The notes beneath the pieces are model-generated. The model ran no database searches and was not told the origin of the DNA. It saw only the letters and a program-made list of their open reading frames with translations. Positions 1-64,000 of a DNA stretch of 64,000 nt are shown one piece after another. Made by a program: the position numbers and the translations under genes. The stretch covers positions 1,838-65,837 of the forward strand of contig CAJTYO010000008.1 in the NCBI GenBank assembly GCA_910584045.1, in the 5' to 3' direction. Within the stretch, counting starts at the first letter, position 1. Each line of letters starts with the position of its first letter. Origin of the DNA: an uncultured Oscillospiraceae bacterium. Its GTDB lineage: Bacteria > Bacillota > Clostridia > Oscillospirales > Oscillospiraceae.

Positions 1-558
1 ATTTCCCACTTTTGAGCAGCCGGAGGCCGTCACCATATCCATCTGCAGAAGGGCGGTGAAGGCCATGATCATAAATGTCCCCGTCCCCGGACCTACCATG
101 CCATCGTAGCAGCCGATCACCAACCCAATACCCAGGCTGACCCCCATCTCATAGGGCCGGGGGTACCGCTTCTCCCCTGTCTCCTGGCCGAAGTCCTTCT
201 TTATCATCAGAAATACAGCCACCACCGGCAGGGCCACCAGCATCAGTCCCTTCAGCAGCCCTTCGCTGAGGAGTTTGGCAATCTCCGCGCCTATGTAGCC
301 CCCCGCCAGGGCACCCAGGGCCGCGCAAAGCGCGGCGTGAAGCCGGATCTTGCCGCTGCGGAAGAATTTCACAGATGCAGTGGCGGAGCCGCAGCCGTTG
401 ACGACCTTGTTGGTCCCCGCCGCGAAATGGACGGGCACTCCCGCCATCATATAGGCCGGCAGGGTGATAAGCCCCCCTCCCCCGGCCACACTGTCCACAA
501 AGCCCCCGAGGAACACAAGTGGACAGACGATCAGAAGCATTTTCAGCAGCTCCGTCAT
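1..558 (-). CDS. TSUP (TauE/SafE, DUF81) family membrane transporter, 3' end runs off the window
   Basis: Absent from the ORF track because it is open at the window edge. Reverse translation from the ATG at 558-556 gives MTELLKMLLIVCPLVFLGGFVDSVAGGGGLITLPAYMMAGVPVHFAAGTNKVV..., a Gly-rich polytopic pattern typical of TauE/SafE permeases. Confidence 0.7.
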   Translation of the reverse strand, partial: MTELLKMLLIVCPLVFLGGFVDSVAGGGGLITLPAYMMAGVPVHFAAGTNKVVNGCGSATASVKFFRSGKIRLHAALCAALGALAGGYIGAEIAKLLSEGLLKGLMLVALPVVAVFLMIKKDFGQETGEKRYPRPYEMGVSLGIGLVIGCYDGMVGPGTGTFMIMAFTALLQMDMVTASGCSKVGN

Positions 559-666
559 GATAAATTTCCCCCTTTTTACATCTTCCTCCATTTTACCATA
601 GATGTGGAAAAAACGCCACCTCTTTTTAACTTGGTTACGCATAGCTGCATTGCCCCTAAGACAGAC

Positions 667-737
667 TTGTTCGTTTATGAACAATATGTAAATTGTGGAA
701 ACCGAGCCTTGACATATGACAACCTGTCATGTATGAT
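667..737 (+). promoter_or_regulatory. Sigma-A type promoter with two inverted repeats (candidate TetR operators)
   Basis: TTGACA (709-714), 17 nt spacer, TATGAT (732-737). IR ATGACA-acc-TGTCAT (716-730) lies inside the spacer. Second IR TTGTTC-n6-GAACAA at 667-684. Confidence 0.45.
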
Positions 738-767
738 AGGCGGCAGTTTAAAGAAAGGAAGCGCAAC

Positions 768-1382
768 ATGCCGACAAGCACATTCTTCAATCTGCCCCCT
801 CCCAAACGCGAGAAACTTCTCTGCGCCGCTATCACAGAGTTCGCCCGGCGGCCCTATGGGGAGGTATCCATCAATCGGATCATCCAGGGGGCAGAGATTC
901 CCAGGGGCAGCTTTTATCAGTACTTTGCAGACAAGACAGATCTTTTCCGCTATGTGCTGCGAGGCTATGATACGATGCTGGAGGAAGCCATCCTGCGGAG
1001 CCTGGACCGGTGCGGCAAGAGGCCTCTGGAGCTGCCGCTGGCACTGTACGACCTAGTGCTGGCCTACATCCAAGAAAATTGGGCTCAGTTCGAGCTGTTC
1101 ATGGGTATCCTGCAAAAGAACATGGGTATGGACGCCAGACAGCTGCTGTCCCTGCCGGAGATCGTTATGAAGGTCATGGAGCAGGCGGACTGGCGGGGAC
1201 TGGAGCACCTGACAGAGGAAGAGCGGCTGGGCCTGATGGATCTGTTGTTCTCCACCACTGGGCACGCGCTCATGCCTGTCTTCTGTGAAAAGCTGTCCAG
1301 TGAGGAGAGCCGCCGGAGATTAGCGATCAAGACCGCCCTTATCGAACGAGGCGCAAAAAGCAAGGAGGAACCTTTATGCTGA
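768..1382 (+). CDS. TetR/AcrR family transcriptional regulator
   Basis: N-terminal HTH pattern KREKLLCAAITEFARRPYGEVSINRIIQGAEIPRGSFYQYFADKTDLF. Start moved to the ATG at 768, which follows an AAGGAAG RBS. The stop overlaps the downstream ABC gene. Confidence 0.85.
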   Translation: MPTSTFFNLPPPKREKLLCAAITEFARRPYGEVSINRIIQGAEIPRGSFYQYFADKTDLFRYVLRGYDTMLEEAILRSLDRCGKRPLELPLALYDLVLAYIQENWAQFELFMGILQKNMGMDARQLLSLPEIVMKVMEQADWRGLEHLTEEERLGLMDLLFSTTGHALMPVFCEKLSSEESRRRLAIKTALIERGAKSKEEPLC

Positions 1383-4363
1383 AATTAGACAACATTGTCA
1401 AGGTATACGAGACTGGCGGCGAAAACGTCACCGCCCTGCGCGGAGTGAGCCTCAGCTTCCGGGAGAACGAGTTTGTGGCTATCCTGGGGCATTCCGGCTG
1501 CGGCAAAACCACCCTTTTGAACATCGTGGGCGGGCTGGACCAGTACACCAGCGGCGACCTCATCATCAATGGACGCTCCACCAGAGAATTCAAGGACGGG
1601 GACTGGGACGCCTACCGAAATCACTCTATCGGTTTTGTGTTCCAGAGCTACAACCTCATCCCCCACCAGAGCGTATTGTCCAACGTGGAGCTGGCCCTGA
1701 CCCTGTCCGGGGTCAGCAAAGGCGAGCGCCGCCGCCGGGCCGCTGAGGCCCTAGGGAAGGTGGGGCTCGCAGACCAGATGAAAAAACGCCCCAACCAGCT
1801 CTCCGGCGGCCAGATGCAGCGGGTGGCAATCGCCCGGGCCCTGGTGAACGACCCGGACATTCTGCTGGCCGACGAGCCAACCGGGGCCCTGGACAGCGAG
1901 ACCAGCGTGCAGGTTATGGACCTGCTGGCGCAGATCGCCAAAGAGAAGCTGGTCATCATGGTCACCCACAACCCCGAGCTGGCCCAGCGGTACGCCAATC
2001 GCACCATCCGCCTGCTGGACGGTCGGGTGATAGATGACTCCGCCCCCTTCGACGGCGGAGAGGAAAAACCCGCCCATATGGAAAAGCGGCAGAAAAAGCC
2101 CTCCATGAGTTTCTTCACCGCCTTCTCCCTGTCCCTCAATAACCTGATGACCAAGAAGGGACGGACAATCCTGACCAGCTTTGCCGGGTCCATCGGCATT
2201 ATAGGCATCGCACTGATCCTTTCCCTGTCCTCCGGCATTAACCGCTATATTAATCAGGTGCAGGAGGAGACCCTCTCCAGCTACCCTATCACGATTCAAG
2301 CGGAGAGCACGGATATGACGGACCTTCTCTCCTCCCTCATGGGCGCCCACCGGGGAGACAGCGGCGAAGATCACGACCGCGAGCGAGTCTACTCCTCCAC
2401 TGTTATGTACGATATGCTCAACTCCATGGTGGAGGCTGAAGTCCAAACCAACAATCTCAGGGACTTCAAGAAATATCTGGATCAGGGCGGCGGCGGAATC
2501 GATCAGCTGGCCACTATTCAATACAGCTACGACTTCGGTTTTGACATCTATACCCAGGACGAGGACGGAAAAATTGTTAAGAGCGACGTTATGACCCTGC
2601 TGCAGGACGCCATGAGCTCTATGTATGGCGGGGACTATTCCTCCTATTTTGCCACAATGGGCGGAATGTATGAGCGGATGGACGTGTGGGAGGAGCTGCT
2701 GCCCGGGGAGGACAGTCAGGTTGTGGGACAGCAGGTAAAGAGCCAGTACGACCTACTCTACGGCAAGTGGCCGGAGCACTATGACGAGGTAATCCTCTTT
2801 GTGGATCGGAACAATGAGATCTCCGATTTGATGCTCTACGCCTTGGGTCTTATGTCCGCAGACCACATGACAGACAGTCTAAACGCCGCCATGGACGGTG
2901 AATCCCTGAAGGCCGAGGAGCGCAGCTGGAGCTATGAAGAGCTGTGCAAAATGGACTTCAAGCTGCTGCTTCCGGCGGAGAAGTACCAGTATGAGGCCGC
3001 TTCGGAAACCTGGGTAGATATGTCCGCCACGGACACAGGTATGGACTTCCTCTACAACAGCGATGACACCGGAACCCGGCTGCGCGTGGTGGGCGTGGCC
3101 CGGCCCGGCGAGGATTCCACCGCCGGCATGGTCACCGGGGCCATCGGGTACACCGGGGCCCTCACCGCCTACGCCATCGAGGCCACGGCGGAGATGGAGA
3201 TTGTGAAAAAGCAGATGGCGGACGAGGAGACCGACGTGATCTGCGGCCTGCCCTTCCCCAGTGAGGACGACGTTGAGCCCCTGGAATGGGAGAAGGAGGA
3301 GGCCATCCGGGAGCACCTGCTGACCCTCTCTGACACAGAGAAGGCCGGGGCCTACATGGACGTGATGGGCCAGCCCTCCGATGAATATGTGGAGACCGTG
3401 GTGGACCAGCAGACGGAGGGCATGACCCGGGAGAGCATCGAGCAGATGATCATCCAGCAGTACGCCGGGGAGATGGGCGTGGACGGGGAGACCGTGGCCG
3501 GCTATATCGCCGAGATGAGCGATGAGGAACTGTTTTCCAAGGTTGAAGAGTCTGTCGCCCAGCAGGTGCGGGAGCAGTACGCCCAGGGCGTTCAGGCACA
3601 GCTGGGGGCGCTGAGCCAGGAGCAACTGGCGGTGATGCTGGCGGTCTCCATGGGGAACGACTATATGTCGGTCCGGGCCGAGCCCCTGGAGGCCTGGCAA
3701 TACAGCTACCTCTATGACCACTACATGCCCCCCACCCGGTCCGGCTCCACCTATGAGGACAACCTGGAGCTGCTGGGGTATGTGGATCTGGAGAGCCCCT
3801 CCGCCATCAACATCTACGCCTCCACCTTCGCTGAGAAGGACCTGATCGCGGATAAGATCGCGGATTACAACGCCTCCTGTGCCGACAGCGAGGACGAGAT
3901 CAACTACACCGACTACGTGGCTCTGCTTATGAGCTCCGTTACAGACATCATCAGCGGCATCAGCTACCTGCTCATCGCCTTCGTGTCCATCTCCCTGGTG
4001 GTCAGCTCCATTATGATTGGCATCATCACCTATATCTCCGTGCTGGAGCGGACCAAAGAAATCGGCATTCTCCGGGCCGTGGGCGCCAGCAAGCGGGACG
4101 TGAGCCGGGTGTTCAACGCGGAGACCCTGATTGTAGGCCTCGGCGCGGGATTGATTGGCATCGGCGTGACGCTGCTGCTGATCATACCCATCAACGCGCT
4201 GCTGCTCCACTTCACCGGCATCACTGGACTGAAAGCCGCGCTGCCGGTCCAGGGTGCGGCGGCTCTAGTGATCATCAGTGCCCTGCTGACCATCATTGCC
4301 GGCCTGATTCCCTCCCGGGTGGCCGCCAAAAAGGACCCGGTGGTGGCCCTAAGAACGGAGTAG
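1376..4363 (+). CDS. Fused ABC transporter ATP-binding protein/permease (MacB/FtsX type) with a very large extracytoplasmic domain
   Basis: Walker A GHSGCGKTT, signature LSGGQMQR and Walker B ILLADEPTG, then TM1. A roughly 570 aa acidic domain follows, then a C-terminal FtsX-like 3-TM bundle (EIGILRAVGASKRDV). Confidence 0.9.
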   Translation: MLKLDNIVKVYETGGENVTALRGVSLSFRENEFVAILGHSGCGKTTLLNIVGGLDQYTSGDLIINGRSTREFKDGDWDAYRNHSIGFVFQSYNLIPHQSVLSNVELALTLSGVSKGERRRRAAEALGKVGLADQMKKRPNQLSGGQMQRVAIARALVNDPDILLADEPTGALDSETSVQVMDLLAQIAKEKLVIMVTHNPELAQRYANRTIRLLDGRVIDDSAPFDGGEEKPAHMEKRQKKPSMSFFTAFSLSLNNLMTKKGRTILTSFAGSIGIIGIALILSLSSGINRYINQVQEETLSSYPITIQAESTDMTDLLSSLMGAHRGDSGEDHDRERVYSSTVMYDMLNSMVEAEVQTNNLRDFKKYLDQGGGGIDQLATIQYSYDFGFDIYTQDEDGKIVKSDVMTLLQDAMSSMYGGDYSSYFATMGGMYERMDVWEELLPGEDSQVVGQQVKSQYDLLYGKWPEHYDEVILFVDRNNEISDLMLYALGLMSADHMTDSLNAAMDGESLKAEERSWSYEELCKMDFKLLLPAEKYQYEAASETWVDMSATDTGMDFLYNSDDTGTRLRVVGVARPGEDSTAGMVTGAIGYTGALTAYAIEATAEMEIVKKQMADEETDVICGLPFPSEDDVEPLEWEKEEAIREHLLTLSDTEKAGAYMDVMGQPSDEYVETVVDQQTEGMTRESIEQMIIQQYAGEMGVDGETVAGYIAEMSDEELFSKVEESVAQQVREQYAQGVQAQLGALSQEQLAVMLAVSMGNDYMSVRAEPLEAWQYSYLYDHYMPPTRSGSTYEDNLELLGYVDLESPSAINIYASTFAEKDLIADKIADYNASCADSEDEINYTDYVALLMSSVTDIISGISYLLIAFVSISLVVSSIMIGIITYISVLERTKEIGILRAVGASKRDVSRVFNAETLIVGLGAGLIGIGVTLLLIIPINALLLHFTGITGLKAALPVQGAAALVIISALLTIIAGLIPSRVAAKKDPVVALRTE

Positions 4364-4461
4364 GCGCCCGTATACTACGGAGAAGCGTCCCGTCTATTAT
4401 ACAGGACGCTTCTCCGCAGAAAAAGAGGCGTGCACAATAACATCTTGTGGAGGAAATGACT

Positions 4462-4827
4462 ATGTTAAGACCAAAGGAAGTCGTATGCAGGTGGATAGAC
4501 GCCTTTAACGAGCACGACACGGACTCGATTGTAAGCTTGTACCATGACCACGCTGTCAATCACCAAGTTGCAAACGAACCGGCTGTTGGGATTGAGGCAA
4601 TTCGAAACATGTTTGCATCTGAATTTGCCGCAGCGGACATGACGGCTATTGTGGAAAATATTTTTGAAGATGGGCAGTGGGCGATTTTGGAGTGGAGAGA
4701 TCCTATGGGCCTGCGCGGCTGCGGCTTTTTTCAGGTTGTTAACGGGAAAATTCTCTTCCAGAGAGGATATTGGGACAAACTCTCATTCTTAAAGCAGCAC
4801 AATCTTCCCTTTGATCAGGTAAAATAA
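4462..4827 (+). CDS. SnoaL-like / NTF2-fold small protein
   Basis: About 120 aa. VVCRWIDAFNEHDTDSIVSLYHDHAVNH ... WAILEW ... G.GFFQVVNGKILFQRGYWD is the typical SnoaL_2 layout. GGAGGA RBS 7 nt before the ATG at 4462. Visibly lower GC than the flanks. Confidence 0.7.
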   Translation: MLRPKEVVCRWIDAFNEHDTDSIVSLYHDHAVNHQVANEPAVGIEAIRNMFASEFAAADMTAIVENIFEDGQWAILEWRDPMGLRGCGFFQVVNGKILFQRGYWDKLSFLKQHNLPFDQVK

Positions 4828-4860
4828 ATCACTTCACATCAATCCAACGTGTCAGACATA

Positions 4861-5100
4861 AAACGCTATGAATTACTAAAAGAATGGTGGAGACAAGTAA
4901 ATGCGCCGCTGCCGCGAGAAAGGGCAAGAAAACGAGGCCAGCCTCGGAAAAAAGACCCCAATATGCTCAATTGAATGCTCTGGATCACCCACTGCGGGGC
5001 TCAGTGGTGGGAATTACCGAAGACGTATGGTCTCTGGGTTAGCCAATATCAAAAAACAACCGCATGGTACGAAAGCACCATGCGGTTGTTTTCCTGGTAA
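4861..5100 (+). pseudogene. Remnant of an IS5-family (DUF4096 N-terminal HTH) transposase: in-frame stop, DDE domain absent
   Basis: Frame starting at 4861 reads KRYELLKEWWRQVNAPLPREKGKKTRPASEKKDPNMLN*MLWITHCGAQWWELPKTYGLWVSQYQKTTAWYES. It matches the W..I.PLLP...GRPR.D.R..LNGILWVLRTG..WRDLP..YG.W.TVY.RF.RW pattern of IS5/IS1182-like transposase N-termini. TGA at 4972. No catalytic domain follows. Confidence 0.55.
5051..5092. terminator. Bidirectional intrinsic terminator (serves rpmF on the minus strand)
   Basis: Perfect 12-bp stem caaccgcatggt (5057-5068) / accatgcggttg (5077-5088) with an 8-nt loop. Flanked by A6 and T4. Confidence 0.8.
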
Positions 5101-5146
5101 AGAAAGCTTCTTTATCGAGTACGGCCTTTGACGGGACCGTCTTTTA

Positions 5147-5335
5147 TTACTCCTCTACAGCGGCGCTCTTGACCTGACGGCCATTATAAGTACCGCACTC
5201 GGGGCACATTCTATGGGGCAGGCGCATCGCACCGCACTTGGGGCAGGGCGTAAGACCGGGCGCCTTCAGCTTCCACACGGAAGAACGGCGCTTGTCGCGT
5301 CTTGCTTTGGATACTTTACCCTTGGGGACTGCCAT
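5147..5335 (-). CDS. rpmF: 50S ribosomal protein L32
   Basis: MAVPKGKVSKARRDKRRS...CPKCG....HR.CPECG is the canonical L32 with a zinc ribbon. Confidence 0.95.
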   Translation of the reverse strand: MAVPKGKVSKARRDKRRSSVWKLKAPGLTPCPKCGAMRLPHRMCPECGTYNGRQVKSAAVEE

Positions 5336-5362
5336 GATGACACCTCCTGTATATCTGAATTT

Positions 5363-5872
5363 TTATCGTTTATTCTTGTCCTTCTCCAGAAGCTGGGCCA
5401 GCACCGCCAATCGGGGGTCCACCTGCTTTTGACAGGTACAGCTCCCTTGGTTGAGATCGACGCCGCAGCCGGGGCAGATACCCCTACAGTCCTCCGAACA
5501 AAGGGTCTTTGTGTCCATTTCAAGAATGAACGCCGTCCGGGCCAACTCGCCCACATCAACGCATCCGTCCTTCAGAACGATAATTTCGTCGTTGTCCTCA
5601 CTCTCCACCCGCTCCGCCAAAGCGTACTCACACTGGACGGACAGGGGATTGTCAAAAGACTTGAGACAGCGGTCACAGACAGACTTGAGGGTAGAGCCAG
5701 CCGTGAATGCCAGCAGCAGCATCCCCGCCGTATTCCGCACATCTCCGGTTACCACCACCGGATTCTGGGCAGGATACAGGCCGCCGAAGTCCACATCGGA
5801 AAGATCCAGCGCAAACTGGAAGTCCATCCGCTCTCCGGGGGCGTTGATGATCCTCTGTACATTTAAAAGCAT
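5363..5872 (-). CDS. YceD/DUF177 family protein
   Basis: 169 aa immediately upstream of rpmF (conserved yceD-rpmF arrangement). C-terminal Cys cluster CSEDCRGICPGCGVDLNQGSCTC. Confidence 0.85.
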   Translation of the reverse strand: MLLNVQRIINAPGERMDFQFALDLSDVDFGGLYPAQNPVVVTGDVRNTAGMLLLAFTAGSTLKSVCDRCLKSFDNPLSVQCEYALAERVESEDNDEIIVLKDGCVDVGELARTAFILEMDTKTLCSEDCRGICPGCGVDLNQGSCTCQKQVDPRLAVLAQLLEKDKNKR

Positions 5873-5899
5873 AGCACACCTCGCAAAGACACGAGTAAT

Positions 5900-5928
5900 A
5901 TTATAGTAGACAAAAGCCGGAATGTCAA
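5900..5928 (-). promoter_or_regulatory. Consensus sigma-A promoter for yceD-rpmF
   Basis: The minus strand reads TTGACA (5928-5923), 17 nt spacer, TATAAT (5905-5900). It lies about 28 nt upstream of the yceD start. Confidence 0.7.
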
Positions 5929-5966
5929 ATACTTTTTTCCCTTTTTCCGGAAATTTTTTAATTTTC

Positions 5967-6425
5967 TCAGTAGGCCAACCGCTCCGCCGTCCATTCCCGG
6001 ATCACCTCGCTGTAAAAGGCGCACTGTTCCCTGGCCAGAGATATCTCCAGATTGATATAATTCCCGCACTCCACCGGACTCTTACCGGGCATATCCCCCT
6101 CAAAAGCCGCCCCCGCGTCAAAGGTCTCCTTGAGGAGCTCTACAGCCTCTGCCTCGGCGAGCTTTCTTCCGTCGTAGAGGAAATAGAACCCGGTCTGACA
6201 GCCCATGGGGCCGAAATATATCACCGCATCCTTTGCTCGCCCGTTGCGCAGCAGCGTGGCGATGATGTGCTCCACAGAGTGCATCTCCGCATTGGTCAAC
6301 AGATCGCCGGTATTGGGTTTTTTGAAACGGAGATCGAAGGTGACCACCTCCCCATCCCGACGGGAGAGATACATGCCGGGCACCAGTTTGTTGTGGTCCA
6401 CTTGAAAACTGGCAATACGCTCCAT
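5967..6425 (-). CDS. luxS: S-ribosylhomocysteine lyase
   Basis: FQVDHNKLVPGMY, metal motif HSVEH, GPMGCQTGFY. About 152 aa, the typical LuxS length. Confidence 0.95.
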   Translation of the reverse strand: MERIASFQVDHNKLVPGMYLSRRDGEVVTFDLRFKKPNTGDLLTNAEMHSVEHIIATLLRNGRAKDAVIYFGPMGCQTGFYFLYDGRKLAEAEAVELLKETFDAGAAFEGDMPGKSPVECGNYINLEISLAREQCAFYSEVIREWTAERLAY

Positions 6426-6475
6426 AGGGGTTTCCTCCTGGTCAGTTTGGATTTTTCGTGCAAATGAAATCGGCC

Positions 6476-8014
6476 TTATTTGGCCTTGCCGCGGCTCCGG
6501 TTCCGACCGCCGCTCCGCCGTCCGTCGGCAAAGGCCGCCAAGCGGCCCATCCGGGGCGGATCAGAGGAAATTCTGCGCAGAACCGGCTTGGGCGGCTGAG
6601 GCGGATATGCTGCCTTGGGGTGCTCAATCCGCAGCAGCATAGGCTCGTCGTCCTTTGCCGCCGGTCCGGCGGGTCTGGCCGGCAAAAGGCCGCCTCCCCT
6701 GGGAGCGGGCGGGATAGGCCTGGCAGCCTTCAAAGCAGGCTTTTGCGGTGCAGCCGGTTTGGGCGGCTTAGGCGCAGCCGCCTTGGGCAGGACCGGCGGT
6801 ATAGGCGGCTTGGGCGCAGGCTGTTGCCGCTGGGCCCGGGGCGGCCTGGGCTCCCGCTGCTTTTTGGGTGTCAACTCAAAAACCGTCATGGGCCAGGGGT
6901 GGTCCTCCACCACCGGGACCTTCTTCTTGATAAGCTTTTCAATATCCTTCAGATACGCCAGCTCATCCACGTTGCAGAAACTGATGGCCACGCCGCCCCG
7001 TCCGGCCCGGCCCGTGCGGCCGATGCGGTGGACGTAGGTCTCCGGCACATTGGGCAGCTCATAATTCACCACCGCCGCCAGCTCGCTGACATCGATGCCC
7101 CGAGCGGCAATATCAGTGGCCACTAGGACTCGGATGGAGCCGCTCTTAAAACTGTCCAGAGCCTTGATGCGGGCGGTCTGCCCCTTGTTGCCATGGATGG
7201 CCATGGCGGCGATACCGGCGCGGCCCAGCTCCTTCACCACCCGGTCCGCGCCATGCTTGGTGTTGGTAAAGACCAGGACGCTGTCCAGACGCTCGTCCTT
7301 CAGGATGTGCTGAAGAAGCAACTTCTTATTCCCCTTGTCTACCTTATAAAGCCGCTGCTCGATCGCATCTACCGTGGAGGACTGGGGCGTTACCTCCACA
7401 CGAACAGGGTCTTTCAGAATTGTCCGGGACAGGTCTGCGATCTCTTGGGGCATGGTGGCGGAAAACAGCAGCGTCTGCCGCTTCTCCGGCAGACGGGCGA
7501 TGACCTTCCGCACATCGTGGATGAATCCCATGTCCAGCATCCGGTCCGCCTCGTCCAGAATAAAGGTCTCAATACCGGACAGATCAATGTGGCCCTGATT
7601 ACACAGATCATTGAGTCGTCCGGGCGTGGCCACCAGAATGTCCACGCCCTTATCCAGTGCCTCCACCTGGGGCGCCTGGCCCACACCGCCAAAAATGACG
7701 GTATGGCGAAGCTCCAGATACTTGCCGTACTGATCAAAGCTATCCTTGATCTGTAACGCCAACTCTCTTGTCGGCGTCAGCACCAGGGCACGGATCGGCG
7801 TATGCCGCCTGCTCACATGGCCGTGGAGCCGCTGGAGAACGGGGATGGCGAAGGCCGCAGTCTTGCCGGTGCCGGTCTGTGCGCAGCCGACGAGGTCCCT
7901 ACCATTCAGCACCGGCGGGATGGCCTGGGCCTGGATAGGAGATGGCTGCACATACCCCAGCTCATCCACCGCCTTGAGCAGCTGGGGCAGTAAGTTCAGT
8001 TGTTGAAATGTCAT
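6476..8014 (-). CDS. DEAD-box ATP-dependent RNA helicase with a Pro/Lys-rich and RGG C-terminal tail
   Basis: Q motif, [18 protein letters not shown] ([13 protein letters not shown]), [13 protein letters not shown]. The last roughly 130 aa are low complexity. Confidence 0.95.
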
Positions 8015-8199
8015 GTTGTTCCTTTGTTATTTGGATTTGTGCGGATAGCCCGCTTTTTTATTATACACGTTTTTCCCGGAAAAGCAATCCCCTATAAAAA
8101 ACGTTGCCTGCCCGCAACGGGGCGGTCAATGCAGCTATGCAGAATTCAGGATTATATATCAAAGGGACCCCGGTTTTCCCCGGAGCCCCTTGAGAAAGC

Positions 8200-9054
8200 T
8201 CACTCCGCCGCAGGCTCCTCCTCCCGCCGACGGGCAGCGTACTGCCGGGGCGAGACACCTTTGACTTCCTTAAACGCGCGGGAAAAATAAAAGGGGTCCT
8301 CAAAGCCCACGGAGTTGGAAATTTCCTGGATGGAATATCCGGTCTCTTTCAGCAGCGCACAGGCCCGCTGAATGCGGTACTCCAATAGAAAACGCTTGGG
8401 TGAGATTTGAAAACGCTTGACAAAGCGGCGGTACAGGCTGGAATGGCTGACGGATGCATAGGCCGCCAGGCCCTCCACGGTGATGGGCTCCTCATAGTGA
8501 TTGATGATGTACTCCGCCGCCAGTTGGGCACAGTCCAGCGCGGCCCCGCGCTCCTGCTTCTGCCGCCGCGAGGTGCGCGCCAAATAGGACAACAGACTGT
8601 ACAGCCGCGCCGTCATCTCCAATCCCTCCCAGGCAGAGAGACCATAACTGCCATAGACCGCCTCGACCCGTTCGCAAAGCTCCCTGCCGCAGTTCCGCAG
8701 GACAGGTTCCTCCGGCATAAAATCTGTCCGCTCCACGCAGCCCTCCGCCTCCAGCCCGCTAAAGCCCACCCACACATACTCCCATGGGTCCGCCTCGTGG
8801 GCATAGTATCGCACGGATGTGTTCGGATAGACTAAGAACGCGTCCCCTGCGGAGAGCTCATAGCGCATATCCCGGCACTCATACACCCCTCTCCCGCTCA
8901 GCACATGGTGGAGCAGGAAGTGGTCACGCACCCCCGGACCCCAGCCATACCCGGGAGAGCACTGTTGACAGCCCGTATTCTGGACATAGAGTGATGCCGT
9001 CCGGCGTTCCAGCTTCATGGAATGTTTGTAGATATTGCTTGTTGCGTCCTTCAT
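8200..9054 (-). CDS. AraC family transcriptional regulator (cupin N-terminal domain plus HTH_18)
   Basis: C-terminal SLYRRFVKRFQISPKRFLLEYRIQRACALLKETGYSIQEISNSVGFEDPFYFSRAFKEVKGVSPRQY. Confidence 0.85.
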   Translation of the reverse strand: MKDATSNIYKHSMKLERRTASLYVQNTGCQQCSPGYGWGPGVRDHFLLHHVLSGRGVYECRDMRYELSAGDAFLVYPNTSVRYYAHEADPWEYVWVGFSGLEAEGCVERTDFMPEEPVLRNCGRELCERVEAVYGSYGLSAWEGLEMTARLYSLLSYLARTSRRQKQERGAALDCAQLAAEYIINHYEEPITVEGLAAYASVSHSSLYRRFVKRFQISPKRFLLEYRIQRACALLKETGYSIQEISNSVGFEDPFYFSRAFKEVKGVSPRQYAARRREEEPAAE

Positions 9055-9301
9055 TTGACATCCCCCCTCCTCTCAGATTGCCTGCCCGGGCTGACGGGCA
9101 GAGGGAGGCCGTAAGGGGCGCCTCCCGTGCTGATATTATACATGAAACACATCCAGCTTGTCCACCATAGATGTTAATTTTTCAGTAAAAACGCAATAAA
9201 TTGTCTGTTTTCGCCAACATTTTCTCCTCACTTTGTGGAATCTGACGATAAATCCCCTTCCCTCGCCGAAAATGTCAGAAAACTTCCCTCACCTCCCCGC
9301 C

Positions 9302-9341
9302 TTGACTTTATTGTTTTATCATGATATCATACTAAAGTATG
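9302..9341 (+). promoter_or_regulatory. Promoter of the his operon with overlapping palindromes
   Basis: TTGACT (9302-9307), 17 nt spacer, TATCAT (9325-9330). Perfect 10-bp palindrome ATGATATCAT (9321-9330). IR CATACT-aa-AGTATG (9328-9341). Confidence 0.5.
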
Positions 9342-9363
9342 AAAGTGAAGGAGGATACACCCC

Positions 9364-9693
9364 GTGGACGTGTTTCATGGAGAAGGCGCGCAGCTGCTGA
9401 TTAGCGCTCTGCTGTCGCTGCGGACGGAGGAGGATTGCCGTGCCTTTCTGGAGGACCTGATGACCGGAAAGGAGATCCAGGAGTGCTGTCAGCGCATACT
9501 AGTGGCCAGGCTGCTGCGGGAGAAGCAGGTCTACAGCGCCATATCCGCCGCTACCGGTGCCAGCACCGCCACCATCAGCCGGGTCAACCGTTGCTGTAGC
9601 TATGGCGCAGGAGGATATCAGATGGTGCTGGATCGGCTGGCGGCGGATGACGGGTGCGCTTATACTGGGATCACGATAAGCAAGGAGGAGTGA
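9364..9693 (+). CDS. YerC/YecD (TrpR-related) family DNA-binding protein
   Basis: LSLRTEEDCRAFLEDLMT.KEIQE..QR..VARLL.EK..Y..I...TGASTATISRVNR is the YerC/TrpR-like signature. GTG start 9 nt after AGGAGG. First gene of the his operon. Confidence 0.8.
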   Translation: MDVFHGEGAQLLISALLSLRTEEDCRAFLEDLMTGKEIQECCQRILVARLLREKQVYSAISAATGASTATISRVNRCCSYGAGGYQMVLDRLAADDGCAYTGITISKEE

Positions 9694-9697
9694 AAAT

Positions 9698-10798
9698 ATG
9701 CTTGCATCCCCTTCCCTGCGCCCGGACGAGCGGGCCGGGCTGCAACTGCGGGAGCTGTACCGGAAGCACGGTTACCTGCCCTACCGCATGAGCAAATTTG
9801 AACCCTACGATTTATATGCGCGGAACAAGAGCTTTCTGGTCAGTGAGGACATTCTGACCTTCACTGATACAGACGGACGGCTGATGGCCCTCAAACCGGA
9901 CGTCACCCTCTCCATCGTCAAGAATGCCCGGCCGGCCGCTGGCGGATTGGAGAAGGTCTATTACCACGAAAACGTCTACCGCACCACCTCCGCCGGGCTG
10001 GGGTTTCGTGAAATTATGCAAACCGGACTGGAGTGCATCGGCAGTCTGAACCTGGCGGCCATGGGGGAGGTGCTGGCCCTGGCGGCGGAAAGCCTGCGGC
10101 TGCTGGGCGGTGGATATCTGCTGGATCTGGGGCACACGGGACTGATCTCCGGACTGCTGGAACAGGTTCCGGAGGAAGGGCTCAGAACCCGGCTCCTCAC
10201 CGAGCTGGGTCGAAAGAACACGCCGGCTATCGAACAGCTCTGCGCCCAGGCGGGGGCGGAGCAGGGACTGACGGGCCGTCTCTGCTCCCTGGCCCGGCTG
10301 TACGGGCCGCCGGAGGAGGTGCTGCCCCGGCTGGAGGAATTGGCTGAAGGGGACTGGGCCCGGGATGCGCTGGCGGAGTTGGCGGGCCTGTGCCGGGTCA
10401 TGGAAGCCCTGGGTCTGCTGGAAGGACTGCGGTTGGATTTCTCCATCGCAAACGATATGCGGTATTATAACGGCATCATCTTCCGGGGGTATCTGCCGGG
10501 TCTGGCCAGCGGCATACTTGCTGGCGGGCGGTACGATAACCTGCTGCGCCGCATGGGAACGACAGGTCAGGCCATCGGCTTCGCGGTGTACCTCGACCAG
10601 CTCGAGCGACTGGACGGGAACGGAGGGGCCGATGTAGACGTACTGTTGCTTTATCCGCCGGAGGCGGACCCCGTTGCCGTGGTGAAGCGGTCTGCGGAAC
10701 TGTCGGCGGCGGGCCGCAGCGTTCGCACGGAACTAGAGCTCCCCCGGGACCTGCGCTGGCGGGAACTGGTACGGTTTGAGGAAGGAGGCGGACTGTGA
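9698..10798 (+). CDS. hisZ: ATP phosphoribosyltransferase regulatory subunit
   Basis: HisRS-like paralog without an anticodon domain (FEPYDLY, LKPDVT, YYNGIIFRGY). Directly precedes a short-form hisG. Confidence 0.9.
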   Translation: MLASPSLRPDERAGLQLRELYRKHGYLPYRMSKFEPYDLYARNKSFLVSEDILTFTDTDGRLMALKPDVTLSIVKNARPAAGGLEKVYYHENVYRTTSAGLGFREIMQTGLECIGSLNLAAMGEVLALAAESLRLLGGGYLLDLGHTGLISGLLEQVPEEGLRTRLLTELGRKNTPAIEQLCAQAGAEQGLTGRLCSLARLYGPPEEVLPRLEELAEGDWARDALAELAGLCRVMEALGLLEGLRLDFSIANDMRYYNGIIFRGYLPGLASGILAGGRYDNLLRRMGTTGQAIGFAVYLDQLERLDGNGGADVDVLLLYPPEADPVAVVKRSAELSAAGRSVRTELELPRDLRWRELVRFEEGGGL

Positions 10799-11439
10799 TA
10801 GACGGCATGGTCAGTGTGGCGCTGCCAAAAGGGCGGCTGGGCGAGAAGGTTTACGCCCGCCTCAAGACTGCCGGTTATCCCTGCCCCTCCATTGAGGAGG
10901 AGAACCGGCGGCTTATCTTTGATAACCCCGTGGCGGGGGTCCGGTACTTCTGGGTGAAGCCGTCAGACGTGGCCATCTATGTGGAGCGGGGTGCGGCAGA
11001 CGTGGGGGTGGCCGGAAAGGATATCCTGCTGGAGTACGCCCCCGACATATACGAACTGACGGACCTAGGGCTGGGACTGTGCCGGATGTGCGTGGCAGCG
11101 AAGAAGGACTTTCGGGACCGGACGGACAGACTGTTGCGGGTGGCCACGAAATTTCCACGGATCGCTCGCGGGTACTACGCCTCCATAAGCCGGGACATAG
11201 ACATCATCCACTTAAACGGCTCCATTGAGATCGCCCCTATTCTTGGGCTCAGCGATGTGATTGTGGACATTGTTGAGACGGGAAAGACCCTGCTGGAGAA
11301 CGGTTTGGAGCCCAAGGCGGTTATTGTCCCTATCTCCGCCCGGCTCATTGCCAACAAGGTCAGCTATAAGTTCAAGCACGATCAGATTATGGAGCTGTGC
11401 CGCCGGGTAGAGGCACAGTCCGGGAAGGATAAGTCATGA
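10795..11439 (+). CDS. hisG: ATP phosphoribosyltransferase, short form
   Basis: LPKGRL ... DVAIYVERGAADVGVAGKD ... DIVETGKTL. 214 aa. The start overlaps the hisZ stop. Confidence 0.95.
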   Translation: MIDGMVSVALPKGRLGEKVYARLKTAGYPCPSIEEENRRLIFDNPVAGVRYFWVKPSDVAIYVERGAADVGVAGKDILLEYAPDIYELTDLGLGLCRMCVAAKKDFRDRTDRLLRVATKFPRIARGYYASISRDIDIIHLNGSIEIAPILGLSDVIVDIVETGKTLLENGLEPKAVIVPISARLIANKVSYKFKHDQIMELCRRVEAQSGKDKS

Positions 11440-12716
11440 TGAAGATATTAGACACAGCCCAGGTCCCTCTCTCGGAGATTCTGGACCGGACGGAGAACCA
11501 GCGGGATATTTCTGGTGCCGTGGCTGGGATCATCGCCGAGGTTCGCAAAAACGGCGACGCCGCTTTGCGGCGGTACGCGCGGGAATTTGACAGAGCGGAT
11601 CTTGACGAGCTAGAAGTCCCGCAGGAACGGACGGACGCAGCACTGGCGAACCTGGAGCCCACTCTGCGGGAGGCGATGGAGGAGGCGGCGGAGAACATCC
11701 GCGCCTTCCACCGCCGGCAGGTGCAGAACGGATTTGTCATCGTCGATAAGCCCGGTGTTGTCCTGGGGCAAAAAGTGACGCCCATTGAGAAGGTTGGCGT
11801 ATATATTCCCGGGGGCACCGCCCCCCTGTTTTCCACCGTGCTGATGGACTGTGTTCCCGCCAAAATTGCGGGCTGTCCGGAGATCATTATAGTCTCGCCC
11901 CCCACCTGCTGCGGGGACGTGCACCCCGCCATTCTGGCCGCCGCGCGGATCGCGGGTGTGGACCGGGTGTTCCGCTGCGGCGGAGCCCAGGCCGTCGCAG
12001 CGCTGGCATATGGGACAGAGAGCATCCCCAGAGTGGACAAAATCGTGGGCCCCGGCAATCCCTTCGTGCAGGAGGCGAAACGGCAGGTATTCGGAGCAGT
12101 TGGCATCGATATGATCGCCGGTCCCAGCGACATCCTGGTCATCGCCGACGGGGACAGCGATCCCCGCCAGGTGGCCGCCGATCTGCTCAGCCAGGCAGAG
12201 CACGACAACGGCTGCGCCGTTTTAGTCACCGACTCCCCCACTCTGGCTCAGGCAGCGGAGCGTGAAATCGAGTGCCAGCTGACGGAACTGCCCCTGAAGG
12301 AGAGCACCCGCGCCTCCCTGGAGAAGAACGGTAAGATCATTCTGGTCAGGGATATTCCGGAAGCCGTCCGAATCGCCAACGCCCTAGCTCCCGAGCACCT
12401 GGAGCTGTGCGTGGACGAGCCCTTCTCTTTCCTGGAGCAGGTGAAAAACGCCGGTTCCATCTTTCTGGGCCGCTCCTGCCCGGAGGCGGTGGGGGACTAC
12501 TTCGCAGGGTCCAACCACACCCTGCCCACCTATGGCACTGCGCGGTATGCCAGCGCCCTGTCGGTAGAGGATTTTGTGAAGAAGTCGCAATTCATCTTTT
12601 ACAGCAGCGAGGCCCTCGCCGTCGACGCCGGCAAGATTGCTCTTCTTGCCCGGGAGGAGGGACTGGAGGCACACGCCCGCAGTGCTTTGGCAAGGGGTAA
12701 AAGCGAACGCACTTGA
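11436..12716 (+). CDS. hisD: Histidinol dehydrogenase
   Basis: GVYIPGGTAPLFSTVLM, GGAQAVAALAYGTESIP.VDKIVGPGN, AGPSD, SQAEHD. Confidence 0.95.
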   Translation: MMKILDTAQVPLSEILDRTENQRDISGAVAGIIAEVRKNGDAALRRYAREFDRADLDELEVPQERTDAALANLEPTLREAMEEAAENIRAFHRRQVQNGFVIVDKPGVVLGQKVTPIEKVGVYIPGGTAPLFSTVLMDCVPAKIAGCPEIIIVSPPTCCGDVHPAILAAARIAGVDRVFRCGGAQAVAALAYGTESIPRVDKIVGPGNPFVQEAKRQVFGAVGIDMIAGPSDILVIADGDSDPRQVAADLLSQAEHDNGCAVLVTDSPTLAQAAEREIECQLTELPLKESTRASLEKNGKIILVRDIPEAVRIANALAPEHLELCVDEPFSFLEQVKNAGSIFLGRSCPEAVGDYFAGSNHTLPTYGTARYASALSVEDFVKKSQFIFYSSEALAVDAGKIALLAREEGLEAHARSALARGKSERT

Positions 12717-12810
12717 AAGAAAAACGTCAAGAAATGTTTCGGCACAGCTTCGCTTTGCCTGTCGTTCTTCGGAGTGTTTTTTGCGCAGACCCCAGAGACA
12801 GGAGGTTTTT

Positions 12811-13878
12811 ATGAGTAAATTTTTGAGCGCACGGTTCTCCGGCTTGGAGGCCTACGTACCTGGCGAACAACCCCAGGATATGCAGTATGTCAAGCTGAAT
12901 ACCAACGAATCACCTTTTCCCCCTGCTCCGGCAGTGCTGGAGGCAGTGAGCGCGGCGGAGGTCAGCCGGCTGAATCTCTACCCCGACCCGGAGGGGCGGG
13001 CTCTGCGGGAGGCGCTGGCGAGGCACTATGAGGTAAAGGTGGAGAATGTTTTCCTGGCCAACGGGTCCGACGAGCTGCTGAACTTCTTTTTCATGACCTT
13101 CTGCGACGAGGAGAGGCCGGTGGCCTTTCCCGAGGTCAGTTATGGGTTTTATCCGGTGTATGCCAACCTCTACCGGCTGCCCTTCCGGGCGGTCCCCCTG
13201 CGGGCGGAGTTCCGGCTGGAGCCGGAGGACTACTGCGGCATCGGATCAAACATTGTGATTGCCAACCCCAACGCCCCCACCGGGCGGATTATCGGTGTGA
13301 ATGAGATCGAACGGATCGTTCGCAGCAACTCGGATCATGTGGTACTGATCGACGAGGCGTACATCGACTTCGGCGGGGAGAGCTGCCTGCCGCTGGTGGA
13401 GAAATATGACAACCTGTTGGTATGTCAGACCTTCTCTAAATTCCGCTCTCTGGCGGGCGGACGGCTGGGCTTCGCCATAGGCAGCCCTGCGCTGATTGAG
13501 GATTTGGACATAATTAAGTACTCTACAAACTCCTACAACATCAACCGCCTGACCATGGCGGCGGCTGTCGCCACCGTGGAGAGCGACGAGTATTACAGGG
13601 AAAACAGCCGGATTATCCAGTCCAACCGCGCCTATACCGTGGAAGCGCTGGAGAAATTGGGCTTCGAGACCCTGCCCAGCATGGCAAACTTTATTTTCAC
13701 GCGCTCCTCCAGGGTGGATGGGGGCCGTCTATATCGGACGCTGAAAGCCCGTGGTGTACTGGTGCGGCACTGGGACAAGCCGTCCATTGCAGACTGGTGC
13801 CGAGTGACCATCGGGTCCAGGGAGCAGATGGACGTTTTCCTGGCTAAGGTTCGGGAGATTCTGGAGGAGGTGGGCTGA
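12811..13878 (+). CDS. hisC: Histidinol-phosphate aminotransferase
   Basis: LNTNESPFPP, NGSDELL, NPNAPTG, TFSKFRSLAGGRLGF. Start moved to the ATG at 12811, which follows AGGAGG. Confidence 0.9.
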   Translation: MSKFLSARFSGLEAYVPGEQPQDMQYVKLNTNESPFPPAPAVLEAVSAAEVSRLNLYPDPEGRALREALARHYEVKVENVFLANGSDELLNFFFMTFCDEERPVAFPEVSYGFYPVYANLYRLPFRAVPLRAEFRLEPEDYCGIGSNIVIANPNAPTGRIIGVNEIERIVRSNSDHVVLIDEAYIDFGGESCLPLVEKYDNLLVCQTFSKFRSLAGGRLGFAIGSPALIEDLDIIKYSTNSYNINRLTMAAAVATVESDEYYRENSRIIQSNRAYTVEALEKLGFETLPSMANFIFTRSSRVDGGRLYRTLKARGVLVRHWDKPSIADWCRVTIGSREQMDVFLAKVREILEEVG

Positions 13879-14465
13879 TGCGCGTCGCTGAGCTGTGCAG
13901 GACTACGGCGGAGACCGACATCCGCCTGCGTCTGGACCTGGATGGCACCGGACTGAGTCAGATCGCCACCGGCTGCGGCTTTTTGGACCACATGCTGATC
14001 CTCTTCGCCCGGCACGGACGCTTTGATCTGTCTGTACAGTGCAAGGGGGACACCTATGTGGACGACCACCATACGGTGGAGGATGTAGGCATTTGTCTAG
14101 GGGACGCCTTTGCCCAGGCCCTGGGAGACAAGCGGGGCGTAACACGCTACGGCTCCATGCTGCTGCCCATGGACGAGGCACTGCTTCTCACCGCCGTGGA
14201 CCTGTCCGGCCGGGGGATGCTGTGCTGCGACCTGCACATTCCCACCCAGAAGGTTGGGACTTTTGACACAGAACTGGCAGAGGAGTTCTTCATCGCCCTA
14301 GCCCGCCATGGGGATATGACCATCCACATCCGGCAGCTGGCGGGGAACAACAGCCACCACATCATTGAGGGCACTTTCAAAAGTCTGGCCCGCTCCCTGG
14401 GGGCCGCCGCCGCCATTGATCCCCGGTTTTCTCAGGAAATCCCCTCCACCAAGGGGGTGTTGTAG
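13878..14465 (+). CDS. hisB: Imidazoleglycerol-phosphate dehydratase
   Basis: RTTAETDI, GFLDHML, DDHHTVEDVGI, NSHHIIE.FKSLAR. Confidence 0.95.
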   Translation: MRVAELCRTTAETDIRLRLDLDGTGLSQIATGCGFLDHMLILFARHGRFDLSVQCKGDTYVDDHHTVEDVGICLGDAFAQALGDKRGVTRYGSMLLPMDEALLLTAVDLSGRGMLCCDLHIPTQKVGTFDTELAEEFFIALARHGDMTIHIRQLAGNNSHHIIEGTFKSLARSLGAAAAIDPRFSQEIPSTKGVL

Positions 14466-14466
14466 C

Positions 14467-15084
14467 GTGATAGCCATCATTGATTACGGCGTGGGCAACC
14501 TGTTCTCTCTGAAAAGCTCTTTTGCCGCCATCGGCGCGGAGACGGTCGTCACTGGAGAAGCGGAGGTGATCCGAGCCGCAGACAAGCTGATCCTCCCCGG
14601 CGTGGGGGCCTTCGGCGACGCAGCAGCGTTGCTGCGCCGGTGTGGCCTGGACAAATTGGTCTGTGCAGAGGCTTGGGGCGGCAAGCCTCTGCTGGGCATT
14701 TGTCTGGGGATGCAGCTCCTTTTTGACTACGGGCTGGAATATGGACACCACAAAGGGCTGGGGCTGATTCCCGGCTGTGTGCGGCCCATTGCAGACCATA
14801 TACCGGCAGAATACAAGATTCCCCATATCGGCTGGAACGCCCTGCGCTTCCCCGCCGGGAAGCCGGCGAGCCCCCTATTCCAGCACATCCAGGAGGGGGA
14901 CTGCGTGTACTTTGTCCACTCCTTCTGCGGTGCGGAATGCGAGGAGAGCGTCATCGCCTATGCGGAGTATGGAGCTCAGCTGACGGCGGCGGTGGGACGA
15001 GACAGCATATACGGCGTCCAGTTCCATCCGGAGAAGAGTGGAGACGTTGGATTAAATATCCTGCGGGCATTCTGTGAGCTGTAG
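14467..15084 (+). CDS. hisH: Imidazole glycerol phosphate synthase, glutaminase subunit
   Basis: IAIIDYGVGNLFS, LPGVGAFG, GICLGMQLL, HIGWN, YFVHS, QFHPEKS. GTG start at 14467, right after the hisB stop. Confidence 0.9.
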   Translation: MIAIIDYGVGNLFSLKSSFAAIGAETVVTGEAEVIRAADKLILPGVGAFGDAAALLRRCGLDKLVCAEAWGGKPLLGICLGMQLLFDYGLEYGHHKGLGLIPGCVRPIADHIPAEYKIPHIGWNALRFPAGKPASPLFQHIQEGDCVYFVHSFCGAECEESVIAYAEYGAQLTAAVGRDSIYGVQFHPEKSGDVGLNILRAFCEL

Positions 15085-15095
15085 GAGGGATTAAT

Positions 15096-15815
15096 ATGCT
15101 AATATTTCCCGCAATTGATCTAAAGGACGGGAAGGTAGTGCGCCTCTATAAGGGCGACTTTGGTACCGTCCATCAGGTGGCGGAGGACCCCGTTGATACG
15201 GCGAGGGCTTTCCGAGACGCCGGGGCCCTGTATCTCCACATGGTGGACCTGGACGGCGCCCGGGACGGCAAACGAAAAAACAGCGCCCTAGTCCATGCCG
15301 TGTCGAAGATTGGACTGCGTATCGAGCTGGGCGGCGGCATCCGGTCCATGGCAGACCTGGACACAGTGTTTGACCTGGGCGTCTGGCGGGCGGTGATCGG
15401 CTCCGCCGCAGTGTCCGACCCGGATTTTGTCCAGCAGGCAGTGGAACGATACGGCCCGGAGCGCATCGCCGTGGGCATCGATACCAAGGACGGTCTGGTC
15501 CGCACCTCCGGCTGGGAGGAAAATGCCAAGCTGGACTACATTTCTTTTGCAAAGAAAGTAGAAGCAAATGGTGTGAAGTATATAATCTTTACAGATATAG
15601 AGACCGATGGCACCCTCTCTGGCCCCTCCTACCAGCGTCTGGAGGCCCTGCAAAGGGCCGTATCCTGCTCTATCACCGCTTCTGGCGGCGTGTCCTCCAA
15701 CGAGGACCTGCGCCAGCTGCGGGATCGAGAGTTGTACGCCGCCATTATTGGTAAGGCGTGGTACGCCGGAGCCGTCGATCTGGCCCGGGCGGTACAGGAA
15801 GGAGGTCCCCAGTGA
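15096..15815 (+). CDS. hisA: 1-(5-phosphoribosyl)-5-[(5-phosphoribosylamino)methylideneamino]imidazole-4-carboxamide isomerase
   Basis: IFPAIDLKDGKVVRL.KGD, LHMVDLDGA, GGGIRS, IIFTDI..DGTLSG. Confidence 0.95.
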   Translation: MLIFPAIDLKDGKVVRLYKGDFGTVHQVAEDPVDTARAFRDAGALYLHMVDLDGARDGKRKNSALVHAVSKIGLRIELGGGIRSMADLDTVFDLGVWRAVIGSAAVSDPDFVQQAVERYGPERIAVGIDTKDGLVRTSGWEENAKLDYISFAKKVEANGVKYIIFTDIETDGTLSGPSYQRLEALQRAVSCSITASGGVSSNEDLRQLRDRELYAAIIGKAWYAGAVDLARAVQEGGPQ

Positions 15816-16570
15816 TTACAAAGCGCATCATTCCGTGTCTGGATGTACAGGATGGACGGGTTGTCAAGGGAGTTAACTTTCTGGGATTGGCGGACGTCAG
15901 CTCTCCGGTGAAGCTGGCGAAGTTCTACTCCGACTGTGGCGCAGATGAGCTAGTGTTCTACGACATCACTGCCTCTGCTGAGGGGCGGGCACTGTTTACG
16001 GACATTCTCACAGATGTGGCCTCCACCATCTTCATCCCCCTTACCGTGGGCGGCGGCATCAATACGGTGGACGACTTCGACCGGGTGCTGAAGTGCGGCG
16101 CAGACAAGGTCAGCGTCAACTCCGGCGCCCTCCGAGACTCTTCCCTCATCCCAGCAGCGGCGAAAAAATACGGTGACCAGTGCGTGGTATTGTCCGTGGA
16201 CGCCAAACGGGTGGACGGACAGTTCCGTGTCTTCGCCAAGGGCGGACGGGAGGACACTGGGCTGGACGCCATTGCCTGGATCAAATCCGGCGTTGCCAAT
16301 GGAGCTGGAGAAATCGTTCTCAACAGCATCGACACCGATGGCGTAAAAGCCGGGTTTGATCTGGAAATGCTGGAGGCGGTGTGCGATGTGGTGGACGTAC
16401 CGGTGATCGCCTCCGGCGGGGCCGGGTGCGTCGAGCATTTCAAGACGCTTTTCCACTCCCTGCCCAAGGTGGACGCGGGGCTGGCGGCTTCCATCTTCCA
16501 CTTTGGCGAGGTCTCCATTCCGGACCTCAAGCGGGAGCTGGCAAACGACGGGATCAATATGCGACTGTAG
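15812..16570 (+). CDS. hisF: Imidazole glycerol phosphate synthase, cyclase subunit
   Basis: KRIIPCLDV.DGRVVKG, ADELVFYDI, PLTVGGGI, GADKVSVNS, GAGEIVLNSID.DG. GTG start overlaps the hisA stop (GTGA). Confidence 0.95.
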   Translation: MITKRIIPCLDVQDGRVVKGVNFLGLADVSSPVKLAKFYSDCGADELVFYDITASAEGRALFTDILTDVASTIFIPLTVGGGINTVDDFDRVLKCGADKVSVNSGALRDSSLIPAAAKKYGDQCVVLSVDAKRVDGQFRVFAKGGREDTGLDAIAWIKSGVANGAGEIVLNSIDTDGVKAGFDLEMLEAVCDVVDVPVIASGGAGCVEHFKTLFHSLPKVDAGLAASIFHFGEVSIPDLKRELANDGINMRL

Positions 16571-16582
16571 GAGGAAGCCTTG

Positions 16583-17038
16583 ATGGAGTACACGCATTTT
16601 GTGTCCATCGCCGGACTGGTCAGAAACAGCCGGGGCCAAATCATTCTGGTGAACAGCCCCAGGAGGGGATGGGAATATCCAGGGGGAATGGTGGAATCTG
16701 GAGAGAGCCTGCAGGATGCGCTCCACCGGGAGATCATGGAGGAATCTGGTGTAATGGTACGTGTCATCGGTTTCTTTGGCGCCTCCAAAAATATCCAGAA
16801 GGACATCGTCAACTTGGATTTTTTATGTGAATATGTTTCTGGTGCGCTGCGGACCAGCGCGGAAAGCACAGATGTCGCCTGGTTTTCCCCGGAGGACGCC
16901 TTGGAGGCGGCCTCCTTTTCCCTGACCAGACACCGACTGTCCAATATGCTGACGGCTGCCGGTGAGATGTACTGTCTCGGCTGCCGGCATGACCCGTTTC
17001 TGGTCACGGACGAATTGCTTCTGCCTATTGCCAAATAA
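16583..17038 (+). CDS. NUDIX hydrolase embedded in the his operon
   Basis: Complete Nudix box GMVESGESLQDALHREIMEESGV (G-x5-E-x7-REUxEExGU). AGGAGGA RBS 7 nt upstream. Confidence 0.85.
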   Translation: MEYTHFVSIAGLVRNSRGQIILVNSPRRGWEYPGGMVESGESLQDALHREIMEESGVMVRVIGFFGASKNIQKDIVNLDFLCEYVSGALRTSAESTDVAWFSPEDALEAASFSLTRHRLSNMLTAAGEMYCLGCRHDPFLVTDELLLPIAK

Positions 17039-17053
17039 AAGGAGAACGATCTG

Positions 17054-17707
17054 ATGCTGAATATTGACGAGTTAAAATTTGACGTCCAGGGATTGATCCC
17101 CGCCATCGTGGTGGACGCAGCCAGCAAAAAGGTGCTGACCCTGGCCTACATGAACCGGGAGAGCCTGGATATCTCCATGAAGGAGGGCCGGACGTGCTTC
17201 TGGTCCCGGTCCCGGCAGGAGCTGTGGCGGAAGGGAGAGACCAGCGGAAACGTCCAGCACATCGTAGACATCACCGCCGACTGCGACCGGGATGCACTGG
17301 TGGTCACGGTGAATAAGGAGGGTCCCGCCTGCCATCTGGGGACGGATTCCTGCTTCAACAACAATGTGTTTGAAGGCGATCAACCCACTCCTTTCTCGGT
17401 GGAGGGGCTCTATACCCTGCTCCAGGGCCGGAAGGAAACGCTGCCGGATGGCTCTTATACCACCTATCTGTTCCAGAAGGGACTGGACAAGATTCTTAAA
17501 AAGGTGGGCGAGGAGTGTACCGAGGTCATCATCGCAGGAAAAGCCGAGGATAAACCGGAAACCATCTATGAGATCGCGGACCTCATGTACCATGTCATGG
17601 TGCTGATGGTGGAGATGGGCATCTCCGTGGAAGACGTAACGGCGGAGCTGGCCTCCCGGCACGTCATCGACCACAAAGTCAAGCAGGAGCGCGCAACCGG
17701 AAATTGA
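17054..17707 (+). CDS. hisIE: Bifunctional phosphoribosyl-AMP cyclohydrolase / phosphoribosyl-ATP pyrophosphatase
   Basis: N-terminal HisI (LAYMN.ESL, WSRSR.ELW.KGETSGN, DCD.D, CH.G..SCF) plus C-terminal HisE (SYT.YLF..G.DKILKKVGEE, E..DL.YH..VL). Confidence 0.95.
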   Translation: MLNIDELKFDVQGLIPAIVVDAASKKVLTLAYMNRESLDISMKEGRTCFWSRSRQELWRKGETSGNVQHIVDITADCDRDALVVTVNKEGPACHLGTDSCFNNNVFEGDQPTPFSVEGLYTLLQGRKETLPDGSYTTYLFQKGLDKILKKVGEECTEVIIAGKAEDKPETIYEIADLMYHVMVLMVEMGISVEDVTAELASRHVIDHKVKQERATGN

Positions 17708-17712
17708 CACAG

Positions 17713-17744
17713 GGCGGAAATGTTGTGGACATTTCCGCCTTTTT
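17713..17744 (+). terminator. Intrinsic terminator of the his operon
   Basis: Stem ggcggaaat / atttccgcc with a 9-nt loop, followed by T5. Confidence 0.75.
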
Positions 17745-18056
17745 GCTGTATACTGGGCATGGAATTAATTTGTCTGCCCGGGTATTTCCACGCTGCCTCC
17801 CCCAGCCCTCCCTCCACTGAGGGCCCTGGAAAAACGTCTGCGGCGTAAAACTCCAGCGTCCGCTGGTCCCCCCTCATCTAGCTGTCCAGACAGGCGTCCA
17901 TCAGGGACAGCACCATCTCACAGCCTACGGTGTCCTGTTTCTGTAGGCCGGGTGAAATGTAGCTCTTATACAGGTCAATGCATAAAATTGGTTATAATCT
18001 TTTTTCTCCCAAAAACATTTTTACGAAGCATACTTCGTATCAAGGTGTTATTTATT

Positions 18057-18239
18057 ATGAACTTTAAAGATTTTTTTAAGGCTAGTGTTCGCGTTCTGCG
18101 TAAAGAGCTGGAGGAAATACAGCTTCAGGTTGTAACCGCTATTGGCGTTCCCGGACGTTATTACCAAAATCTTGAGTTGGGTGATAATTTGCCAGGAATC
18201 GAATGTTTTATCGCCCGGGCGGAGGAGCGGGAATCATGA
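18057..18239 (+). CDS. Small hypothetical protein with weak, truncated XRE-type HTH resemblance
   Basis: 60 aa: LRKELEEIQLQVVTAIGVPGRYYQNLELGDNLPGIECFIARAEE loosely follows the HTH_3 pattern. The stop overlaps the next start (ATGA). AT-rich 5' region. Confidence 0.35.
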   Translation: MNFKDFFKASVRVLRKELEEIQLQVVTAIGVPGRYYQNLELGDNLPGIECFIARAEERES

Positions 18240-18466
18240 AACGGGAACAGGTACGGCCGCTGATGATGGTGTTCGGGGCCCTGGCGCTGATCCTGCTCCC
18301 CCTTGGCAGCGCGGCAGAGAACGACGCTCTGATATACGTAGGCCTGAGCTGTTTTGTCCTGGCGGCAACGGCGTGGCTCCGCTTCAACCGCTGTCCCCAC
18401 TGCCGCAGGCACCTGGGGAGCTACACCGGAAAAACCTGTCCCCACTGCGGGGAAAAACTGTTGTAA
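18236..18466 (+). CDS. Small membrane protein with a C-terminal zinc ribbon
   Basis: Two predicted TM helices (PLMMVFGALALILLPL, IYVGLSCFVLAATAWL), then CPHC-x11-CPHC. GGAGGAG RBS 8 nt upstream. Confidence 0.5.
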   Translation: MKREQVRPLMMVFGALALILLPLGSAAENDALIYVGLSCFVLAATAWLRFNRCPHCRRHLGSYTGKTCPHCGEKLL

Positions 18467-18480
18467 ACGGGAGGCAGCTA

Positions 18481-19335
18481 ATGGTCTGCACGGAGGCGGC
18501 ATACGCGAAACTGAATCTGACATTGGACATCCTGGGCAAGCGTCCGGACGGCTACCACGAGCTGCGGATGGTGATGCAGTCCATCACCCTCTCGGACACC
18601 GTGACCGTCTCCCCTCTGCCTGGGACGGAGCTGCATGTGACGGCAGATCTGCCCTACCTTCCACGCGGAGACGGCAATATCGCCGCCAAGGCGGCCCGGC
18701 GGTTTTTCGAGGCCGCCGGCCTGCCTCCGACAGGTCTGTCCATCGACCTACAAAAGCGGATTCCCGTCTGCGCCGGCATGGCCGGGGGCAGCAGCGACGG
18801 GGCGGCGGTGCTGCGCCTGCTGCGGCGGCTGTATGCGCCAGAGATGACGGAGGAGCATCTGGAGGAAACCGGCGCACTGGTGGGCAGCGACGTGCCCTTC
18901 TGCGTCCGGGGCGGCACAGCCCTGGCCGAAGGTCGGGGCGAACGTCTGACGGACCTCCCCCCCCTCCCCCCCTGCTCCCTGGTGGTATGCAAGCCGCCCT
19001 GCTCTATCTCCACACCGGAGCTCTTCGCCCAGGTGCGGACAAAGAAACTCCGCTGTCACCCGGACACCGCCGGGATGACAGCGGCGCTGGCCCAGGGCGA
19101 CCTGGCTGGGGTGGCTAGGCGAGTCTACAACGTGTTTGAGGAGGCCCTGCCCCGGCGGTACGGGGAGGTCTTCTCTATTAAAAGCGAGCTGTTGAACCTG
19201 GGTGCCATGGCCGCCTCCATGACTGGCAGCGGCCCCTCGGTGTTCGGTATTTTTTCGGACAAGTCCTCCGCCGCCCAAGCAGCGGAGGCGCTGTCGGCGC
19301 AGTACGAGTGCGTGTACCTGTGCGAGCCTGTATGA
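18481..19335 (+). CDS. ispE: 4-diphosphocytidyl-2-C-methyl-D-erythritol kinase
   Basis: AYAKLNLTLDILGKRPDGYHEL, KRIPVCAGMAGGSSDGAAVL, MTGSGPSVFG (GHMP kinase motifs). Start moved to the ATG at 18481. Confidence 0.9.
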   Translation: MVCTEAAYAKLNLTLDILGKRPDGYHELRMVMQSITLSDTVTVSPLPGTELHVTADLPYLPRGDGNIAAKAARRFFEAAGLPPTGLSIDLQKRIPVCAGMAGGSSDGAAVLRLLRRLYAPEMTEEHLEETGALVGSDVPFCVRGGTALAEGRGERLTDLPPLPPCSLVVCKPPCSISTPELFAQVRTKKLRCHPDTAGMTAALAQGDLAGVARRVYNVFEEALPRRYGEVFSIKSELLNLGAMAASMTGSGPSVFGIFSDKSSAAQAAEALSAQYECVYLCEPV

Positions 19336-19351
19336 AAAGGAGGGACACTGT

Positions 19352-20404
19352 ATGCCAGTGAAACGGGGAAAGGTCGCCGACAGCGGCCTTGTAAAACTGA
19401 AGGAGTCCCTGGCCTCCGGCAGTCTGGAGACTGTCTATATCTTCCATGGCGAGGAGAGCTATCTGCGGGAGTTTTACCTGTCTGAGATGAAAAAGAATCT
19501 AGCAGGCAGCTTTGAGAGCTTCAATTACCACAAACTGGAGGGTAAGACGCTGACCGTCCAGCTCCTGACGGAGGCGGTGGAGGCCATGCCCATGATGTCC
19601 CAGCGGACCATGGTACAAGTAGCAGACTGGGACCTCTTCAAGCTGGGGGAAGACCAGCGAAAGGCATTGACTGCCCTGCTGGAGGATTTTCCCCCCTACT
19701 GCTGCCTGGTACTGGTCTACGACCAGCTGGCCTATAAGCCTAACAAGACCTATAAAAAACTCTGCGCCGCCTTGGACGCCCATGTGCGGACGGTGAAGTT
19801 TGAGGAGCAGAGTCAAAACGAAATCCTCAAGTGGGTCTCCCGCCGGTTCAAGGCCGCGGGCCACAGCATCGACGTCCCCACGGCGGAACACCTGTTGTTC
19901 ACCTGCGGAAGCCTGATGAACGGCCTGATCCCGGAGATCGGCAAAATCGCCGCCTACGCCAAAGGGGAGCGAATCACCAAGGCCGACATCGACGCGGTGG
20001 CTGCACCGGTGCTGGAGGCCCAGGTGTTTGAGATGACCAACGCCGTATCCAAGGGGAATTTCGACCGGGCCTCCGAGGTCCTGGGCGCTCTGCTGAAACT
20101 GCAGGAGGAGCCGTTCATGCTGCTGGCCCTCATCGGCAAGGAGCTGCGCAAGCTCCGCACCGCCCGCATCGCTCTGGACGCGGGGCGCGACAAATTTTGG
20201 CTGATGGAGCAGTGGAACATGCGCTCGGATTACCCCGCCCGATTGCTGCTGGACAACGCTCGACGGGTCAGCCGGGGCTGGTGCGCCCGGGCGGTAGAAC
20301 GCTGCTGCGATGTGGACGTGCGGATCAAGAGTGTGGGCGGCGTGGACGGGGCAAACGAGCTGAAGCTGCTGCTGATGGAGCTTGCTCAGGGGGCACGGGT
20401 ATGA
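19352..20404 (+). CDS. holA: DNA polymerase III delta subunit
   Basis: 350 aa with the N-terminal VYIFHGEESYL..FYL pattern typical of HolA. The call is weaker than for the enzymes. Confidence 0.8.
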   Translation: MPVKRGKVADSGLVKLKESLASGSLETVYIFHGEESYLREFYLSEMKKNLAGSFESFNYHKLEGKTLTVQLLTEAVEAMPMMSQRTMVQVADWDLFKLGEDQRKALTALLEDFPPYCCLVLVYDQLAYKPNKTYKKLCAALDAHVRTVKFEEQSQNEILKWVSRRFKAAGHSIDVPTAEHLLFTCGSLMNGLIPEIGKIAAYAKGERITKADIDAVAAPVLEAQVFEMTNAVSKGNFDRASEVLGALLKLQEEPFMLLALIGKELRKLRTARIALDAGRDKFWLMEQWNMRSDYPARLLLDNARRVSRGWCARAVERCCDVDVRIKSVGGVDGANELKLLLMELAQGARV

Positions 20405-20979
20405 GGCGCGTACGGGAGGTCATTGTGGTGGAAGGCCGCTACGATAAAAACGCCCTCAAGCAGACGGTAGAGGCCACGGTGGTGGAGACCAGAGGATTCG
20501 GTGTGTTCAACGACAGGGAGCGGCTGGCACTGCTGCGCCGCCTGGCGGGGCAGCGGGGACTCATCCTGCTCACCGACGGGGACGGAGCAGGGTTTGTCAT
20601 CCGAAACTTTCTGAAGGGGGCTATTCCCAAAAAACAGCTCAAGCACGCATACATCCCCGATATGTATGGCAAGGAGCGCCGGAAGGCCACCCCCGGCAGG
20701 GAGGGCAAGCTGGGCGTGGAGGGCATGTCCCCCGAGGTTTTGCTGGAGGCCTTGGAGAGGGCCGGAGCCACCTTCGAGGACGGCGAGGCCATCCAAAGCC
20801 GCCAGCCCATCACCAAGGCGGACTTCTACGAGCTGGGTCTCACTGGCGGACCGGACAGCGCCGCCCGGCGCTCAGCGCTGCTGCGGAAGCTGGACCTGCC
20901 GGAGCGCATGACCGCCAACGCATTGCTTGAGGCTGTCAATCTGTTGTATTCCAGAGAGGAGCTGCTAAAGTTGTGCTAG
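20401..20979 (+). CDS. rnmV: Ribonuclease M5 (Toprim)
   Basis: VIVVEGRYDKNAL, LILLTDGDGAGFVIRNFLK. The start overlaps the holA stop (ATGA). Confidence 0.85.
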   Translation: MRRVREVIVVEGRYDKNALKQTVEATVVETRGFGVFNDRERLALLRRLAGQRGLILLTDGDGAGFVIRNFLKGAIPKKQLKHAYIPDMYGKERRKATPGREGKLGVEGMSPEVLLEALERAGATFEDGEAIQSRQPITKADFYELGLTGGPDSAARRSALLRKLDLPERMTANALLEAVNLLYSREELLKLC

Positions 20980-21698
20980 ATATAGTGAGATTCGCTCCGC
21001 TGTTTGCGGACTGGGAAGAAACCATGGTCTGGTCCTGCTTACAGGGCGTCATGGGCCGGGCGGAGGCCAATGGAGACCTCAGCGCCGGGATGATCGTCAA
21101 CCGGGACTTCACCTTTCTGGCGGGCCGTCCAGACCCGGCCCTGCTGGTCCGGGCCCCGGGCCCCATTCTGGTCCCCCGCACGGCAGATTGGGAGCCGCTG
21201 ATTGAGGCCGTTTTCGGGCCCCGCGCTGTTCGAGAGCCCCGGTACTCCATCAAAAAGGAGCCAGACATCTTTGACCGCCGGCTACTGGAGGACCTCTCTG
21301 CCGTCCTGCCGTCAGGGTACGAGCTGCGCCTCATCGACGCGGCCATGGTCCCCATCCTGCGCGCAGAGGCTTGGTCCCGTGACCTCTGCTCCGCTTTCGA
21401 CAGTCCTGAGGAGTGCTGCCGGCGCGGCGTGGGCGTGGCCGCACTGTACGGGAGCATCCCCGTGGCGGGTGCCGGGTCTTACAGCGTCTATCACGGCGGC
21501 ATCGAAATTGAGATCGACACCCGCCCGGACCACCGGCGGAGAGGTCTGGCCACAGCCTGCGGCGCACGTTTGATTCTGACATGCCTGGACCGAGGACTGT
21601 ACCCCAGCTGGGACGCCATTGATTTGAGGAGCGTATCCCTGGCGAAGAAGCTGGGCTACCGCCTGAAGGGGGCATACACGACCTATTGGATCGGTTAA
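20973..21698 (+). CDS. GNAT-family N-acetyltransferase (two-domain type)
   Basis: C-terminal acetyl-CoA region IEIEIDTRPDHRRRGLATACGARLILTCLDRGLYPSWD. GTG start overlapping the rnmV stop. Confidence 0.7.
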   Translation: MLDIVRFAPLFADWEETMVWSCLQGVMGRAEANGDLSAGMIVNRDFTFLAGRPDPALLVRAPGPILVPRTADWEPLIEAVFGPRAVREPRYSIKKEPDIFDRRLLEDLSAVLPSGYELRLIDAAMVPILRAEAWSRDLCSAFDSPEECCRRGVGVAALYGSIPVAGAGSYSVYHGGIEIEIDTRPDHRRRGLATACGARLILTCLDRGLYPSWDAIDLRSVSLAKKLGYRLKGAYTTYWIG

Positions 21699-21755
21699 GG
21701 CCGATACTGGGGGCAATGATAATGTATATAGCACCAATCCATCTTTATCCTATAT

Positions 21756-21989
21756 TTGCGGTCCTTCTGCCGGCCGCATTTTACTTTATTAGGCAAAAAT
21801 ATAGGGCTAAGCCTCATATTAGCTGTAATACTCGATCTAATTATATATTGGAATGATTTCAGCTATTATGAAGCACGTCCGCTTATGATTATTTTTACAT
21901 TAGCGCAGATTGTCGTCATGGCATTTATAATCCTAATATTAAAAATTGCTGTCCCCAAAGTTAAAAATACTTTTAGGGAAAATGGATAG
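21756..21989 (+). CDS. Small hydrophobic protein in a low-GC islet, possibly frameshifted
   Basis: TM-like LSLILAVILDLIIYW and LMIIFTLAQIVVMAFIILILKI. An upstream ATG ORF (21716) in another frame also encodes a TM-like peptide. Confidence 0.3.
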   Translation: MRSFCRPHFTLLGKNIGLSLILAVILDLIIYWNDFSYYEARPLMIIFTLAQIVVMAFIILILKIAVPKVKNTFRENG

Positions 21990-22142
21990 ACGCATATCGA
22001 CTGAGATAAAAAAGAAAAATATCCCTTTTTCCTTTTATGCTGCTGGAAACCGTTTTCAAAGAAAATATTTTGTTGAATAGTCAAACAGTAACAGTAGTTA
22101 TCTGATCCGGGTAACTGCCTTCTGAATAAACAATTTGCTCTG

Positions 22143-22748
22143 TCAGAGCAAATACGCCTTAATATCCTCAACAAACTGGTTGCCGCATCGGGCAAGCTCG
22201 CCAAGTACACGGTTAATACCTTGTTCACTCTTGTACCAATTATCCTTTGTAATGTTGTAGCAATGAATCGGGCAGACCTTAATTTCAACGTCTGGAAAAG
22301 CCATTTGATATAGCATAAGACAACGCCGAGCATGAAACGCTTTACAGATAATCAAAGCGGCTTTGATCTTTATCTCTTTTTCGTCAATGATCTTTCGGGA
22401 GAAAAAAGCGTTGTCACGGGTATGTCCTGACTTATTTTCTCTGATGATAGCGTCAGCAGATACACCGTTTTTTATTAACACATCTGTAAAAAACTCACAG
22501 TCGGATTGATAATTTCTGTTGTATATGTCTGCCTTTGACTGAACGCCCGGCCATTTATCGCGCTTAACGCTGATACCACCTGACGGAATAAGCCATTTCG
22601 CATATCCCTTGCGGTATAACTCTGCCGCATATTCAGGCTGTTCGGGGTGTGATCCACCGGGCAAAAAGATTGCATCTACCTTTTCGGGCGCATCAGAAAC
22701 AAATATGTAGTTTGAAATATCTGTTATAATACGATTGTTCATTTTCAT
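22143..22748 (-). CDS. YdcF/ElyC (DUF218) family protein
   Basis: VDAIFLPGGSHPEQPEYAAELYRKGYAKWLIPSGG...TRDNA matches the DUF218 core. Low GC. Confidence 0.75.
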   Translation of the reverse strand: MKMNNRIITDISNYIFVSDAPEKVDAIFLPGGSHPEQPEYAAELYRKGYAKWLIPSGGISVKRDKWPGVQSKADIYNRNYQSDCEFFTDVLIKNGVSADAIIRENKSGHTRDNAFFSRKIIDEKEIKIKAALIICKAFHARRCLMLYQMAFPDVEIKVCPIHCYNITKDNWYKSEQGINRVLGELARCGNQFVEDIKAYLL

Positions 22749-22963
22749 ATATCTCCTTTATACCAATATACGAACGGAATTTTCCACGTCATCATACCAA
22801 ATCAGCACATTCTTTTCGTTTGAATACGTGCTACCTAAACAAACGGCGATTTATTTGTTCTGATTATATCATCAATAACTTTGCATTTCAATCTTAAACC
22901 AGCAAAATCGTCCCACACACACATTACAACACAAATAATAAACGGATCGTAAAACATACACTC

Positions 22964-22992
22964 TTGACAGTCCGAGATGAATATGGTATATA
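22964..22992 (+). promoter_or_regulatory. Promoter of the Mn riboswitch-mntP unit
   Basis: TTGACA (22964-22969), 17 nt spacer, TATATA (22987-22992) with an extended -10 TG at 22984-22985. Confidence 0.55.
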
Positions 22993-22999
22993 TAGGATA

Positions 23000-23090
23000 C
23001 TCATGAGGGAGTAGTGGCGGGATAACTCGCGGTAAGTCAACATACTGGTCTGTCAGGACCTGGCTTGCCTTAATGAACGAGACTCATGTA
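23000..23090 (+). promoter_or_regulatory. yybP-ykoY (Mn2+) riboswitch aptamer
   Basis: CAUGAGGGAGUAGUGGCGGGAUAAC ... GUCAACAUAC ... ACGAGACUCAUG. Conserved GGGAGUAG and GAGAC cores, with P1 CAUGAG/CUCAUG. Followed by a terminator and the Mn exporter gene mntP. Confidence 0.8.
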
Positions 23091-23110
23091 TGGCTGTACG
23101 CCGTGCATGG

Positions 23111-23151
23111 GAGGAAGGACCAGGCACGATACGCCTGGTCCTTCCTCTTTT
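23111..23151 (+). terminator. Riboswitch expression-platform terminator
   Basis: Perfect 15-bp stem gaggaaggaccaggc / gcctggtccttcctc with a 7-nt loop, then TTTT. Confidence 0.8.
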
Positions 23152-23194
23152 GCCTGGCGCGGCGGACATGAAACACAAAAGATAGGAGACAGAT

Positions 23195-23764
23195 ATGGGG
23201 ATTGCGGAGCTGTTTTTGATCGGGGTGGGGCTGAGCATGGACGCCTTTGCAGTAGCGGTCTGCAAGGGGCTTTCCATGCCCAAAATGCGCTGGCGGCAGG
23301 CGGGGGTAATCGCCCTGTCCTTCGGCCTTTTCCAGGCGCTGATGCCCCTTTTGGGCTGGACCCTGGGCCGCCGGTTCGAGATATACATCACAAGCGTGGA
23401 CCACTGGATCGCCTTTGTACTGCTGGGCCTTATCGGCGGCAAGATGATCTGGGACACATTTCACGAGGAAGAAGAGGAAGCCGCCCCTCAGGACAAGCTC
23501 AGCTTGCGGGAACTGCTGATGCTCTCCATCGCCACCAGCGTTGACGCCATGGCGGTGGGCATCACCTTTGCCTTTTTGCGGGTACAGATCGTACCAGCGG
23601 CAACCCTCATCGGCTGCACCACCTGCATCCTATCACTGGCCGGGGTGTGCGCCGGGCGGCGGTTTGGCAGCAAGTATAAAAGCCGGGCAACACTGGCAGG
23701 GGGTGTGATTCTTTGCCTGATCGGACTGAAAATTCTACTGGAGCATCTAGGAATCCTGGGATAG
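23195..23764 (+). CDS. mntP: Manganese efflux pump
   Basis: LIGVGLSMDAFAVAV and the second repeat SIATSVDAMAVGITF (DUF204 repeats). 189 aa. Downstream of the Mn riboswitch. Confidence 0.9.
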   Translation: MGIAELFLIGVGLSMDAFAVAVCKGLSMPKMRWRQAGVIALSFGLFQALMPLLGWTLGRRFEIYITSVDHWIAFVLLGLIGGKMIWDTFHEEEEEAAPQDKLSLRELLMLSIATSVDAMAVGITFAFLRVQIVPAATLIGCTTCILSLAGVCAGRRFGSKYKSRATLAGGVILCLIGLKILLEHLGILG

Positions 23765-23906
23765 AATCCCGGGGCAAACCGCAAAAAAGCAGTGGATTTT
23801 TTTGTCCGACTGTGCTATACTGTCTTCCGATAGCGCTCCGGCATCTATTGTTAGCAGGAAAATCTGTCAGCAAAACAGCGCCCCGAAAACGGGGCTGGGA
23901 GGTACT

Positions 23907-25118
23907 ATGCAGATGAAAATTCAAAGGCGTGTGCTGTCGCTGGTTATGGCTCTGGCGCTGCTGTTCGCGCTGGTTCCGCCGGGGGGCCGGGAGGGTCTGG
24001 CCTCCGTGGCACTGGCGGTAACCCAGGCGGAAATCGACGGTTTGAAGGACGACGCAAAGGAGTTGTCCAAGCAGACTTCTTCCCTAAAAAGTCAGCTGGC
24101 GGACCTGAAGAACCAGCGCAACAGCGCTCTGGAACGCAAACATCTGCTAGACCAGCAGATCACCTTGACAGTACAGTCTATAGAAAACACAGAAAAGCAA
24201 ATCTCCGGCTATGAGACCCTGCTTGCCCAGACATCTTACGAGCTGGAGGAAAACCGCCGGCAGGAGGAGCAGCAGTACGCCGTTTTCTGTGAACGCGCCC
24301 GGGTGATGGAGGAGGCGGGGACCACCTCCTATTGGGCTGTGCTGTTCAAGGCAGACAGCTTCTCCGATCTGCTCAGCCGCCTGTCCGACGTACAGGAGGT
24401 CATGAGCTACGACCAGAACTTGCTGGACAACCTGCGGCAGCTTCGCACCCAGATAGAAGCCAAGCAGGACGAACAGGAGGACCTGATGCTCCAATCCGAG
24501 GAGGCCAAGGCGGAGCTGGAAGCCCAGAAGGTAGATCTGGACCAGCAGCAGGCAGAGGCTGAGGAGCTGTACAATGAGATCCAGGCCAATGTGAGCGCGT
24601 ATGAGGAGCAGCTCGCAGAGCTCAACGACGAGAGGGAGCGCATCCAAGCGGAGATCGTAAAGAAGTCCGAGGAGATGGCCCGGCAGATGGCCATGACCGC
24701 CACCAAGGGCGGCTACATATGGCCGGAGACCGTCAGCCGCCGGATTACTTCTCCGCAGGGCGCCCGCAATACAGGCATTAAAGGCGCCTCTACCAACCAC
24801 AAAGGCGTAGACATTGGCGGCGTGGGGACCAGCACCAGCGTCTTGGCTACCAAGGCCGGAGTGGTCATCACCTCTGCCCTCCACAGGTCCTATGGCAACT
24901 ACGTGGTCATCAGCCACGGCCCAGGGAACACCACCCTGTACGCCCATATGTCCAGCCGCTCTGTGAAGGAAGGGGATACCGTGACCCAAGGCCAGGTGAT
25001 CGGCATCACCGGTTCCACCGGCGTCAGCAGCGGACCGCACCTCCACTATGAGATCACAGAGGGCGGCGTCCGGGTCAATCCCCTGGATTATCTGCCTGGG
25101 TGGATCAAGGCCTGGTAA
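23907..25118 (+). CDS. M23 family peptidoglycan metalloendopeptidase with an N-terminal coiled coil
   Basis: Signal/TM, long coiled coil, C-terminal HKGVDI ... YAHM ... GSTG.SSGPHLHYE. Start moved to the ATG at 23907, which follows GGGAGG. Confidence 0.9.
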   Translation: MQMKIQRRVLSLVMALALLFALVPPGGREGLASVALAVTQAEIDGLKDDAKELSKQTSSLKSQLADLKNQRNSALERKHLLDQQITLTVQSIENTEKQISGYETLLAQTSYELEENRRQEEQQYAVFCERARVMEEAGTTSYWAVLFKADSFSDLLSRLSDVQEVMSYDQNLLDNLRQLRTQIEAKQDEQEDLMLQSEEAKAELEAQKVDLDQQQAEAEELYNEIQANVSAYEEQLAELNDERERIQAEIVKKSEEMARQMAMTATKGGYIWPETVSRRITSPQGARNTGIKGASTNHKGVDIGGVGTSTSVLATKAGVVITSALHRSYGNYVVISHGPGNTTLYAHMSSRSVKEGDTVTQGQVIGITGSTGVSSGPHLHYEITEGGVRVNPLDYLPGWIKAW

Positions 25119-25125
25119 AATCGAT

Positions 25126-25161
25126 AAAAACAGCTGAGGGAGACTCCCTTAGCTGTTTTTT
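25126..25161. terminator. Bidirectional intrinsic terminator between convergent genes
   Basis: 13-bp stem aacagctgaggga / tcccttagctgtt (one G-U pair) with a 3-nt loop. A-run before and T6 after. Confidence 0.85.
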
Positions 25162-25323
25162 ACGATTTGAAATATTCCTGTTTTTTCTTGAAAAAGTATC
25201 AAAAAGAACTTTAATCTTGGAACTAAAGCCATTTCTATTCCTAGCTTTCCTGCTCGCTCCAGCCCTAAGCCGCCATAGGCGGGTTAGGGGTAACGGTACG
25301 GCTCTCCTAATTGGAAAAACGCA

Positions 25324-26307
25324 TCAGCCAATCACCCCGCCGGCGATCGCGTCCGCCAGCTCCTTGGCGTAGTAAGTGATCAGCATATCCGCCCCCGCCC
25401 GGAAAATCGACAGCGCCGTCTCGCACATGATCCGTTCCTCATCCACCAGTCCGGCGGCAGACGCCGCCTTAATCATAGCGTATTCACCGGACACCGAGTA
25501 GGCGCACAGAGGCCGGTCAAAGGTAACTGCGCACTCCCGGATCACGTCCAGATAGCTGAGGGCGGGCTTCACCATCAGAATATCCGCCCCTTCCCCATCG
25601 TCCAGGGCGCACTCCCGCAGGGCCTCCCTCCGATTGTGAGGATCCATCTGGTATCCCTTCCGGTCTCCAAAGGAAGGGGCCGATCCGGCGGCGGCGCGGA
25701 AGGGCCCGTAAAAGGCCGAGGCATATTTGGCCGAATAGGCCATGATGGCTGTATTCTGAAATCCATTTTCATCCAGCGCCCGCCGCAGCACTGCTACATG
25801 GCCGTCCATCATATCCGATGGGGCTACCATATCCGCTCCAGCGGCGGCGTGACTGACGGCGATCTCCGCCAAGCAGGCCAGGGTTTCGTCGTTGTCCACC
25901 TCATGACCATGCAAAATGCCGCAGTGCCCGTGGTCTGTATACTCGCACATACACACGTCGGTAATAACGGTGAAATCCGGGTATGCCCCCTTGATGGCCC
26001 TCACAGCCTGCTGGATAACGCCGCGATCCGCCCAGGCAGAGGAACCGCAGGCATCCTTCTCCGCCGGAAGGCCAAAGAGAATGCCGTGCTTTACTCCGTG
26101 CTCCAAACACGCCTCCACTGCACGGCACACACTGTTCAGCCCATAGTGATTCTGCCCCGGCAGGCTCTCAATGGGGCGCACACCGGAGAGGGTCTCATCC
26201 ACAAAAATGGGATAAATAAGCGCTTCCCGGCTCACCCTGGTCTCCCGGCAGAGTCGGCGGACAGCGTCTGTCCGCCGCAGGCGGCGGGGACGGTTGATAA
26301 GGTCCAT
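25324..26307 (-). CDS. hemB: Porphobilinogen synthase (delta-aminolevulinate dehydratase)
   Basis: RPRRLR, TDVCMCEYTDHGHCG, MVAPSDMMDG, SAKYASAFYGPFR, DPHN, GADILMVKP. Confidence 0.95.
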   Translation of the reverse strand: MDLINRPRRLRRTDAVRRLCRETRVSREALIYPIFVDETLSGVRPIESLPGQNHYGLNSVCRAVEACLEHGVKHGILFGLPAEKDACGSSAWADRGVIQQAVRAIKGAYPDFTVITDVCMCEYTDHGHCGILHGHEVDNDETLACLAEIAVSHAAAGADMVAPSDMMDGHVAVLRRALDENGFQNTAIMAYSAKYASAFYGPFRAAAGSAPSFGDRKGYQMDPHNRREALRECALDDGEGADILMVKPALSYLDVIRECAVTFDRPLCAYSVSGEYAMIKAASAAGLVDEERIMCETALSIFRAGADMLITYYAKELADAIAGGVIG

Positions 26308-26320
26308 TGAGCAATCCTCC

Positions 26321-26767
26321 TTAAACCACGAAATTTATATAACTACAGAGCAGATGGCAGATGGTGAATGCTGTAATTGGAAAGATAGAAATGAAGTTTT
26401 TCCGGTCCAGTGCATAGAAGAAAAAACACAGACATGGCGGGGCTGTCAGCAGCAGGATCACCGTCGGATAGACGATCCCTCGGTAATAGAGTACCCAGCC
26501 GAGATAGTACAGCAGTCCACAGACAGCGCAGCTTCCAAGCAGCGCCGTCATCCGCAGCGGTCCTCTCTCCCTGTTCACCACCCCGCAGAGCGCCGCAACA
26601 AGAAGAACCTGACACACCGAGGCGACCGCATCCAGGGTTTCCGTCCCAGACTGTCCCCTCAAAATATCCCGGGGAGCCGGGACGGCGAACCAGACTAAAT
26701 TGGGCAGCATGATCAGGACGAACAGCAACAGCCCCCAGGGGTCAAAGGCAAGCTTATATCTCCTCAT
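26321..26767 (-). CDS. Uncharacterized 4-TM membrane protein inside the tetrapyrrole operon
   Basis: 148 aa with four hydrophobic segments. The start overlaps the stop of the upstream gene. No family recognised. Confidence 0.5.
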   Translation of the reverse strand: MRRYKLAFDPWGLLLFVLIMLPNLVWFAVPAPRDILRGQSGTETLDAVASVCQVLLVAALCGVVNRERGPLRMTALLGSCAVCGLLYYLGWVLYYRGIVYPTVILLLTAPPCLCFFFYALDRKNFISIFPITAFTICHLLCSYINFVV

Positions 26768-27189
26768 TTACTTGCCCGAATGGCGATACCCCGCAGCACA
26801 TCCCGGTACAGCTCGTCCCGGTCCTCCAGGTCCACCATCAGCCAACGCTGCCCGTTGCCCTCCCTCGTACGGTCATATATATCCCGCAGCGCGGCACAGC
26901 ACTCCGGCATGATCGTCTCGACGGCCTCCTTCTCCTTCCGGCTCACTACCAGCAACACCGTGAAATACTGCTCCCGCGGATAAATAGTACACAGAGATTT
27001 GCCGGATTTTTTGAATTTGACATTCCAGCCTCTCTCCATGCTGCACGAGCTATATTCAATCTTCTCCGCACAGCGGTAGGCCCCCATAATCTCCCCGCAG
27101 AATTCCCGGAATACGGGGTTACGCACATACTCCCCCATCTCGTTCAGCGTGGGTTGATAGTCTCTGTTTTGCAGGTCGATCATATGCAC
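26764..27189 (-). CDS. DUF3788-like small cytoplasmic protein
   Basis: 141 aa. PTLNEMGEYVRNPVFREFCGEIMGAY...WNVKFKKSGKSLCTIYPREQYFTVLLVV resembles DUF3788 from memory. Overlaps the cobA/hemD stop by 10 nt. Confidence 0.55.
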   Translation of the reverse strand: MHMIDLQNRDYQPTLNEMGEYVRNPVFREFCGEIMGAYRCAEKIEYSSCSMERGWNVKFKKSGKSLCTIYPREQYFTVLLVVSRKEKEAVETIMPECCAALRDIYDRTREGNGQRWLMVDLEDRDELYRDVLRGIAIRASK

Positions 27190-28688
27190 AGCCCTCCATC
27201 GGCTGTTTTCACTGCCAGCTCCACCAGCGCATCAATCGCCGCCCTCTCCGCCACCTGAACGAACAGGCCATGCCTCTTCGCCTCTCCGGCGGTCTGCTCT
27301 CCGATACAGAGGCCCGTGATTCGTGTGAAATCCGCATCCGGCCCCACTGCGAAGACAAGTCCCTTGACCGTGGAGGCGGAGGTAAAAGTTACATAGTCAA
27401 ACCGCCCCGCCTCTATCTCCCTCCGAAGCTCTGCGGACCTGGGGTTGTTGTATATTGTGCGGTAAACGGACACATCATCACAGGCAATCCCCGCCGCCTC
27501 CAGCGCGTTCGTCAAGGCGGGAGTCCCCTCCTCCGCCCGCAGCAGCAGTACTCTGCCCCCAGCGACATTTGCCAGGGCCGCACCCATGTGGGCGGCGTCG
27601 CAGAACTCCGGAACCAGGTCGGCGGCAAGCCCGCGGGCCGTCAGCGCCCGCCCGGTGGCAGGGCCGACGGCCGCCAGTTTCACGCCTCCCAGCGCCCGGG
27701 CATCTTTTCCCATATCCCGCAGGCACGACCAGAACGCCTCCACCCCAGCGGCACTGGTGAAGCCCAACCATTCATAGGCTGAAAGCCGCCCCAGCGCCTC
27801 CTCCATGGCAGGACAGGGCCGGATGGCCTCCGTGCGGATGCAGGGAAACCCCACCACGTCCGCCCCCAGCGCCCGCAGCTTCTCCGACAGCGTTCCCGCC
27901 CGATCTACAGGCCGGGTAACCAGAATTCTCCTGCCATGGAGGGGGAGCCGCTCAAACCAGCACAGCTCCTCCGACAGAGAGCAAACGCCTCCCACAATCA
28001 ACAAGGCGGGGCTGCGGATACCCATCTCCGCCGCCCGCCTCTCCAAGTTGGACAGGGTCGACAGACACCGCCGCTGCTGCGGCAGGGTTCCGTTTTCCAC
28101 CATGGCGGCTGGGACGTCCGGGTCCATCCCGGCCGATAGCAGCCCCTCCGCAATGACCGGCAGGGCCGTCACACCCATGAGGAACACCAGCGTCCCCCTG
28201 GTCCGTACCAAGGCCTCAAAGTCGATGTTCAGAGCCGTGCCCGCCCGCGCGTGGGCGGTGACAAAATGCACAGAGGAGGCGAAATCCCGATGGGTCACCG
28301 GGATCCCCCCATAGGCCGCCGCCGCCACGGCAGAGGTAATACCGGGTACCTCCTCGAAGTCCACTCCTCCGGCGGCAAGTACCTGCAGCTCCTCGCCGCC
28401 CCGGCCAAAGACGAAGGGGTCCCCGCCCTTCAGCCGCACCACATTGCGCCCCGCCCGCGCCTCCTTCAACAGAATACGGTTGATCCCATCCTGGGGCACC
28501 GGATGATGGCTGGCCTCCTTGCCCACGTCGATCCGCTGGGCGGAGGCGGGGATCAGCGAGAGCACGGCGGGGCTCACCAACCGGTCATAGACCACAACCT
28601 CTGCCTGCTCCAGCGCCCACAGCCCCTTAACAGTCAGCAGCCCCGGGTCCCCAGGACCAGCCCCTACAAGCGTCACTTTCCCTGCCAT
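27180..28688 (-). CDS. cobA-hemD: Bifunctional uroporphyrinogen-III C-methyltransferase / uroporphyrinogen-III synthase
   Basis: N-terminal SUMT (VTLVGAGPGDPGLLT, VVRLKGGDPFVFGRGGEE, VPGITS) fused to a C-terminal HemD-like half. 502 aa. Confidence 0.9.
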   Translation of the reverse strand: MAGKVTLVGAGPGDPGLLTVKGLWALEQAEVVVYDRLVSPAVLSLIPASAQRIDVGKEASHHPVPQDGINRILLKEARAGRNVVRLKGGDPFVFGRGGEELQVLAAGGVDFEEVPGITSAVAAAAYGGIPVTHRDFASSVHFVTAHARAGTALNIDFEALVRTRGTLVFLMGVTALPVIAEGLLSAGMDPDVPAAMVENGTLPQQRRCLSTLSNLERRAAEMGIRSPALLIVGGVCSLSEELCWFERLPLHGRRILVTRPVDRAGTLSEKLRALGADVVGFPCIRTEAIRPCPAMEEALGRLSAYEWLGFTSAAGVEAFWSCLRDMGKDARALGGVKLAAVGPATGRALTARGLAADLVPEFCDAAHMGAALANVAGGRVLLLRAEEGTPALTNALEAAGIACDDVSVYRTIYNNPRSAELRREIEAGRFDYVTFTSASTVKGLVFAVGPDADFTRITGLCIGEQTAGEAKRHGLFVQVAERAAIDALVELAVKTADGGLCI

Positions 28689-28691
28689 GGA

Positions 28692-29567
28692 CTATCCCTC
28701 CTTCAGCTTTTTTGCCAGAGTCCGAGCCAGTGCGGTCCCATCCCCGGCAGGGCCGGATATGGCGCCCCTCCAAAGGCGGTCCTCCTCATCCGCATACAGT
28801 CCGGTGACTGTAATCCCCTCCCCCTCCGTCTCGGCATAGGCCGCAATAGGAGAGGAGCAGCCCCCGTCCAGCGCCCGGACAAATGCCCGCTCCGCCATGG
28901 CGCAGGCCTCTGCCGCCGGGTCTCGGAGGCAGTCAAAAACCGCCCTGTCCATATCCGCCCGGCACTGGACGGCCAGAATACCCTGTCCGGCGGCGGGCAA
29001 CAGTTCCTCCGGCTGAAAGTATCGGCTGATCCGCCCCTCCAGACCCAGGCGTTTCAGTCCCGCCGCCGCCAGCACCAGAGCGCCGTACTCTCCGCCGTCC
29101 AACTTGCGCAGACGGGTCTGCACATTTCCCCGGACGGGCCGGACCTCCAGCTCCGGAAACAGCTTCCTCAACTGAAACCGCCGCCGGGGACTGGCGCTGC
29201 CGATAGGGCCGACCAGACTCTCCGCTCCCTCCGGCAGTACAAGCGCATCCCGGGGGTCTTCCCGCCGAAGGAAGGCCACAACGGGCAGTTCCTCAGGCAG
29301 GTTCATAGGCAAATCCTTACAGCTGTGGACCGTCAGGTCCACCCGTCCCTCCCGCAGAGCGGCCTCCAACTCCTTGACAAACAGGCCCTTCCCCCCCACC
29401 TGCTCCAGCGTGCGGTCCAGAATTCTGTCCCCGGTGGTCTTCATGGTCACCAGTTCCAGCTCCAGCTCCGGCCAGGCTGAACGGAGCGCGTCCATCACCA
29501 ACCGGGACTGGATTACCGCCAGGCGGCTGTCCCTGCTGCCAACACGCAGCCTTTTAATATGTATCAT
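28692..29567 (-). CDS. hemC: Hydroxymethylbilane synthase (porphobilinogen deaminase)
   Basis: LRVGSRDSRLAVIQS, TTGDRILD, GGKGLFVKELE, DLTVHSCKDLP, RGNV.TRL.KL. Start moved to the ATG at 29567. Confidence 0.9.
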   Translation of the reverse strand: MIHIKRLRVGSRDSRLAVIQSRLVMDALRSAWPELELELVTMKTTGDRILDRTLEQVGGKGLFVKELEAALREGRVDLTVHSCKDLPMNLPEELPVVAFLRREDPRDALVLPEGAESLVGPIGSASPRRRFQLRKLFPELEVRPVRGNVQTRLRKLDGGEYGALVLAAAGLKRLGLEGRISRYFQPEELLPAAGQGILAVQCRADMDRAVFDCLRDPAAEACAMAERAFVRALDGGCSSPIAAYAETEGEGITVTGLYADEEDRLWRGAISGPAGDGTALARTLAKKLKEG

Positions 29568-30009
29568 CCTTTCCGTTTTCCAGGATTGTTCGAACTTTTT
29601 CTGCTGTTTCGGCGGTTCTTCTGTGGTCCGACCCATCCCCCACCAAACCGGCCACCATGCCGTTCCCCTGGCATATGGCGGGGAAGAAAAAGTCGCAGTC
29701 CGACGGCTCGTCCGATCGATTGAAGAAAATCCCCAGCTGTCTGGCCTCCCGCCCTGCGGCCTCGTTGACGGACCCGTCATCGGCGGCAGCCACAACCAGA
29801 AACGCCCCCGCCAGATCCCCGGACCTGTAGATCCGCTCCTCATAGCGGACGCCCACCGCCTTCCGCACCATAGATGGTGAGATCACCGTGACCTCTGCGC
29901 CGAAGTCCGCCAGGACCTCCGCCCGGCGTAGCCCTACCGTCCCGCCGCCGATCACGACGGCCTTTTTTCCGGTGAGATCCACAAACAGAGGAAAACGCCT
30001 ATTCCCCAT
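29554..30009 (-). CDS. sirC: Precorrin-2 dehydrogenase / sirohydrochlorin ferrochelatase (siroheme synthase N-terminal type)
   Basis: FPLFVDLTGKKAVVIGGGTVGLRRAEVLADFGAEVTVISP Rossmann motif. About 151 aa. Overlaps both neighbours. Confidence 0.8.
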   Translation of the reverse strand: MGNRRFPLFVDLTGKKAVVIGGGTVGLRRAEVLADFGAEVTVISPSMVRKAVGVRYEERIYRSGDLAGAFLVVAAADDGSVNEAAGREARQLGIFFNRSDEPSDCDFFFPAICQGNGMVAGLVGDGSDHRRTAETAEKVRTILENGKDDTY

Positions 30010-30712
30010 TCCGCTTGACCACCACCACGGAGAAATACCCGCTGTCCTCCGGCGCGTCAGCGAACCGGGGGTACACCCGCTCGGTCTCCATGCCGCAGTT
30101 CTCCACCATGGATGCCCGGTCCAGTAATTCGTGGGCCTCCAACGTTCTGCGCAGCTGACCAAGCTCTCGGCCCGCCTTCATGAACACATAGTTTGCATCC
30201 ACCGACAGGCAGTCCTCCACGTCCCGGTGGGAGGCGGGGATAATCAGTAGCCTCTCTCCGCCCTCGCACAGCCCGCCGCCTAACGCCGCCGCCACCGCAC
30301 AGAAGGACGGCACGCCAGGAATGATCCTCGCCTCATACCCCCTGGCCAACACCCGCCGATGGGTGTAGATATACGTGGCGTACACCGATGGGTCCCCCAG
30401 GGTGATGAACGCCACCGTTTTCCCCTCGTCCAGCAAGCCGGCGATCAGCTGGGCATTTGCCTCATAGGCTGCCTCCAGCCGCACAGGATCCCGGGTCATG
30501 GGGGCCTGGCAGTACAGCAGGGGTTTGCCCTCCGCCAAAGCGCCGATGATGGTCAGGGCCGTTTTCTCCCCCGCCCCCTTGTCGGGAACGGCGATGACGT
30601 CCGCCTCGTTCAAAATTCTCTGAGCCTTGAGTGTCAGAAGCTCCGGATCTCCGGGCCCTACGCCCACACCGTATAAAATACCTTTTTCCACGATGGGTAT
30701 CCTCTCCTTCAT
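29999..30712 (-). CDS. cbiL: Precorrin-2 / cobalt-factor-II C20-methyltransferase
   Basis: LYGVGVGPGDPELLTLKA, AFITLGDPSVYATY, IPGVPSF. 237 aa. Confidence 0.85.
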   Translation of the reverse strand: MKERIPIVEKGILYGVGVGPGDPELLTLKAQRILNEADVIAVPDKGAGEKTALTIIGALAEGKPLLYCQAPMTRDPVRLEAAYEANAQLIAGLLDEGKTVAFITLGDPSVYATYIYTHRRVLARGYEARIIPGVPSFCAVAAALGGGLCEGGERLLIIPASHRDVEDCLSVDANYVFMKAGRELGQLRRTLEAHELLDRASMVENCGMETERVYPRFADAPEDSGYFSVVVVKRNGE

Positions 30713-30803
30713 ATGTAGTTTGCTCCCCTCCTCCGGTACATGCTCCCCGCCGGACAGCCCAGCGCTTCAGCGGTCCGCTCCAGAGGGGATGCGTCCAGAA
30801 TTG

Positions 30804-31799
30804 CTACGCCTCCTCCTGTTCAGGGTCGGTCCTTTCCTCGGAGGCGGGGTTCTCCGGGGAGGCAGGCTCTATCTCCGCAGGCGCCTCCACAGATGTCGCC
30901 ACAGCTTCCCGCGCCGCAGCCTGACGGTTGACGAACAGGTTCTCCTGCCCGTGTGGGCACTTGCGCTTGTTCATGATCAACACTGCCGCCCCCGCGATGA
31001 CGAACAGAATGCTCAGCAGCTGGCTGACCCGGATGGGCTGGCCGAAGAGCTCCCAGCCGAAGAGTTTGAGCGTATCGGTGCGCATCCCCTCAATCCAGGC
31101 TCGGCCCAGGCCGTACCAGATGAAGTAGAAGCAGGTGTTCTCCCCATCGAAGGTTCGAGCCTTAGAGATGACAAACACAATCAGCAGCAGACCGATCAGA
31201 TTCCACAGACTCTCATACAGGAACGTGGGATGGACCTCAATATATTCCGTGGCAGACACCCACACCCGCATCCGCCAAGGCAAAGTGGTCTCACCGCCGA
31301 AGACCTCCCGGTTGACGAAGTTGCCCCACCGGCCAACAGCCTGGCCAATGAGCAGACCCATTACTCCCAGGTCCGCGAAGGCCCCGAAGGACAGCTTCTT
31401 CCTCCGGCAGAAGATCAGCAGGACGAAAAAGGCCGTGATGACCGCCCCATAGATGGCCAGTCCGCCGTCCCATATGGCGACCATTTTGCCCCAGTTGAGG
31501 CCGCCGTCGGCATTTCGAAACATATCCAGATAGAAGACGACATAGTAGAGCCTGGCCCCGAGAATGCACAGCGGTATCTGCCAGATCATCATGTCATAGA
31601 TATTATCCTCCGTAATGCCGTACTTCTTCCCCTGCCGGCAGCAGAACAGCACGGCAAGAATCAGCCCCGCACAGATGATGATTCCGTACCAGCGCACCCC
31701 GTTCATAATGGGGATAGCCACTGGAGACGGGTTGATGGACCAGTCCCCGAACAGGCCGGGGAAACTGATGGGCATATCGGTCCTTGCATATTCATACAT
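30804..31799 (-). CDS. lgt: Prolipoprotein diacylglyceryl transferase with an acidic C-terminal extension
   Basis: RWYGIIICAG, GARLYYV, GGLAIYG, GQAVGRWGNF.N.E.FG, HPTFLYESLWN. Confidence 0.9.
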   Translation of the reverse strand: MYEYARTDMPISFPGLFGDWSINPSPVAIPIMNGVRWYGIIICAGLILAVLFCCRQGKKYGITEDNIYDMMIWQIPLCILGARLYYVVFYLDMFRNADGGLNWGKMVAIWDGGLAIYGAVITAFFVLLIFCRRKKLSFGAFADLGVMGLLIGQAVGRWGNFVNREVFGGETTLPWRMRVWVSATEYIEVHPTFLYESLWNLIGLLLIVFVISKARTFDGENTCFYFIWYGLGRAWIEGMRTDTLKLFGWELFGQPIRVSQLLSILFVIAGAAVLIMNKRKCPHGQENLFVNRQAAAREAVATSVEAPAEIEPASPENPASEERTDPEQEEA

Positions 31800-31826
31800 A
31801 ATACTTGTTCCTCCTTGGACGCTGTG

Positions 31827-33098
31827 CTACTGTTTTGGATGGATCAGGGATATGGCCGAACGCTCCTCGGTGACGTTCAGCCGCAGAAATGCCTCCACGT
31901 CCTCCTTGGTCACGGAGTCAAAAATCTCCGGGAATCGGTAGTAGTCGAAGCCCTGGAAATATCCCTCCGCCATGCTAATGGCGATATTTTCAAAGGAGTT
32001 GAGGCTGCGGAGCATTCCGCCATAGGCGGCCCGCCGGAGTTGGCGAAAGAAATCCCCGTCGATCCCCTCTCCGCCCAGCCGACCGGCCTGGCGGACAATC
32101 TCCTCGGACACCCGTCGGGGGTCCCGAGCGTCACCGCCCACATATATATAAGACGCCCCCGGCAGCATGTCGAAGTTGCCCCCCAGGCTGCCGTTGACGG
32201 CCCCCTCCTCGTACAGACGGGTATACAGCGGGCTGCTCTCCCCGAACAGGGCGTCGCAGGCCAGATCTCCGATAATGCTCTCCCGCAGCATCGCCTCCCC
32301 CCTCCCGGCGGGTACGCATTTAAAGCCCGTCAGGAACATGGGCATGGACACCTCCATAGTCAGCTCCGTCTCTGCTCTGTTCGGGATGGGGGATTCCTCC
32401 TGTCCGTAGTCCCTCTCGACAGCGGATCCGCCCTCCTGGGGCAGGATGGCCTCCGCCTCCTCCGCAATCCTCTCCGCCTCCACGTTTCCCACACACACCA
32501 ACACCATATTGGACGGCGTGTAAAAGGCCCGGTGACAATCGTATAGGACCTGGGGCGTGATGCGTCCAATGCTCTCCACCGAGCCAGCCACCGGTACCCG
32601 GGCAGGACTGTCCTTATACAGACACTCCATCATCCCCGCATATACCTGCCAATCCGGGTCGTCCTCCGTCTCCCGGATCTCCTGGGCGATGATGCCCCGT
32701 TCCTTGTCCACGCCCTCCTGGGTAAAGTAAGGCTCGGATACGAAGCGCAGCAATGTCCGCAGATTCTCATAGAACTTCTCGGTCGCGGTGAAATAGTAGG
32801 CGGTGACGGCGCTGCTGGTAAAGGCGTTATCCGACGCCCCGTTCCGAGCGAATATCTGGGTGACGCTGCCCTTCTCCTTGTCAAACAGCTTGTGCTCCAG
32901 ATAGTGGGCGACGCCGGCGGGGGTGTCCAGCCACTGGCCGTTCAGCCTGAAGCGCATATCCATGCCGCCGTACCGAGCAGCGAAGAAGGCATAGCTCCTG
33001 GCGTGATAGGGCTTTTGGACCACAATAATCTCCAGTCCGCTGTCCAGCCTCGCCCGGGACACCTTCTCCCCCAGTCGAGGATAGAATGCACCTGTCAT
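31827..33098 (-). CDS. M16 (pitrilysin/insulinase) family peptidase, catalytic-type subunit
   Basis: HxxEH zinc motif present (GVAHYLEHKLF). 423 aa. Overlaps the upstream paralog (ATGA). Confidence 0.85.
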   Translation of the reverse strand: MTGAFYPRLGEKVSRARLDSGLEIIVVQKPYHARSYAFFAARYGGMDMRFRLNGQWLDTPAGVAHYLEHKLFDKEKGSVTQIFARNGASDNAFTSSAVTAYYFTATEKFYENLRTLLRFVSEPYFTQEGVDKERGIIAQEIRETEDDPDWQVYAGMMECLYKDSPARVPVAGSVESIGRITPQVLYDCHRAFYTPSNMVLVCVGNVEAERIAEEAEAILPQEGGSAVERDYGQEESPIPNRAETELTMEVSMPMFLTGFKCVPAGRGEAMLRESIIGDLACDALFGESSPLYTRLYEEGAVNGSLGGNFDMLPGASYIYVGGDARDPRRVSEEIVRQAGRLGGEGIDGDFFRQLRRAAYGGMLRSLNSFENIAISMAEGYFQGFDYYRFPEIFDSVTKEDVEAFLRLNVTEERSAISLIHPKQ

Positions 33099-34357
33099 GG
33101 CCGAGTCTCCTTCCCTGTCAAGAAATAGATCGTATCCAGCCGTACCTCCCCCGCCGCCTGCCGGATGCGCTCCGGCGTCACCGCCCGGATAGCGTTGATC
33201 AGGCCCTGGACGGTCTCCTCACCGCCGGAGACCGCCTGTCCCATGACAAAATCCTCCAGCGCCCCGGCGGAGTCCTCCATGGAGCGCAGGCCGCTGAGCA
33301 GGGATTGTTTGGCCCCCTCCAGCTCCCAGTCCTCCCACTCGCCCCTTTTCAATGCCTCCAGCTGGCCCAGAATCTCCTCCACCGCCCGTTCATAACTGTC
33401 GGGTTCAATGCCGGAAGAGATGGTGACAAGTCCCTTGAGCCGGTGGTAGACGCTGCCCGCATAATAGCACAGTGACAGCTTCTCACGCACGTTGACAAAC
33501 AGCTTGGAGGTGGCGGCCCCGCCGAACATGGCGTTCATCAGCATGGTGGCGGGCGCATCCATGCTGCCAGTGCGGCAGCCGATGCACAGCTTGCCCTGAG
33601 CTACGTCCATCTCCTCCGTTATCACTCGGAGCTCCTCCCTGGCGGGACGGCGCTCGGTGGGCACGGGGATCAGCTCTCCCTGCCGGGGCAGCTGGGCGAA
33701 AGCCCTGGTAAAGGCCCCCGCCACCCGCTCCCGCGGCGCGCTGCCGCAGTAGAACAGCTCCAGCCGCCCTCTGGACAGCATATCCCGGTAGTGTCTGTTG
33801 ATCCGCAGCTGGGATATCTTCTCCACGTCCTCCGCGCCGCCCAGCCGCCGCACGCCGTAGCGCTCTCCGGCGCACATCTCTTCCATCAGCCGCCGGGCGG
33901 CGTATGCGCGCTTGTCGTTCACATCGCTGCGAATCAGATCCGCCAGGTTTTCCCGCTCGCTCTCCACATAGGACCGCAGAAACCGCCCGCCCTCGGTGGC
34001 GGGTGCGCAGCAGGACTCTCCCAGCAGATCCGCCAGCTTCTCCAGCAGCCGCTCCCCTTTGGGCAGCAGCCGATCGTCCACACAGCTGGCCACAAAGCCG
34101 AAGATCTGGTTCTCCCCCTTTTTGCGCACCGTGGGCTCCAGCCGCGCGCCATAGAGCAGGTCCAGCTCCCGGCTGATGGAGGACATATCGGGACACCGGG
34201 CAGTCCCCCGGCTCAGCACGTTCACCATCAAGGCGTTGCAGCCCGCCGTCTCACTGTCCAGCGGAGCGGCCATCTGGGCGCTCATAAAACTGGTTTTGAA
34301 CTTTTCCGATGGGATATGGGTAAGATAGACGTTGTCCATCAGGCTCTGTCGCGTCAT
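33095..34357 (-). CDS. M16 family peptidase-like protein, HxxEH motif absent
   Basis: Same two-lobed size (420 aa) and layout as its neighbour, but no HxxEH near the N-terminus. Confidence 0.8.
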   Translation of the reverse strand: MTRQSLMDNVYLTHIPSEKFKTSFMSAQMAAPLDSETAGCNALMVNVLSRGTARCPDMSSISRELDLLYGARLEPTVRKKGENQIFGFVASCVDDRLLPKGERLLEKLADLLGESCCAPATEGGRFLRSYVESERENLADLIRSDVNDKRAYAARRLMEEMCAGERYGVRRLGGAEDVEKISQLRINRHYRDMLSRGRLELFYCGSAPRERVAGAFTRAFAQLPRQGELIPVPTERRPAREELRVITEEMDVAQGKLCIGCRTGSMDAPATMLMNAMFGGAATSKLFVNVREKLSLCYYAGSVYHRLKGLVTISSGIEPDSYERAVEEILGQLEALKRGEWEDWELEGAKQSLLSGLRSMEDSAGALEDFVMGQAVSGGEETVQGLINAIRAVTPERIRQAAGEVRLDTIYFLTGKETRP

Positions 34358-34486
34358 GCCCTTTCTCCTTCTCTTGTCTGGTCTCTGCTAGTATATACCT
34401 TTTTCCCCATAGTTTCCATAGGGGCGGCAGAATTTTATTTTAAATTTTGCTGAAGAGGGGACGGCGTACACCGCCGCCCCCTCAGC

Positions 34487-35065
34487 TCAATTATACCGGT
34501 TCTGCGCCTCCTGCACGCCCCTTTCCATCACGCACAGGGCGGCGTCTACGGCCCGAGAGACCGCCTCGTCCACGGTCTTACGCTCCTGGGGGGTGAAATG
34601 TCCGATGACCCAGTCGATCATCTCGTGGTCCGGGTGCGCCGGCGCACCCACCCCCACCCGGACTCTGGGGAACTGGTCGGTCCCCAGGTGGGCGATGATG
34701 TTCTTTAATCCGTTGTGCCCGCCGGCGCTGCCGCCGGCGCGGATGCGCAGCTTCCCCAGCGGCAGCGCCACGTCGTCGGAGATCACCAGCACCCGCTCCG
34801 GGGGAATCTTATAAAATCCCCCCGCAAGCTTCACCGCCTCCCCGCTCAGATTCATATACGTCTGAGGCTTGAGTACCAGAACCCGCCCTCCGCCTGTCCG
34901 GATCTCGCCGGTCAATGCTCGATAGCGGAGCTTGTTGATCTTTACGCCCTCCCGGCGGGCAAGCTCGTCGGCAGCCATGAAGCCGATGTTGTGGCGGGTG
35001 GTCTCGTAGTCCCGGCCCGGGTTGCCCAGGCAGACCAGAAGCCATTGGAAATTTGACGTTGACAT
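34487..35065 (-). CDS. pth: Peptidyl-tRNA hydrolase
   Basis: LLVCLGNPG..Y..TRHNIGF, GGHNGLK. Start moved to the ATG at 35065. Confidence 0.9.
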   Translation of the reverse strand: MSTSNFQWLLVCLGNPGRDYETTRHNIGFMAADELARREGVKINKLRYRALTGEIRTGGGRVLVLKPQTYMNLSGEAVKLAGGFYKIPPERVLVISDDVALPLGKLRIRAGGSAGGHNGLKNIIAHLGTDQFPRVRVGVGAPAHPDHEMIDWVIGHFTPQERKTVDEAVSRAVDAALCVMERGVQEAQNRYN

Positions 35066-35123
35066 TCGTTTTATTCTCCAGTCGGTTGTTTCATCTGTTC
35101 GACAGCCTGGGGTGACGCCCCTC

Positions 35124-35345
35124 TCATGCCTCCCCATCGTCCACCAGGCGAATAATGTCGCCTGGCGTGCAGTCCAGCGCTATGCACATCCCCAAAACAA
35201 TATCTCGGTTATACCTCGTTACACGATCTTTGTAATATCCGTCTATCGTCGGATAAGTGGTCCCCATACGTTTCGCAAGCTCATACCTGGTCATGTTCCG
35301 CTTTTTCAGCAACTCATCCAGAACAATATGAATTGAAAAAGGCAT
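35124..35345 (-). CDS. XRE/Cro-type helix-turn-helix regulator
   Basis: 73 aa. LDELLKKRNMTRYELAKRMGTTYPTIDGYYKD is a classic HTH_3/HTH_26 pattern. AT-rich upstream region. Confidence 0.75.
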   Translation of the reverse strand: MPFSIHIVLDELLKKRNMTRYELAKRMGTTYPTIDGYYKDRVTRYNRDIVLGMCIALDCTPGDIIRLVDDGEA

Positions 35346-35486
35346 ATAATCACCACCCCATATATAGTGTTTTGTTAGTATATACCATACATTTACACTT
35401 GGCAAGTACAAGTTAACAATATATATATTGCGAAGTGTTTATATGAAGAGAAAAAAGACCTGCTGGATGAGCTATTCATCACCTGT

Positions 35487-35672
35487 ATGGACCTTGGCGG
35501 CGATCTGCTCATGCTGGAGGGGGTGCTGCGGGACAAGGAGAGGAGGCCGGCGTCCTCAGAGTGCAGGTCCCTCCGTCTGACCCGGCTGAAGGACTACATA
35601 CGCCAGCACACAGAGGAAATCATCTGTCTGACCGGCGCACTGCGCCGGCTCCCTCCGGCAAGGCGAAGGTAA
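35487..35672 (+). CDS. Doubtful 61-aa ORF, possibly a gene fragment
   Basis: The helical-looking reading frame stays open about 25 codons upstream of the ATG (EEKKDLLDELFITC...) with no start codon or RBS there. Divergent from the XRE gene. Confidence 0.2.
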   Translation: MDLGGDLLMLEGVLRDKERRPASSECRSLRLTRLKDYIRQHTEEIICLTGALRRLPPARRR

Positions 35673-35681
35673 TACAGGGCA

Positions 35682-35715
35682 AAGGAAAAGCACCCCCGAA
35701 GGGGTGCTTTTCCTT
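35682..35715. terminator. Bidirectional intrinsic terminator (downstream of prs)
   Basis: Perfect 15-bp stem aaggaaaagcacccc / ggggtgcttttcctt with a cgaa tetraloop. Confidence 0.85.
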
Positions 35716-35722
35716 ACATGAA

Positions 35723-36682
35723 TCAAATCCATAGTTTGGATACGGAAATCTCCTGGTAGATCCGCTCAATGGCCTCCGCAAACATCGGAGCCACCGTCAA
35801 ATATTTGATCTTGCTTGATAGGGCGGGATCCACTGCCGCAATAGTGTCAAGGAAAGCAATCTCCTTGATGGGACTGTTGTTAATCCGATCAATGGCGGGC
35901 CCGGACAATACCCCGTGGGACGCGCAGGCGTACACATTCCGTGCGCCGCCCACCTCCACGATGGCCTTGGCCGCATTACACAGGCTGCCGGCAGTGTCCA
36001 CCATATCGTCGAACAGGATACAGTCCTTTCCCTCCACGTCGCCAATGACATTCATCACCTCGCACTGGTTGGCCTTCTGCCGCCGCTTGTCCACGATGGC
36101 CAGATTCATGTGCAGCTTCTGCGCAAAGGCTCGGGTACGGGACACGCTGCCCACGTCCGGAGATACCGCGATCATCTCCTCGCACTTCTCCCCGAACTTC
36201 TTGGCGTAGTAGTCAACAAAAACCGGGTTGCCGTACAGGTTATCCACCGGGATGTCAAAAAAGCCCTGAATCTGGGCGGCGTGCAGGTCCATGGTCAGCA
36301 CCCGGTCAGCACCCGCCGCAGTGAGCATATTGGCCACCAGCTTGGCGGAGATGGGATCCCGCGCCTTGGCCTTGCGGTCCTGGCGGGCATAGCCGAAATA
36401 GGGGATCACCGCCGTGACCCGCCCGGCGGAGGCCCGCTTCATGGCGTCGATCATGATCAGCAGCTCCATCAAATGGTCGTTCACCGGGCTGCTGGTAGAC
36501 TGGATCAGGAACACATCCGACCCGCGGACGGATTCGTAGATGGAGGCGAAGGCCTCCCCGTCGGAGAAATGTCCGATCTCGGCGCTGCCCAGCTGAATGC
36601 CGATCAGGCGGCACACGTCCTTGGCCAGGTTCTGGTTGGCGTTGCCACTGAACACCTTCATGTCTTTTCCGTGAGAAATCAT
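35723..36682 (-). CDS. prs: Ribose-phosphate pyrophosphokinase
   Basis: MKVFSGNANQ.LA, DGE, YFGYARQDRK, DLHA.QIQGFFDIPVD, DDMVDTAG. The start at 36682 has the best RBS spacing. Confidence 0.95.
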   Translation of the reverse strand: MISHGKDMKVFSGNANQNLAKDVCRLIGIQLGSAEIGHFSDGEAFASIYESVRGSDVFLIQSTSSPVNDHLMELLIMIDAMKRASAGRVTAVIPYFGYARQDRKAKARDPISAKLVANMLTAAGADRVLTMDLHAAQIQGFFDIPVDNLYGNPVFVDYYAKKFGEKCEEMIAVSPDVGSVSRTRAFAQKLHMNLAIVDKRRQKANQCEVMNVIGDVEGKDCILFDDMVDTAGSLCNAAKAIVEVGGARNVYACASHGVLSGPAIDRINNSPIKEIAFLDTIAAVDPALSSKIKYLTVAPMFAEAIERIYQEISVSKLWI

Positions 36683-36778
36683 TTCCAACATCCTCTTTTC
36701 ATCGTAATCTTCGTTCTCGGAAGGGTCGGGCTTGAATGGTCTCCCATGGGGCGGGCCGCGCATAGGCGGCCCCGCCGC

Positions 36779-37819
36779 CTATTGCTCCTGCTTCTTCTGG
36801 TACAGCGCCCGCCGGGCTCTGGCCCAGTCGGGCTTGTTCTCCTGGCGCACCCGGGAAATGGCCAGGGCGTCGGGCTCCACGTCTCTGGTGACAGTGGCGC
36901 CGGCGGCGATATACGCCCCCGCCCCCACCGTCACAGGGGGAACCAGATTGGTGTTGCAGCCGATGAACGCGCCGTCGCCGATGACGGTGCGGTGCTTCCT
37001 GAATCCGTCATAATTGGAGGTGATGGTGCCACAGCCGAAGTTTACCCCCGCCCCCACGTCGGCGTCGCCCACATACGTGAGGTGGCTCATCTTGGCGTCC
37101 GGACCGAAGACCGCGTTCTTGATCTCCACATACGCCCCCACCTTGCACCCGTCCCCCACCTGACAGTGGGGCCGGACGTGGGCAAAGGGCCCCACATGCA
37201 CATTCCTGCCCAGAACGCTCTCGTAAACCTGGGAGGCGTTGACCACACAGCCGCTGCCGATCTCGCAGTCCACCACCATGGCGTTGGGGCCAATCTCGCA
37301 GTTCTCCCCCACCACCGTGTTCCCCCTCAAAATGGTCCCCGGCAACAGCACGGTGCCCGCGCCGATGGTTACCCGTGGATCGATGTAGGTGTTGTCGATG
37401 TCCACCACCTTCACGCCGGTGCGCTGGTGGTACATGACGATCTTCTCCCGCACAGCCCTCTGCAGCTGCACTAGCTCCGGCACGCTGTAGAAGGTGAGCA
37501 TCATGCTGCCCACCGGCAGCATGGCCTCGTGGATCTCCTCGATCCAGCAGCCGTGGGCGAACTCGCCGATGTCCCGGCGGTAGTCCTCCTCGGTGCCGGC
37601 CACCGCTGCGGCCCCCTCTGGGAAGCAGGCGGCCGCCTCCTCCATATCCTCGCTATCACAAACAACAAAAAAGCGCCGGACGCCCTTTTTTATCCACGCC
37701 CGCATACACCAATTTAATACGGGACAAAATAGCACGTCCTGCAGCATCAGGGGTTTTCCATTATAGGTCTCCGCTGTGTCCTCCGTCAAAAAAACAACAA
37801 TACATTTCTTGTTCTCCAT
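36779..37819 (-). CDS. glmU: GlmU-like protein: intact left-handed beta-helix acetyltransferase domain, degenerate and truncated N-terminal nucleotidyltransferase domain
   Basis: C-terminal hexapeptide repeats and NYDG..KH.T.IGD..FIG.N..LV.PV.VG match GlmU. The N-terminus has IVVFLTEDTAETYNGKP where LAAGKGTRM is expected. Only about 115 aa precede the linker helix. Conserved glmU-prs-pth position. Confidence 0.75.
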   Translation of the reverse strand: MENKKCIVVFLTEDTAETYNGKPLMLQDVLFCPVLNWCMRAWIKKGVRRFFVVCDSEDMEEAAACFPEGAAAVAGTEEDYRRDIGEFAHGCWIEEIHEAMLPVGSMMLTFYSVPELVQLQRAVREKIVMYHQRTGVKVVDIDNTYIDPRVTIGAGTVLLPGTILRGNTVVGENCEIGPNAMVVDCEIGSGCVVNASQVYESVLGRNVHVGPFAHVRPHCQVGDGCKVGAYVEIKNAVFGPDAKMSHLTYVGDADVGAGVNFGCGTITSNYDGFRKHRTVIGDGAFIGCNTNLVPPVTVGAGAYIAAGATVTRDVEPDALAISRVRQENKPDWARARRALYQKKQEQ

Positions 37820-38054
37820 CTGGGACGAGCCCCCCTTTCCCTTATACCGTCTATTATACCAGAAGCGGCCATTTATGCAAGCGAAATTTTCCCAAAGCGG
37901 CAAAATTTCAGACCTCCTCCCTCAAGGAACCGCTCCCGCCCACGTTCTATACAATATCCCCCATTGGAAGCGCCGGAAATTGTGCAGTTTCACCGCTCCA
38001 GAAATACCCGGGAAAAGAGATGTAAAATTTTGTGAAGAATTTGCGGCTTAATGC

Positions 38055-38083
38055 TTGAATTTGGAAATGATTTGGTTTACAAT
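38055..38083 (+). promoter_or_regulatory. Promoter upstream of trmL-pgk
   Basis: TTGAAT (38055-38060), 17 nt spacer, TACAAT (38078-38083). Confidence 0.5.
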
Positions 38084-38136
38084 GTACCGGTAAACGCGGA
38101 CCGGCCCCGGCCGGTCCGGGGAAAGGCGGACCGATC

Positions 38137-38667
38137 ATGCTGCACATCGTTCTGGTAGAGCCGGAGATCCCGCCCAACTGCGGCAACATTGCCCGCACCT
38201 GCGCCGCCACCGGCAGCAGTCTGCACCTGGTGGAGCCTTTGGGCTTCGACGTGTCCGACCGGGCAGTGAAGCGAGCCGGCTTGGACTACTGGTCCCTTGT
38301 GGAGGTGACGGTCTATCCGGACCTGCCAGCTCTGTTCGCAGCCCACCCCGAGGCTGGGTGCGATCTATGGCTGGCCACCACCAAAGCCCCTCGGGATTAC
38401 AGCGAGGCCCGATTCTCCCCCGACTGCTGGCTGTTTTTCGGTAAGGAGACGGCGGGCCTGCCCCTCCCATTCCGGGAATCCCACAGAGAGAGGTGCATCC
38501 GTATTCCTATGGTGGACGCGGCCCGCAGCCTGAACCTCGCCAACAGCGCCGCCGTACTCATTTACGAGGCGCTCCGGCAGAACGGCTTTCCAGGCCTACT
38601 GGAGGTGGGCGAGATGGGCTCCTCCGCAAATCATCCTACCAATCAGACTATTTCATATATTGTTTGA
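38137..38667 (+). CDS. trmL: tRNA (cytidine/uridine-34 2'-O)-methyltransferase (SpoU/TrmL)
   Basis: HIVLVEPEIPPNCGNIARTCAATG..LHLV.PLGF, FGKETAGL, IPM....RSLNL.NSAA...YEALRQ. Confidence 0.9.
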   Translation: MLHIVLVEPEIPPNCGNIARTCAATGSSLHLVEPLGFDVSDRAVKRAGLDYWSLVEVTVYPDLPALFAAHPEAGCDLWLATTKAPRDYSEARFSPDCWLFFGKETAGLPLPFRESHRERCIRIPMVDAARSLNLANSAAVLIYEALRQNGFPGLLEVGEMGSSANHPTNQTISYIV

Positions 38668-38685
38668 AAGGAGAAATCAGAACAC

Positions 38686-39963
38686 ATGAACTACAACAAA
38701 AAAACGGTGAAGGATGTTGACGTCAAGGGCAAGAAGGTTTTGCTCCGCTGCGACTTCAACGTCCCCCAGGACAAGGCCACCGGGGCCATCACGGATGACA
38801 AGCGCATCCGCGCGGCCCTGCCCACCATCCAGTATCTGCTGGACCAGGGCGCGGCGGTCATTGCCTGCTCCCACCTGGGTAAACCTGAGCCCAGCTTCGA
38901 CAAGTGGGTGAAAAAGCAGAGCGAAAAGGGCAAAGACCCCGCCTCCCTCACCAGGGAGAAGTGGGAAAAGACCCTGGAGGCGCTCTGCATGGAGCCTGTG
39001 GCAAAGCGTCTGAGCGAGCTGCTGGGCAAAAACGTCATCCTGTCAGGCGACGTGGTTGGCCCCGACGCCCAAGCCAAGGCCGCCGCGCTGCAGTCTGGCG
39101 AGATCATGTTGCTCCAGAACACTCGTTTCGAGAAAGGTGAAACCAAGAACGATCCCGAGCTGGCCAAGGCCATGGCCGGTCTGACCGGGGCCGACGGCGT
39201 GTATGTGTCCGACGCTTTCGGTGCGGTCCACCGGGCTCACGCCTCCACCGCCGGCGTGGCGGCCTACCTGCCTGCCGTCTCCGGCTTCCTGATCCAGAAG
39301 GAACTGGAGTTTATTGGCGGCGCCCTGGCCGACCCCAAGCGGCCTTTGGTCGCCATTCTGGGCGGGGCAAAGGTGAGCTCCAAGATCGGCGTCATCAACA
39401 ACCTGCTGGAGATCGCCGACATCATCATCATCGGCGGCGGCATGGCCTACACCTTTGCCAAGGCCCAGGGCGGCACCGTAGGCGACAGCCTGCTGGAGAG
39501 CGACTGGTTGGACTACTGCAACGAGATGATCTCCAAGGCACAGTCCAAGGGCGTGAAGCTCCTGCTGCCGCTGGACACCGTGATTGCCGACAAGTTCGCC
39601 CCCGACGCCAACAGCCAGGTGGTCAAAAACGGCCAGATTCCCGACGGCTGGCAGGGGTTGGATATCGGGCCCGAGACAGTCAAGGCATACTGCGAGGCCG
39701 TACGGGACGCCGGTACGGTCATCTGGAACGGCCCCATGGGCGTGTTCGAGTTTGATAAGTTCGCCGTGGGGACCAAGGCCGTGGCCGAGGCCCTGAGCAA
39801 GACCTCCGCTATCACCATCATCGGCGGCGGCGACAGCGCTGCGGCTGTGCAGCAGCTGGGATATGCCGATCAGATGACCCATATCTCCACTGGCGGCGGC
39901 GCCTCTCTGGAGTTTATGGAGGGCAAGGAGCTGCCCGGCGTGGCCTGCCTGTTGGACAAGTAA
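38686..39963 (+). CDS. pgk: Phosphoglycerate kinase (with an insertion of about 25 aa after the SHLG motif)
   Basis: [73 protein letters not shown]. Confidence 0.95.
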
Positions 39964-40093
39964 GCCTTTGGAGGCGGACAGCCTCCGCCCATCAAGCGTC
40001 CCTTTGATATTTTTCAGCGGGCTAACGCACGGAGGAAAAGTGACTCATTTTTATTAGCCTACTATTATATATTGTAACAGGAGAAAGATCGTC

Positions 40094-40867
40094 ATGAACC
40101 GTAGATACCGCAAAACCATTATCGCCGGCAACTGGAAGATGAACAAGACCGCCACCGAGACCAAGAAATTTGCTGAGGAGATCAAGCCCATCCTGCCCCG
40201 CGCCAAGTGGTGCGAGGTGGTGGTGTGCGTCCCCTTCGTCAATATTCCTGCCGCTCTGAAGGCCTTTAAGGATATGCGGGTGGCCGTGGGCGCGGAGAAC
40301 TTGTACTTCGAGCCCAATGGGGCCTACACCGGCGAGGTGGCCGCTGATATGCTCAAGGATCTGGGCGTAAAGTATGTCATCATCGGCCACTCCGAGCGCC
40401 GTCAGTACTTCGGCGAAACCGACATCACCGTCAACAAAAAGGTCCTTGCAGCCCTGGAGGCCGGCCTGCATCCCATCATCTGTGTGGGCGAGAGCCTGGA
40501 GCAGCGGGAGATGGGCGTGACCATGGAGCTCATCGCCCTGCAGGTCAAGAGCGCCCTGTCCGGCGTGGCGCCGGAAAAGGTACGCAAGTGTGTGGTCGCT
40601 TATGAGCCCATTTGGGCCATCGGCACCGGCAAAACCGCCACTGCCGAGCAGGCTGCCGAGGTCTGTACCGCCATCCGCGCCACCATCCGCAATCTGTATG
40701 GAGCCCGAGTGGCCCGCTCCATCACCATCCAGTACGGTGGCTCCATGAATCCCAAGAACGCCGCGGAGCTGCTGGCCCAGCCCGACGTGGACGGCGGCCT
40801 CATCGGCGGCGCGGCTCTTAAGCCCGACCAGTTTGTGGACATCATCAACGCCGCCAACCAGGAATAA
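40094..40867 (+). CDS. tpiA: Triosephosphate isomerase
   Basis: IAGNWKMN, IIGHSERR, VAYEPIWAIGTG, QYGGS. Confidence 0.95.
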   Translation: MNRRYRKTIIAGNWKMNKTATETKKFAEEIKPILPRAKWCEVVVCVPFVNIPAALKAFKDMRVAVGAENLYFEPNGAYTGEVAADMLKDLGVKYVIIGHSERRQYFGETDITVNKKVLAALEAGLHPIICVGESLEQREMGVTMELIALQVKSALSGVAPEKVRKCVVAYEPIWAIGTGKTATAEQAAEVCTAIRATIRNLYGARVARSITIQYGGSMNPKNAAELLAQPDVDGGLIGGAALKPDQFVDIINAANQE

Positions 40868-40985
40868 CAGCTGGCAAACGCAGTGCGGTATCCGCCGGGG
40901 GCGGATACCGCCTCGTCTGCCCCCGGGGCGCCTGCGCCGGTGAGGGCCTAGGTCCCCCCAAAATGATTGAGAATTCGAGGTCATT

Positions 40986-42494
40986 ATGAACAAAACGCCT
41001 ACAACTTTAATTATTATGGACGGCTTCGGCCTGCGGGACGACTCCGACGGCAACGCGGTGGTCCACGCCAGAACGCCGGTGCTGGATAAGCTGTTCGCCG
41101 AGTGTGAGCACACCACTCTGTCCGCCTCCGGTCTGGACGTGGGTCTGCCCGACGGACAGATGGGCAACAGCGAGGTGGGTCACACCAACATTGGCGGCGG
41201 TCGGGTGGTGTACCAAGATCTGCCTCGGATCACCCGGTCCATCGAGGACGGCAGTTTCTTTGAAAATTCCGCCTACTGTGCCGCTATGAAGGCCTGTCTG
41301 GAAAACGGCAGCTCTCTGCACCTCTACGGTCTGCTCAGCGATGGCGGGGTCCACTCCCACAACACCCATCTATGGGCTCTGCTGAAGATGGCCAAGCTGA
41401 AGGGGCTGACACGGGTGTATATCCACGCCTTTCTGGATGGCCGGGACGTCTCCCCCACCAGCGGCAGGGGCTTTGTGTCCGAGACGGTGGAAAAGTGTAA
41501 GGAGATCGGCGTGGGCAAGATTGCCACCGTGATGGGACGCTACTACGCCATGGACCGCGATAAACGCTGGGAGCGGGTAGAGCAGGCCTATGACGCCATG
41601 GTCTACGGCCAGGGCGTACAGAACCCGGACCCGGTGGACGCTGTCGCCAAAAGCTATGCCAACAACGTGACTGACGAGTTTGTGGAACCCGTGGTCTGCG
41701 ACAGCGAGGGTGTCATCAGCGACAACGACAGCATCATTTTCTTCAATTTCCGCCCCGACCGGGCGCGTGAGATCACCCGGGTGTTCGTTGACCCGGAGTT
41801 TGACGGATTCCAGCGTGAGATTTTCCCCCTGACCTATGTGTGCACTACCGAGTACGACGCCACCATGCCCAACGTTCAGGTAGCCTTCCCCCGTATCCGG
41901 GTTGCCAACGGTCTGGGCGAATATCTCAGCACCATGGGCATGACGCAGCTGCGCATTGCCGAAACGGAGAAGTACGCCCATGTCACCTTTTTCTTCAATG
42001 GCGGCGTAGAGGCCGTGTTCCCCGGCGAGGACCGGGTTCTGGTGGCCTCTCCCAAGGTGGCCACCTATGATCTGCAGCCAGAGATGAGCGCCGTTGAGGT
42101 GACCGACAGATGTGTGGAGCGCATTGAGTCCGGGAATTACGATGTTATCATCCTCAATTTCGCCAACTGCGATATGGTGGGCCATACCGGAGTGTATGAA
42201 GCTGCGGTGAAGGCCGTGGAGACAGTGGATACCTGCGTGGGCCGCGTAGTGGATGCCACCAGGGCCATGGGCGGCATCGCCATGATCACCGCCGACCATG
42301 GCAACGCCGAAGAGATGCGCAAGTCCGACGGTTCCCCCATGACCGCTCATACCACCAATCTGGTGCCCTTTATTCTTGTGGGCGCGGATGCAAAGCTTCA
42401 TCCGGGCCGTCTGGCGGACATCGCCCCCACCATTCTGGATATTATGGGTTTGGAGCGCCCGCCCGAAATGGATGGGAAGAGTTTAATCGATTGA
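40986..42494 (+). CDS. gpmI: 2,3-bisphosphoglycerate-independent phosphoglycerate mutase (bacterial iPGM)
   Basis: LIIMDGFG, MGNSEVGH.N.G.GR, SDGGVHSH, FLDGRD, NFANCDMVGHTG, ITADHGNAE. Confidence 0.95.
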   Translation: MNKTPTTLIIMDGFGLRDDSDGNAVVHARTPVLDKLFAECEHTTLSASGLDVGLPDGQMGNSEVGHTNIGGGRVVYQDLPRITRSIEDGSFFENSAYCAAMKACLENGSSLHLYGLLSDGGVHSHNTHLWALLKMAKLKGLTRVYIHAFLDGRDVSPTSGRGFVSETVEKCKEIGVGKIATVMGRYYAMDRDKRWERVEQAYDAMVYGQGVQNPDPVDAVAKSYANNVTDEFVEPVVCDSEGVISDNDSIIFFNFRPDRAREITRVFVDPEFDGFQREIFPLTYVCTTEYDATMPNVQVAFPRIRVANGLGEYLSTMGMTQLRIAETEKYAHVTFFFNGGVEAVFPGEDRVLVASPKVATYDLQPEMSAVEVTDRCVERIESGNYDVIILNFANCDMVGHTGVYEAAVKAVETVDTCVGRVVDATRAMGGIAMITADHGNAEEMRKSDGSPMTAHTTNLVPFILVGADAKLHPGRLADIAPTILDIMGLERPPEMDGKSLID

Positions 42495-42509
42495 TAGAGC
42501 GCTAAGTAC

Positions 42510-42548
42510 GGCGTTCCCCTCTGAAAGGAGAGGGGAACGCCTCTTTTT
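42510..42548 (+). terminator. Intrinsic terminator after gpmI
   Basis: Perfect 13-bp stem ggcgttcccctct / agaggggaacgcc with a 6-nt loop, then TCTTTTT. Confidence 0.9.
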
Positions 42549-42675
42549 GCGGCCGGACCGGCTGCCTCTGTATAGCGTTCTCTGGTCCATTGAAAGCTGT
42601 GTTCTCTCGCCTTTCGTGAAAATGCCGAAACGCTCACACGGCAACATTTTTAAACGGGGACCTCACTGGACACAC

Positions 42676-42704
42676 TTGCCAACAGGCGCAAGAAATGGTA
42701 TAAT
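42676..42704 (+). promoter_or_regulatory. Promoter of the binding-protein/MCP pair
   Basis: TTGCCA (42676-42681), 17 nt spacer, TATAAT (42699-42704). Confidence 0.55.
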
Positions 42705-42735
42705 CTCCTCCGGAATTTGAGGAGGAGGCACGACA

Positions 42736-43977
42736 ATGAACATGAAAAGGAATTGGACGCTTCTGGCCCTATGCGCGGTTCTCACCCTGACCGCCTGCAG
42801 CAGACAGACGCAAGGGGAAGAAAACATGGAGCCGGAGCCCACCTATGAAACGGTTGAGCTGACCGTATGGGGGGCGGAGGAGGACGAGGCCCTGTTAGAG
42901 GAGCTGTTCGCCTCCTTCCAGAACCGATATGCCGGTGAGGCCAGCATCCGCATTACCTATCACCCCCAGAGTGAATCCAACTGCAAAGACGCAATGCTCG
43001 CGGACCTGGAACAGGGGGCAGATGTGTTCGCCTTTGCTGACGACCAGCTGGCCGCCCTAGCCGCCGCCGGTGCGCTAGACCCTATTGAGGACTCGGATGC
43101 CATCCGAGATGCAAATCTGCCCACAGCGGTGGAGGCCGCTTCCGTGGCCGGCACACTGTACGCCTATCCCCTGACAGCAGACAACGGCTATTTTCTCTAC
43201 TATAACAAGGCCTATTTCTCCGAGGAGGATGTTCAAAGCCTGGAGCGGATGCTGGCTGTCGCAGAGGAGCGGGAGCGGCTGGTATCTATGGACTGGTCCT
43301 CCGCTTGGTACGTATACGCCTTTTTCGGCAACACCGGACTGACGGTTGGACTACAGGAGGATGGTCTGACCAATTACTGTACATGGAACAGCACGGAAGG
43401 TCCCATCTGGGGCACAGACGTAGCCCGGTCCATGCTGAATGTGGCGGCCAGCCCCGCCTTTTCGAACCGACCGGACACAGAGTTCCTGCGCGGGGTGCGT
43501 GACGGCTCTGTCATCGCCGGGATCAGTGGCGTGTGGAACGCGGTGGCTGTTGAGGAGATTTGGGGCGCAAACACTGGAGCGGCCAAGCTCCCCTCCTTTA
43601 CCTGCCGGGGACAACAGGTACAAATGGCGTCCTTCTCCGGCTGTAAACTCATCGGCGTGAACGCCTACTCCAAACATCCGGTCTGGGCAACGCGGCTGGC
43701 GGAGTGGATCACCAGTGAGGAGAGTCAGACCCTCCGCTTCCAGCTGAGGGGACAGGGTCCGTCCAACATCCTCGCCGCTGAATCGCCAGAGGTGCAGGCT
43801 TCCCCGGCAATCCTTGCCCTTCTGGCCCAGTCGGAGTTCTCTCAGCTCCAGCGGGTCGGCGGCAAATTCTGGGAGCCGGTACAGGTCTTCTCTGCCAGTA
43901 TGGCGGCAGGCAATCCCGGCGGAGTCCCCCTGCAGGAGCAGCTGGACCGGATGGTGGAGGGCGTTACCGCCCGATAG
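42736..43977 (+). CDS. Extracellular solute-binding lipoprotein (family 1, sugar/maltodextrin type) without adjacent permease or ATPase genes
   Basis: Lipobox LTLTAC. LTVWGAEEDEALL...FA.DQL...GAL..I. is the pattern of SBP_bac_1/8 proteins. 413 aa. Confidence 0.8.
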   Translation: MNMKRNWTLLALCAVLTLTACSRQTQGEENMEPEPTYETVELTVWGAEEDEALLEELFASFQNRYAGEASIRITYHPQSESNCKDAMLADLEQGADVFAFADDQLAALAAAGALDPIEDSDAIRDANLPTAVEAASVAGTLYAYPLTADNGYFLYYNKAYFSEEDVQSLERMLAVAEERERLVSMDWSSAWYVYAFFGNTGLTVGLQEDGLTNYCTWNSTEGPIWGTDVARSMLNVAASPAFSNRPDTEFLRGVRDGSVIAGISGVWNAVAVEEIWGANTGAAKLPSFTCRGQQVQMASFSGCKLIGVNAYSKHPVWATRLAEWITSEESQTLRFQLRGQGPSNILAAESPEVQASPAILALLAQSEFSQLQRVGGKFWEPVQVFSASMAAGNPGGVPLQEQLDRMVEGVTAR

Positions 43978-44014
43978 AGATGGGGAACGCCCCAGAAAAA
44001 AATGGAGGGATTCG

Positions 44015-45601
44015 ATGAAAGGCAATCTTACGCTGCGGCAGCGGCTCATTCTACCCGTTATCCTGCTGGGACTGATATCCCTGCTGTCCAATATTTTGGC
44101 GGTCTCCGGCATCAACAGCGTCAATGCCAGCGCTGCAAAAATTGTGGACAACTACATGACCAGTGAGGCGCGGCTGGAGGAAATCCGCCGTTCAATTATG
44201 GATATCCACCGGCTGGCCCTGTCCCACATTGTGGCGGCGGACCACGCCACAATGATCCAGGTGGTAACCGAAATCAAGGCCGAAGAGGCTGCGCTGGAGG
44301 ACAGACTTGCGGACTATGCGCCCTTTGTCTCCGAGGCGGACGGAGATACATACCGCACTCTGCTCTCGGACTACCAGTCCTTTAAACACGCCCTGGTCCG
44401 GCTGGTCTGCGCCAGTGCCGACAGCAAAACCCAGGAGGCCTATGCTCTGGCAAACGGGGACGCAGCCAGCTGGAGCGAGTCCGCAGAGGCGTGCATCGAC
44501 ACGCTTTACGCCTCCGTCAGCGCCCAAGCCGGGGCGGCGCGAAACCACTTGAACGCCGTATATATCACCGCCCTGATTATCAGCACCGCCGCTCTCCTCG
44601 CAGGTATCGCCTTGGTAGCGGCCGCCTTCCGCATTATTCGAAAGTACGTCATCGCCCCTATTCAGGATACGCTGCACACCCTTCAAGACAGCTCGGAGCG
44701 CCTGGGCGGCGTAGTCGGCGAGGTTCGGCGGCGGGTGGAAACCTCCGGCGGCAGCGTTCGAGGCCTATCCGGTCTGATGGAACAGCTGTCCGCCGCCATT
44801 GAGGAGGTAGCTGGCAGCACCGCCGCCATCACCTCCAGCGCCGCAGGCACCCGGGAGGACGCCGCCGCCATGGTGGAGGAGTGCGCTGCTATCACCGCAT
44901 ACTCCGCTGATATGCGCCGCCGCGCAGAGGAGCTGGAGCACTCCGCCGAGAGCTCACGGGACGCCATCCGTTCCCGGACGGAAGAAATTGTTGACTCCCT
45001 CAACGGCGCTATTGAGAAAAGCCGCAGTGTGGATCAGATCGGCGCTCTGACCAAAGATATTCTGGCCATCTCCTCCTCTACGGATCTTATCGCCATCAAC
45101 GCCTCCATCGAGGCTTCCCGGGCAGGAACGGCCGGAAAAGGCTTTGCCGTTGTCGCACAAGAAATCCGGCGGCTGGCCGACTCCTGCGCCGAGACAGCGG
45201 GTCATATCCAGGAGGTCAGCGCAGTGGTCACCGGCGCGGTGCGCTATCTGTCCGACAGTGCCCAGGAACTGGTGGAGTACCTGGGACAGGCGGTGCTCAC
45301 TCAATTTGAGCAGTCAGTACAGTCCGGGCGGCAGTACCGGGAGGACGCCGCCTATGTCGCCCATGCTATGGACGACTTTAACAGCCGGACAGACCGGCTG
45401 CAAGCCGCCATGGCGGAGATTGCCGGGTCTATCTCCAGCATTTCCGGCGCGATCGACGGCGCAGCCTCCGGCATCACCGGAGTGGCCGGCAATGCGCGCA
45501 GCCTGGCGGACGATATGGCCGGCATCACAGCCCGCATGGATACAAATCAGGAGATTGTGGGCGAGCTTCAGGGTCAAATGGACGTATTTGCCAACTTGTA
45601 A
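44015..45601 (+). CDS. Methyl-accepting chemotaxis protein (4-helix-bundle sensor)
   Basis: TM1, about 160 aa helical ectodomain, TM2. Highly conserved signalling hairpin IAINASIEASRAGTAGKGFAVVAQEIRRLA. Start moved to the ATG at 44015. Confidence 0.9.
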   Translation: MKGNLTLRQRLILPVILLGLISLLSNILAVSGINSVNASAAKIVDNYMTSEARLEEIRRSIMDIHRLALSHIVAADHATMIQVVTEIKAEEAALEDRLADYAPFVSEADGDTYRTLLSDYQSFKHALVRLVCASADSKTQEAYALANGDAASWSESAEACIDTLYASVSAQAGAARNHLNAVYITALIISTAALLAGIALVAAAFRIIRKYVIAPIQDTLHTLQDSSERLGGVVGEVRRRVETSGGSVRGLSGLMEQLSAAIEEVAGSTAAITSSAAGTREDAAAMVEECAAITAYSADMRRRAEELEHSAESSRDAIRSRTEEIVDSLNGAIEKSRSVDQIGALTKDILAISSSTDLIAINASIEASRAGTAGKGFAVVAQEIRRLADSCAETAGHIQEVSAVVTGAVRYLSDSAQELVEYLGQAVLTQFEQSVQSGRQYREDAAYVAHAMDDFNSRTDRLQAAMAEIAGSISSISGAIDGAASGITGVAGNARSLADDMAGITARMDTNQEIVGELQGQMDVFANL

Positions 45602-45931
45602 TGACATCAGTAAAATAGGAAGGTCTGTTTCTTACCGGCCTCCCTATTTTATCTTTTGTGCCGGAAATATCCACTTCCTCTGCCGCCAGGGTATATACGC
45701 CGAGCTTCGCTCTTCTGACCGGATTGAAAATATCCCCTTCTCGCCTCGGCTGCCAGTACGAACGATTCTCTCAGAATTGTCGAGACAAAACCAGGAAAAT
45801 TCCTCAGATAACATAACTGCCACATCCTCTTTGCCTATTTCTTACATAAAAGTACAGTTTTTACAAAATACTTAAAAATAATTGATACTGTACAACCATG
45901 TACAGGGCGCAAAAAATACGCCAGTTTCTTA

Positions 45932-45960
45932 TTGAAAGGGAAAGGAAAATAAGGTATAAT
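45932..45960 (+). promoter_or_regulatory. Promoter upstream of the apgM-like gene
   Basis: TTGAAA (45932-45937), 17 nt spacer, TATAAT (45955-45960). Confidence 0.55.
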
Positions 45961-45992
45961 AGACATAATCATCCATAAGGAGGAGCTGTTTT

Positions 45993-47228
45993 ACGAAATA
46001 TCTGCTTATTATCGGGGACGGCATGGCCGACGACCCTGTCCCTCGACTGGGAAATAAAACGCCGCTGCAAGCCGCTGCAACACCCGCCATCGACCGCATG
46101 GCCGCAAACGGTCTGGTGGGAAGCGTAGTCAACTGCCCCCCTCCCCTGCCCGCGGGGAGCGAAACGGCCATTTTGTCCATCTTTGGCTGCGACCCCAGAA
46201 AGTATTTTACGGGCCGCTCCCCGATGGAGGCGGCCGCCGCCGGGATCAAAATGCAGAGGGGAGACGCAGCTTTCCGGTGCAACCTTGTCACGCTGGAGGA
46301 CGGAGACGGTCCTATGGAGAAAAAACGCATTCTCTCCCACTCCGCCGGATCTATTGACGGCCCGTCCGCCATGGAAACTACGGCGGCCCTGCTGGCGGAC
46401 AGCCGCTTTGCCGCGGCTCTAGCCGCGGCACGGATAGATATCCACCGCTTCCCAGTTTTCCGCCAGCTGGCCGTACAGCATGAAAGCGACATCTCGGATA
46501 TTCGCTTCTCCCCGCCCCACGACCACCTGGGCGAGGAGGCAGGCTTCTATCTTCCCGCCGGAAACCAGCGGGCGGAGGTCTTCGCCGGGCTGATGCGTCT
46601 GGCCCATGAGATTCTGGACCGCCATCCGGTGACGGAAAAGCGGCGCGCTACCGGGAAGCTGCCGGCCAACGGCATCTGGTTCTGGGCGGAGGGCACCGCG
46701 GCGGCGCTGCCCTCCTTCCGGGAGCAATACGGTCTGGACGGCGCGGTAATCAGCGCGGTACCCCTGTGCCAGGGCATCGGGGTGCTAAGGGGCCTGGAGC
46801 GCGTGGAGGTGGAGGGGGCCACCGGGGAGCTGGACACCAACTTCGAAGGCAAGCTGGAGGCCGTGTGGACCAAGCTGCAGAAGTACGACTTCGTCTGCCT
46901 GCACCTGGAGGCCCCCGACGAGTGCACCCACAACGGCGACCTGCCCGGAAAGCTGCAGGCTATCGAGTGGCTGGACAGCCGTCTGGTGGAACCACTGCTG
47001 TCCCGTATGGAAACCGCCGGCATAGAACACCGCATCCTGCTCCTGAGCGACCATAAGACATTGACCGCCACCCGCGGCCATGGGGCGGACCCCGTCCCCT
47101 TCCTCCTCTATGACAGCCGGCAGAGCACGGGCCGCGGCGGCGTCTACGACGAGCCCGCTGGAGAAAAAGGTCCCTTCGTGGAGGACGGAAGCACCCTTCT
47201 ATCCAGACTGTTCGACGATACACTCTGA
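45993..47228 (+). CDS. Archaeal-type cofactor-independent phosphoglycerate mutase / proposed homoserine kinase family (alkaline-phosphatase superfamily). Start codon unresolved
   Basis: KYLLIIGDGMADDP...TPL..A.TP..D.MA..G..G, SGSETAILSIFGCDP, LHLEAPDE..H.GD...K..AIE..D, LSDH.T. The conserved KYLLIIGDG lies upstream of the first ATG (46023). The SD at 45977-45985 points to the ACG at 45993. Confidence 0.75.
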   Translation, partial: TKYLLIIGDGMADDPVPRLGNKTPLQAAATPAIDRMAANGLVGSVVNCPPPLPAGSETAILSIFGCDPRKYFTGRSPMEAAAAGIKMQRGDAAFRCNLVTLEDGDGPMEKKRILSHSAGSIDGPSAMETTAALLADSRFAAALAAARIDIHRFPVFRQLAVQHESDISDIRFSPPHDHLGEEAGFYLPAGNQRAEVFAGLMRLAHEILDRHPVTEKRRATGKLPANGIWFWAEGTAAALPSFREQYGLDGAVISAVPLCQGIGVLRGLERVEVEGATGELDTNFEGKLEAVWTKLQKYDFVCLHLEAPDECTHNGDLPGKLQAIEWLDSRLVEPLLSRMETAGIEHRILLLSDHKTLTATRGHGADPVPFLLYDSRQSTGRGGVYDEPAGEKGPFVEDGSTLLSRLFDDTL

Positions 47229-47336
47229 CCGCCCTCAAAAAGCAGAGCAAAACCTTGCGGCAAAACGTTCTTTTTGATACTTTTACTTTTAAGAAAAAGT
47301 ATGCACACCGAAAAATCTAAAAGGAGGAGAGGAAGA

Positions 47337-48620
47337 ATGACGAACCAATTTGAATCCCTGGGCCTGCGGCCCGCGAACATTCTGCTGCCCAAGACAGGCA
47401 CGGATATGACCAAGTGGGCGGTGGTGGCCTGCGACCAGTTCACCAGTCAGCCGGAGTACTGGGCGGAGGTGGAGCGCATTGCCGGGGACGCGCCCAGCAC
47501 CCTGCGCCTGATCCTGCCGGAGAGCCGGCTCAACGACGAGAACGTGGAGGCGCATATCTCAGACATCAACCGGTCCATGGAGGACTATCTCTACCAGGAC
47601 ATCTTCACCACCCTGCCTGCGTCCATCATCTATATCGAGCGGACCCAGTCCGATGGAACGGTCCGGCCGGGGCTGGTGGCGGCGGTGGACCTGGAGAAGT
47701 ACGACTACACGCCCGGTTCCGGGTCCCTGATCCGGGCCACCGAGGGGACAGTGCTGGAGCGCATCCCGCCCCGGGTGCGTGTGCGGAAGGACGCGCCCAT
47801 CGAACTGCCCCACGTGATGCTGCTGATCGACGACCCCAAGAAAATCTGCGTGGAGCCCATCACCGCCGAAAAGGACAGCATGGAGTCTCTCTATGATTTC
47901 GAGCTTATGATGGGCGGCGGCCATCTGCGGGGCTGGCGGCTCAGCGAGGCGCAGATCGAACAGCTGGCCGCAGCTCTGAGCCGTCTGAGCAGCGACGAGG
48001 CCATGGAGCACAAGTACGGTCTGGGCGGGGTGCCCCCCCTGCTATTCGCCGTTGGCGACGGCAATCACAGTCTAGCTACCGCCAAGACATGCTATGAGAA
48101 CCTGAAAAAGGTCACCCCCGAGGAGCAGTGGGCGGCGCTGCCCGCCCGATACGCCTTGGTGGAGATCGAAAATCTCCACGACCCCGCTCTGCAGTTCGAG
48201 GCCATCCACCGCGTGGTGTTCGGCGTGAACCCTGAGGAGCTGATCGAGGCCTTCCTGGAATTCTACCCCAACGCCCATCGGGGACCGGGAGTGGGACACT
48301 CCATCGCCTATACCCACGCCGGCGGCACAGGCTGCCTCACCGTCCCCAACCCCAGGGTCCAACTGCCGGTGGGCACGCTGCAAAACTTCCTGGACGCCTA
48401 TCTGAAGGAAAACGGAGGCGAGGTGGACTATATCCACGGCGAAGCCGTTACAGACGAGCTGGGAGCCAGACCGGGCAACATTGGCTTCAAGCTGCCCGCC
48501 ATGGGGAAGGACCAGCTGTTCAAAACCGTCATCGCCGACGGCGTGCTGCCCCGAAAAACCTTCTCCATGGGCCATGCCGAGGATAAGCGCTACTACGTGG
48601 AGGGCCGGAAAATCCGATGA
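47337..48620 (+). CDS. DUF1015 family protein
   Basis: LRPANILLP...MTKWAVVACDQFTSQPEYW...GNHSLATAK matches my recollection of the DUF1015 core. About 427 aa. Start at the ATG at 47337, which follows AGGAGGAGAGG. Confidence 0.75.
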   Translation: MTNQFESLGLRPANILLPKTGTDMTKWAVVACDQFTSQPEYWAEVERIAGDAPSTLRLILPESRLNDENVEAHISDINRSMEDYLYQDIFTTLPASIIYIERTQSDGTVRPGLVAAVDLEKYDYTPGSGSLIRATEGTVLERIPPRVRVRKDAPIELPHVMLLIDDPKKICVEPITAEKDSMESLYDFELMMGGGHLRGWRLSEAQIEQLAAALSRLSSDEAMEHKYGLGGVPPLLFAVGDGNHSLATAKTCYENLKKVTPEEQWAALPARYALVEIENLHDPALQFEAIHRVVFGVNPEELIEAFLEFYPNAHRGPGVGHSIAYTHAGGTGCLTVPNPRVQLPVGTLQNFLDAYLKENGGEVDYIHGEAVTDELGARPGNIGFKLPAMGKDQLFKTVIADGVLPRKTFSMGHAEDKRYYVEGRKIR

Positions 48621-49462
48621 GCTTCCCTCAAAATCTGCACACCCACACCGTTTTCAGCGACGGCAAAAACACTCCAGAGGAGATGGTTCGCGGGGCCATC
48701 CGGGCAGGATGCGCCTCCCTGGGCCTCTCCGATCACAGCCCTATGCCCCCCGCAGCCGATCCGGATGAATGGTCCATGCGGCCAGATCGGATATTGGCTT
48801 TCCGGGAAGAGGTTTTGCATCTGCGGGAGGCATACGCCGGAAAACTGGAGCTCTTCCTGGGGTTGGAGCAGGACATCGACTCCTCCCCGCCCCAGGGGGA
48901 GTGGGACTATCTGATCGGCTCCGTTCACGGCATATGGGCCGATGGCCGCTACCTCGCGGCGGACGAGAGCGCGGATCGCTTTGACCGGTCGGTCCGGGAG
49001 CAATTCGGGGGGGACTACCTGGCCTTCGCACAGGCCTATTACCGCCGGATGGCGGCAGTGGCCCGGAAGACTGGATGCGACATCGTGGGCCACTTCGACC
49101 TGATTACCAAGAGCAACGAGGGCGGGCGCCGCTTCGACGAGGATGATCCCCGCTATCGCAGCGCCGCGCTGGAGGCGCTGGAGGCGTTGCTGGAGCGGGA
49201 CTTGATCTTCGAGATCAATACCGGCGCCATCTCTCGGGGCTATCGCACCACTCCCTACCCCGCCCCCTTCCTGCTGGACGCCATCCGGCAGAAGGGCGGA
49301 CGAATCTGCATTACCAGCGATTCCCATCAGTCGGACACCATCACCTGCGCCTTCTCCCAGGCGGCGGCGCTGGCGGAGAGCCACGGCTTCCGGGAGACAT
49401 GGGTGCTGGCGAAGGACGGCTTCCGGCCGGTTGGACTGACGGAATATAAAAAATTAGGATAA
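48617..49462 (+). CDS. hisK: PHP-family phosphoesterase, HisJ/HisK-type histidinol-phosphatase candidate
   Basis: NLHTHTVFSDG, GLSDHSP, GLEQD, GSVHG, VGHFDL, EINTG, TSDSH are PHP metal-ligand motifs. The start overlaps the DUF1015 stop (ATGA). Confidence 0.7.
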   Translation: MSFPQNLHTHTVFSDGKNTPEEMVRGAIRAGCASLGLSDHSPMPPAADPDEWSMRPDRILAFREEVLHLREAYAGKLELFLGLEQDIDSSPPQGEWDYLIGSVHGIWADGRYLAADESADRFDRSVREQFGGDYLAFAQAYYRRMAAVARKTGCDIVGHFDLITKSNEGGRRFDEDDPRYRSAALEALEALLERDLIFEINTGAISRGYRTTPYPAPFLLDAIRQKGGRICITSDSHQSDTITCAFSQAAALAESHGFRETWVLAKDGFRPVGLTEYKKLG

Positions 49463-49477
49463 GGATGAAACTTTGCT

Positions 49478-50719
49478 ATGAAAAGGTTCACCTCGCTGCT
49501 GTTAGCCCTGCTGCTCTGTCTGAGCCTGGCCTCCCCTGCCCTCGCCGCCGAGTTCAATGACGTAAAGGCGGGCGACTACTGCTATATTCCCGTGCTGTGG
49601 GCGGTGGAGAATGGCATCACCAGCGGCACTTCAAAAACCAAATTCTCTCCCAACGACACATGCACCGTTGGAGAAATCCTCACCTTCCTGTGGCGGGCCG
49701 AGGGCAAGCCGGAGCCCGAGAGAGAAAATCCCTTCACCGATGTGACAGACAAGGACTTTTTCGCCTCCGCCGCCCGTTGGGCCCACGAGAAGGGCCTGGT
49801 CTCCGGCGATATGTTCCAGGCGGACACGCCCTGCAGCCGCAGCATGGCGGTGACCTATATGTGGAAGGCCGCGGGCAGTCCGGAGACGGGCAGCGCTGAC
49901 TTTACCGACGTGGCCGCCGACGCGGCATACGCCCCCGCCGTCTCATGGGCCGTAGAGAAAAAGATCACCAGCGGCACCTCCGACAGGGACAAGACCTTCT
50001 CCCCCGACAAGCTTTGCACCCGGGGAGAGATCGTCACCTTCCTATACCGCTACAGTGGCTCCCCGAAAGTGAATGTCCCGGAACAGCCGAAGGAGGATAC
50101 TAAGACCTACGCGGCTTTTCCCTCCGTGCCCGACTTCAGCGCATTTATGGGCCTGGAGCCTGTAGAAAGCCGCGCTGAAAGCGGCAGTCTGGCCTTCTAC
50201 TATGACCTTGAAGAAATTAACGTCAAGGAGAAGAGTGTGAAGGCGTATAAGGAACTGCTGGAGCGCAAGGGCATCGCCTATATCGGCTCCCAGGAAACCA
50301 AATACGGCCCCGTGCTCATCTTCGGCGACAATGACGTCGCTGTGATGTTTATCCTGGTCGGCGACAAGTTCGGTATTATAATTACTACCATCGAAGATAT
50401 CCTGACCAGTACCAACTCCGACACAACATACTACAAGGAGTGCCCCGAGGTGCCCGACTTCGGTGCGATGACAGGTCTGCCGCTGCAGGAGGCCTCCGAA
50501 CGAGAAGACGGCTGGTACTACGCCTATAACTTCGACGACAGCGTTACGGAAGAAACCCTCAAAGCATATGGCCGGGCACTGATTGCGGCGGGCTTCGAAT
50601 ATGTGGGCAGCGGCTCCAATCAGTTGTCCATCTTCCTGGAATTTAGAAAAGGCTCCACAACGGTCCTGTTCGGGGAATTCGGCGCCGCCACCATTGCTGT
50701 AGCCGTGTACAGCGAGTAA
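49478..50719 (+). CDS. Secreted SLH-domain cell-wall protein with two C-terminal repeat modules
   Basis: Signal peptide, then three SLH repeats (F.DV....Y....V.WAVE.GITSGTS...FSP...CTRGEI.TFL.R). A duplicated module of about 95 aa follows. Confidence 0.85.
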   Translation: MKRFTSLLLALLLCLSLASPALAAEFNDVKAGDYCYIPVLWAVENGITSGTSKTKFSPNDTCTVGEILTFLWRAEGKPEPERENPFTDVTDKDFFASAARWAHEKGLVSGDMFQADTPCSRSMAVTYMWKAAGSPETGSADFTDVAADAAYAPAVSWAVEKKITSGTSDRDKTFSPDKLCTRGEIVTFLYRYSGSPKVNVPEQPKEDTKTYAAFPSVPDFSAFMGLEPVESRAESGSLAFYYDLEEINVKEKSVKAYKELLERKGIAYIGSQETKYGPVLIFGDNDVAVMFILVGDKFGIIITTIEDILTSTNSDTTYYKECPEVPDFGAMTGLPLQEASEREDGWYYAYNFDDSVTEETLKAYGRALIAAGFEYVGSGSNQLSIFLEFRKGSTTVLFGEFGAATIAVAVYSE

Positions 50720-50747
50720 CTAGAACACTCCCCCTCATGTTAAAAAT

Positions 50748-50782
50748 GAGCGCGCACCATCCGCATAGGGTGGTGCGCGCTC
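50748..50782 (+). terminator. GC-rich hairpin after the SLH gene (no T-tract)
   Basis: 12-bp stem gagcgcgcacca / tggtgcgcgctc with an 11-nt loop. Confidence 0.4.
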
Positions 50783-50995
50783 GCATACTCCCCTCCCCTC
50801 TCCGGCGCTGCCGTCCGCAGTCTTTTTGTCCGGCGCGGTTGCTATTTCCTCCGGGGCGTGTTAAAATGGCGGGGAACTCATATTATAGGAGCGCCATACC
50901 TCCACCCGTGGCCCGCCTATGGCGGCTTAGACATCACACCAGCCGTGTGTTGGACAAAACCGATCCGGCGCAATCATAAAGAAGGAGAAACCACT

Positions 50996-52483
50996 ATGTC
51001 AAAAGCAATTATCAACGCCAACCGCTCCAAAGGCATTATCAACAAAAATATCTATGGACAGTTTTCAGAACATCTGGGCCGCTGCATCTATAACGGCATC
51101 TACGTGGATGAAAACGCCGGAATTCCCCATGAAAACGGGATGCGCACGGATGTGGTCCGCGCCCTAAAGGACCTGCGCATTCCGGTGCTGCGGTGGCCCG
51201 GCGGCTGCTTTGCGGACACCTACCACTGGCAGGACGGCATTGGCCCCCGTGAGGGCCGGAAGAAGATCGTCAATACCTTCTGGGGCGGCGTGACCGAGGA
51301 TAACTCCTTCGGCACCCACGAATTTCTGGAACTCTGCCGCCAGCTGGGGTGTGAGCCATATATCTCCGGCAACGTGGGCAGCGGCACAGTGCAGGAATTT
51401 TCTGACTGGGTGGAATACTGCAACATGGGCGGACAGTCCCCCATGGCGGACCTGCGCCGCGCCAACGGCCGGGAGGAGCCCTGGCATGTGAAATACTGGG
51501 GCATCGGCAACGAGACCTGGGGCTGCGGCGGCAACATGCGCCCTGCATTTTACGCCGACCTGTGCCGCCAGTACGCCACCTATCTACGCGCTTATGACGG
51601 TGCGCACCCACTCTGCCGCATCGCCTCCGGGGCCAACGCGGATGACTACCTCTGGACCAAGGAACTGATGGAGATCGCCGGCGGGTTCGTGGACGCGGTG
51701 AGCTTCCACTACTATACTGTCCCCGACTCGTGGGAGCACAAGGGCAGCGCCCTGAACTTCAGCCGAGAGGCGTATTTTGCCGCCCTCCGCCGCGCCCTGC
51801 GCATGGACGAGCTGGTGGAGAACCACTCCCGCATTATCCGCCAGTATCAGGGGGAGCGCAAGGTAGGTCTGGTGGTAGACGAGTGGGGCACCTGGTTCGA
51901 CGTGGAGCCCGGCACCAACCCCGGCTTCCTCTACCAGCAGAATACTATGCGGGATGCGCTGGTGGCCGCTGTGAGCCTGAATATTTTCAACAACCACTGC
52001 GACACCGTGGTGATGGCTAATATCGCCCAGCTTGTGAACGTGCTGCAGGCCATGATCCTGACCGAGGGGGGGAAAATGCTGCTGACCCCCACCTATCACG
52101 TATTCGAGATGTATAAAAATCACCAGGACGCCCGACAGCTGGAGAGTTATGTAGAAACCTCCCTGACTGGCGTGACCGGGGAAAATCGGGTCCCCAACCT
52201 CCACATCTCCGCCAGCCAGAGCAGCGACGGCACCGTGCTGATCACCGCCGCCAATCTGGACGACGAGCAGGGCGCGGCGTTGGACTGCGCTCTGGCCGGA
52301 TTGGGCAGAATTGGCAGCATCACAGGCCGGCTGCTGTCCGGACCGGCCGGCGCCCACAATACCTTCGATAAGCCAGAGGCCGTCAGACCCGCCGCACTGG
52401 AGCATATTCAGACCACTGCGGACGGCTTCAAGGCCGCCCTTCCCCCCTGTTGTGTGGCTGCCTTCGAGGTCAGGCCTGCATGA
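50996..52483 (+). CDS. abfA: Alpha-L-arabinofuranosidase, GH51
   Basis: [50 protein letters not shown]. Start moved to the ATG at 50996, which follows AAGGAG. Confidence 0.9.
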
Positions 52484-52740
52484 ACGGCCCCAACCGCTGC
52501 CGCCGGTGCCTGCTGCGGGAAATGGCCGGTGAAAACAGCTATTATGAAAGCGTGAAATTCTACCGGGAGACTCTGCCCACGAAAAAACGCACCCCGGACG
52601 ATATTTACGAGATCCGCCTCCAGACCTGCAAGGCCTGCGCCAGCCTGGAGAGCGGCACCTGTATGCAGTGCGGGTGCTATGTGGAAATGCGTGCAGCCCG
52701 TCTGGATATGCACTGCCCATGCAAGGAAGCAAAGTGGTAA
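52480..52740 (+). CDS. Small Cys-rich protein (9 Cys; CxxC, CxxC, CxxCxC, CxC)
   Basis: 86 aa: [12 protein letters not shown]...CKAC...CMQCGC...HCPC. The ATG overlaps the abfA stop (ATGA). No family confidently recalled. Confidence 0.55.
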
Positions 52741-52906
52741 AAGGCAAGCCGGAGGTACTGCGTGGCCCGTTTCCTGGCGGAAAATTGTCAATGTGCTCAA
52801 CGCAGACTAAAGCGAAAATATAGACTTGATTTTCGTCTGATGTTCGTGTTAGAATAATCCCCGTGGGGTTGAAAAACACCCAGCAATAATGCAGGGAGGC
52901 ATAGTA

Positions 52907-53275
52907 ATGAATACAACAAAAAAACACATCTTGGTGGTAGATGATGATAATCTGAATTTGACGAGAACAAAGATGATTCTCGGCGAAGACTATCTGGTTC
53001 TTTTGGCGGAGTCGGGTATGGAAGCACTGGATAAGCTCAAAAGCGAAACGGTTGATATGGTGCTTCTGGACATCGATATGCCAAAGATGAATGGCATCCA
53101 AACCTTTGAACTTATGAAGGATTTCGCCGCCGATATACCGGTCATTTTCCTGACGGCCTCTGGTTCGGAAGAAGACGTCGTCAGCGCAATCAAGCTGGGA
53201 GCGGTGAATTATCTCAAAAAGCCCTTCCGTCCGCAGGAGCTGCGCAGGCGAATCGCACAGGAGTTTGAAAAGTAA
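52907..53275 (+). CDS. Stand-alone CheY-like response regulator receiver
   Basis: ILVVDDD, MVLLDIDMPKMNG, FLTA, KLGAVNYLKKPF. 122 aa with no output domain. Confidence 0.85.
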   Translation: MNTTKKHILVVDDDNLNLTRTKMILGEDYLVLLAESGMEALDKLKSETVDMVLLDIDMPKMNGIQTFELMKDFAADIPVIFLTASGSEEDVVSAIKLGAVNYLKKPFRPQELRRRIAQEFEK

Positions 53276-55836
53276 TGAGGGCGGAAGAACAGACAAGCAG
53301 GCACCTGCTTCTGGCCTCTGTCACAACGGCGTTCAGCGGAATAATCATCCTGATCACCCTGGTTATGTCGTGGGAATTCTGGATGGTTCCGCTGATGATA
53401 ACAGGTTGTTTCTGCGTATGGTTCCTGCATATTGCAAGGCTCGGCTCGGATGTATTTTTTGAATATTTGAGCGCCGGAGTGATGCTGATTGAATTCTTTT
53501 TCTTCGGCGTACATGAAACCAGCCTTTTCGATATACCCGCAATGGCCTGTATCCTGATCCTTGCGCTGTTCATGTTGAATAAAAAACGCATTTTGTATAT
53601 GATCGATGCGTTATATGTGCTGGAGCTAGCGTACCACGGGCTGATCCTCAACACCATTTCCTATCGAATGGAGCCCCGGGAGGTATTCCGCCTGGGGCTC
53701 AGCGTCGTTGTGACCATTGGCGCTACGGCGCTTGCCGTATACTGGATCAACCGGCGAAATGCACAGCGCAAGTGGTATGAGGGCGTTTTTGCGGAGCTGG
53801 AGACAGCGGGAAAGCAGAATGCCGTTTTTCTGTCAAACGTATCTCATGAACTCCGCACACCCATCAATATGGTCATCGGTATCAGCGAGGTGGCTCTCGG
53901 CAAGGAGCTCTCCCCTGAAATCCGGGCGGATATGAGCTCCATAAAGCTTGCGGGAAAACGTCTGTCCAATCAGATTAATAACATGCTGGACTATACGGAG
54001 ATCGTAGAGGGGACGCTCACACCTGCTAAAGAAAACTATATGATTACCTCGGTACTCAACGATGTAATCACGATGACCGCCCTGCAAACCAACCGCCAGC
54101 ACTTGGAGCTGGTGTTTGATATCGATCCAAAGACCCCGGCAGTCCTTATCGGAGACGCGGAGAAAATTTCCCACGTGCTCAAGATTTTGGTAGAAAACTC
54201 CATCAAATTCACGGAAGAGGGCGGCATCAACGTCCGGATCGGATTCCGCCAGGAGCGGTATGGCATCAATTTGATTATCGATATACGCGATACCGGCATT
54301 GGCATGACGGACTCCCAACTGACGCAGATGTACGACGTCTTCTATCAGGCAGATTCCGGCAGCAGCCGCTTTGCGGGCGGGCTGGGACTGGGGCTCCCCA
54401 TTGCGCAGGGCCTTTTAACCGCGATGGGCGGCTTCATCCATTTTGATGTCAAGGGACAGCGGGGCCTTCATGCCCATATCGTAATCCCTCAGGGCGTCAC
54501 GGACGACCGCCCATGCATTGTGCTCAACCACGCAGATCAGCTCTGCATCGCATGCTACTTCCGGCCGGAAAAGTACAGCTGTGACGAGGTCCGGGGTTAT
54601 TACGACGGGCTGATCCTAAATCTGGTGGAGGGCCTTGGCATCCAGGGATACCAGGTACATAATTTCGACGGACTGCTTAAGGTACAGCGCAGCCATGCAC
54701 TGACCCATGTGTTCATCGCCCAGGCGGAATATGAAGAAAACCGGGAGTATTATGAGGAGCTGGCCGGTAAACTTCGGGTTGTTGTGATCGCAGAAAGAGA
54801 ATTTATCCTCAGCAGCACAAGCAGGCTGTTTATAATACATAAACCCTTTTCCGCTCTTTCCGTTGCCAATCTGCTCAACGGCGAGCTTGGCGAACGCGAG
54901 TTCGCGGAAGATCAGGCCGCCGGCCGGAAGCCCTTTACCTGTGTGGGGGTCCGTGCGCTGGCTGTGGATGACGAGGAGATGAATCTTGTGGTCGCCAAGG
55001 GCGTCCTTGGCAGCTATGGGATCGAGGTGGAAACCTGTTTAAGCGGGAGAGAGGCTGTGGCGCGATGCGACAGCTCCCCCTATGACATTATTTTTTTGGA
55101 CCATATGATGCCAGGCTTCGACGGTGTGGAGACGCTGAAAAAAATACGGGAGCTCCAAAACGGAATCTATCAGGATCTTCCGATCATCGCGCTGACCGCA
55201 AATACGGTCAGCGGCGCAAGAGAGATGTTCCGCAGCGAGGGGTTTACCGAATTCGTCCCAAAGCCTATTGAGCGCACTGTCTTGGAGCGGGTTCTGCGCA
55301 AGGTTCTGCCCAAAAGCTGTATTAACTATAGCGTAAAATCCACAGACGTAGAGGCTTCCGAGGAAGATGCCAAACCTTCTCCGGCGGCGGAGGTAGACGA
55401 GTCAGATAGAACGGCAGACCTGGCAGAGTGCGCGAACGCTCCGGAGGCAGCTGACTTACCGGATGCCGCAGCCGGTGAAACCTCGATCCTCCACGGCCGG
55501 CTGGTTCAGGCCGGCGTCAATGTGGAACTCGGACTGGACTATTGCGGAGGCGAAGAGGACTTTTTCCGGGAAATGCTGCGGATGTTCGCAGCTCAAAGCG
55601 AGGACAAGCGGGCAGAACTCGCCGCACTGTATGAAAGCGCCAACTGGGCGGACTACGCCGTCAAAGTCCACGCACTGAAAAGCACCTCGCTGACCATTGG
55701 AGCCGAATCACTTTCCGCGCAGGCAAAGGAGCTTGAGCTGGCCGGGAAACGGGATGATGCGGACTTTATCCGGGCACATCACTCCGCACTGCTGCGCGCA
55801 TATGAAAACCTGTGTGCACAACTTGCCGGAATATAG
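53275..55836 (+). CDS. Hybrid sensor histidine kinase: polytopic TM sensor, HisKA, HATPase, pseudo-receiver, receiver, Hpt
   Basis: H-box SHELRTPIN. N/G boxes (DTGIGM, GGLGLGL). REC with IIFLDHMMPGFDG and KP. C-terminal Hpt KVHALKSTSLTIGA. The start overlaps the receiver-gene stop (TAATG). Confidence 0.9.
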   Translation: MRAEEQTSRHLLLASVTTAFSGIIILITLVMSWEFWMVPLMITGCFCVWFLHIARLGSDVFFEYLSAGVMLIEFFFFGVHETSLFDIPAMACILILALFMLNKKRILYMIDALYVLELAYHGLILNTISYRMEPREVFRLGLSVVVTIGATALAVYWINRRNAQRKWYEGVFAELETAGKQNAVFLSNVSHELRTPINMVIGISEVALGKELSPEIRADMSSIKLAGKRLSNQINNMLDYTEIVEGTLTPAKENYMITSVLNDVITMTALQTNRQHLELVFDIDPKTPAVLIGDAEKISHVLKILVENSIKFTEEGGINVRIGFRQERYGINLIIDIRDTGIGMTDSQLTQMYDVFYQADSGSSRFAGGLGLGLPIAQGLLTAMGGFIHFDVKGQRGLHAHIVIPQGVTDDRPCIVLNHADQLCIACYFRPEKYSCDEVRGYYDGLILNLVEGLGIQGYQVHNFDGLLKVQRSHALTHVFIAQAEYEENREYYEELAGKLRVVVIAEREFILSSTSRLFIIHKPFSALSVANLLNGELGEREFAEDQAAGRKPFTCVGVRALAVDDEEMNLVVAKGVLGSYGIEVETCLSGREAVARCDSSPYDIIFLDHMMPGFDGVETLKKIRELQNGIYQDLPIIALTANTVSGAREMFRSEGFTEFVPKPIERTVLERVLRKVLPKSCINYSVKSTDVEASEEDAKPSPAAEVDESDRTADLAECANAPEAADLPDAAAGETSILHGRLVQAGVNVELGLDYCGGEEDFFREMLRMFAAQSEDKRAELAALYESANWADYAVKVHALKSTSLTIGAESLSAQAKELELAGKRDDADFIRAHHSALLRAYENLCAQLAGI

Positions 55837-55873
55837 CGTCTTCCGGCATCTTTTCAAAAATGAATTCTGAGGA

Positions 55874-58585
55874 GTGGAAGCCTGCGTGATTAAAAAATGG
55901 TTTGAGATCATCACGGATCACCGAATCAGCCTGTATGAGCGTATGTTCCGCATCGTGACAGGCATCTGCATGATCGCACTGATATTTACTCTGCCCATGG
56001 GCCGGAGTATTTTAAATGCCGTACTGCTGATCATAAGCCTTATCGCAATGGCGGTGATCGTGCGATTCAGTATTCGCAAGAGGCGCATCCAAATGGGTGC
56101 AACAGCCATCGCGGTACTGTTGCTGTCGCTGTTTCCCATTACCTTTTTTTCCGCAGGCGGATTTTACAGCGGCGTACCGGAGTGGTTCGTCCTCTGCTTC
56201 ATCTATGTCTGCATCACACTGCAGGGAAAGCGCAGGACCGTGTTTTTCGGACTGTGCACAGCGGAGACACTGCTTTGCTATGGCATCGCCTTCTATTTTC
56301 CAAACCTGGCTGTACTGAATCCCCACAACAACTCCTTCTTTGACTCCGCCTTTTCAATGATTATGGTAGGGCTTCTCACCAGTGTGCTGCTCATGTTCCT
56401 CAACCGAATGTATGAGGAGGAAAACGCCCTCTCCCAGCGGCAGAAAAAGGAAATTGAGGAGCTGAACCGGGCGGAAAATCACTTCTTTTCCAGCATGAGC
56501 CACGAGATCCGCACACCGATCAATACGATCATCGGGCTCAATGAGCTCATCCTGCGGGAGGCCATTTCAGAGGAAGTAGCGGAAAACGCCAGGAATATTC
56601 AGGGCGCCAGCAAGCTGTTGCTGACGCTGATAAACGACACGCTGGACCTGTCCAAGATCAAATCCGGGAAGATGGAGATCGTCAATATCTCGTACGAAAC
56701 TGGCGCGCTCTTTTCTGAAATTGTCAATATGATTTGGATCAAGGCCAAGGAAAAGGGTCTGGAATTCAAGCTGCAAGTGGACCCGTCTATTCCGAGTATG
56801 CTCTGTGGAGACGAGGTGCGCATCAAGCAGATTTTAATTAACCTGTTGAATAACGCGGTGAAATATACCAGCGAGGGCTCCGTCACCCTTTCCGTTCGCT
56901 GCGAGCGTCAGGCTGTCAACCGGGTACGCGTCTGGTACTCTGTTGAAGATACCGGTCAGGGTGTGAAAAAAGAAAATATTCCCTATATTTTTAACGCATT
57001 CCGGCGGGTTGATGAGGAGAAGAACCGGTATATCGAGGGGACCGGCCTTGGATTAAGCATCGTCCAGCAGCTTGTGGATCTGATGGGCGGCGAAATCAGC
57101 GTGAACAGCGTGTACACAAAGGGATCAAAATTCATTGTCATGCTGGAACAGGACATCATTGACGATAAAGAGCTGGGGACGTTTACGCTTGCCTCCCGCG
57201 CGAAGGCTCATGAGGGCGAAGCGTACCGCCAGAGCTTTGAGGCGCCGGACGCCCACATCCTCGTAGTAGATGACAACGATATGAACCTGATGGTGGTCAG
57301 CAAACTGCTGGCGGAGACAAAGATCCAGATCGATATGGCCTCCAGCGCCGCCGAATGCCTGAAGCTGACACAGAACCACCTCTACGACTGTATTCTTATG
57401 GACCACATGATGCCGGAGATGGACGGGATCGAGTGTCTCCACGCGCTGCGGGCACAGCCGGGCGGCTTGTGTCAGAACGTCCCTGTTGTCGCCCTTACCG
57501 CCAATGCGGGCAGCGACAACCAGCTTCTTTACCGCAAGGAGGGCTTCAGCGGCTATCTGGCAAAGCCGGTCAGCGGCGCTCTTCTGGAGGCGGCCGTTCT
57601 GAGCATTCTTCCTAAAGAGCTGGTAAAGATTAACGATGATGTTCAGCAGTCGGACATTGATAAGGACATTTTGATCTTTGAGCAGGTTAAAAGGCGGACT
57701 ATCCTAATCACAACAGACAGCGTATGCGACCTTCCGGAATCTCTCAGGAAGGAATTCAGTATTTCCGTGTGTCCCTATTATGTCTGTACGGATGAGGGAC
57801 GGTTTCTGGATGGTCAGGAGCTGAAAACTGACGAACTACTGATGCATATCGCCGGAGGACGGAAAGGATATTCACAGCCTCCCGAGGTGGAGGACTACGA
57901 GAGATTCTTTGCGGAGAAACTGACAGAGGCACAGAATGTTATCCACATATCAATGGCCAGGCACGTCAGCGAAGGCTATCAGAATGCTGTCGAGGCGGCA
58001 AAATCCTTTGAAAACGTTACCGTGATTGATTCCGGGCATCTATCCAGCAGTATGGGACTGACGGTACTGTGCGCCGCCTATATGGCGGAGCATCACGCCG
58101 CAAAGGCGGAAATTGTGGAGTCTGTGAAACGGATGGAACGCTTCATCTCCTCCGCATTTATCATAAACACCACCCATATGATGTGTCAGGCCGGCAGGAT
58201 ATCGAAACGCATTCAAATTCTCTGCGACGCACTGCTGCTCCATCCGGTCCTTGTACTGAAAAAGAGCAGGATGGTGGTCGGCAGTATGGAGATGGGTAAC
58301 TTCTCGCATGTTGCGAAGAAATATGTGAGGAAAACCTTTCAGGATACGAGAAATATTGACCGCCGCATCCTGTTTATCACCTATTCCGGCATGGATGAAA
58401 AAAAACTCCAGTATATCCAGAATTTGGTGAAGCAGTACTGTTCGTTTGAACGGGTTTATCTGCAGCAAGCGTCCTCCGCTATCGCGAGCAACTGCGGTCC
58501 GGGATCCTTCGGCTTACTTTTCATGCGGCGGGATGACGCTGCGCTCTCATTCTTCCAGATACAGGATCAGGATGGCGCTGCGTAA
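55874..58585 (+). CDS. Hybrid sensor histidine kinase: polytopic TM sensor, HisKA, HATPase, receiver, C-terminal DegV-family domain
   Basis: H-box SHEIRTPIN. DTGQGV, GTGLGLSI. REC ILVVDDNDMN...ILMDHMMPEMDG...AKP. About 290 aa DegV-like follow (ILITTDSVCDLP, YSQPP, IHISMARHVSEGYQNA, VIDSGHLSSSMG, CGPGSFGLLF). The exact start (GTG at 55874 or 55886) is uncertain. Confidence 0.85.
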   Translation: MEACVIKKWFEIITDHRISLYERMFRIVTGICMIALIFTLPMGRSILNAVLLIISLIAMAVIVRFSIRKRRIQMGATAIAVLLLSLFPITFFSAGGFYSGVPEWFVLCFIYVCITLQGKRRTVFFGLCTAETLLCYGIAFYFPNLAVLNPHNNSFFDSAFSMIMVGLLTSVLLMFLNRMYEEENALSQRQKKEIEELNRAENHFFSSMSHEIRTPINTIIGLNELILREAISEEVAENARNIQGASKLLLTLINDTLDLSKIKSGKMEIVNISYETGALFSEIVNMIWIKAKEKGLEFKLQVDPSIPSMLCGDEVRIKQILINLLNNAVKYTSEGSVTLSVRCERQAVNRVRVWYSVEDTGQGVKKENIPYIFNAFRRVDEEKNRYIEGTGLGLSIVQQLVDLMGGEISVNSVYTKGSKFIVMLEQDIIDDKELGTFTLASRAKAHEGEAYRQSFEAPDAHILVVDDNDMNLMVVSKLLAETKIQIDMASSAAECLKLTQNHLYDCILMDHMMPEMDGIECLHALRAQPGGLCQNVPVVALTANAGSDNQLLYRKEGFSGYLAKPVSGALLEAAVLSILPKELVKINDDVQQSDIDKDILIFEQVKRRTILITTDSVCDLPESLRKEFSISVCPYYVCTDEGRFLDGQELKTDELLMHIAGGRKGYSQPPEVEDYERFFAEKLTEAQNVIHISMARHVSEGYQNAVEAAKSFENVTVIDSGHLSSSMGLTVLCAAYMAEHHAAKAEIVESVKRMERFISSAFIINTTHMMCQAGRISKRIQILCDALLLHPVLVLKKSRMVVGSMEMGNFSHVAKKYVRKTFQDTRNIDRRILFITYSGMDEKKLQYIQNLVKQYCSFERVYLQQASSAIASNCGPGSFGLLFMRRDDAALSFFQIQDQDGAA

Positions 58586-58609
58586 GATAGTCCCTATCGC
58601 CTCAGCGCC

Positions 58610-58638
58610 TTGCCATCAGGAAAAAAATCTGCTATACT
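58610..58638 (+). promoter_or_regulatory. Promoter of the TSCPD-family gene
   Basis: TTGCCA (58610-58615), 17 nt spacer, TATACT (58633-58638) with an extended -10 TG (58630-58631). Confidence 0.6.
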
Positions 58639-58671
58639 AAGAGCAGAAAACTAAAAAAGGAGAATAACAGC

Positions 58672-58929
58672 ATGACTTACACCTATTCCCCCACCGGTGT
58701 CTGCTCCTCCAGAATCGACCTGGAACTGGAGGACGGCGTGATTCGATCCGTGGTCTTCACTGGCGGCTGCAACGGTAATTTAAAGGGTATTTGCAGCCTG
58801 GTGAAAGACATGCCAGCTAAGGAGGCTATCAGCAAGCTCCAGGGCATCCAGTGCGGCTGGAAGCCCACCAGCTGTCCCGACCAGCTGTCCAAAGCCCTCA
58901 CCGAGGCTTTGCAGGTAGAGGGAAAATAA
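58672..58929 (+). CDS. TSCPD-domain small protein (TIGR03905-like)
   Basis: 85 aa. C...I.L.L.DG.I..V.F.GGCNGN..GI..L..G......I..L.GI.CG.K.TSCPDQL. Confidence 0.8.
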   Translation: MTYTYSPTGVCSSRIDLELEDGVIRSVVFTGGCNGNLKGICSLVKDMPAKEAISKLQGIQCGWKPTSCPDQLSKALTEALQVEGK

Positions 58930-59137
58930 AGCATCTGCCAGCCCCCGGAAGGCTCTGACGCCCTCCGGGGGCGGCAGTATTTTCCATTCATGCCTGCGGC
59001 CTCTGCTAGAGACTTCATGGTCAACAAGCATTGTATGAAACGCGCCATCAAGGCACAGGCTTGATATTTGATAAATCGACAACAGCGCTTTTTCAAGTTC
59101 GCACACTATACAATGTCTGCCCAAAGGAGATGAAACA

Positions 59138-59857
59138 ATGCTCGATACGATCCTTTTCGATCTGGACGGTACGCTGGCCCCTTTCCTACAGGACGATTTC
59201 ATCCGCGCCTACTTCGATCTGCTGGTTCGGCGGCTGACCCCCATGGGCTGCGACGGCGGTAAGCTGGTCAAGGCCCTTTGGAAGGGCGTAGACGCCATGA
59301 TCGCCAATGACGGCTCTCTCACCAACCGGCAAACCTTTTGGTCCGTATTCACCGGAGAACTGGGCGCGCAAGCCATGGCTCTGGAGAGTATTCTGAATGA
59401 CTTCTATACCCGTGAGTTCGACGCGGTCCGCTCCGTCCTGCGCTGGGATACGGACCGCAGCCATCTGCTCCGCAACCTGAGGGAAAAGGGGTACGGGCTG
59501 GTACTGGCCACCAACCCCATCTTTCCCGCCGCAGCCGTGGAGACCCGGCTGGGCTGGGTGGGGCTGTCCTCCTCCGATTTTGACTATGTCACCACCTACG
59601 AGAACAGCCGCCGGAGCAAACCCAATCCCGACTACTACCGGGATGTCCTCTCTCATATCGAGAAACAGGGGGAGAGCTGCCTGATGATCGGCAACAACCC
59701 TGTGGACGATATGGCCGCCGCAGAGGCGGGGCTGGCGGTGTTCCTGGTCACCGACTGCCTGGAAAATCCCGACGGACTGTCTGTAGACGGCTATCCCCAC
59801 GGCACCTTTCAGAACCTGGAGGCAGCACTGCGGCAGCTGCCCTCTGTCAAATGTTAA
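59138..59857 (+). CDS. HAD-superfamily hydrolase
   Basis: Motif I ILFDLDGTL. Later LATNP, KPNPDYY and IGNNPVDDM. Confidence 0.85.
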   Translation: MLDTILFDLDGTLAPFLQDDFIRAYFDLLVRRLTPMGCDGGKLVKALWKGVDAMIANDGSLTNRQTFWSVFTGELGAQAMALESILNDFYTREFDAVRSVLRWDTDRSHLLRNLREKGYGLVLATNPIFPAAAVETRLGWVGLSSSDFDYVTTYENSRRSKPNPDYYRDVLSHIEKQGESCLMIGNNPVDDMAAAEAGLAVFLVTDCLENPDGLSVDGYPHGTFQNLEAALRQLPSVKC

Positions 59858-59858
59858 A

Positions 59859-59912
59859 AAAGCGCCCCACAGGCGGACAACGATGCATCTCCCGTCCGTC
59901 CCGGGGCGCTTT
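59859..59912 (+). terminator. Long-loop GC hairpin after the HAD gene
   Basis: 10-bp outer stem aaagcgcccc / ggggcgcttt, plus inner cggac/gtccg pairing. Weak T-tract. Confidence 0.4.
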
Positions 59913-59964
59913 CCCGCCCCCTCTTCGGAGAATTTTATAATTTCATTAAGATATAAAATACTTC

Positions 59965-59993
59965 TTGACAAGATGTACTATTCATTGTATAGT
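59965..59993 (+). promoter_or_regulatory. Promoter of the PadR operon with an inverted repeat in the spacer
   Basis: TTGACA (59965-59970), 17 nt spacer, TATAGT (59988-59993). IR TACTAT-n7-ATAGTA spans the spacer and -10. Confidence 0.55.
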
Positions 59994-60010
59994 ATTGTGT
60001 GAAAGGGGGC

Positions 60011-60355
60011 ATGGCAGTGATTGATCCACAATTAAAGCGGGGACTACTGGATGTGTGCGTGCTCTCCGTGCTGCGGCGGGAGGACTCCTATGGCTATCAG
60101 ATCATCAAGGACCTCTCCGGCTGCATCGAGATCTCCGAATCCACCCTCTACCCCATCCTGCGGCGGCTGGAGAGCGGCGGGTGTCTGACCGTCTACTCCG
60201 TGGAGCACAGCGGCAGACTGCGGAAGTTTTATCGGATCACCCCCGAGGGGGTCGGGGTGATCGACCAGTTTCTGAACAGCTGGCCGGAGATCCAGCGGGT
60301 ATATGATTTAATAAAGGAGTGTGCCGAAGATGACGCGCGTACAATTTCTGAATGA
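60011..60355 (+). CDS. PadR family transcriptional regulator
   Basis: KRGLLDVCVLSVLRREDSYGYQIIKDL......SESTLYPILRRLE..G.L......SGR.RK.Y.IT..G. The start is ATG at 60011 or GTG at 60017. Confidence 0.85.
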   Translation: MAVIDPQLKRGLLDVCVLSVLRREDSYGYQIIKDLSGCIEISESTLYPILRRLESGGCLTVYSVEHSGRLRKFYRITPEGVGVIDQFLNSWPEIQRVYDLIKECAEDDARTISE

Positions 60356-61655
60356 TTTATACCACCACCTGCACGGGATGACCCCGGAACAGGCGGAGCA
60401 GCATCTGACCTACTACGCCGAGATGCTGGCCGACCGCATGGAGGAGGGCATGAGCGAGGAAGAGGCCGTGGCCGGGATGGAGGATGTGGAAACCATCGCC
60501 CGACGCATCCTAGAGGAGGAGGGCCTTGCCTACATCCCCCCGGAGGATCGGCCGGTAACGCCGCCGGCCTACCCGGATGTGACCCGCCTAGGCAGCGGAG
60601 GAGGAGACAGCAGCGGTGGTGGCAGCGGCCTCCGGTTCCCGCACAGATGGCACAGGCCTGTTCAGATTGCCCTGTCGGCGGCGGCCGCCGCCGCGATCTG
60701 CATAGTCCTGTTCGCCCGAATCAACGATAGGCCCGCCCCGTCCCGGGAGACGCCCCCCGACCTGACCGACAATGTGGTGGAGGAGGTGTACCCGGAGGAG
60801 TACGATTTGAGCGCCCCCTATGACGAAGGGTTCGAGTACCCCGGCTTCTCCGGGGAGTACCCCGCCTCCGATTACAACCGGCTGGACATCCAGTGGGCCT
60901 CCGGCGTGGTGTATGTCCAGAGCTGCTCAGGCGACGCTATCCGTATCGAGGAGTATGGCCAGTCCGATCTCAGCAACCGCACCCAGCTGGAGTGTCAGGA
61001 GGGGGACGGTGCTCTGACCATCCGCTACCGGGCGGGGACCGGCCTGGGCAATGTGAAGGGCGGAAAGTGGCTGACGGTGCTGGTGCCCGACGGCCTGTTG
61101 GAGGAACTGACGGTGGCAACCACTTCCGCCGCTGTATGTCTGAACGGCCTGGAGATGGGCAAGGTGCAGGTCTCCACCACCAGCGGGGACATTATCCCCT
61201 CCTACTGCTTCGCCCGGCGGGCAGAGCTGTCCTCTGTCAGCGCAGACATACATCTCTCCGGCCTCTATGCGGAGGAACTGAACATCTCTTCCGTCAGCGG
61301 GGATATCAGCGGAGATATGTATCAAACCCTCCGTGCCTCCGTGAGCACCACATCCAGCGACATATTCCTCTCCACAGCAGACAGCATAGAAAACCTGGCG
61401 CTGCACACCGTCAGCGGAGACATTTACGCCTATGTGGAGAATACCTCCGCCAAGCAAATCGATGTCGGCAGTACCAGCGGAGACGTGTCCCTGAGCCTGC
61501 CCTATGACTTGGGCTTTTCGCTGGACTTCAGCACCGTATCCGGCAGCCGGGACATCAGCTACGATATGGTTCTCCAGGACGGCAGGGAACTCTACAACGG
61601 AGGTGGATGCGAGATCAAGGTGGAGACCATCAGCGGCGGGCTGTCCATCTATTGA
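60330..61655 (+). CDS. DUF1700 (HAAS)-TM-DUF4097 membrane protein
   Basis: N-terminal F...L...L......E.....YY.E...D...EG.SEEE....... (DUF1700), a Gly/Ser linker and one TM. The C-terminus carries repeated S.SGDI/TVSGDI beta-strand repeats (DUF4097). Overlaps the PadR gene by 26 nt. Confidence 0.8.
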   Translation: MTRVQFLNDLYHHLHGMTPEQAEQHLTYYAEMLADRMEEGMSEEEAVAGMEDVETIARRILEEEGLAYIPPEDRPVTPPAYPDVTRLGSGGGDSSGGGSGLRFPHRWHRPVQIALSAAAAAAICIVLFARINDRPAPSRETPPDLTDNVVEEVYPEEYDLSAPYDEGFEYPGFSGEYPASDYNRLDIQWASGVVYVQSCSGDAIRIEEYGQSDLSNRTQLECQEGDGALTIRYRAGTGLGNVKGGKWLTVLVPDGLLEELTVATTSAAVCLNGLEMGKVQVSTTSGDIIPSYCFARRAELSSVSADIHLSGLYAEELNISSVSGDISGDMYQTLRASVSTTSSDIFLSTADSIENLALHTVSGDIYAYVENTSAKQIDVGSTSGDVSLSLPYDLGFSLDFSTVSGSRDISYDMVLQDGRELYNGGGCEIKVETISGGLSIY

Positions 61656-61676
61656 CCGCAGGTATGCACAGTAAAT

Positions 61677-61715
61677 CCCGGGCATATGTCGGCAGACGCT
61701 TGACATATGCCCGGG
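61677..61715. terminator. Perfect 14-bp inverted repeat between the DUF4097 gene and crp (terminator and/or operator)
   Basis: cccgggcatatgtc (61677-61690), 11 nt, gacatatgcccggg (61702-61715). No T-tract. The right arm overlaps a -35-like TTGACA. Confidence 0.45.
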
Positions 61716-61728
61716 AAACTTATATAAA
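61700..61728 (+). promoter_or_regulatory. Candidate promoter of the Crp/Fnr gene
   Basis: TTGACA (61700-61705), 17 nt spacer, TATAAA (61723-61728). Confidence 0.45.
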
Positions 61729-61753
61729 TATAGATGTGAAAGGGGTGTATCGT

Positions 61754-62413
61754 ATGGATTTTTCCCGCTATTTTCCCATCTGGCCGCAGCTGACGGCGGC
61801 GGAGCGGGAGCATCTGTCCGCGGCGGCCGTCTGCCGCGAGGTTAAACAGGGGACGCTGCTCCACAGCGGCTCTGCGGACTGCCTGGGCCTGCTGATGGTG
61901 GAGGCCGGCCGGCTGCGGGCCTATATTCTCTCCGGAGAGGGGCGGGAGATCACCCTGTACCGTCTGTTGGAGAGGGACGTATGCCTGCTTTCCGCCTCCT
62001 GCATGATGCGAGGTGCGCAATTCGACGTGGCGGTGGAGGCGGAACGAGATTCAACCCTGTGGGTCATACCGTCGGAGACATACCGGCAGATCATGGCAAA
62101 CTCCGCCCCGCTGGCCAACTACACCAATGAGCTCATGGCGGGCCGGTTCGCCGACGTGATGTGGCTGATGGAGCAGGTGATGTGGAAAAGCATGGACCGG
62201 CGACTGGCCGCCTTTCTGCTGGAGGAGGCCGCCCTGGAGGAGACGGAGGTCCTGCCTCTCACCCAGGAGCGGATCGGCGCCCACCTGGGGACAGCCCGCG
62301 AGGTGGTCACCCGGATGCTGCGCTACTTTCAGGGCGAGGGCCTGGTGAAGCTGCGCCGCGGCGCGGTGGAGCTCACTGACCCCGCCGGACTGCGTGCGCT
62401 GGCCGGAAAATAG
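61754..62413 (+). CDS. Crp/Fnr family transcriptional regulator
   Basis: cNMP-binding-like beta-barrel, then the C-terminal HTH QERIGAHLGTAREVVTRMLRYFQGEGLV. No N-terminal Fnr-type Cys cluster. Confidence 0.85.
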   Translation: MDFSRYFPIWPQLTAAEREHLSAAAVCREVKQGTLLHSGSADCLGLLMVEAGRLRAYILSGEGREITLYRLLERDVCLLSASCMMRGAQFDVAVEAERDSTLWVIPSETYRQIMANSAPLANYTNELMAGRFADVMWLMEQVMWKSMDRRLAAFLLEEAALEETEVLPLTQERIGAHLGTAREVVTRMLRYFQGEGLVKLRRGAVELTDPAGLRALAGK

Positions 62414-62486
62414 CGCCCCCTTCCCTGCTCACGCTTTCTTTTAAAAAACCATCAAAAGCGCCTTTGACTCGAGACTACATACATTA

Positions 62487-62792
62487 TCAGAGCATGGCCA
62501 GGATCTGCTGCTTAGAGCGGGCGCCGACGGCGCGGCCCACAATCTTTCCGTTCTTCATCACCATCAACGTGGGGATGCTCATGACCCGAAACTGCGCGGC
62601 CAGCTCCTGCTCCTGGTCCACATTGATTTTTCCAACCTTGATGTCGCTGCGCTCCGCGGCGATCTCCTCCACCACCGGCCCCACGGCCCGGCAGGGGCCG
62701 CACCAGGGCGCCCAGAAGTCCACCAGGACCGGCTTGGTACTGTCCAGGACCACCGCCTGGAAGTTGTCCTTCGTTATGTGTAAAGCTGACAT
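62487..62792 (-). CDS. trxA: Thioredoxin
   Basis: VLVDFWAPWCGPCR, PTLMV.KNG. 101 aa. Confidence 0.95.
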   Translation of the reverse strand: MSALHITKDNFQAVVLDSTKPVLVDFWAPWCGPCRAVGPVVEEIAAERSDIKVGKINVDQEQELAAQFRVMSIPTLMVMKNGKIVGRAVGARSKQQILAML

Positions 62793-62863
62793 AGGGTATT
62801 CCTCCTGTTATTGTTTTGATAGGACCATAATACCGGTTTCGGCCGCCCGTTTCCGTGACAAGA

Positions 62864-63439
62864 TCACACTTTACCGTTTTTGGCCCTGCAAATCAGCTGG
62901 GTCATGGTGCCCATGGGGCAGTATACGCACCAGCTGCGGGGCTTGAACAGCACCATTGTGAGCAACCCCAGCACTGTTGAGGTTAGCATCACACTGTAAA
63001 AGCCAAAGGCAAACTGGGCCACGCCGGGGTGGAACAGCGTTCCGTGATAGGCCCACTGCCATGGGAGCTTGAAGGTCCACAGCAGCGTAACCACCTGCCG
63101 CAGCTCCCGTGCGCCGGCAAAGACCAGATAGGTACTCCACAGCATCTGGAAAAACATGGCGAAAAAGAAGATCAAAAAGCCGTACCGGAACCATTTGCTC
63201 TTCATCCACCGGGGTATGTCCCTCCTTCTGGACAGGCCGAACCGTCCGCCCAACAGGCCGAATAGCTGCCCTCTCCCGCAGTAGCGGTTGCAGTACCCCT
63301 TGCTGCCCGCCGCGATGGAGATAATCAGCGGTATAAAAAAGCAGAGCAGCCCCAGCCAGGCAAACAGAATGTTGAAAAAGCCCAGCAGCAGATATGTCAG
63401 CGACGCGATCCAGAGATAATCATACCACCGCTTCTTCAT
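62864..63439 (-). CDS. Polytopic membrane protein with Cys motifs (4Fe-4S-binding membrane protein family candidate)
   Basis: About 191 aa with 4-5 TM segments. Motifs GYCNRYCGRGQ and SWCVYCPMGT. The start overlaps the ferredoxin stop (ATGA). Confidence 0.65.
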   Translation of the reverse strand: MKKRWYDYLWIASLTYLLLGFFNILFAWLGLLCFFIPLIISIAAGSKGYCNRYCGRGQLFGLLGGRFGLSRRRDIPRWMKSKWFRYGFLIFFFAMFFQMLWSTYLVFAGARELRQVVTLLWTFKLPWQWAYHGTLFHPGVAQFAFGFYSVMLTSTVLGLLTMVLFKPRSWCVYCPMGTMTQLICRAKNGKV

Positions 63440-63648
63440 GCGACCACCTCCCCTATTGTGATAACGGACGCGGGACACTCCTTTGCGCACTTCCCGCAGC
63501 CCACGCACCGTTCCGGGTCCACCTGTGCCGTGACGCCATTGACGATCCGTATCGCCGCGAAGGGACAGACCTTCACACAGCAGCCGCAGGCCACGCAGTC
63601 ACGCTGCTCCACCTGCGCCCGGCGCTTTTTCTTTTTCTCTCCAATCAT
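63436..63648 (-). CDS. 2x[4Fe-4S] ferredoxin
   Basis: CVACGCCVKVCP and CVGCGKCAKECP. 70 aa. AAGGAGG RBS. Confidence 0.85.
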   Translation of the reverse strand: MIGEKKKKRRAQVEQRDCVACGCCVKVCPFAAIRIVNGVTAQVDPERCVGCGKCAKECPASVITIGEVVA

Positions 63649-63684
63649 GCTTGCACCTCCTTGGATGATAGGAAATATTCTATC

Positions 63685-63731
63685 AAAAATCCGGCGCGGC
63701 TACCGTGATTTTGTCACAGTAGCCGCGCCGG
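63685..63731 (-). terminator. Intrinsic terminator (minus strand), proximal of a tandem pair
   Basis: Perfect 13-bp stem ccggcgcggctac / gtagccgcgccgg with a 15-nt loop, then a U-run on the minus strand (A5 at 63685-63689). Confidence 0.8.
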
Positions 63732-63752
63732 GTTTCTCATCCGCCAGCGTAC

Positions 63753-63792
63753 AAAAAAACCTACTCCCCCGCCGCCGCGCGCGGCGGGGGAG
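63753..63792 (-). terminator. Intrinsic terminator (minus strand), distal of a tandem pair
   Basis: Perfect 12-bp stem ctcccccgccgc / gcggcgggggag with a 5-nt loop, then U7 on the minus strand (A7 at 63753-63759). Confidence 0.8.
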
Positions 63793-64000
63793 AGTGGGCT
63801 GATGAACAGACACGCTTCTATTGGGCTCTCTTTCTTCCTCTACATACACGCCATATCCTCTGCGCGGCTGGGCGGCGTGTCATACTAATTCTCAATAAAA
63901 ATGAAATTCTTTTATTGGGCCTTAGAATACGGCCCAGCGGCAAAGCCGCCGAGAATGTTGTCAATACTTTTCCTGAAGCGTCAGAAACAGTATTACGCTG

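Follow-up and report, generated by a model that had tools for sequence, protein, structure and literature searches.

The window analysed here, a 64-kb (64,000-nucleotide) stretch of DNA from an uncultured Oscillospiraceae bacterium, carries a three-gene module in which a stand-alone receiver (REC1) is followed by two membrane hybrid histidine kinases (HK1 and HK2), the second of which ends in a DegV domain (Table 1). The stop codon of REC1 overlaps the start of HK1. HK2 is a single uninterrupted open reading frame (ORF) with all of its domains in one frame, and the 903-aa length first assigned to it describes the whole ORF; a GTG at 55886, 11 nt past the GAGGAG at 55869–55874, is the likelier start, giving an 899-aa protein equal in length to the cluster member P0448. 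The region singled out by the original prediction as DegV-like, 57698–58585, was correctly placed and corresponds to aa 609–903.

Table 1. Features of the three-gene module, with their positions in the window.
Feature	Position	Strand	Description and basis
Promoter-like site, 5′ of the triad	52826..52855	+	TTGATT, 18 nt spacer, TG-TAGAAT; predicted, consensus scan only
REC1, triad gene 1	52889..53275	+	Stand-alone receiver, 128 aa; Pfam Response_reg 1.8e-30
HK1	53275..55836	+	Membrane hybrid histidine kinase, 853 aa; Pfam: HisKA-HATPase_c-(150 aa without Pfam match)-REC-Hpt
HK2 (kinase with DegV)	55874..58585	+	903 aa: 6-TM, HisKA, HATPase_c, REC, DegV
N-terminal membrane domain of HK2	55886..56428	+	Six hydrophobic segments (hydropathy)
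HK2 kinase core	56477..57151	+	HisKA aa 202–265 and HATPase_c aa 312–426; Pfam
HK2 receiver, Response_reg	57257..57598	+	aa 462–575; Pfam 1.3e-22
REC–DegV linker of HK2	57599..57700	+	Sequence not conserved, length conserved
DegV domain (EDD-fold, fatty-acid-binding family)	57701..58525	+	aa 610–884; Pfam and NCBIfam, AF2 and Foldseek

The N-terminal membrane domain of HK2 is homologous across the family (phmmer), with the segment FFxSGGxxGGAxxW between TM3 and TM4 kept family-wide and conserved columns at P88, G95, G96, G100, W104, P143 and D157; this domain corresponds to no Pfam family, apart from a sub-threshold match to MASE11 in one member, and has no detectable homology to the membrane domain of HK1. 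All phosphorelay catalytic residues of HK2 are kept: the phospho-accepting H210 (56501–56503) and the N, G1 and G2 boxes (N323/N327, D359xGxG, G389xG) of the kinase core, together with D466/D467, the phospho-acceptor D510 (57401–57403, within ILMDHMMPEMDG), T542 and K564 of the receiver, both sets being invariant or nearly so among 57 family members. With its H box, ATP boxes and DD/D/T/K receiver, HK2 belongs to the HisKA class of hybrid histidine kinases, and the Pfam searches proposed with the original prediction (DegV, REC, HisKA and HATPase_c) matched all four domains in the protein.

The C-terminal fusion of DegV to the kinase-receiver was confirmed at full length, with PF02645 matched over profile positions 2–278 of 280 (E 4.5e-38; 131.6 bits, cut-off 27) and TIGR00762 at 144.9 bits for the whole of HK2 or 148.9 bits for the tail alone (cut-off 99.7). 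The AF2 model (pLDDT 90.7) adopts the two-lobed DegV fold, and Foldseek retrieved with it 45 DegV/FakB chains (E 5e-24 to 3e-16; target TM 0.77–0.91), 4X9X among them (TM 0.91); each of the solved DegV/FakB structures aligns with the model at TM 0.82–0.91, although sequence identities to them are only 17–27%. The HK2 tail is a bona fide full-length DegV-family domain, sharing Pfam/TIGRFAM family and fold with S. aureus FakB1/FakB2, S. suis FakB2 and the DegV proteins 2DT8 (T. thermophilus) and 1MGP (TM841); whereas stand-alone DegV/FakB proteins are soluble and about 280 aa long, the HK2 domain forms part of a membrane hybrid kinase. The spacer between REC and DegV measures 13–15 residues in 257 of 311 members, a constancy that points to a defined REC–DegV geometry. 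No interface between the two domains was obtained from the AF2 model, since the model predicts a flexible linker (pLDDT 51–61 at model residues about 130–150) and the pTM, at only 0.72, is uninformative in this respect.

Within the DegV family, which is very large, the only established role is to our knowledge that of FakB, which carries the fatty acid for fatty acid kinase, and we know of no assigned function for most of its members. The carboxylate site of FakB is formed by the Thr61–Ser93–His266 hydrogen-bond network together with Arg170 (PMC10848957, PMC8892158). In HK2, the FakB/DegV motifs TDSxxDLP, DSG and GxG are kept, with S667 in the place of Thr61, S699 in that of Ser93 and R775 in that of Arg170; the position of His266 is taken by N873. 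Alignment to the solved FakB/DegV sequences pairs the Ser of YSQPP (S667), not its Tyr, with Thr61, and S699 with Ser93, the His of VIHISMARHVSEGY lying two positions ahead of the canonical His. Asn873 precedes the GPG motif, where all solved DegV/FakB sequences aligned have the carboxylate-network His, and the conserved carboxylate site is in consequence incomplete in HK2. Asn fills this position in 100% of the Oscillospiraceae clade (n = 89), in which Arg170 is kept in 65%, and in 77% of the wider family (n = 223), in which Arg170 is kept in 25% and Ser93 is replaced by Gly in 58%; a further change at the head-group site, Lys185 to His, is likewise family-wide. With the carboxylate-holding polar site remodelled in this way, the ligand of the domain may differ from a free fatty acid, or may be absent altogether.

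Identity with FakB itself was ruled out by the FakB1 equivalog HMM (NF038249; 72.4 bits against a cut-off of 350), by the replacement of His266 with Asn and by the missing equivalents of Leu181 and Arg202, the residues through which FakB docks on FakA (PMC10848957). Ala stands at the Leu181 position in 80 of the 89 clade members, and the Arg202 position holds Ser, Asp, Asn or Gly in a segment that contains no Arg in HK2 and whose alignment has gaps even between the three reference sequences of solved structure. Hand-over of a ligand to FakA is unlikely in view of this lack of conservation and of the HMM score, and no FakA- or Dak2-type protein was found among the 15 ORFs Pfam-scanned within the window. 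The motif-by-motif likeness to DegV/FakB proteins originally described holds in substance, although it was overstated in light of the Asn for His266, the poorly conserved Arg170, the absent Leu181/Arg202 and the low FakB1 score.

The order REC-then-DegV recurs in more than 300 distinct proteins at 29–88% identity, and a genome scan based on an alignment of 8 close DegV sequences located HK2 orthologs in 80 species-level Oscillospiraceae genomes at 79–89% identity. Isolates whose genomes carry orthologs include Acutalibacter intestini, Anaerotruncus colihominis JM4-15, Oscillibacter sp. 1-3 and Pseudoflavonifractor sp. 524-17. Averaged over the 80 species, identity reaches 83.6% in the DegV domain, compared with 77.6% in the TM domain, 91.7% in the kinase core and 88.7% in REC; the DegV domain, 77–90% identical between species, is judged to be under strong purifying selection. 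On present sequence data, the HK2-type fusion is widespread in gut Clostridia (Oscillospiraceae, Lachnospiraceae). The database label of these proteins is the uninformative 'DegV family protein', and the literature searched contained nothing relevant on DegV joined to a kinase, receiver, two-component system or sensor; the REC–DegV kinase architecture is common, yet has apparently never been studied. The possibility raised at the outset, that it might represent a common, already characterised family, is borne out for the first adjective (>300 proteins) but not for the second, no characterising paper having been found.

Many of the database entries are truncated (395–783 aa) and in the L001 ortholog a TGA interrupts the N-terminal domain in frame, as might be expected of a fusion that arose in assembly or annotation, or of one that is decaying and without function. 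The probability of such an origin is nevertheless negligible: the HK2 ORF runs unbroken, with neither stop nor frameshift between REC and DegV, and the same in-frame architecture recurs in the 80 species-level genomes and in hundreds of metagenome proteins, with the DegV domain conserved as given above, which refutes a frameshift. Candidate stand-alone REC–DegV response regulators were also rejected, the 395–500-aa entries concerned beginning inside the REC or kinase and looking like truncated gene calls.

REC1, HK1 and HK2 are present as a triad in 76 of 82 related loci, between flanks that vary; an SBP+MCP pair, found at 8 of the 82, is the only recurrent flank feature, and no lipid-metabolism genes linked to the triad were found in the flanks inspected. 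In distant Lachnospiraceae, Roseburia among them, the triad consists of REC-HD-GYP, HK-REC-Hpt and HK-REC-DegV proteins, the kinase with DegV again being third, and its regulator, which carries the HD-GYP motif HHExxxGxGYP, is a predicted c-di-GMP phosphodiesterase. REC1 shares 43% identity with the receiver of the REC-HD-GYP protein from L085 and is the ortholog of the REC in the Lachnospiraceae REC-HD-GYP regulators; HK1 is 34% identical, over its full length, to its Lachnospiraceae counterparts.

At least five layouts associate this DegV subtype with the kinase family: at the C-terminus, as in HK2; in REC-DegV-Hpt proteins of about 1150 aa; at the N-terminus of DegV-TM-HK-REC-Hpt proteins of about 1065 aa, in which case the upstream HK1 is without an Hpt; on dCache kinases; and as a separate, overlapping gene following an HK1-like kinase. 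The occurrence of DegV at either terminus or in trans suggests the behaviour of an accessory sensor or regulator, unlike that of a REC-driven output.

Whereas the domains, fold, catalytic residues, conservation, triad and alternative arrangements are established by the analysis above, the binding of a ligand, what that ligand is, which way control runs and how the phosphoryl groups travel are inferences. The reading that we favour, with about even confidence, is that HK2 DegV is a tethered cytoplasmic ligand-binding module supplying the relay with a second, lipid-sensing input. The two membrane-embedded hybrid kinases would feed one three-gene phosphorelay, each kinase handing the phosphoryl group from its His to the Asp of its own REC, after which it would move to the single Hpt on HK1 and on to REC1. 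DegV would load a fatty acid or related membrane lipid out of the inner leaflet and, depending on its loading, dock on the receiver or the kinase core; docking would alter how much phosphate the shared Hpt receives from HK2 or loses to it. FakB-type proteins swap fatty acid with the membrane via an open conformation (PMC8892158), which makes a membrane-tethered DegV a plausible sampler of membrane lipid.

The position of DegV after REC and the fixed spacer length would suit control running from REC to DegV equally well. DegV could in that case be a phosphorylation-controlled output, with phosphorylation of D510 altering the binding, release or hand-over of a lipid, for example to the phospholipid-synthesis machinery, and the relay would regulate the use of exogenous fatty acids. 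We regard this as rather unlikely: DegV does occupy the usual effector place directly after REC in the >300 proteins, at a conserved distance, and, REC1 being nothing but a receiver, the triad of the window's clade encodes no further output of an enzymatic or DNA-binding kind, but the same subtype is also found N-terminally, at a long sequence distance from REC, or encoded by a gene of its own, Lachnospiraceae already have a conventional output in REC-HD-GYP, and neither the FakA-docking residues (PMC10848957) nor the FakB HMM score favours hand-over. The varied placement of DegV, which extends to positions between REC and Hpt and on dCache kinases, is a poor fit to a classical REC-controlled output domain and leans the evidence towards a lipid-gated relay. 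The general idea of the original prediction, that lipid binding is coupled to the phosphorelay in one direction or the other, is in this respect partly supported. An unlikely alternative is that DegV serves as a ligand-free scaffold, its fold kept for docking or dimerisation, for instance in uniting HK2 with HK1/Hpt or with REC1. The family-wide degradation of the carboxylate-binding residues would be explained in this manner, as would the co-occurrence of HK1 and HK2 (76/82 loci) around one common Hpt, and there is a precedent in FakA_C, a DegV-like fold without the conserved Arg that mediates protein contacts (PMC10848957); however, of the four head-group residues the window's clade retains three (S667 and S699, and R775 in 65%), along with an Asn able to form hydrogen bonds, the two-lobed fold is complete and matches lipid-loaded FakBs closely (TM up to 0.91), and apo-FakBs are unstable (PMC8892158), which implies that the fold usually requires its lipid.

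It is very improbable that DegV is a chemical partner of the receiver, holding a long-chain acyl-phosphate or a fatty acid at the remodelled site for phosphoryl exchange with Asp510 or the Hpt. Either a DegV-bound acyl-phosphate would phosphorylate D510, the relay thereby reading the acyl-phosphate pool, or REC~P/Hpt~P would phosphorylate the bound fatty acid, amounting to a FakA-independent fatty acid kinase. In its favour, receiver domains can autophosphorylate with acetyl phosphate and other small acyl phosphates; DegV lies next to REC, in some proteins with an Hpt on its other side, and the spacer has a fixed length; the changes of His266 to Asn and Lys185 to His fall exactly at the head-group site, family-wide; and DegV/FakB proteins hold both the substrate and the product of acyl-phosphate formation (PMC10848957). 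The case is nonetheless purely inferential, the carboxylate-fixing Arg is variable, AF2 yielded no structural interface, and the N-terminal and separate-gene variants need no adjacency to REC. Such chemistry would wire a phosphorelay into lipid metabolism in the absence of FakA, reading or writing the acyl-phosphate pool used for phospholipid synthesis.

HK2 carries a distinct DegV subtype, with Asn for the network His, built into a conserved two-kinase phosphorelay of abundant gut Clostridia, which in part of the family ends in the HD-GYP regulator with its predicted phosphodiesterase activity. If, as in the lipid-sensing reading, DegV responds to fatty acids or membrane lipids, it would represent a new class of cytoplasmic input domain for two-component systems and would provide a direct route from dietary or host lipids to second-messenger signalling, motility or the switch between attached and free-living growth in gut commensals.

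A resemblance in layout, not implying membership, is seen to the RpfC/RpfG system of Xanthomonas, in which a hybrid kinase with an Hpt and a REC-HD-GYP protein sense the fatty-acid signal DSF: the multi-TM HisKA-HATPase-REC-Hpt kinase adjoins a receiver protein, as HK1 adjoins REC1, and a fatty-acid theme is common to that system and the DegV triad. DSF, RpfG and c-di-GMP are linked (PMC9758175). REC-HD-GYP proteins are found in the Lachnospiraceae triads, whereas the regulator in the window is REC only; unlike RpfC/RpfG, the triad has a second kinase carrying DegV, and its hosts are Firmicutes as opposed to Proteobacteria. HMM searches returned no specific RpfC or RpfG match and nothing beyond generic domains, and no enoyl-CoA-hydratase-type gene, as would encode the DSF synthase RpfF, was present in the flanks inspected. 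The Vibrio kinases LuxN, LuxQ and CqsS converge on one Hpt, LuxU, and HK1 and HK2 would similarly share a single Hpt, HK1 being without one when HK2 has it; in contrast to the Vibrio relay, the Hpt of the triad is fused to a kinase, and an accessory lipid-binding fold is not known from such relays. In S. aureus, the Fak-controlled free fatty-acid pool governs the activity of SaeRS (PMC5539427), a precedent for two-component signalling under fatty-acid control that ties DegV-family proteins and fatty acids to the activity of a membrane-embedded histidine kinase. That link is indirect, through pool size, and involves separate proteins, whereas DegV is covalently part of HK2; the fusion may serve as a 'Rosetta stone' for this connection between Fak and a histidine kinase (PMC5539427).

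HK2, the sensor kinase encoded by the third gene of the triad, is predicted to be a working hybrid kinase, since every catalytic residue of its kinase and receiver is conserved. Six hydrophobic segments lie within residues 1-185. The original prediction had placed a DegV domain behind the receiver at 57698-58585, and both these coordinates and the phospho-acceptor it assigned (D510) are right; the domain itself is borne out by the modelled fold, by a match to positions 2-278 of the 280 in the Pfam profile (E 4.5e-38; 131.6 bits, cut-off 27) and by NCBIfam TIGR00762 (DegV; 144.9 bits, cut-off 99.7). Owing to a GAGGAG at 55869-55874, the in-frame GTG at 55886 is the likelier HK2 start, giving a protein of 899 aa, the same length as one cluster member. 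The N-terminal 6-TM domain, homologous throughout the whole family, conserves P143, D157 and, in the stretch from TM3 to TM4, an FFxSGGxxGGAxxW motif; the domain has no Pfam match beyond a sub-threshold MASE11 one (E 0.002) in a single member, and may constitute an undescribed membrane sensor domain.

Coordinates of the triad, the HK2 domains and neighbouring features in the window
Feature	Position	Strand	Description
REC1	52889..53275		128-aa stand-alone receiver; stop overlaps HK1 start
HK1	53275..55836		membrane hybrid kinase: HisKA, HATPase_c, REC, Hpt (Pfam)
HK1 stretch between HATPase_c and REC	54493-54954 (aa ~407-560)		~150 residues, no Pfam match
HK2 ORF	55874..58585	+	903 aa, no interruption
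HK2 6-TM domain	55886-56428
HK2 HisKA	aa 202-265		Pfam
HK2 HATPase_c	aa 312-426		Pfam
HK2 Response_reg	aa 462-575		Pfam
HK2 DegV	aa 610-884		Pfam, full length
Phosphoglycerate kinase	38686-39963
iPGM_N/Metalloenzyme gene	40986-42494
SBP_bac_8 protein + MCP	42736-45601		7 kb upstream of triad
PhosphMutase/Metalloenzyme gene	46023-47228
DUF6171 ORF	52450-52740		96 aa, Cys-rich (Pfam 3.7e-17)
TSCPD-domain protein	58672-58929		85 aa, stand-alone
TSCPD promoter-like site	58610-58638
TSCPD terminator-like hairpin	58959-58973

An AlphaFold2 model of HK2 residues 455-903, with an input alignment of 125 family sequences, reached a mean pLDDT of 90.7 and a pTM of 0.72, confidence being low only at the REC-DegV linker and the final residues. 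The modelled DegV part superposes in Foldseek on all solved DegV/FakB structures (E down to 5e-24; target TM 0.77-0.91), its predicted fold resembling that of S. aureus FakB2 (4X9X; TM 0.91); the closest solved protein by sequence is T. thermophilus DegV (2DT8; 1.4e-25).

In FakB, a Thr61-Ser93-His266 network and Arg170 bind the fatty acid carboxylate, all four residues being conserved in every isoform (PMC10848957, PMC8892158), and Leu181 and Arg202 are the two residues proven essential for FakA binding (PMC10848957). These positions were compared in an L-INS-i alignment of 331 DegV domains and three solved sequences.

Residues at the FakB2 fatty acid-binding positions in the window protein, the Oscillospiraceae clade (n=89) and the wider fused family (n=223)
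FakB2	Window	Oscillospiraceae clade	Wider fused family
Thr61	S667	Ser 100%	Ser 48%, Ala 23%, Thr 10%
Ser93	S699	Ser 100%	Gly 58%, Ser 28%
Arg170	R775	Arg 65%	Tyr 27%, Arg 25%, Lys 17%
His266	N873	Asn 100%	Asn 77%

Asn at the His266 position is common to the nearest stand-alone DegVs; all solved DegV/FakB proteins aligned have His. In the Oscillospiraceae clade the Leu181 position is Ala and the Arg202 position Ser, Asp, Asn or Gly, and although the alignment near Arg202 is uncertain, the window protein has no Arg nearby. With the network His replaced, Leu181 and Arg202 absent and a FakB1 equivalog HMM score of 72 bits, far under the cut-off of 350, the HK2 domain was rejected as a FakB. The original 'DegV/FakB-type' description thus stands for the DegV family, by Pfam, TIGR00762 and fold, but not for FakB; on its sequence, the domain is a distinct, uncharacterised DegV subtype.

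Whether the architecture had been catalogued was left open in the original prediction; the fusion proved not to be rare. A word-indexed search, queried with REC+DegV, gave at least 120 relatives (56-88% identity), all of which, where long enough, carry PF00072, PF02645 and kinase domains. Exhaustive HMMER scanning of 50%-identity cluster representatives gave 548 clusters at E < 1e-30, the best 150 being mostly ~890-aa proteins of the same domain order, down to 29% identity, and a profile search yielded at least 120 further full-length members, annotated simply as 'DegV family (EDD domain-containing) protein', in Lachnospiraceae, Roseburia and other MAGs. One degenerate peptide pattern retrieved 435 relatives from GTDB species representatives, of which the best 80 (79-89% identity, none identical to the window) come from Oscillospiraceae-type genomes, many of them mouse-gut MAGs, including Oscillibacter, Acutalibacter, Anaerotruncus colihominis JM4-15, Pseudoflavonifractor, Neglectibacter and Lawsonibacter. 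Against HK2, these 80 average 77.6% identity in the membrane domain, 91.7% in the kinase core, 88.7% in REC and 83.6% in DegV, and the DegV domain is evidently under strong constraint. An artefactual fusion is refuted by the uninterrupted ORF and the same architecture in many genomes and proteins. One orthologue, on a metagenome contig (L001:7653-8001, corresponding to window 55886-56230), has an in-frame TGA at the nearly invariant Trp104 codon ('VPE*FVLCF') and is therefore called as two pieces of 99 and 783 aa; this could be a pseudogene, sequencing error or stop-codon read-through, and many 696-783-aa database entries may share such or similar start-call problems.

Of 82 related loci, 76 have the order REC1 (a stand-alone receiver), HK1 (a hybrid kinase with Hpt), HK2, with variable flanks. 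In distant Lachnospiraceae (~40% identity) the triad comprises REC-HD-GYP, its HD-GYP motif visible, then HK-REC-Hpt and HK-REC-DegV. REC1 shares 43% identity with the receiver of that regulator and HK1 34%, over its full length, with its counterpart, so the modules are orthologous, the regulator of the window clade being a receiver only. The HK1 stretch lacking a Pfam match is conserved in Lachnospiraceae orthologues because full-length alignments run through it. RpfC/RpfG is a DSF fatty-acid signalling pair; the Lachnospiraceae triad (REC-HD-GYP + HK-REC-Hpt) resembles it in layout only, and no specific HMM relationship of the triad to it was found.

The HK2 DegV subtype also occurs between REC and Hpt (~1150 aa); C-terminally on kinases with an extracellular dCache sensor (~1010 aa); N-terminally on one 1568-aa dCache kinase; ahead of the same 6-TM domain in DegV-TM-HK-REC-Hpt proteins (~1065 aa), beside which the upstream HK1 orthologue stops after REC, without Hpt; and as a separate 304-aa gene overlapping the end of an HK1-like kinase gene. 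Throughout, each kinase pair retains a single DegV and a single Hpt, whose positions shift. In the split system at L091:3-1368, the HK1-like hybrid kinase ends just past REC, without Hpt, and the start of the DegV gene, of the Asn subtype and 44% identical to the window domain, overlaps the kinase stop.

Lacking an Hpt, HK2 would have to exchange phosphate with that of HK1, which would in turn serve REC1. The DegV domain can be N- or C-terminal, sit between REC and Hpt, accompany a second sensor or be encoded apart, a range of positions that suits an accessory module for ligand binding or regulation more than a classical output driven by the receiver. To exchange fatty acid, FakB-type proteins adopt an open form at the membrane (PMC8892158), which, with HK2 DegV tethered to a membrane protein, favours a putative cytoplasmic lipid-sensing input that would dock on receiver or kinase core depending on ligand, a reading given about an even chance. 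The REC-DegV spacer is 13-15 residues long in 257 of 311 members, its sequence not conserved and its flexibility predicted by the model; this length argues for a defined geometry of DegV with REC under either direction of control, and so would equally suit REC controlling lipid binding or hand-over by DegV, a reversal that the shifting positions make unlikely. Slightly less probable again is a docking scaffold like FakA_C that binds no ligand, and a direct exchange in which an acyl-phosphate or fatty acid bound in DegV trades phosphoryl groups with REC or Hpt is very improbable.

As a phosphorelay, the triad belongs to a familiar class. Apparently undescribed are its DegV-type accessory domain and the conserved association of that domain with a module of two kinases and one Hpt. 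Full-text searches of the literature for DegV in connection with two-component systems, histidine kinases, receivers, sensors or HD-GYP yielded nothing on this architecture, most subscription journals lying outside coverage, so that absence is not proof; public databases already list kinase-DegV fusions by a generic name.

Directly downstream of HK2, the TSCPD gene has its own promoter-like site and terminator-like hairpin, and its position is not conserved in related loci; just upstream of the triad, the DUF6171 ORF overlaps the 3' end of a GH51 alpha-L-arabinofuranosidase ORF. In 8 of 82 related loci (L001, L006, L017, L034, L060, L069, L075, L081) the solute-binding protein and methyl-accepting chemotaxis protein (MCP) pair lies immediately beside the triad, and in one Lachnospiraceae locus an MCP (L085:10701-12107) comes after HK2, neighbours which may hint at a relay link to chemotaxis or motility. 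A glycolytic cluster at 38686-47228 includes phosphoglycerate kinase together with two genes, different from each other, of the cofactor-independent phosphoglycerate mutase type.
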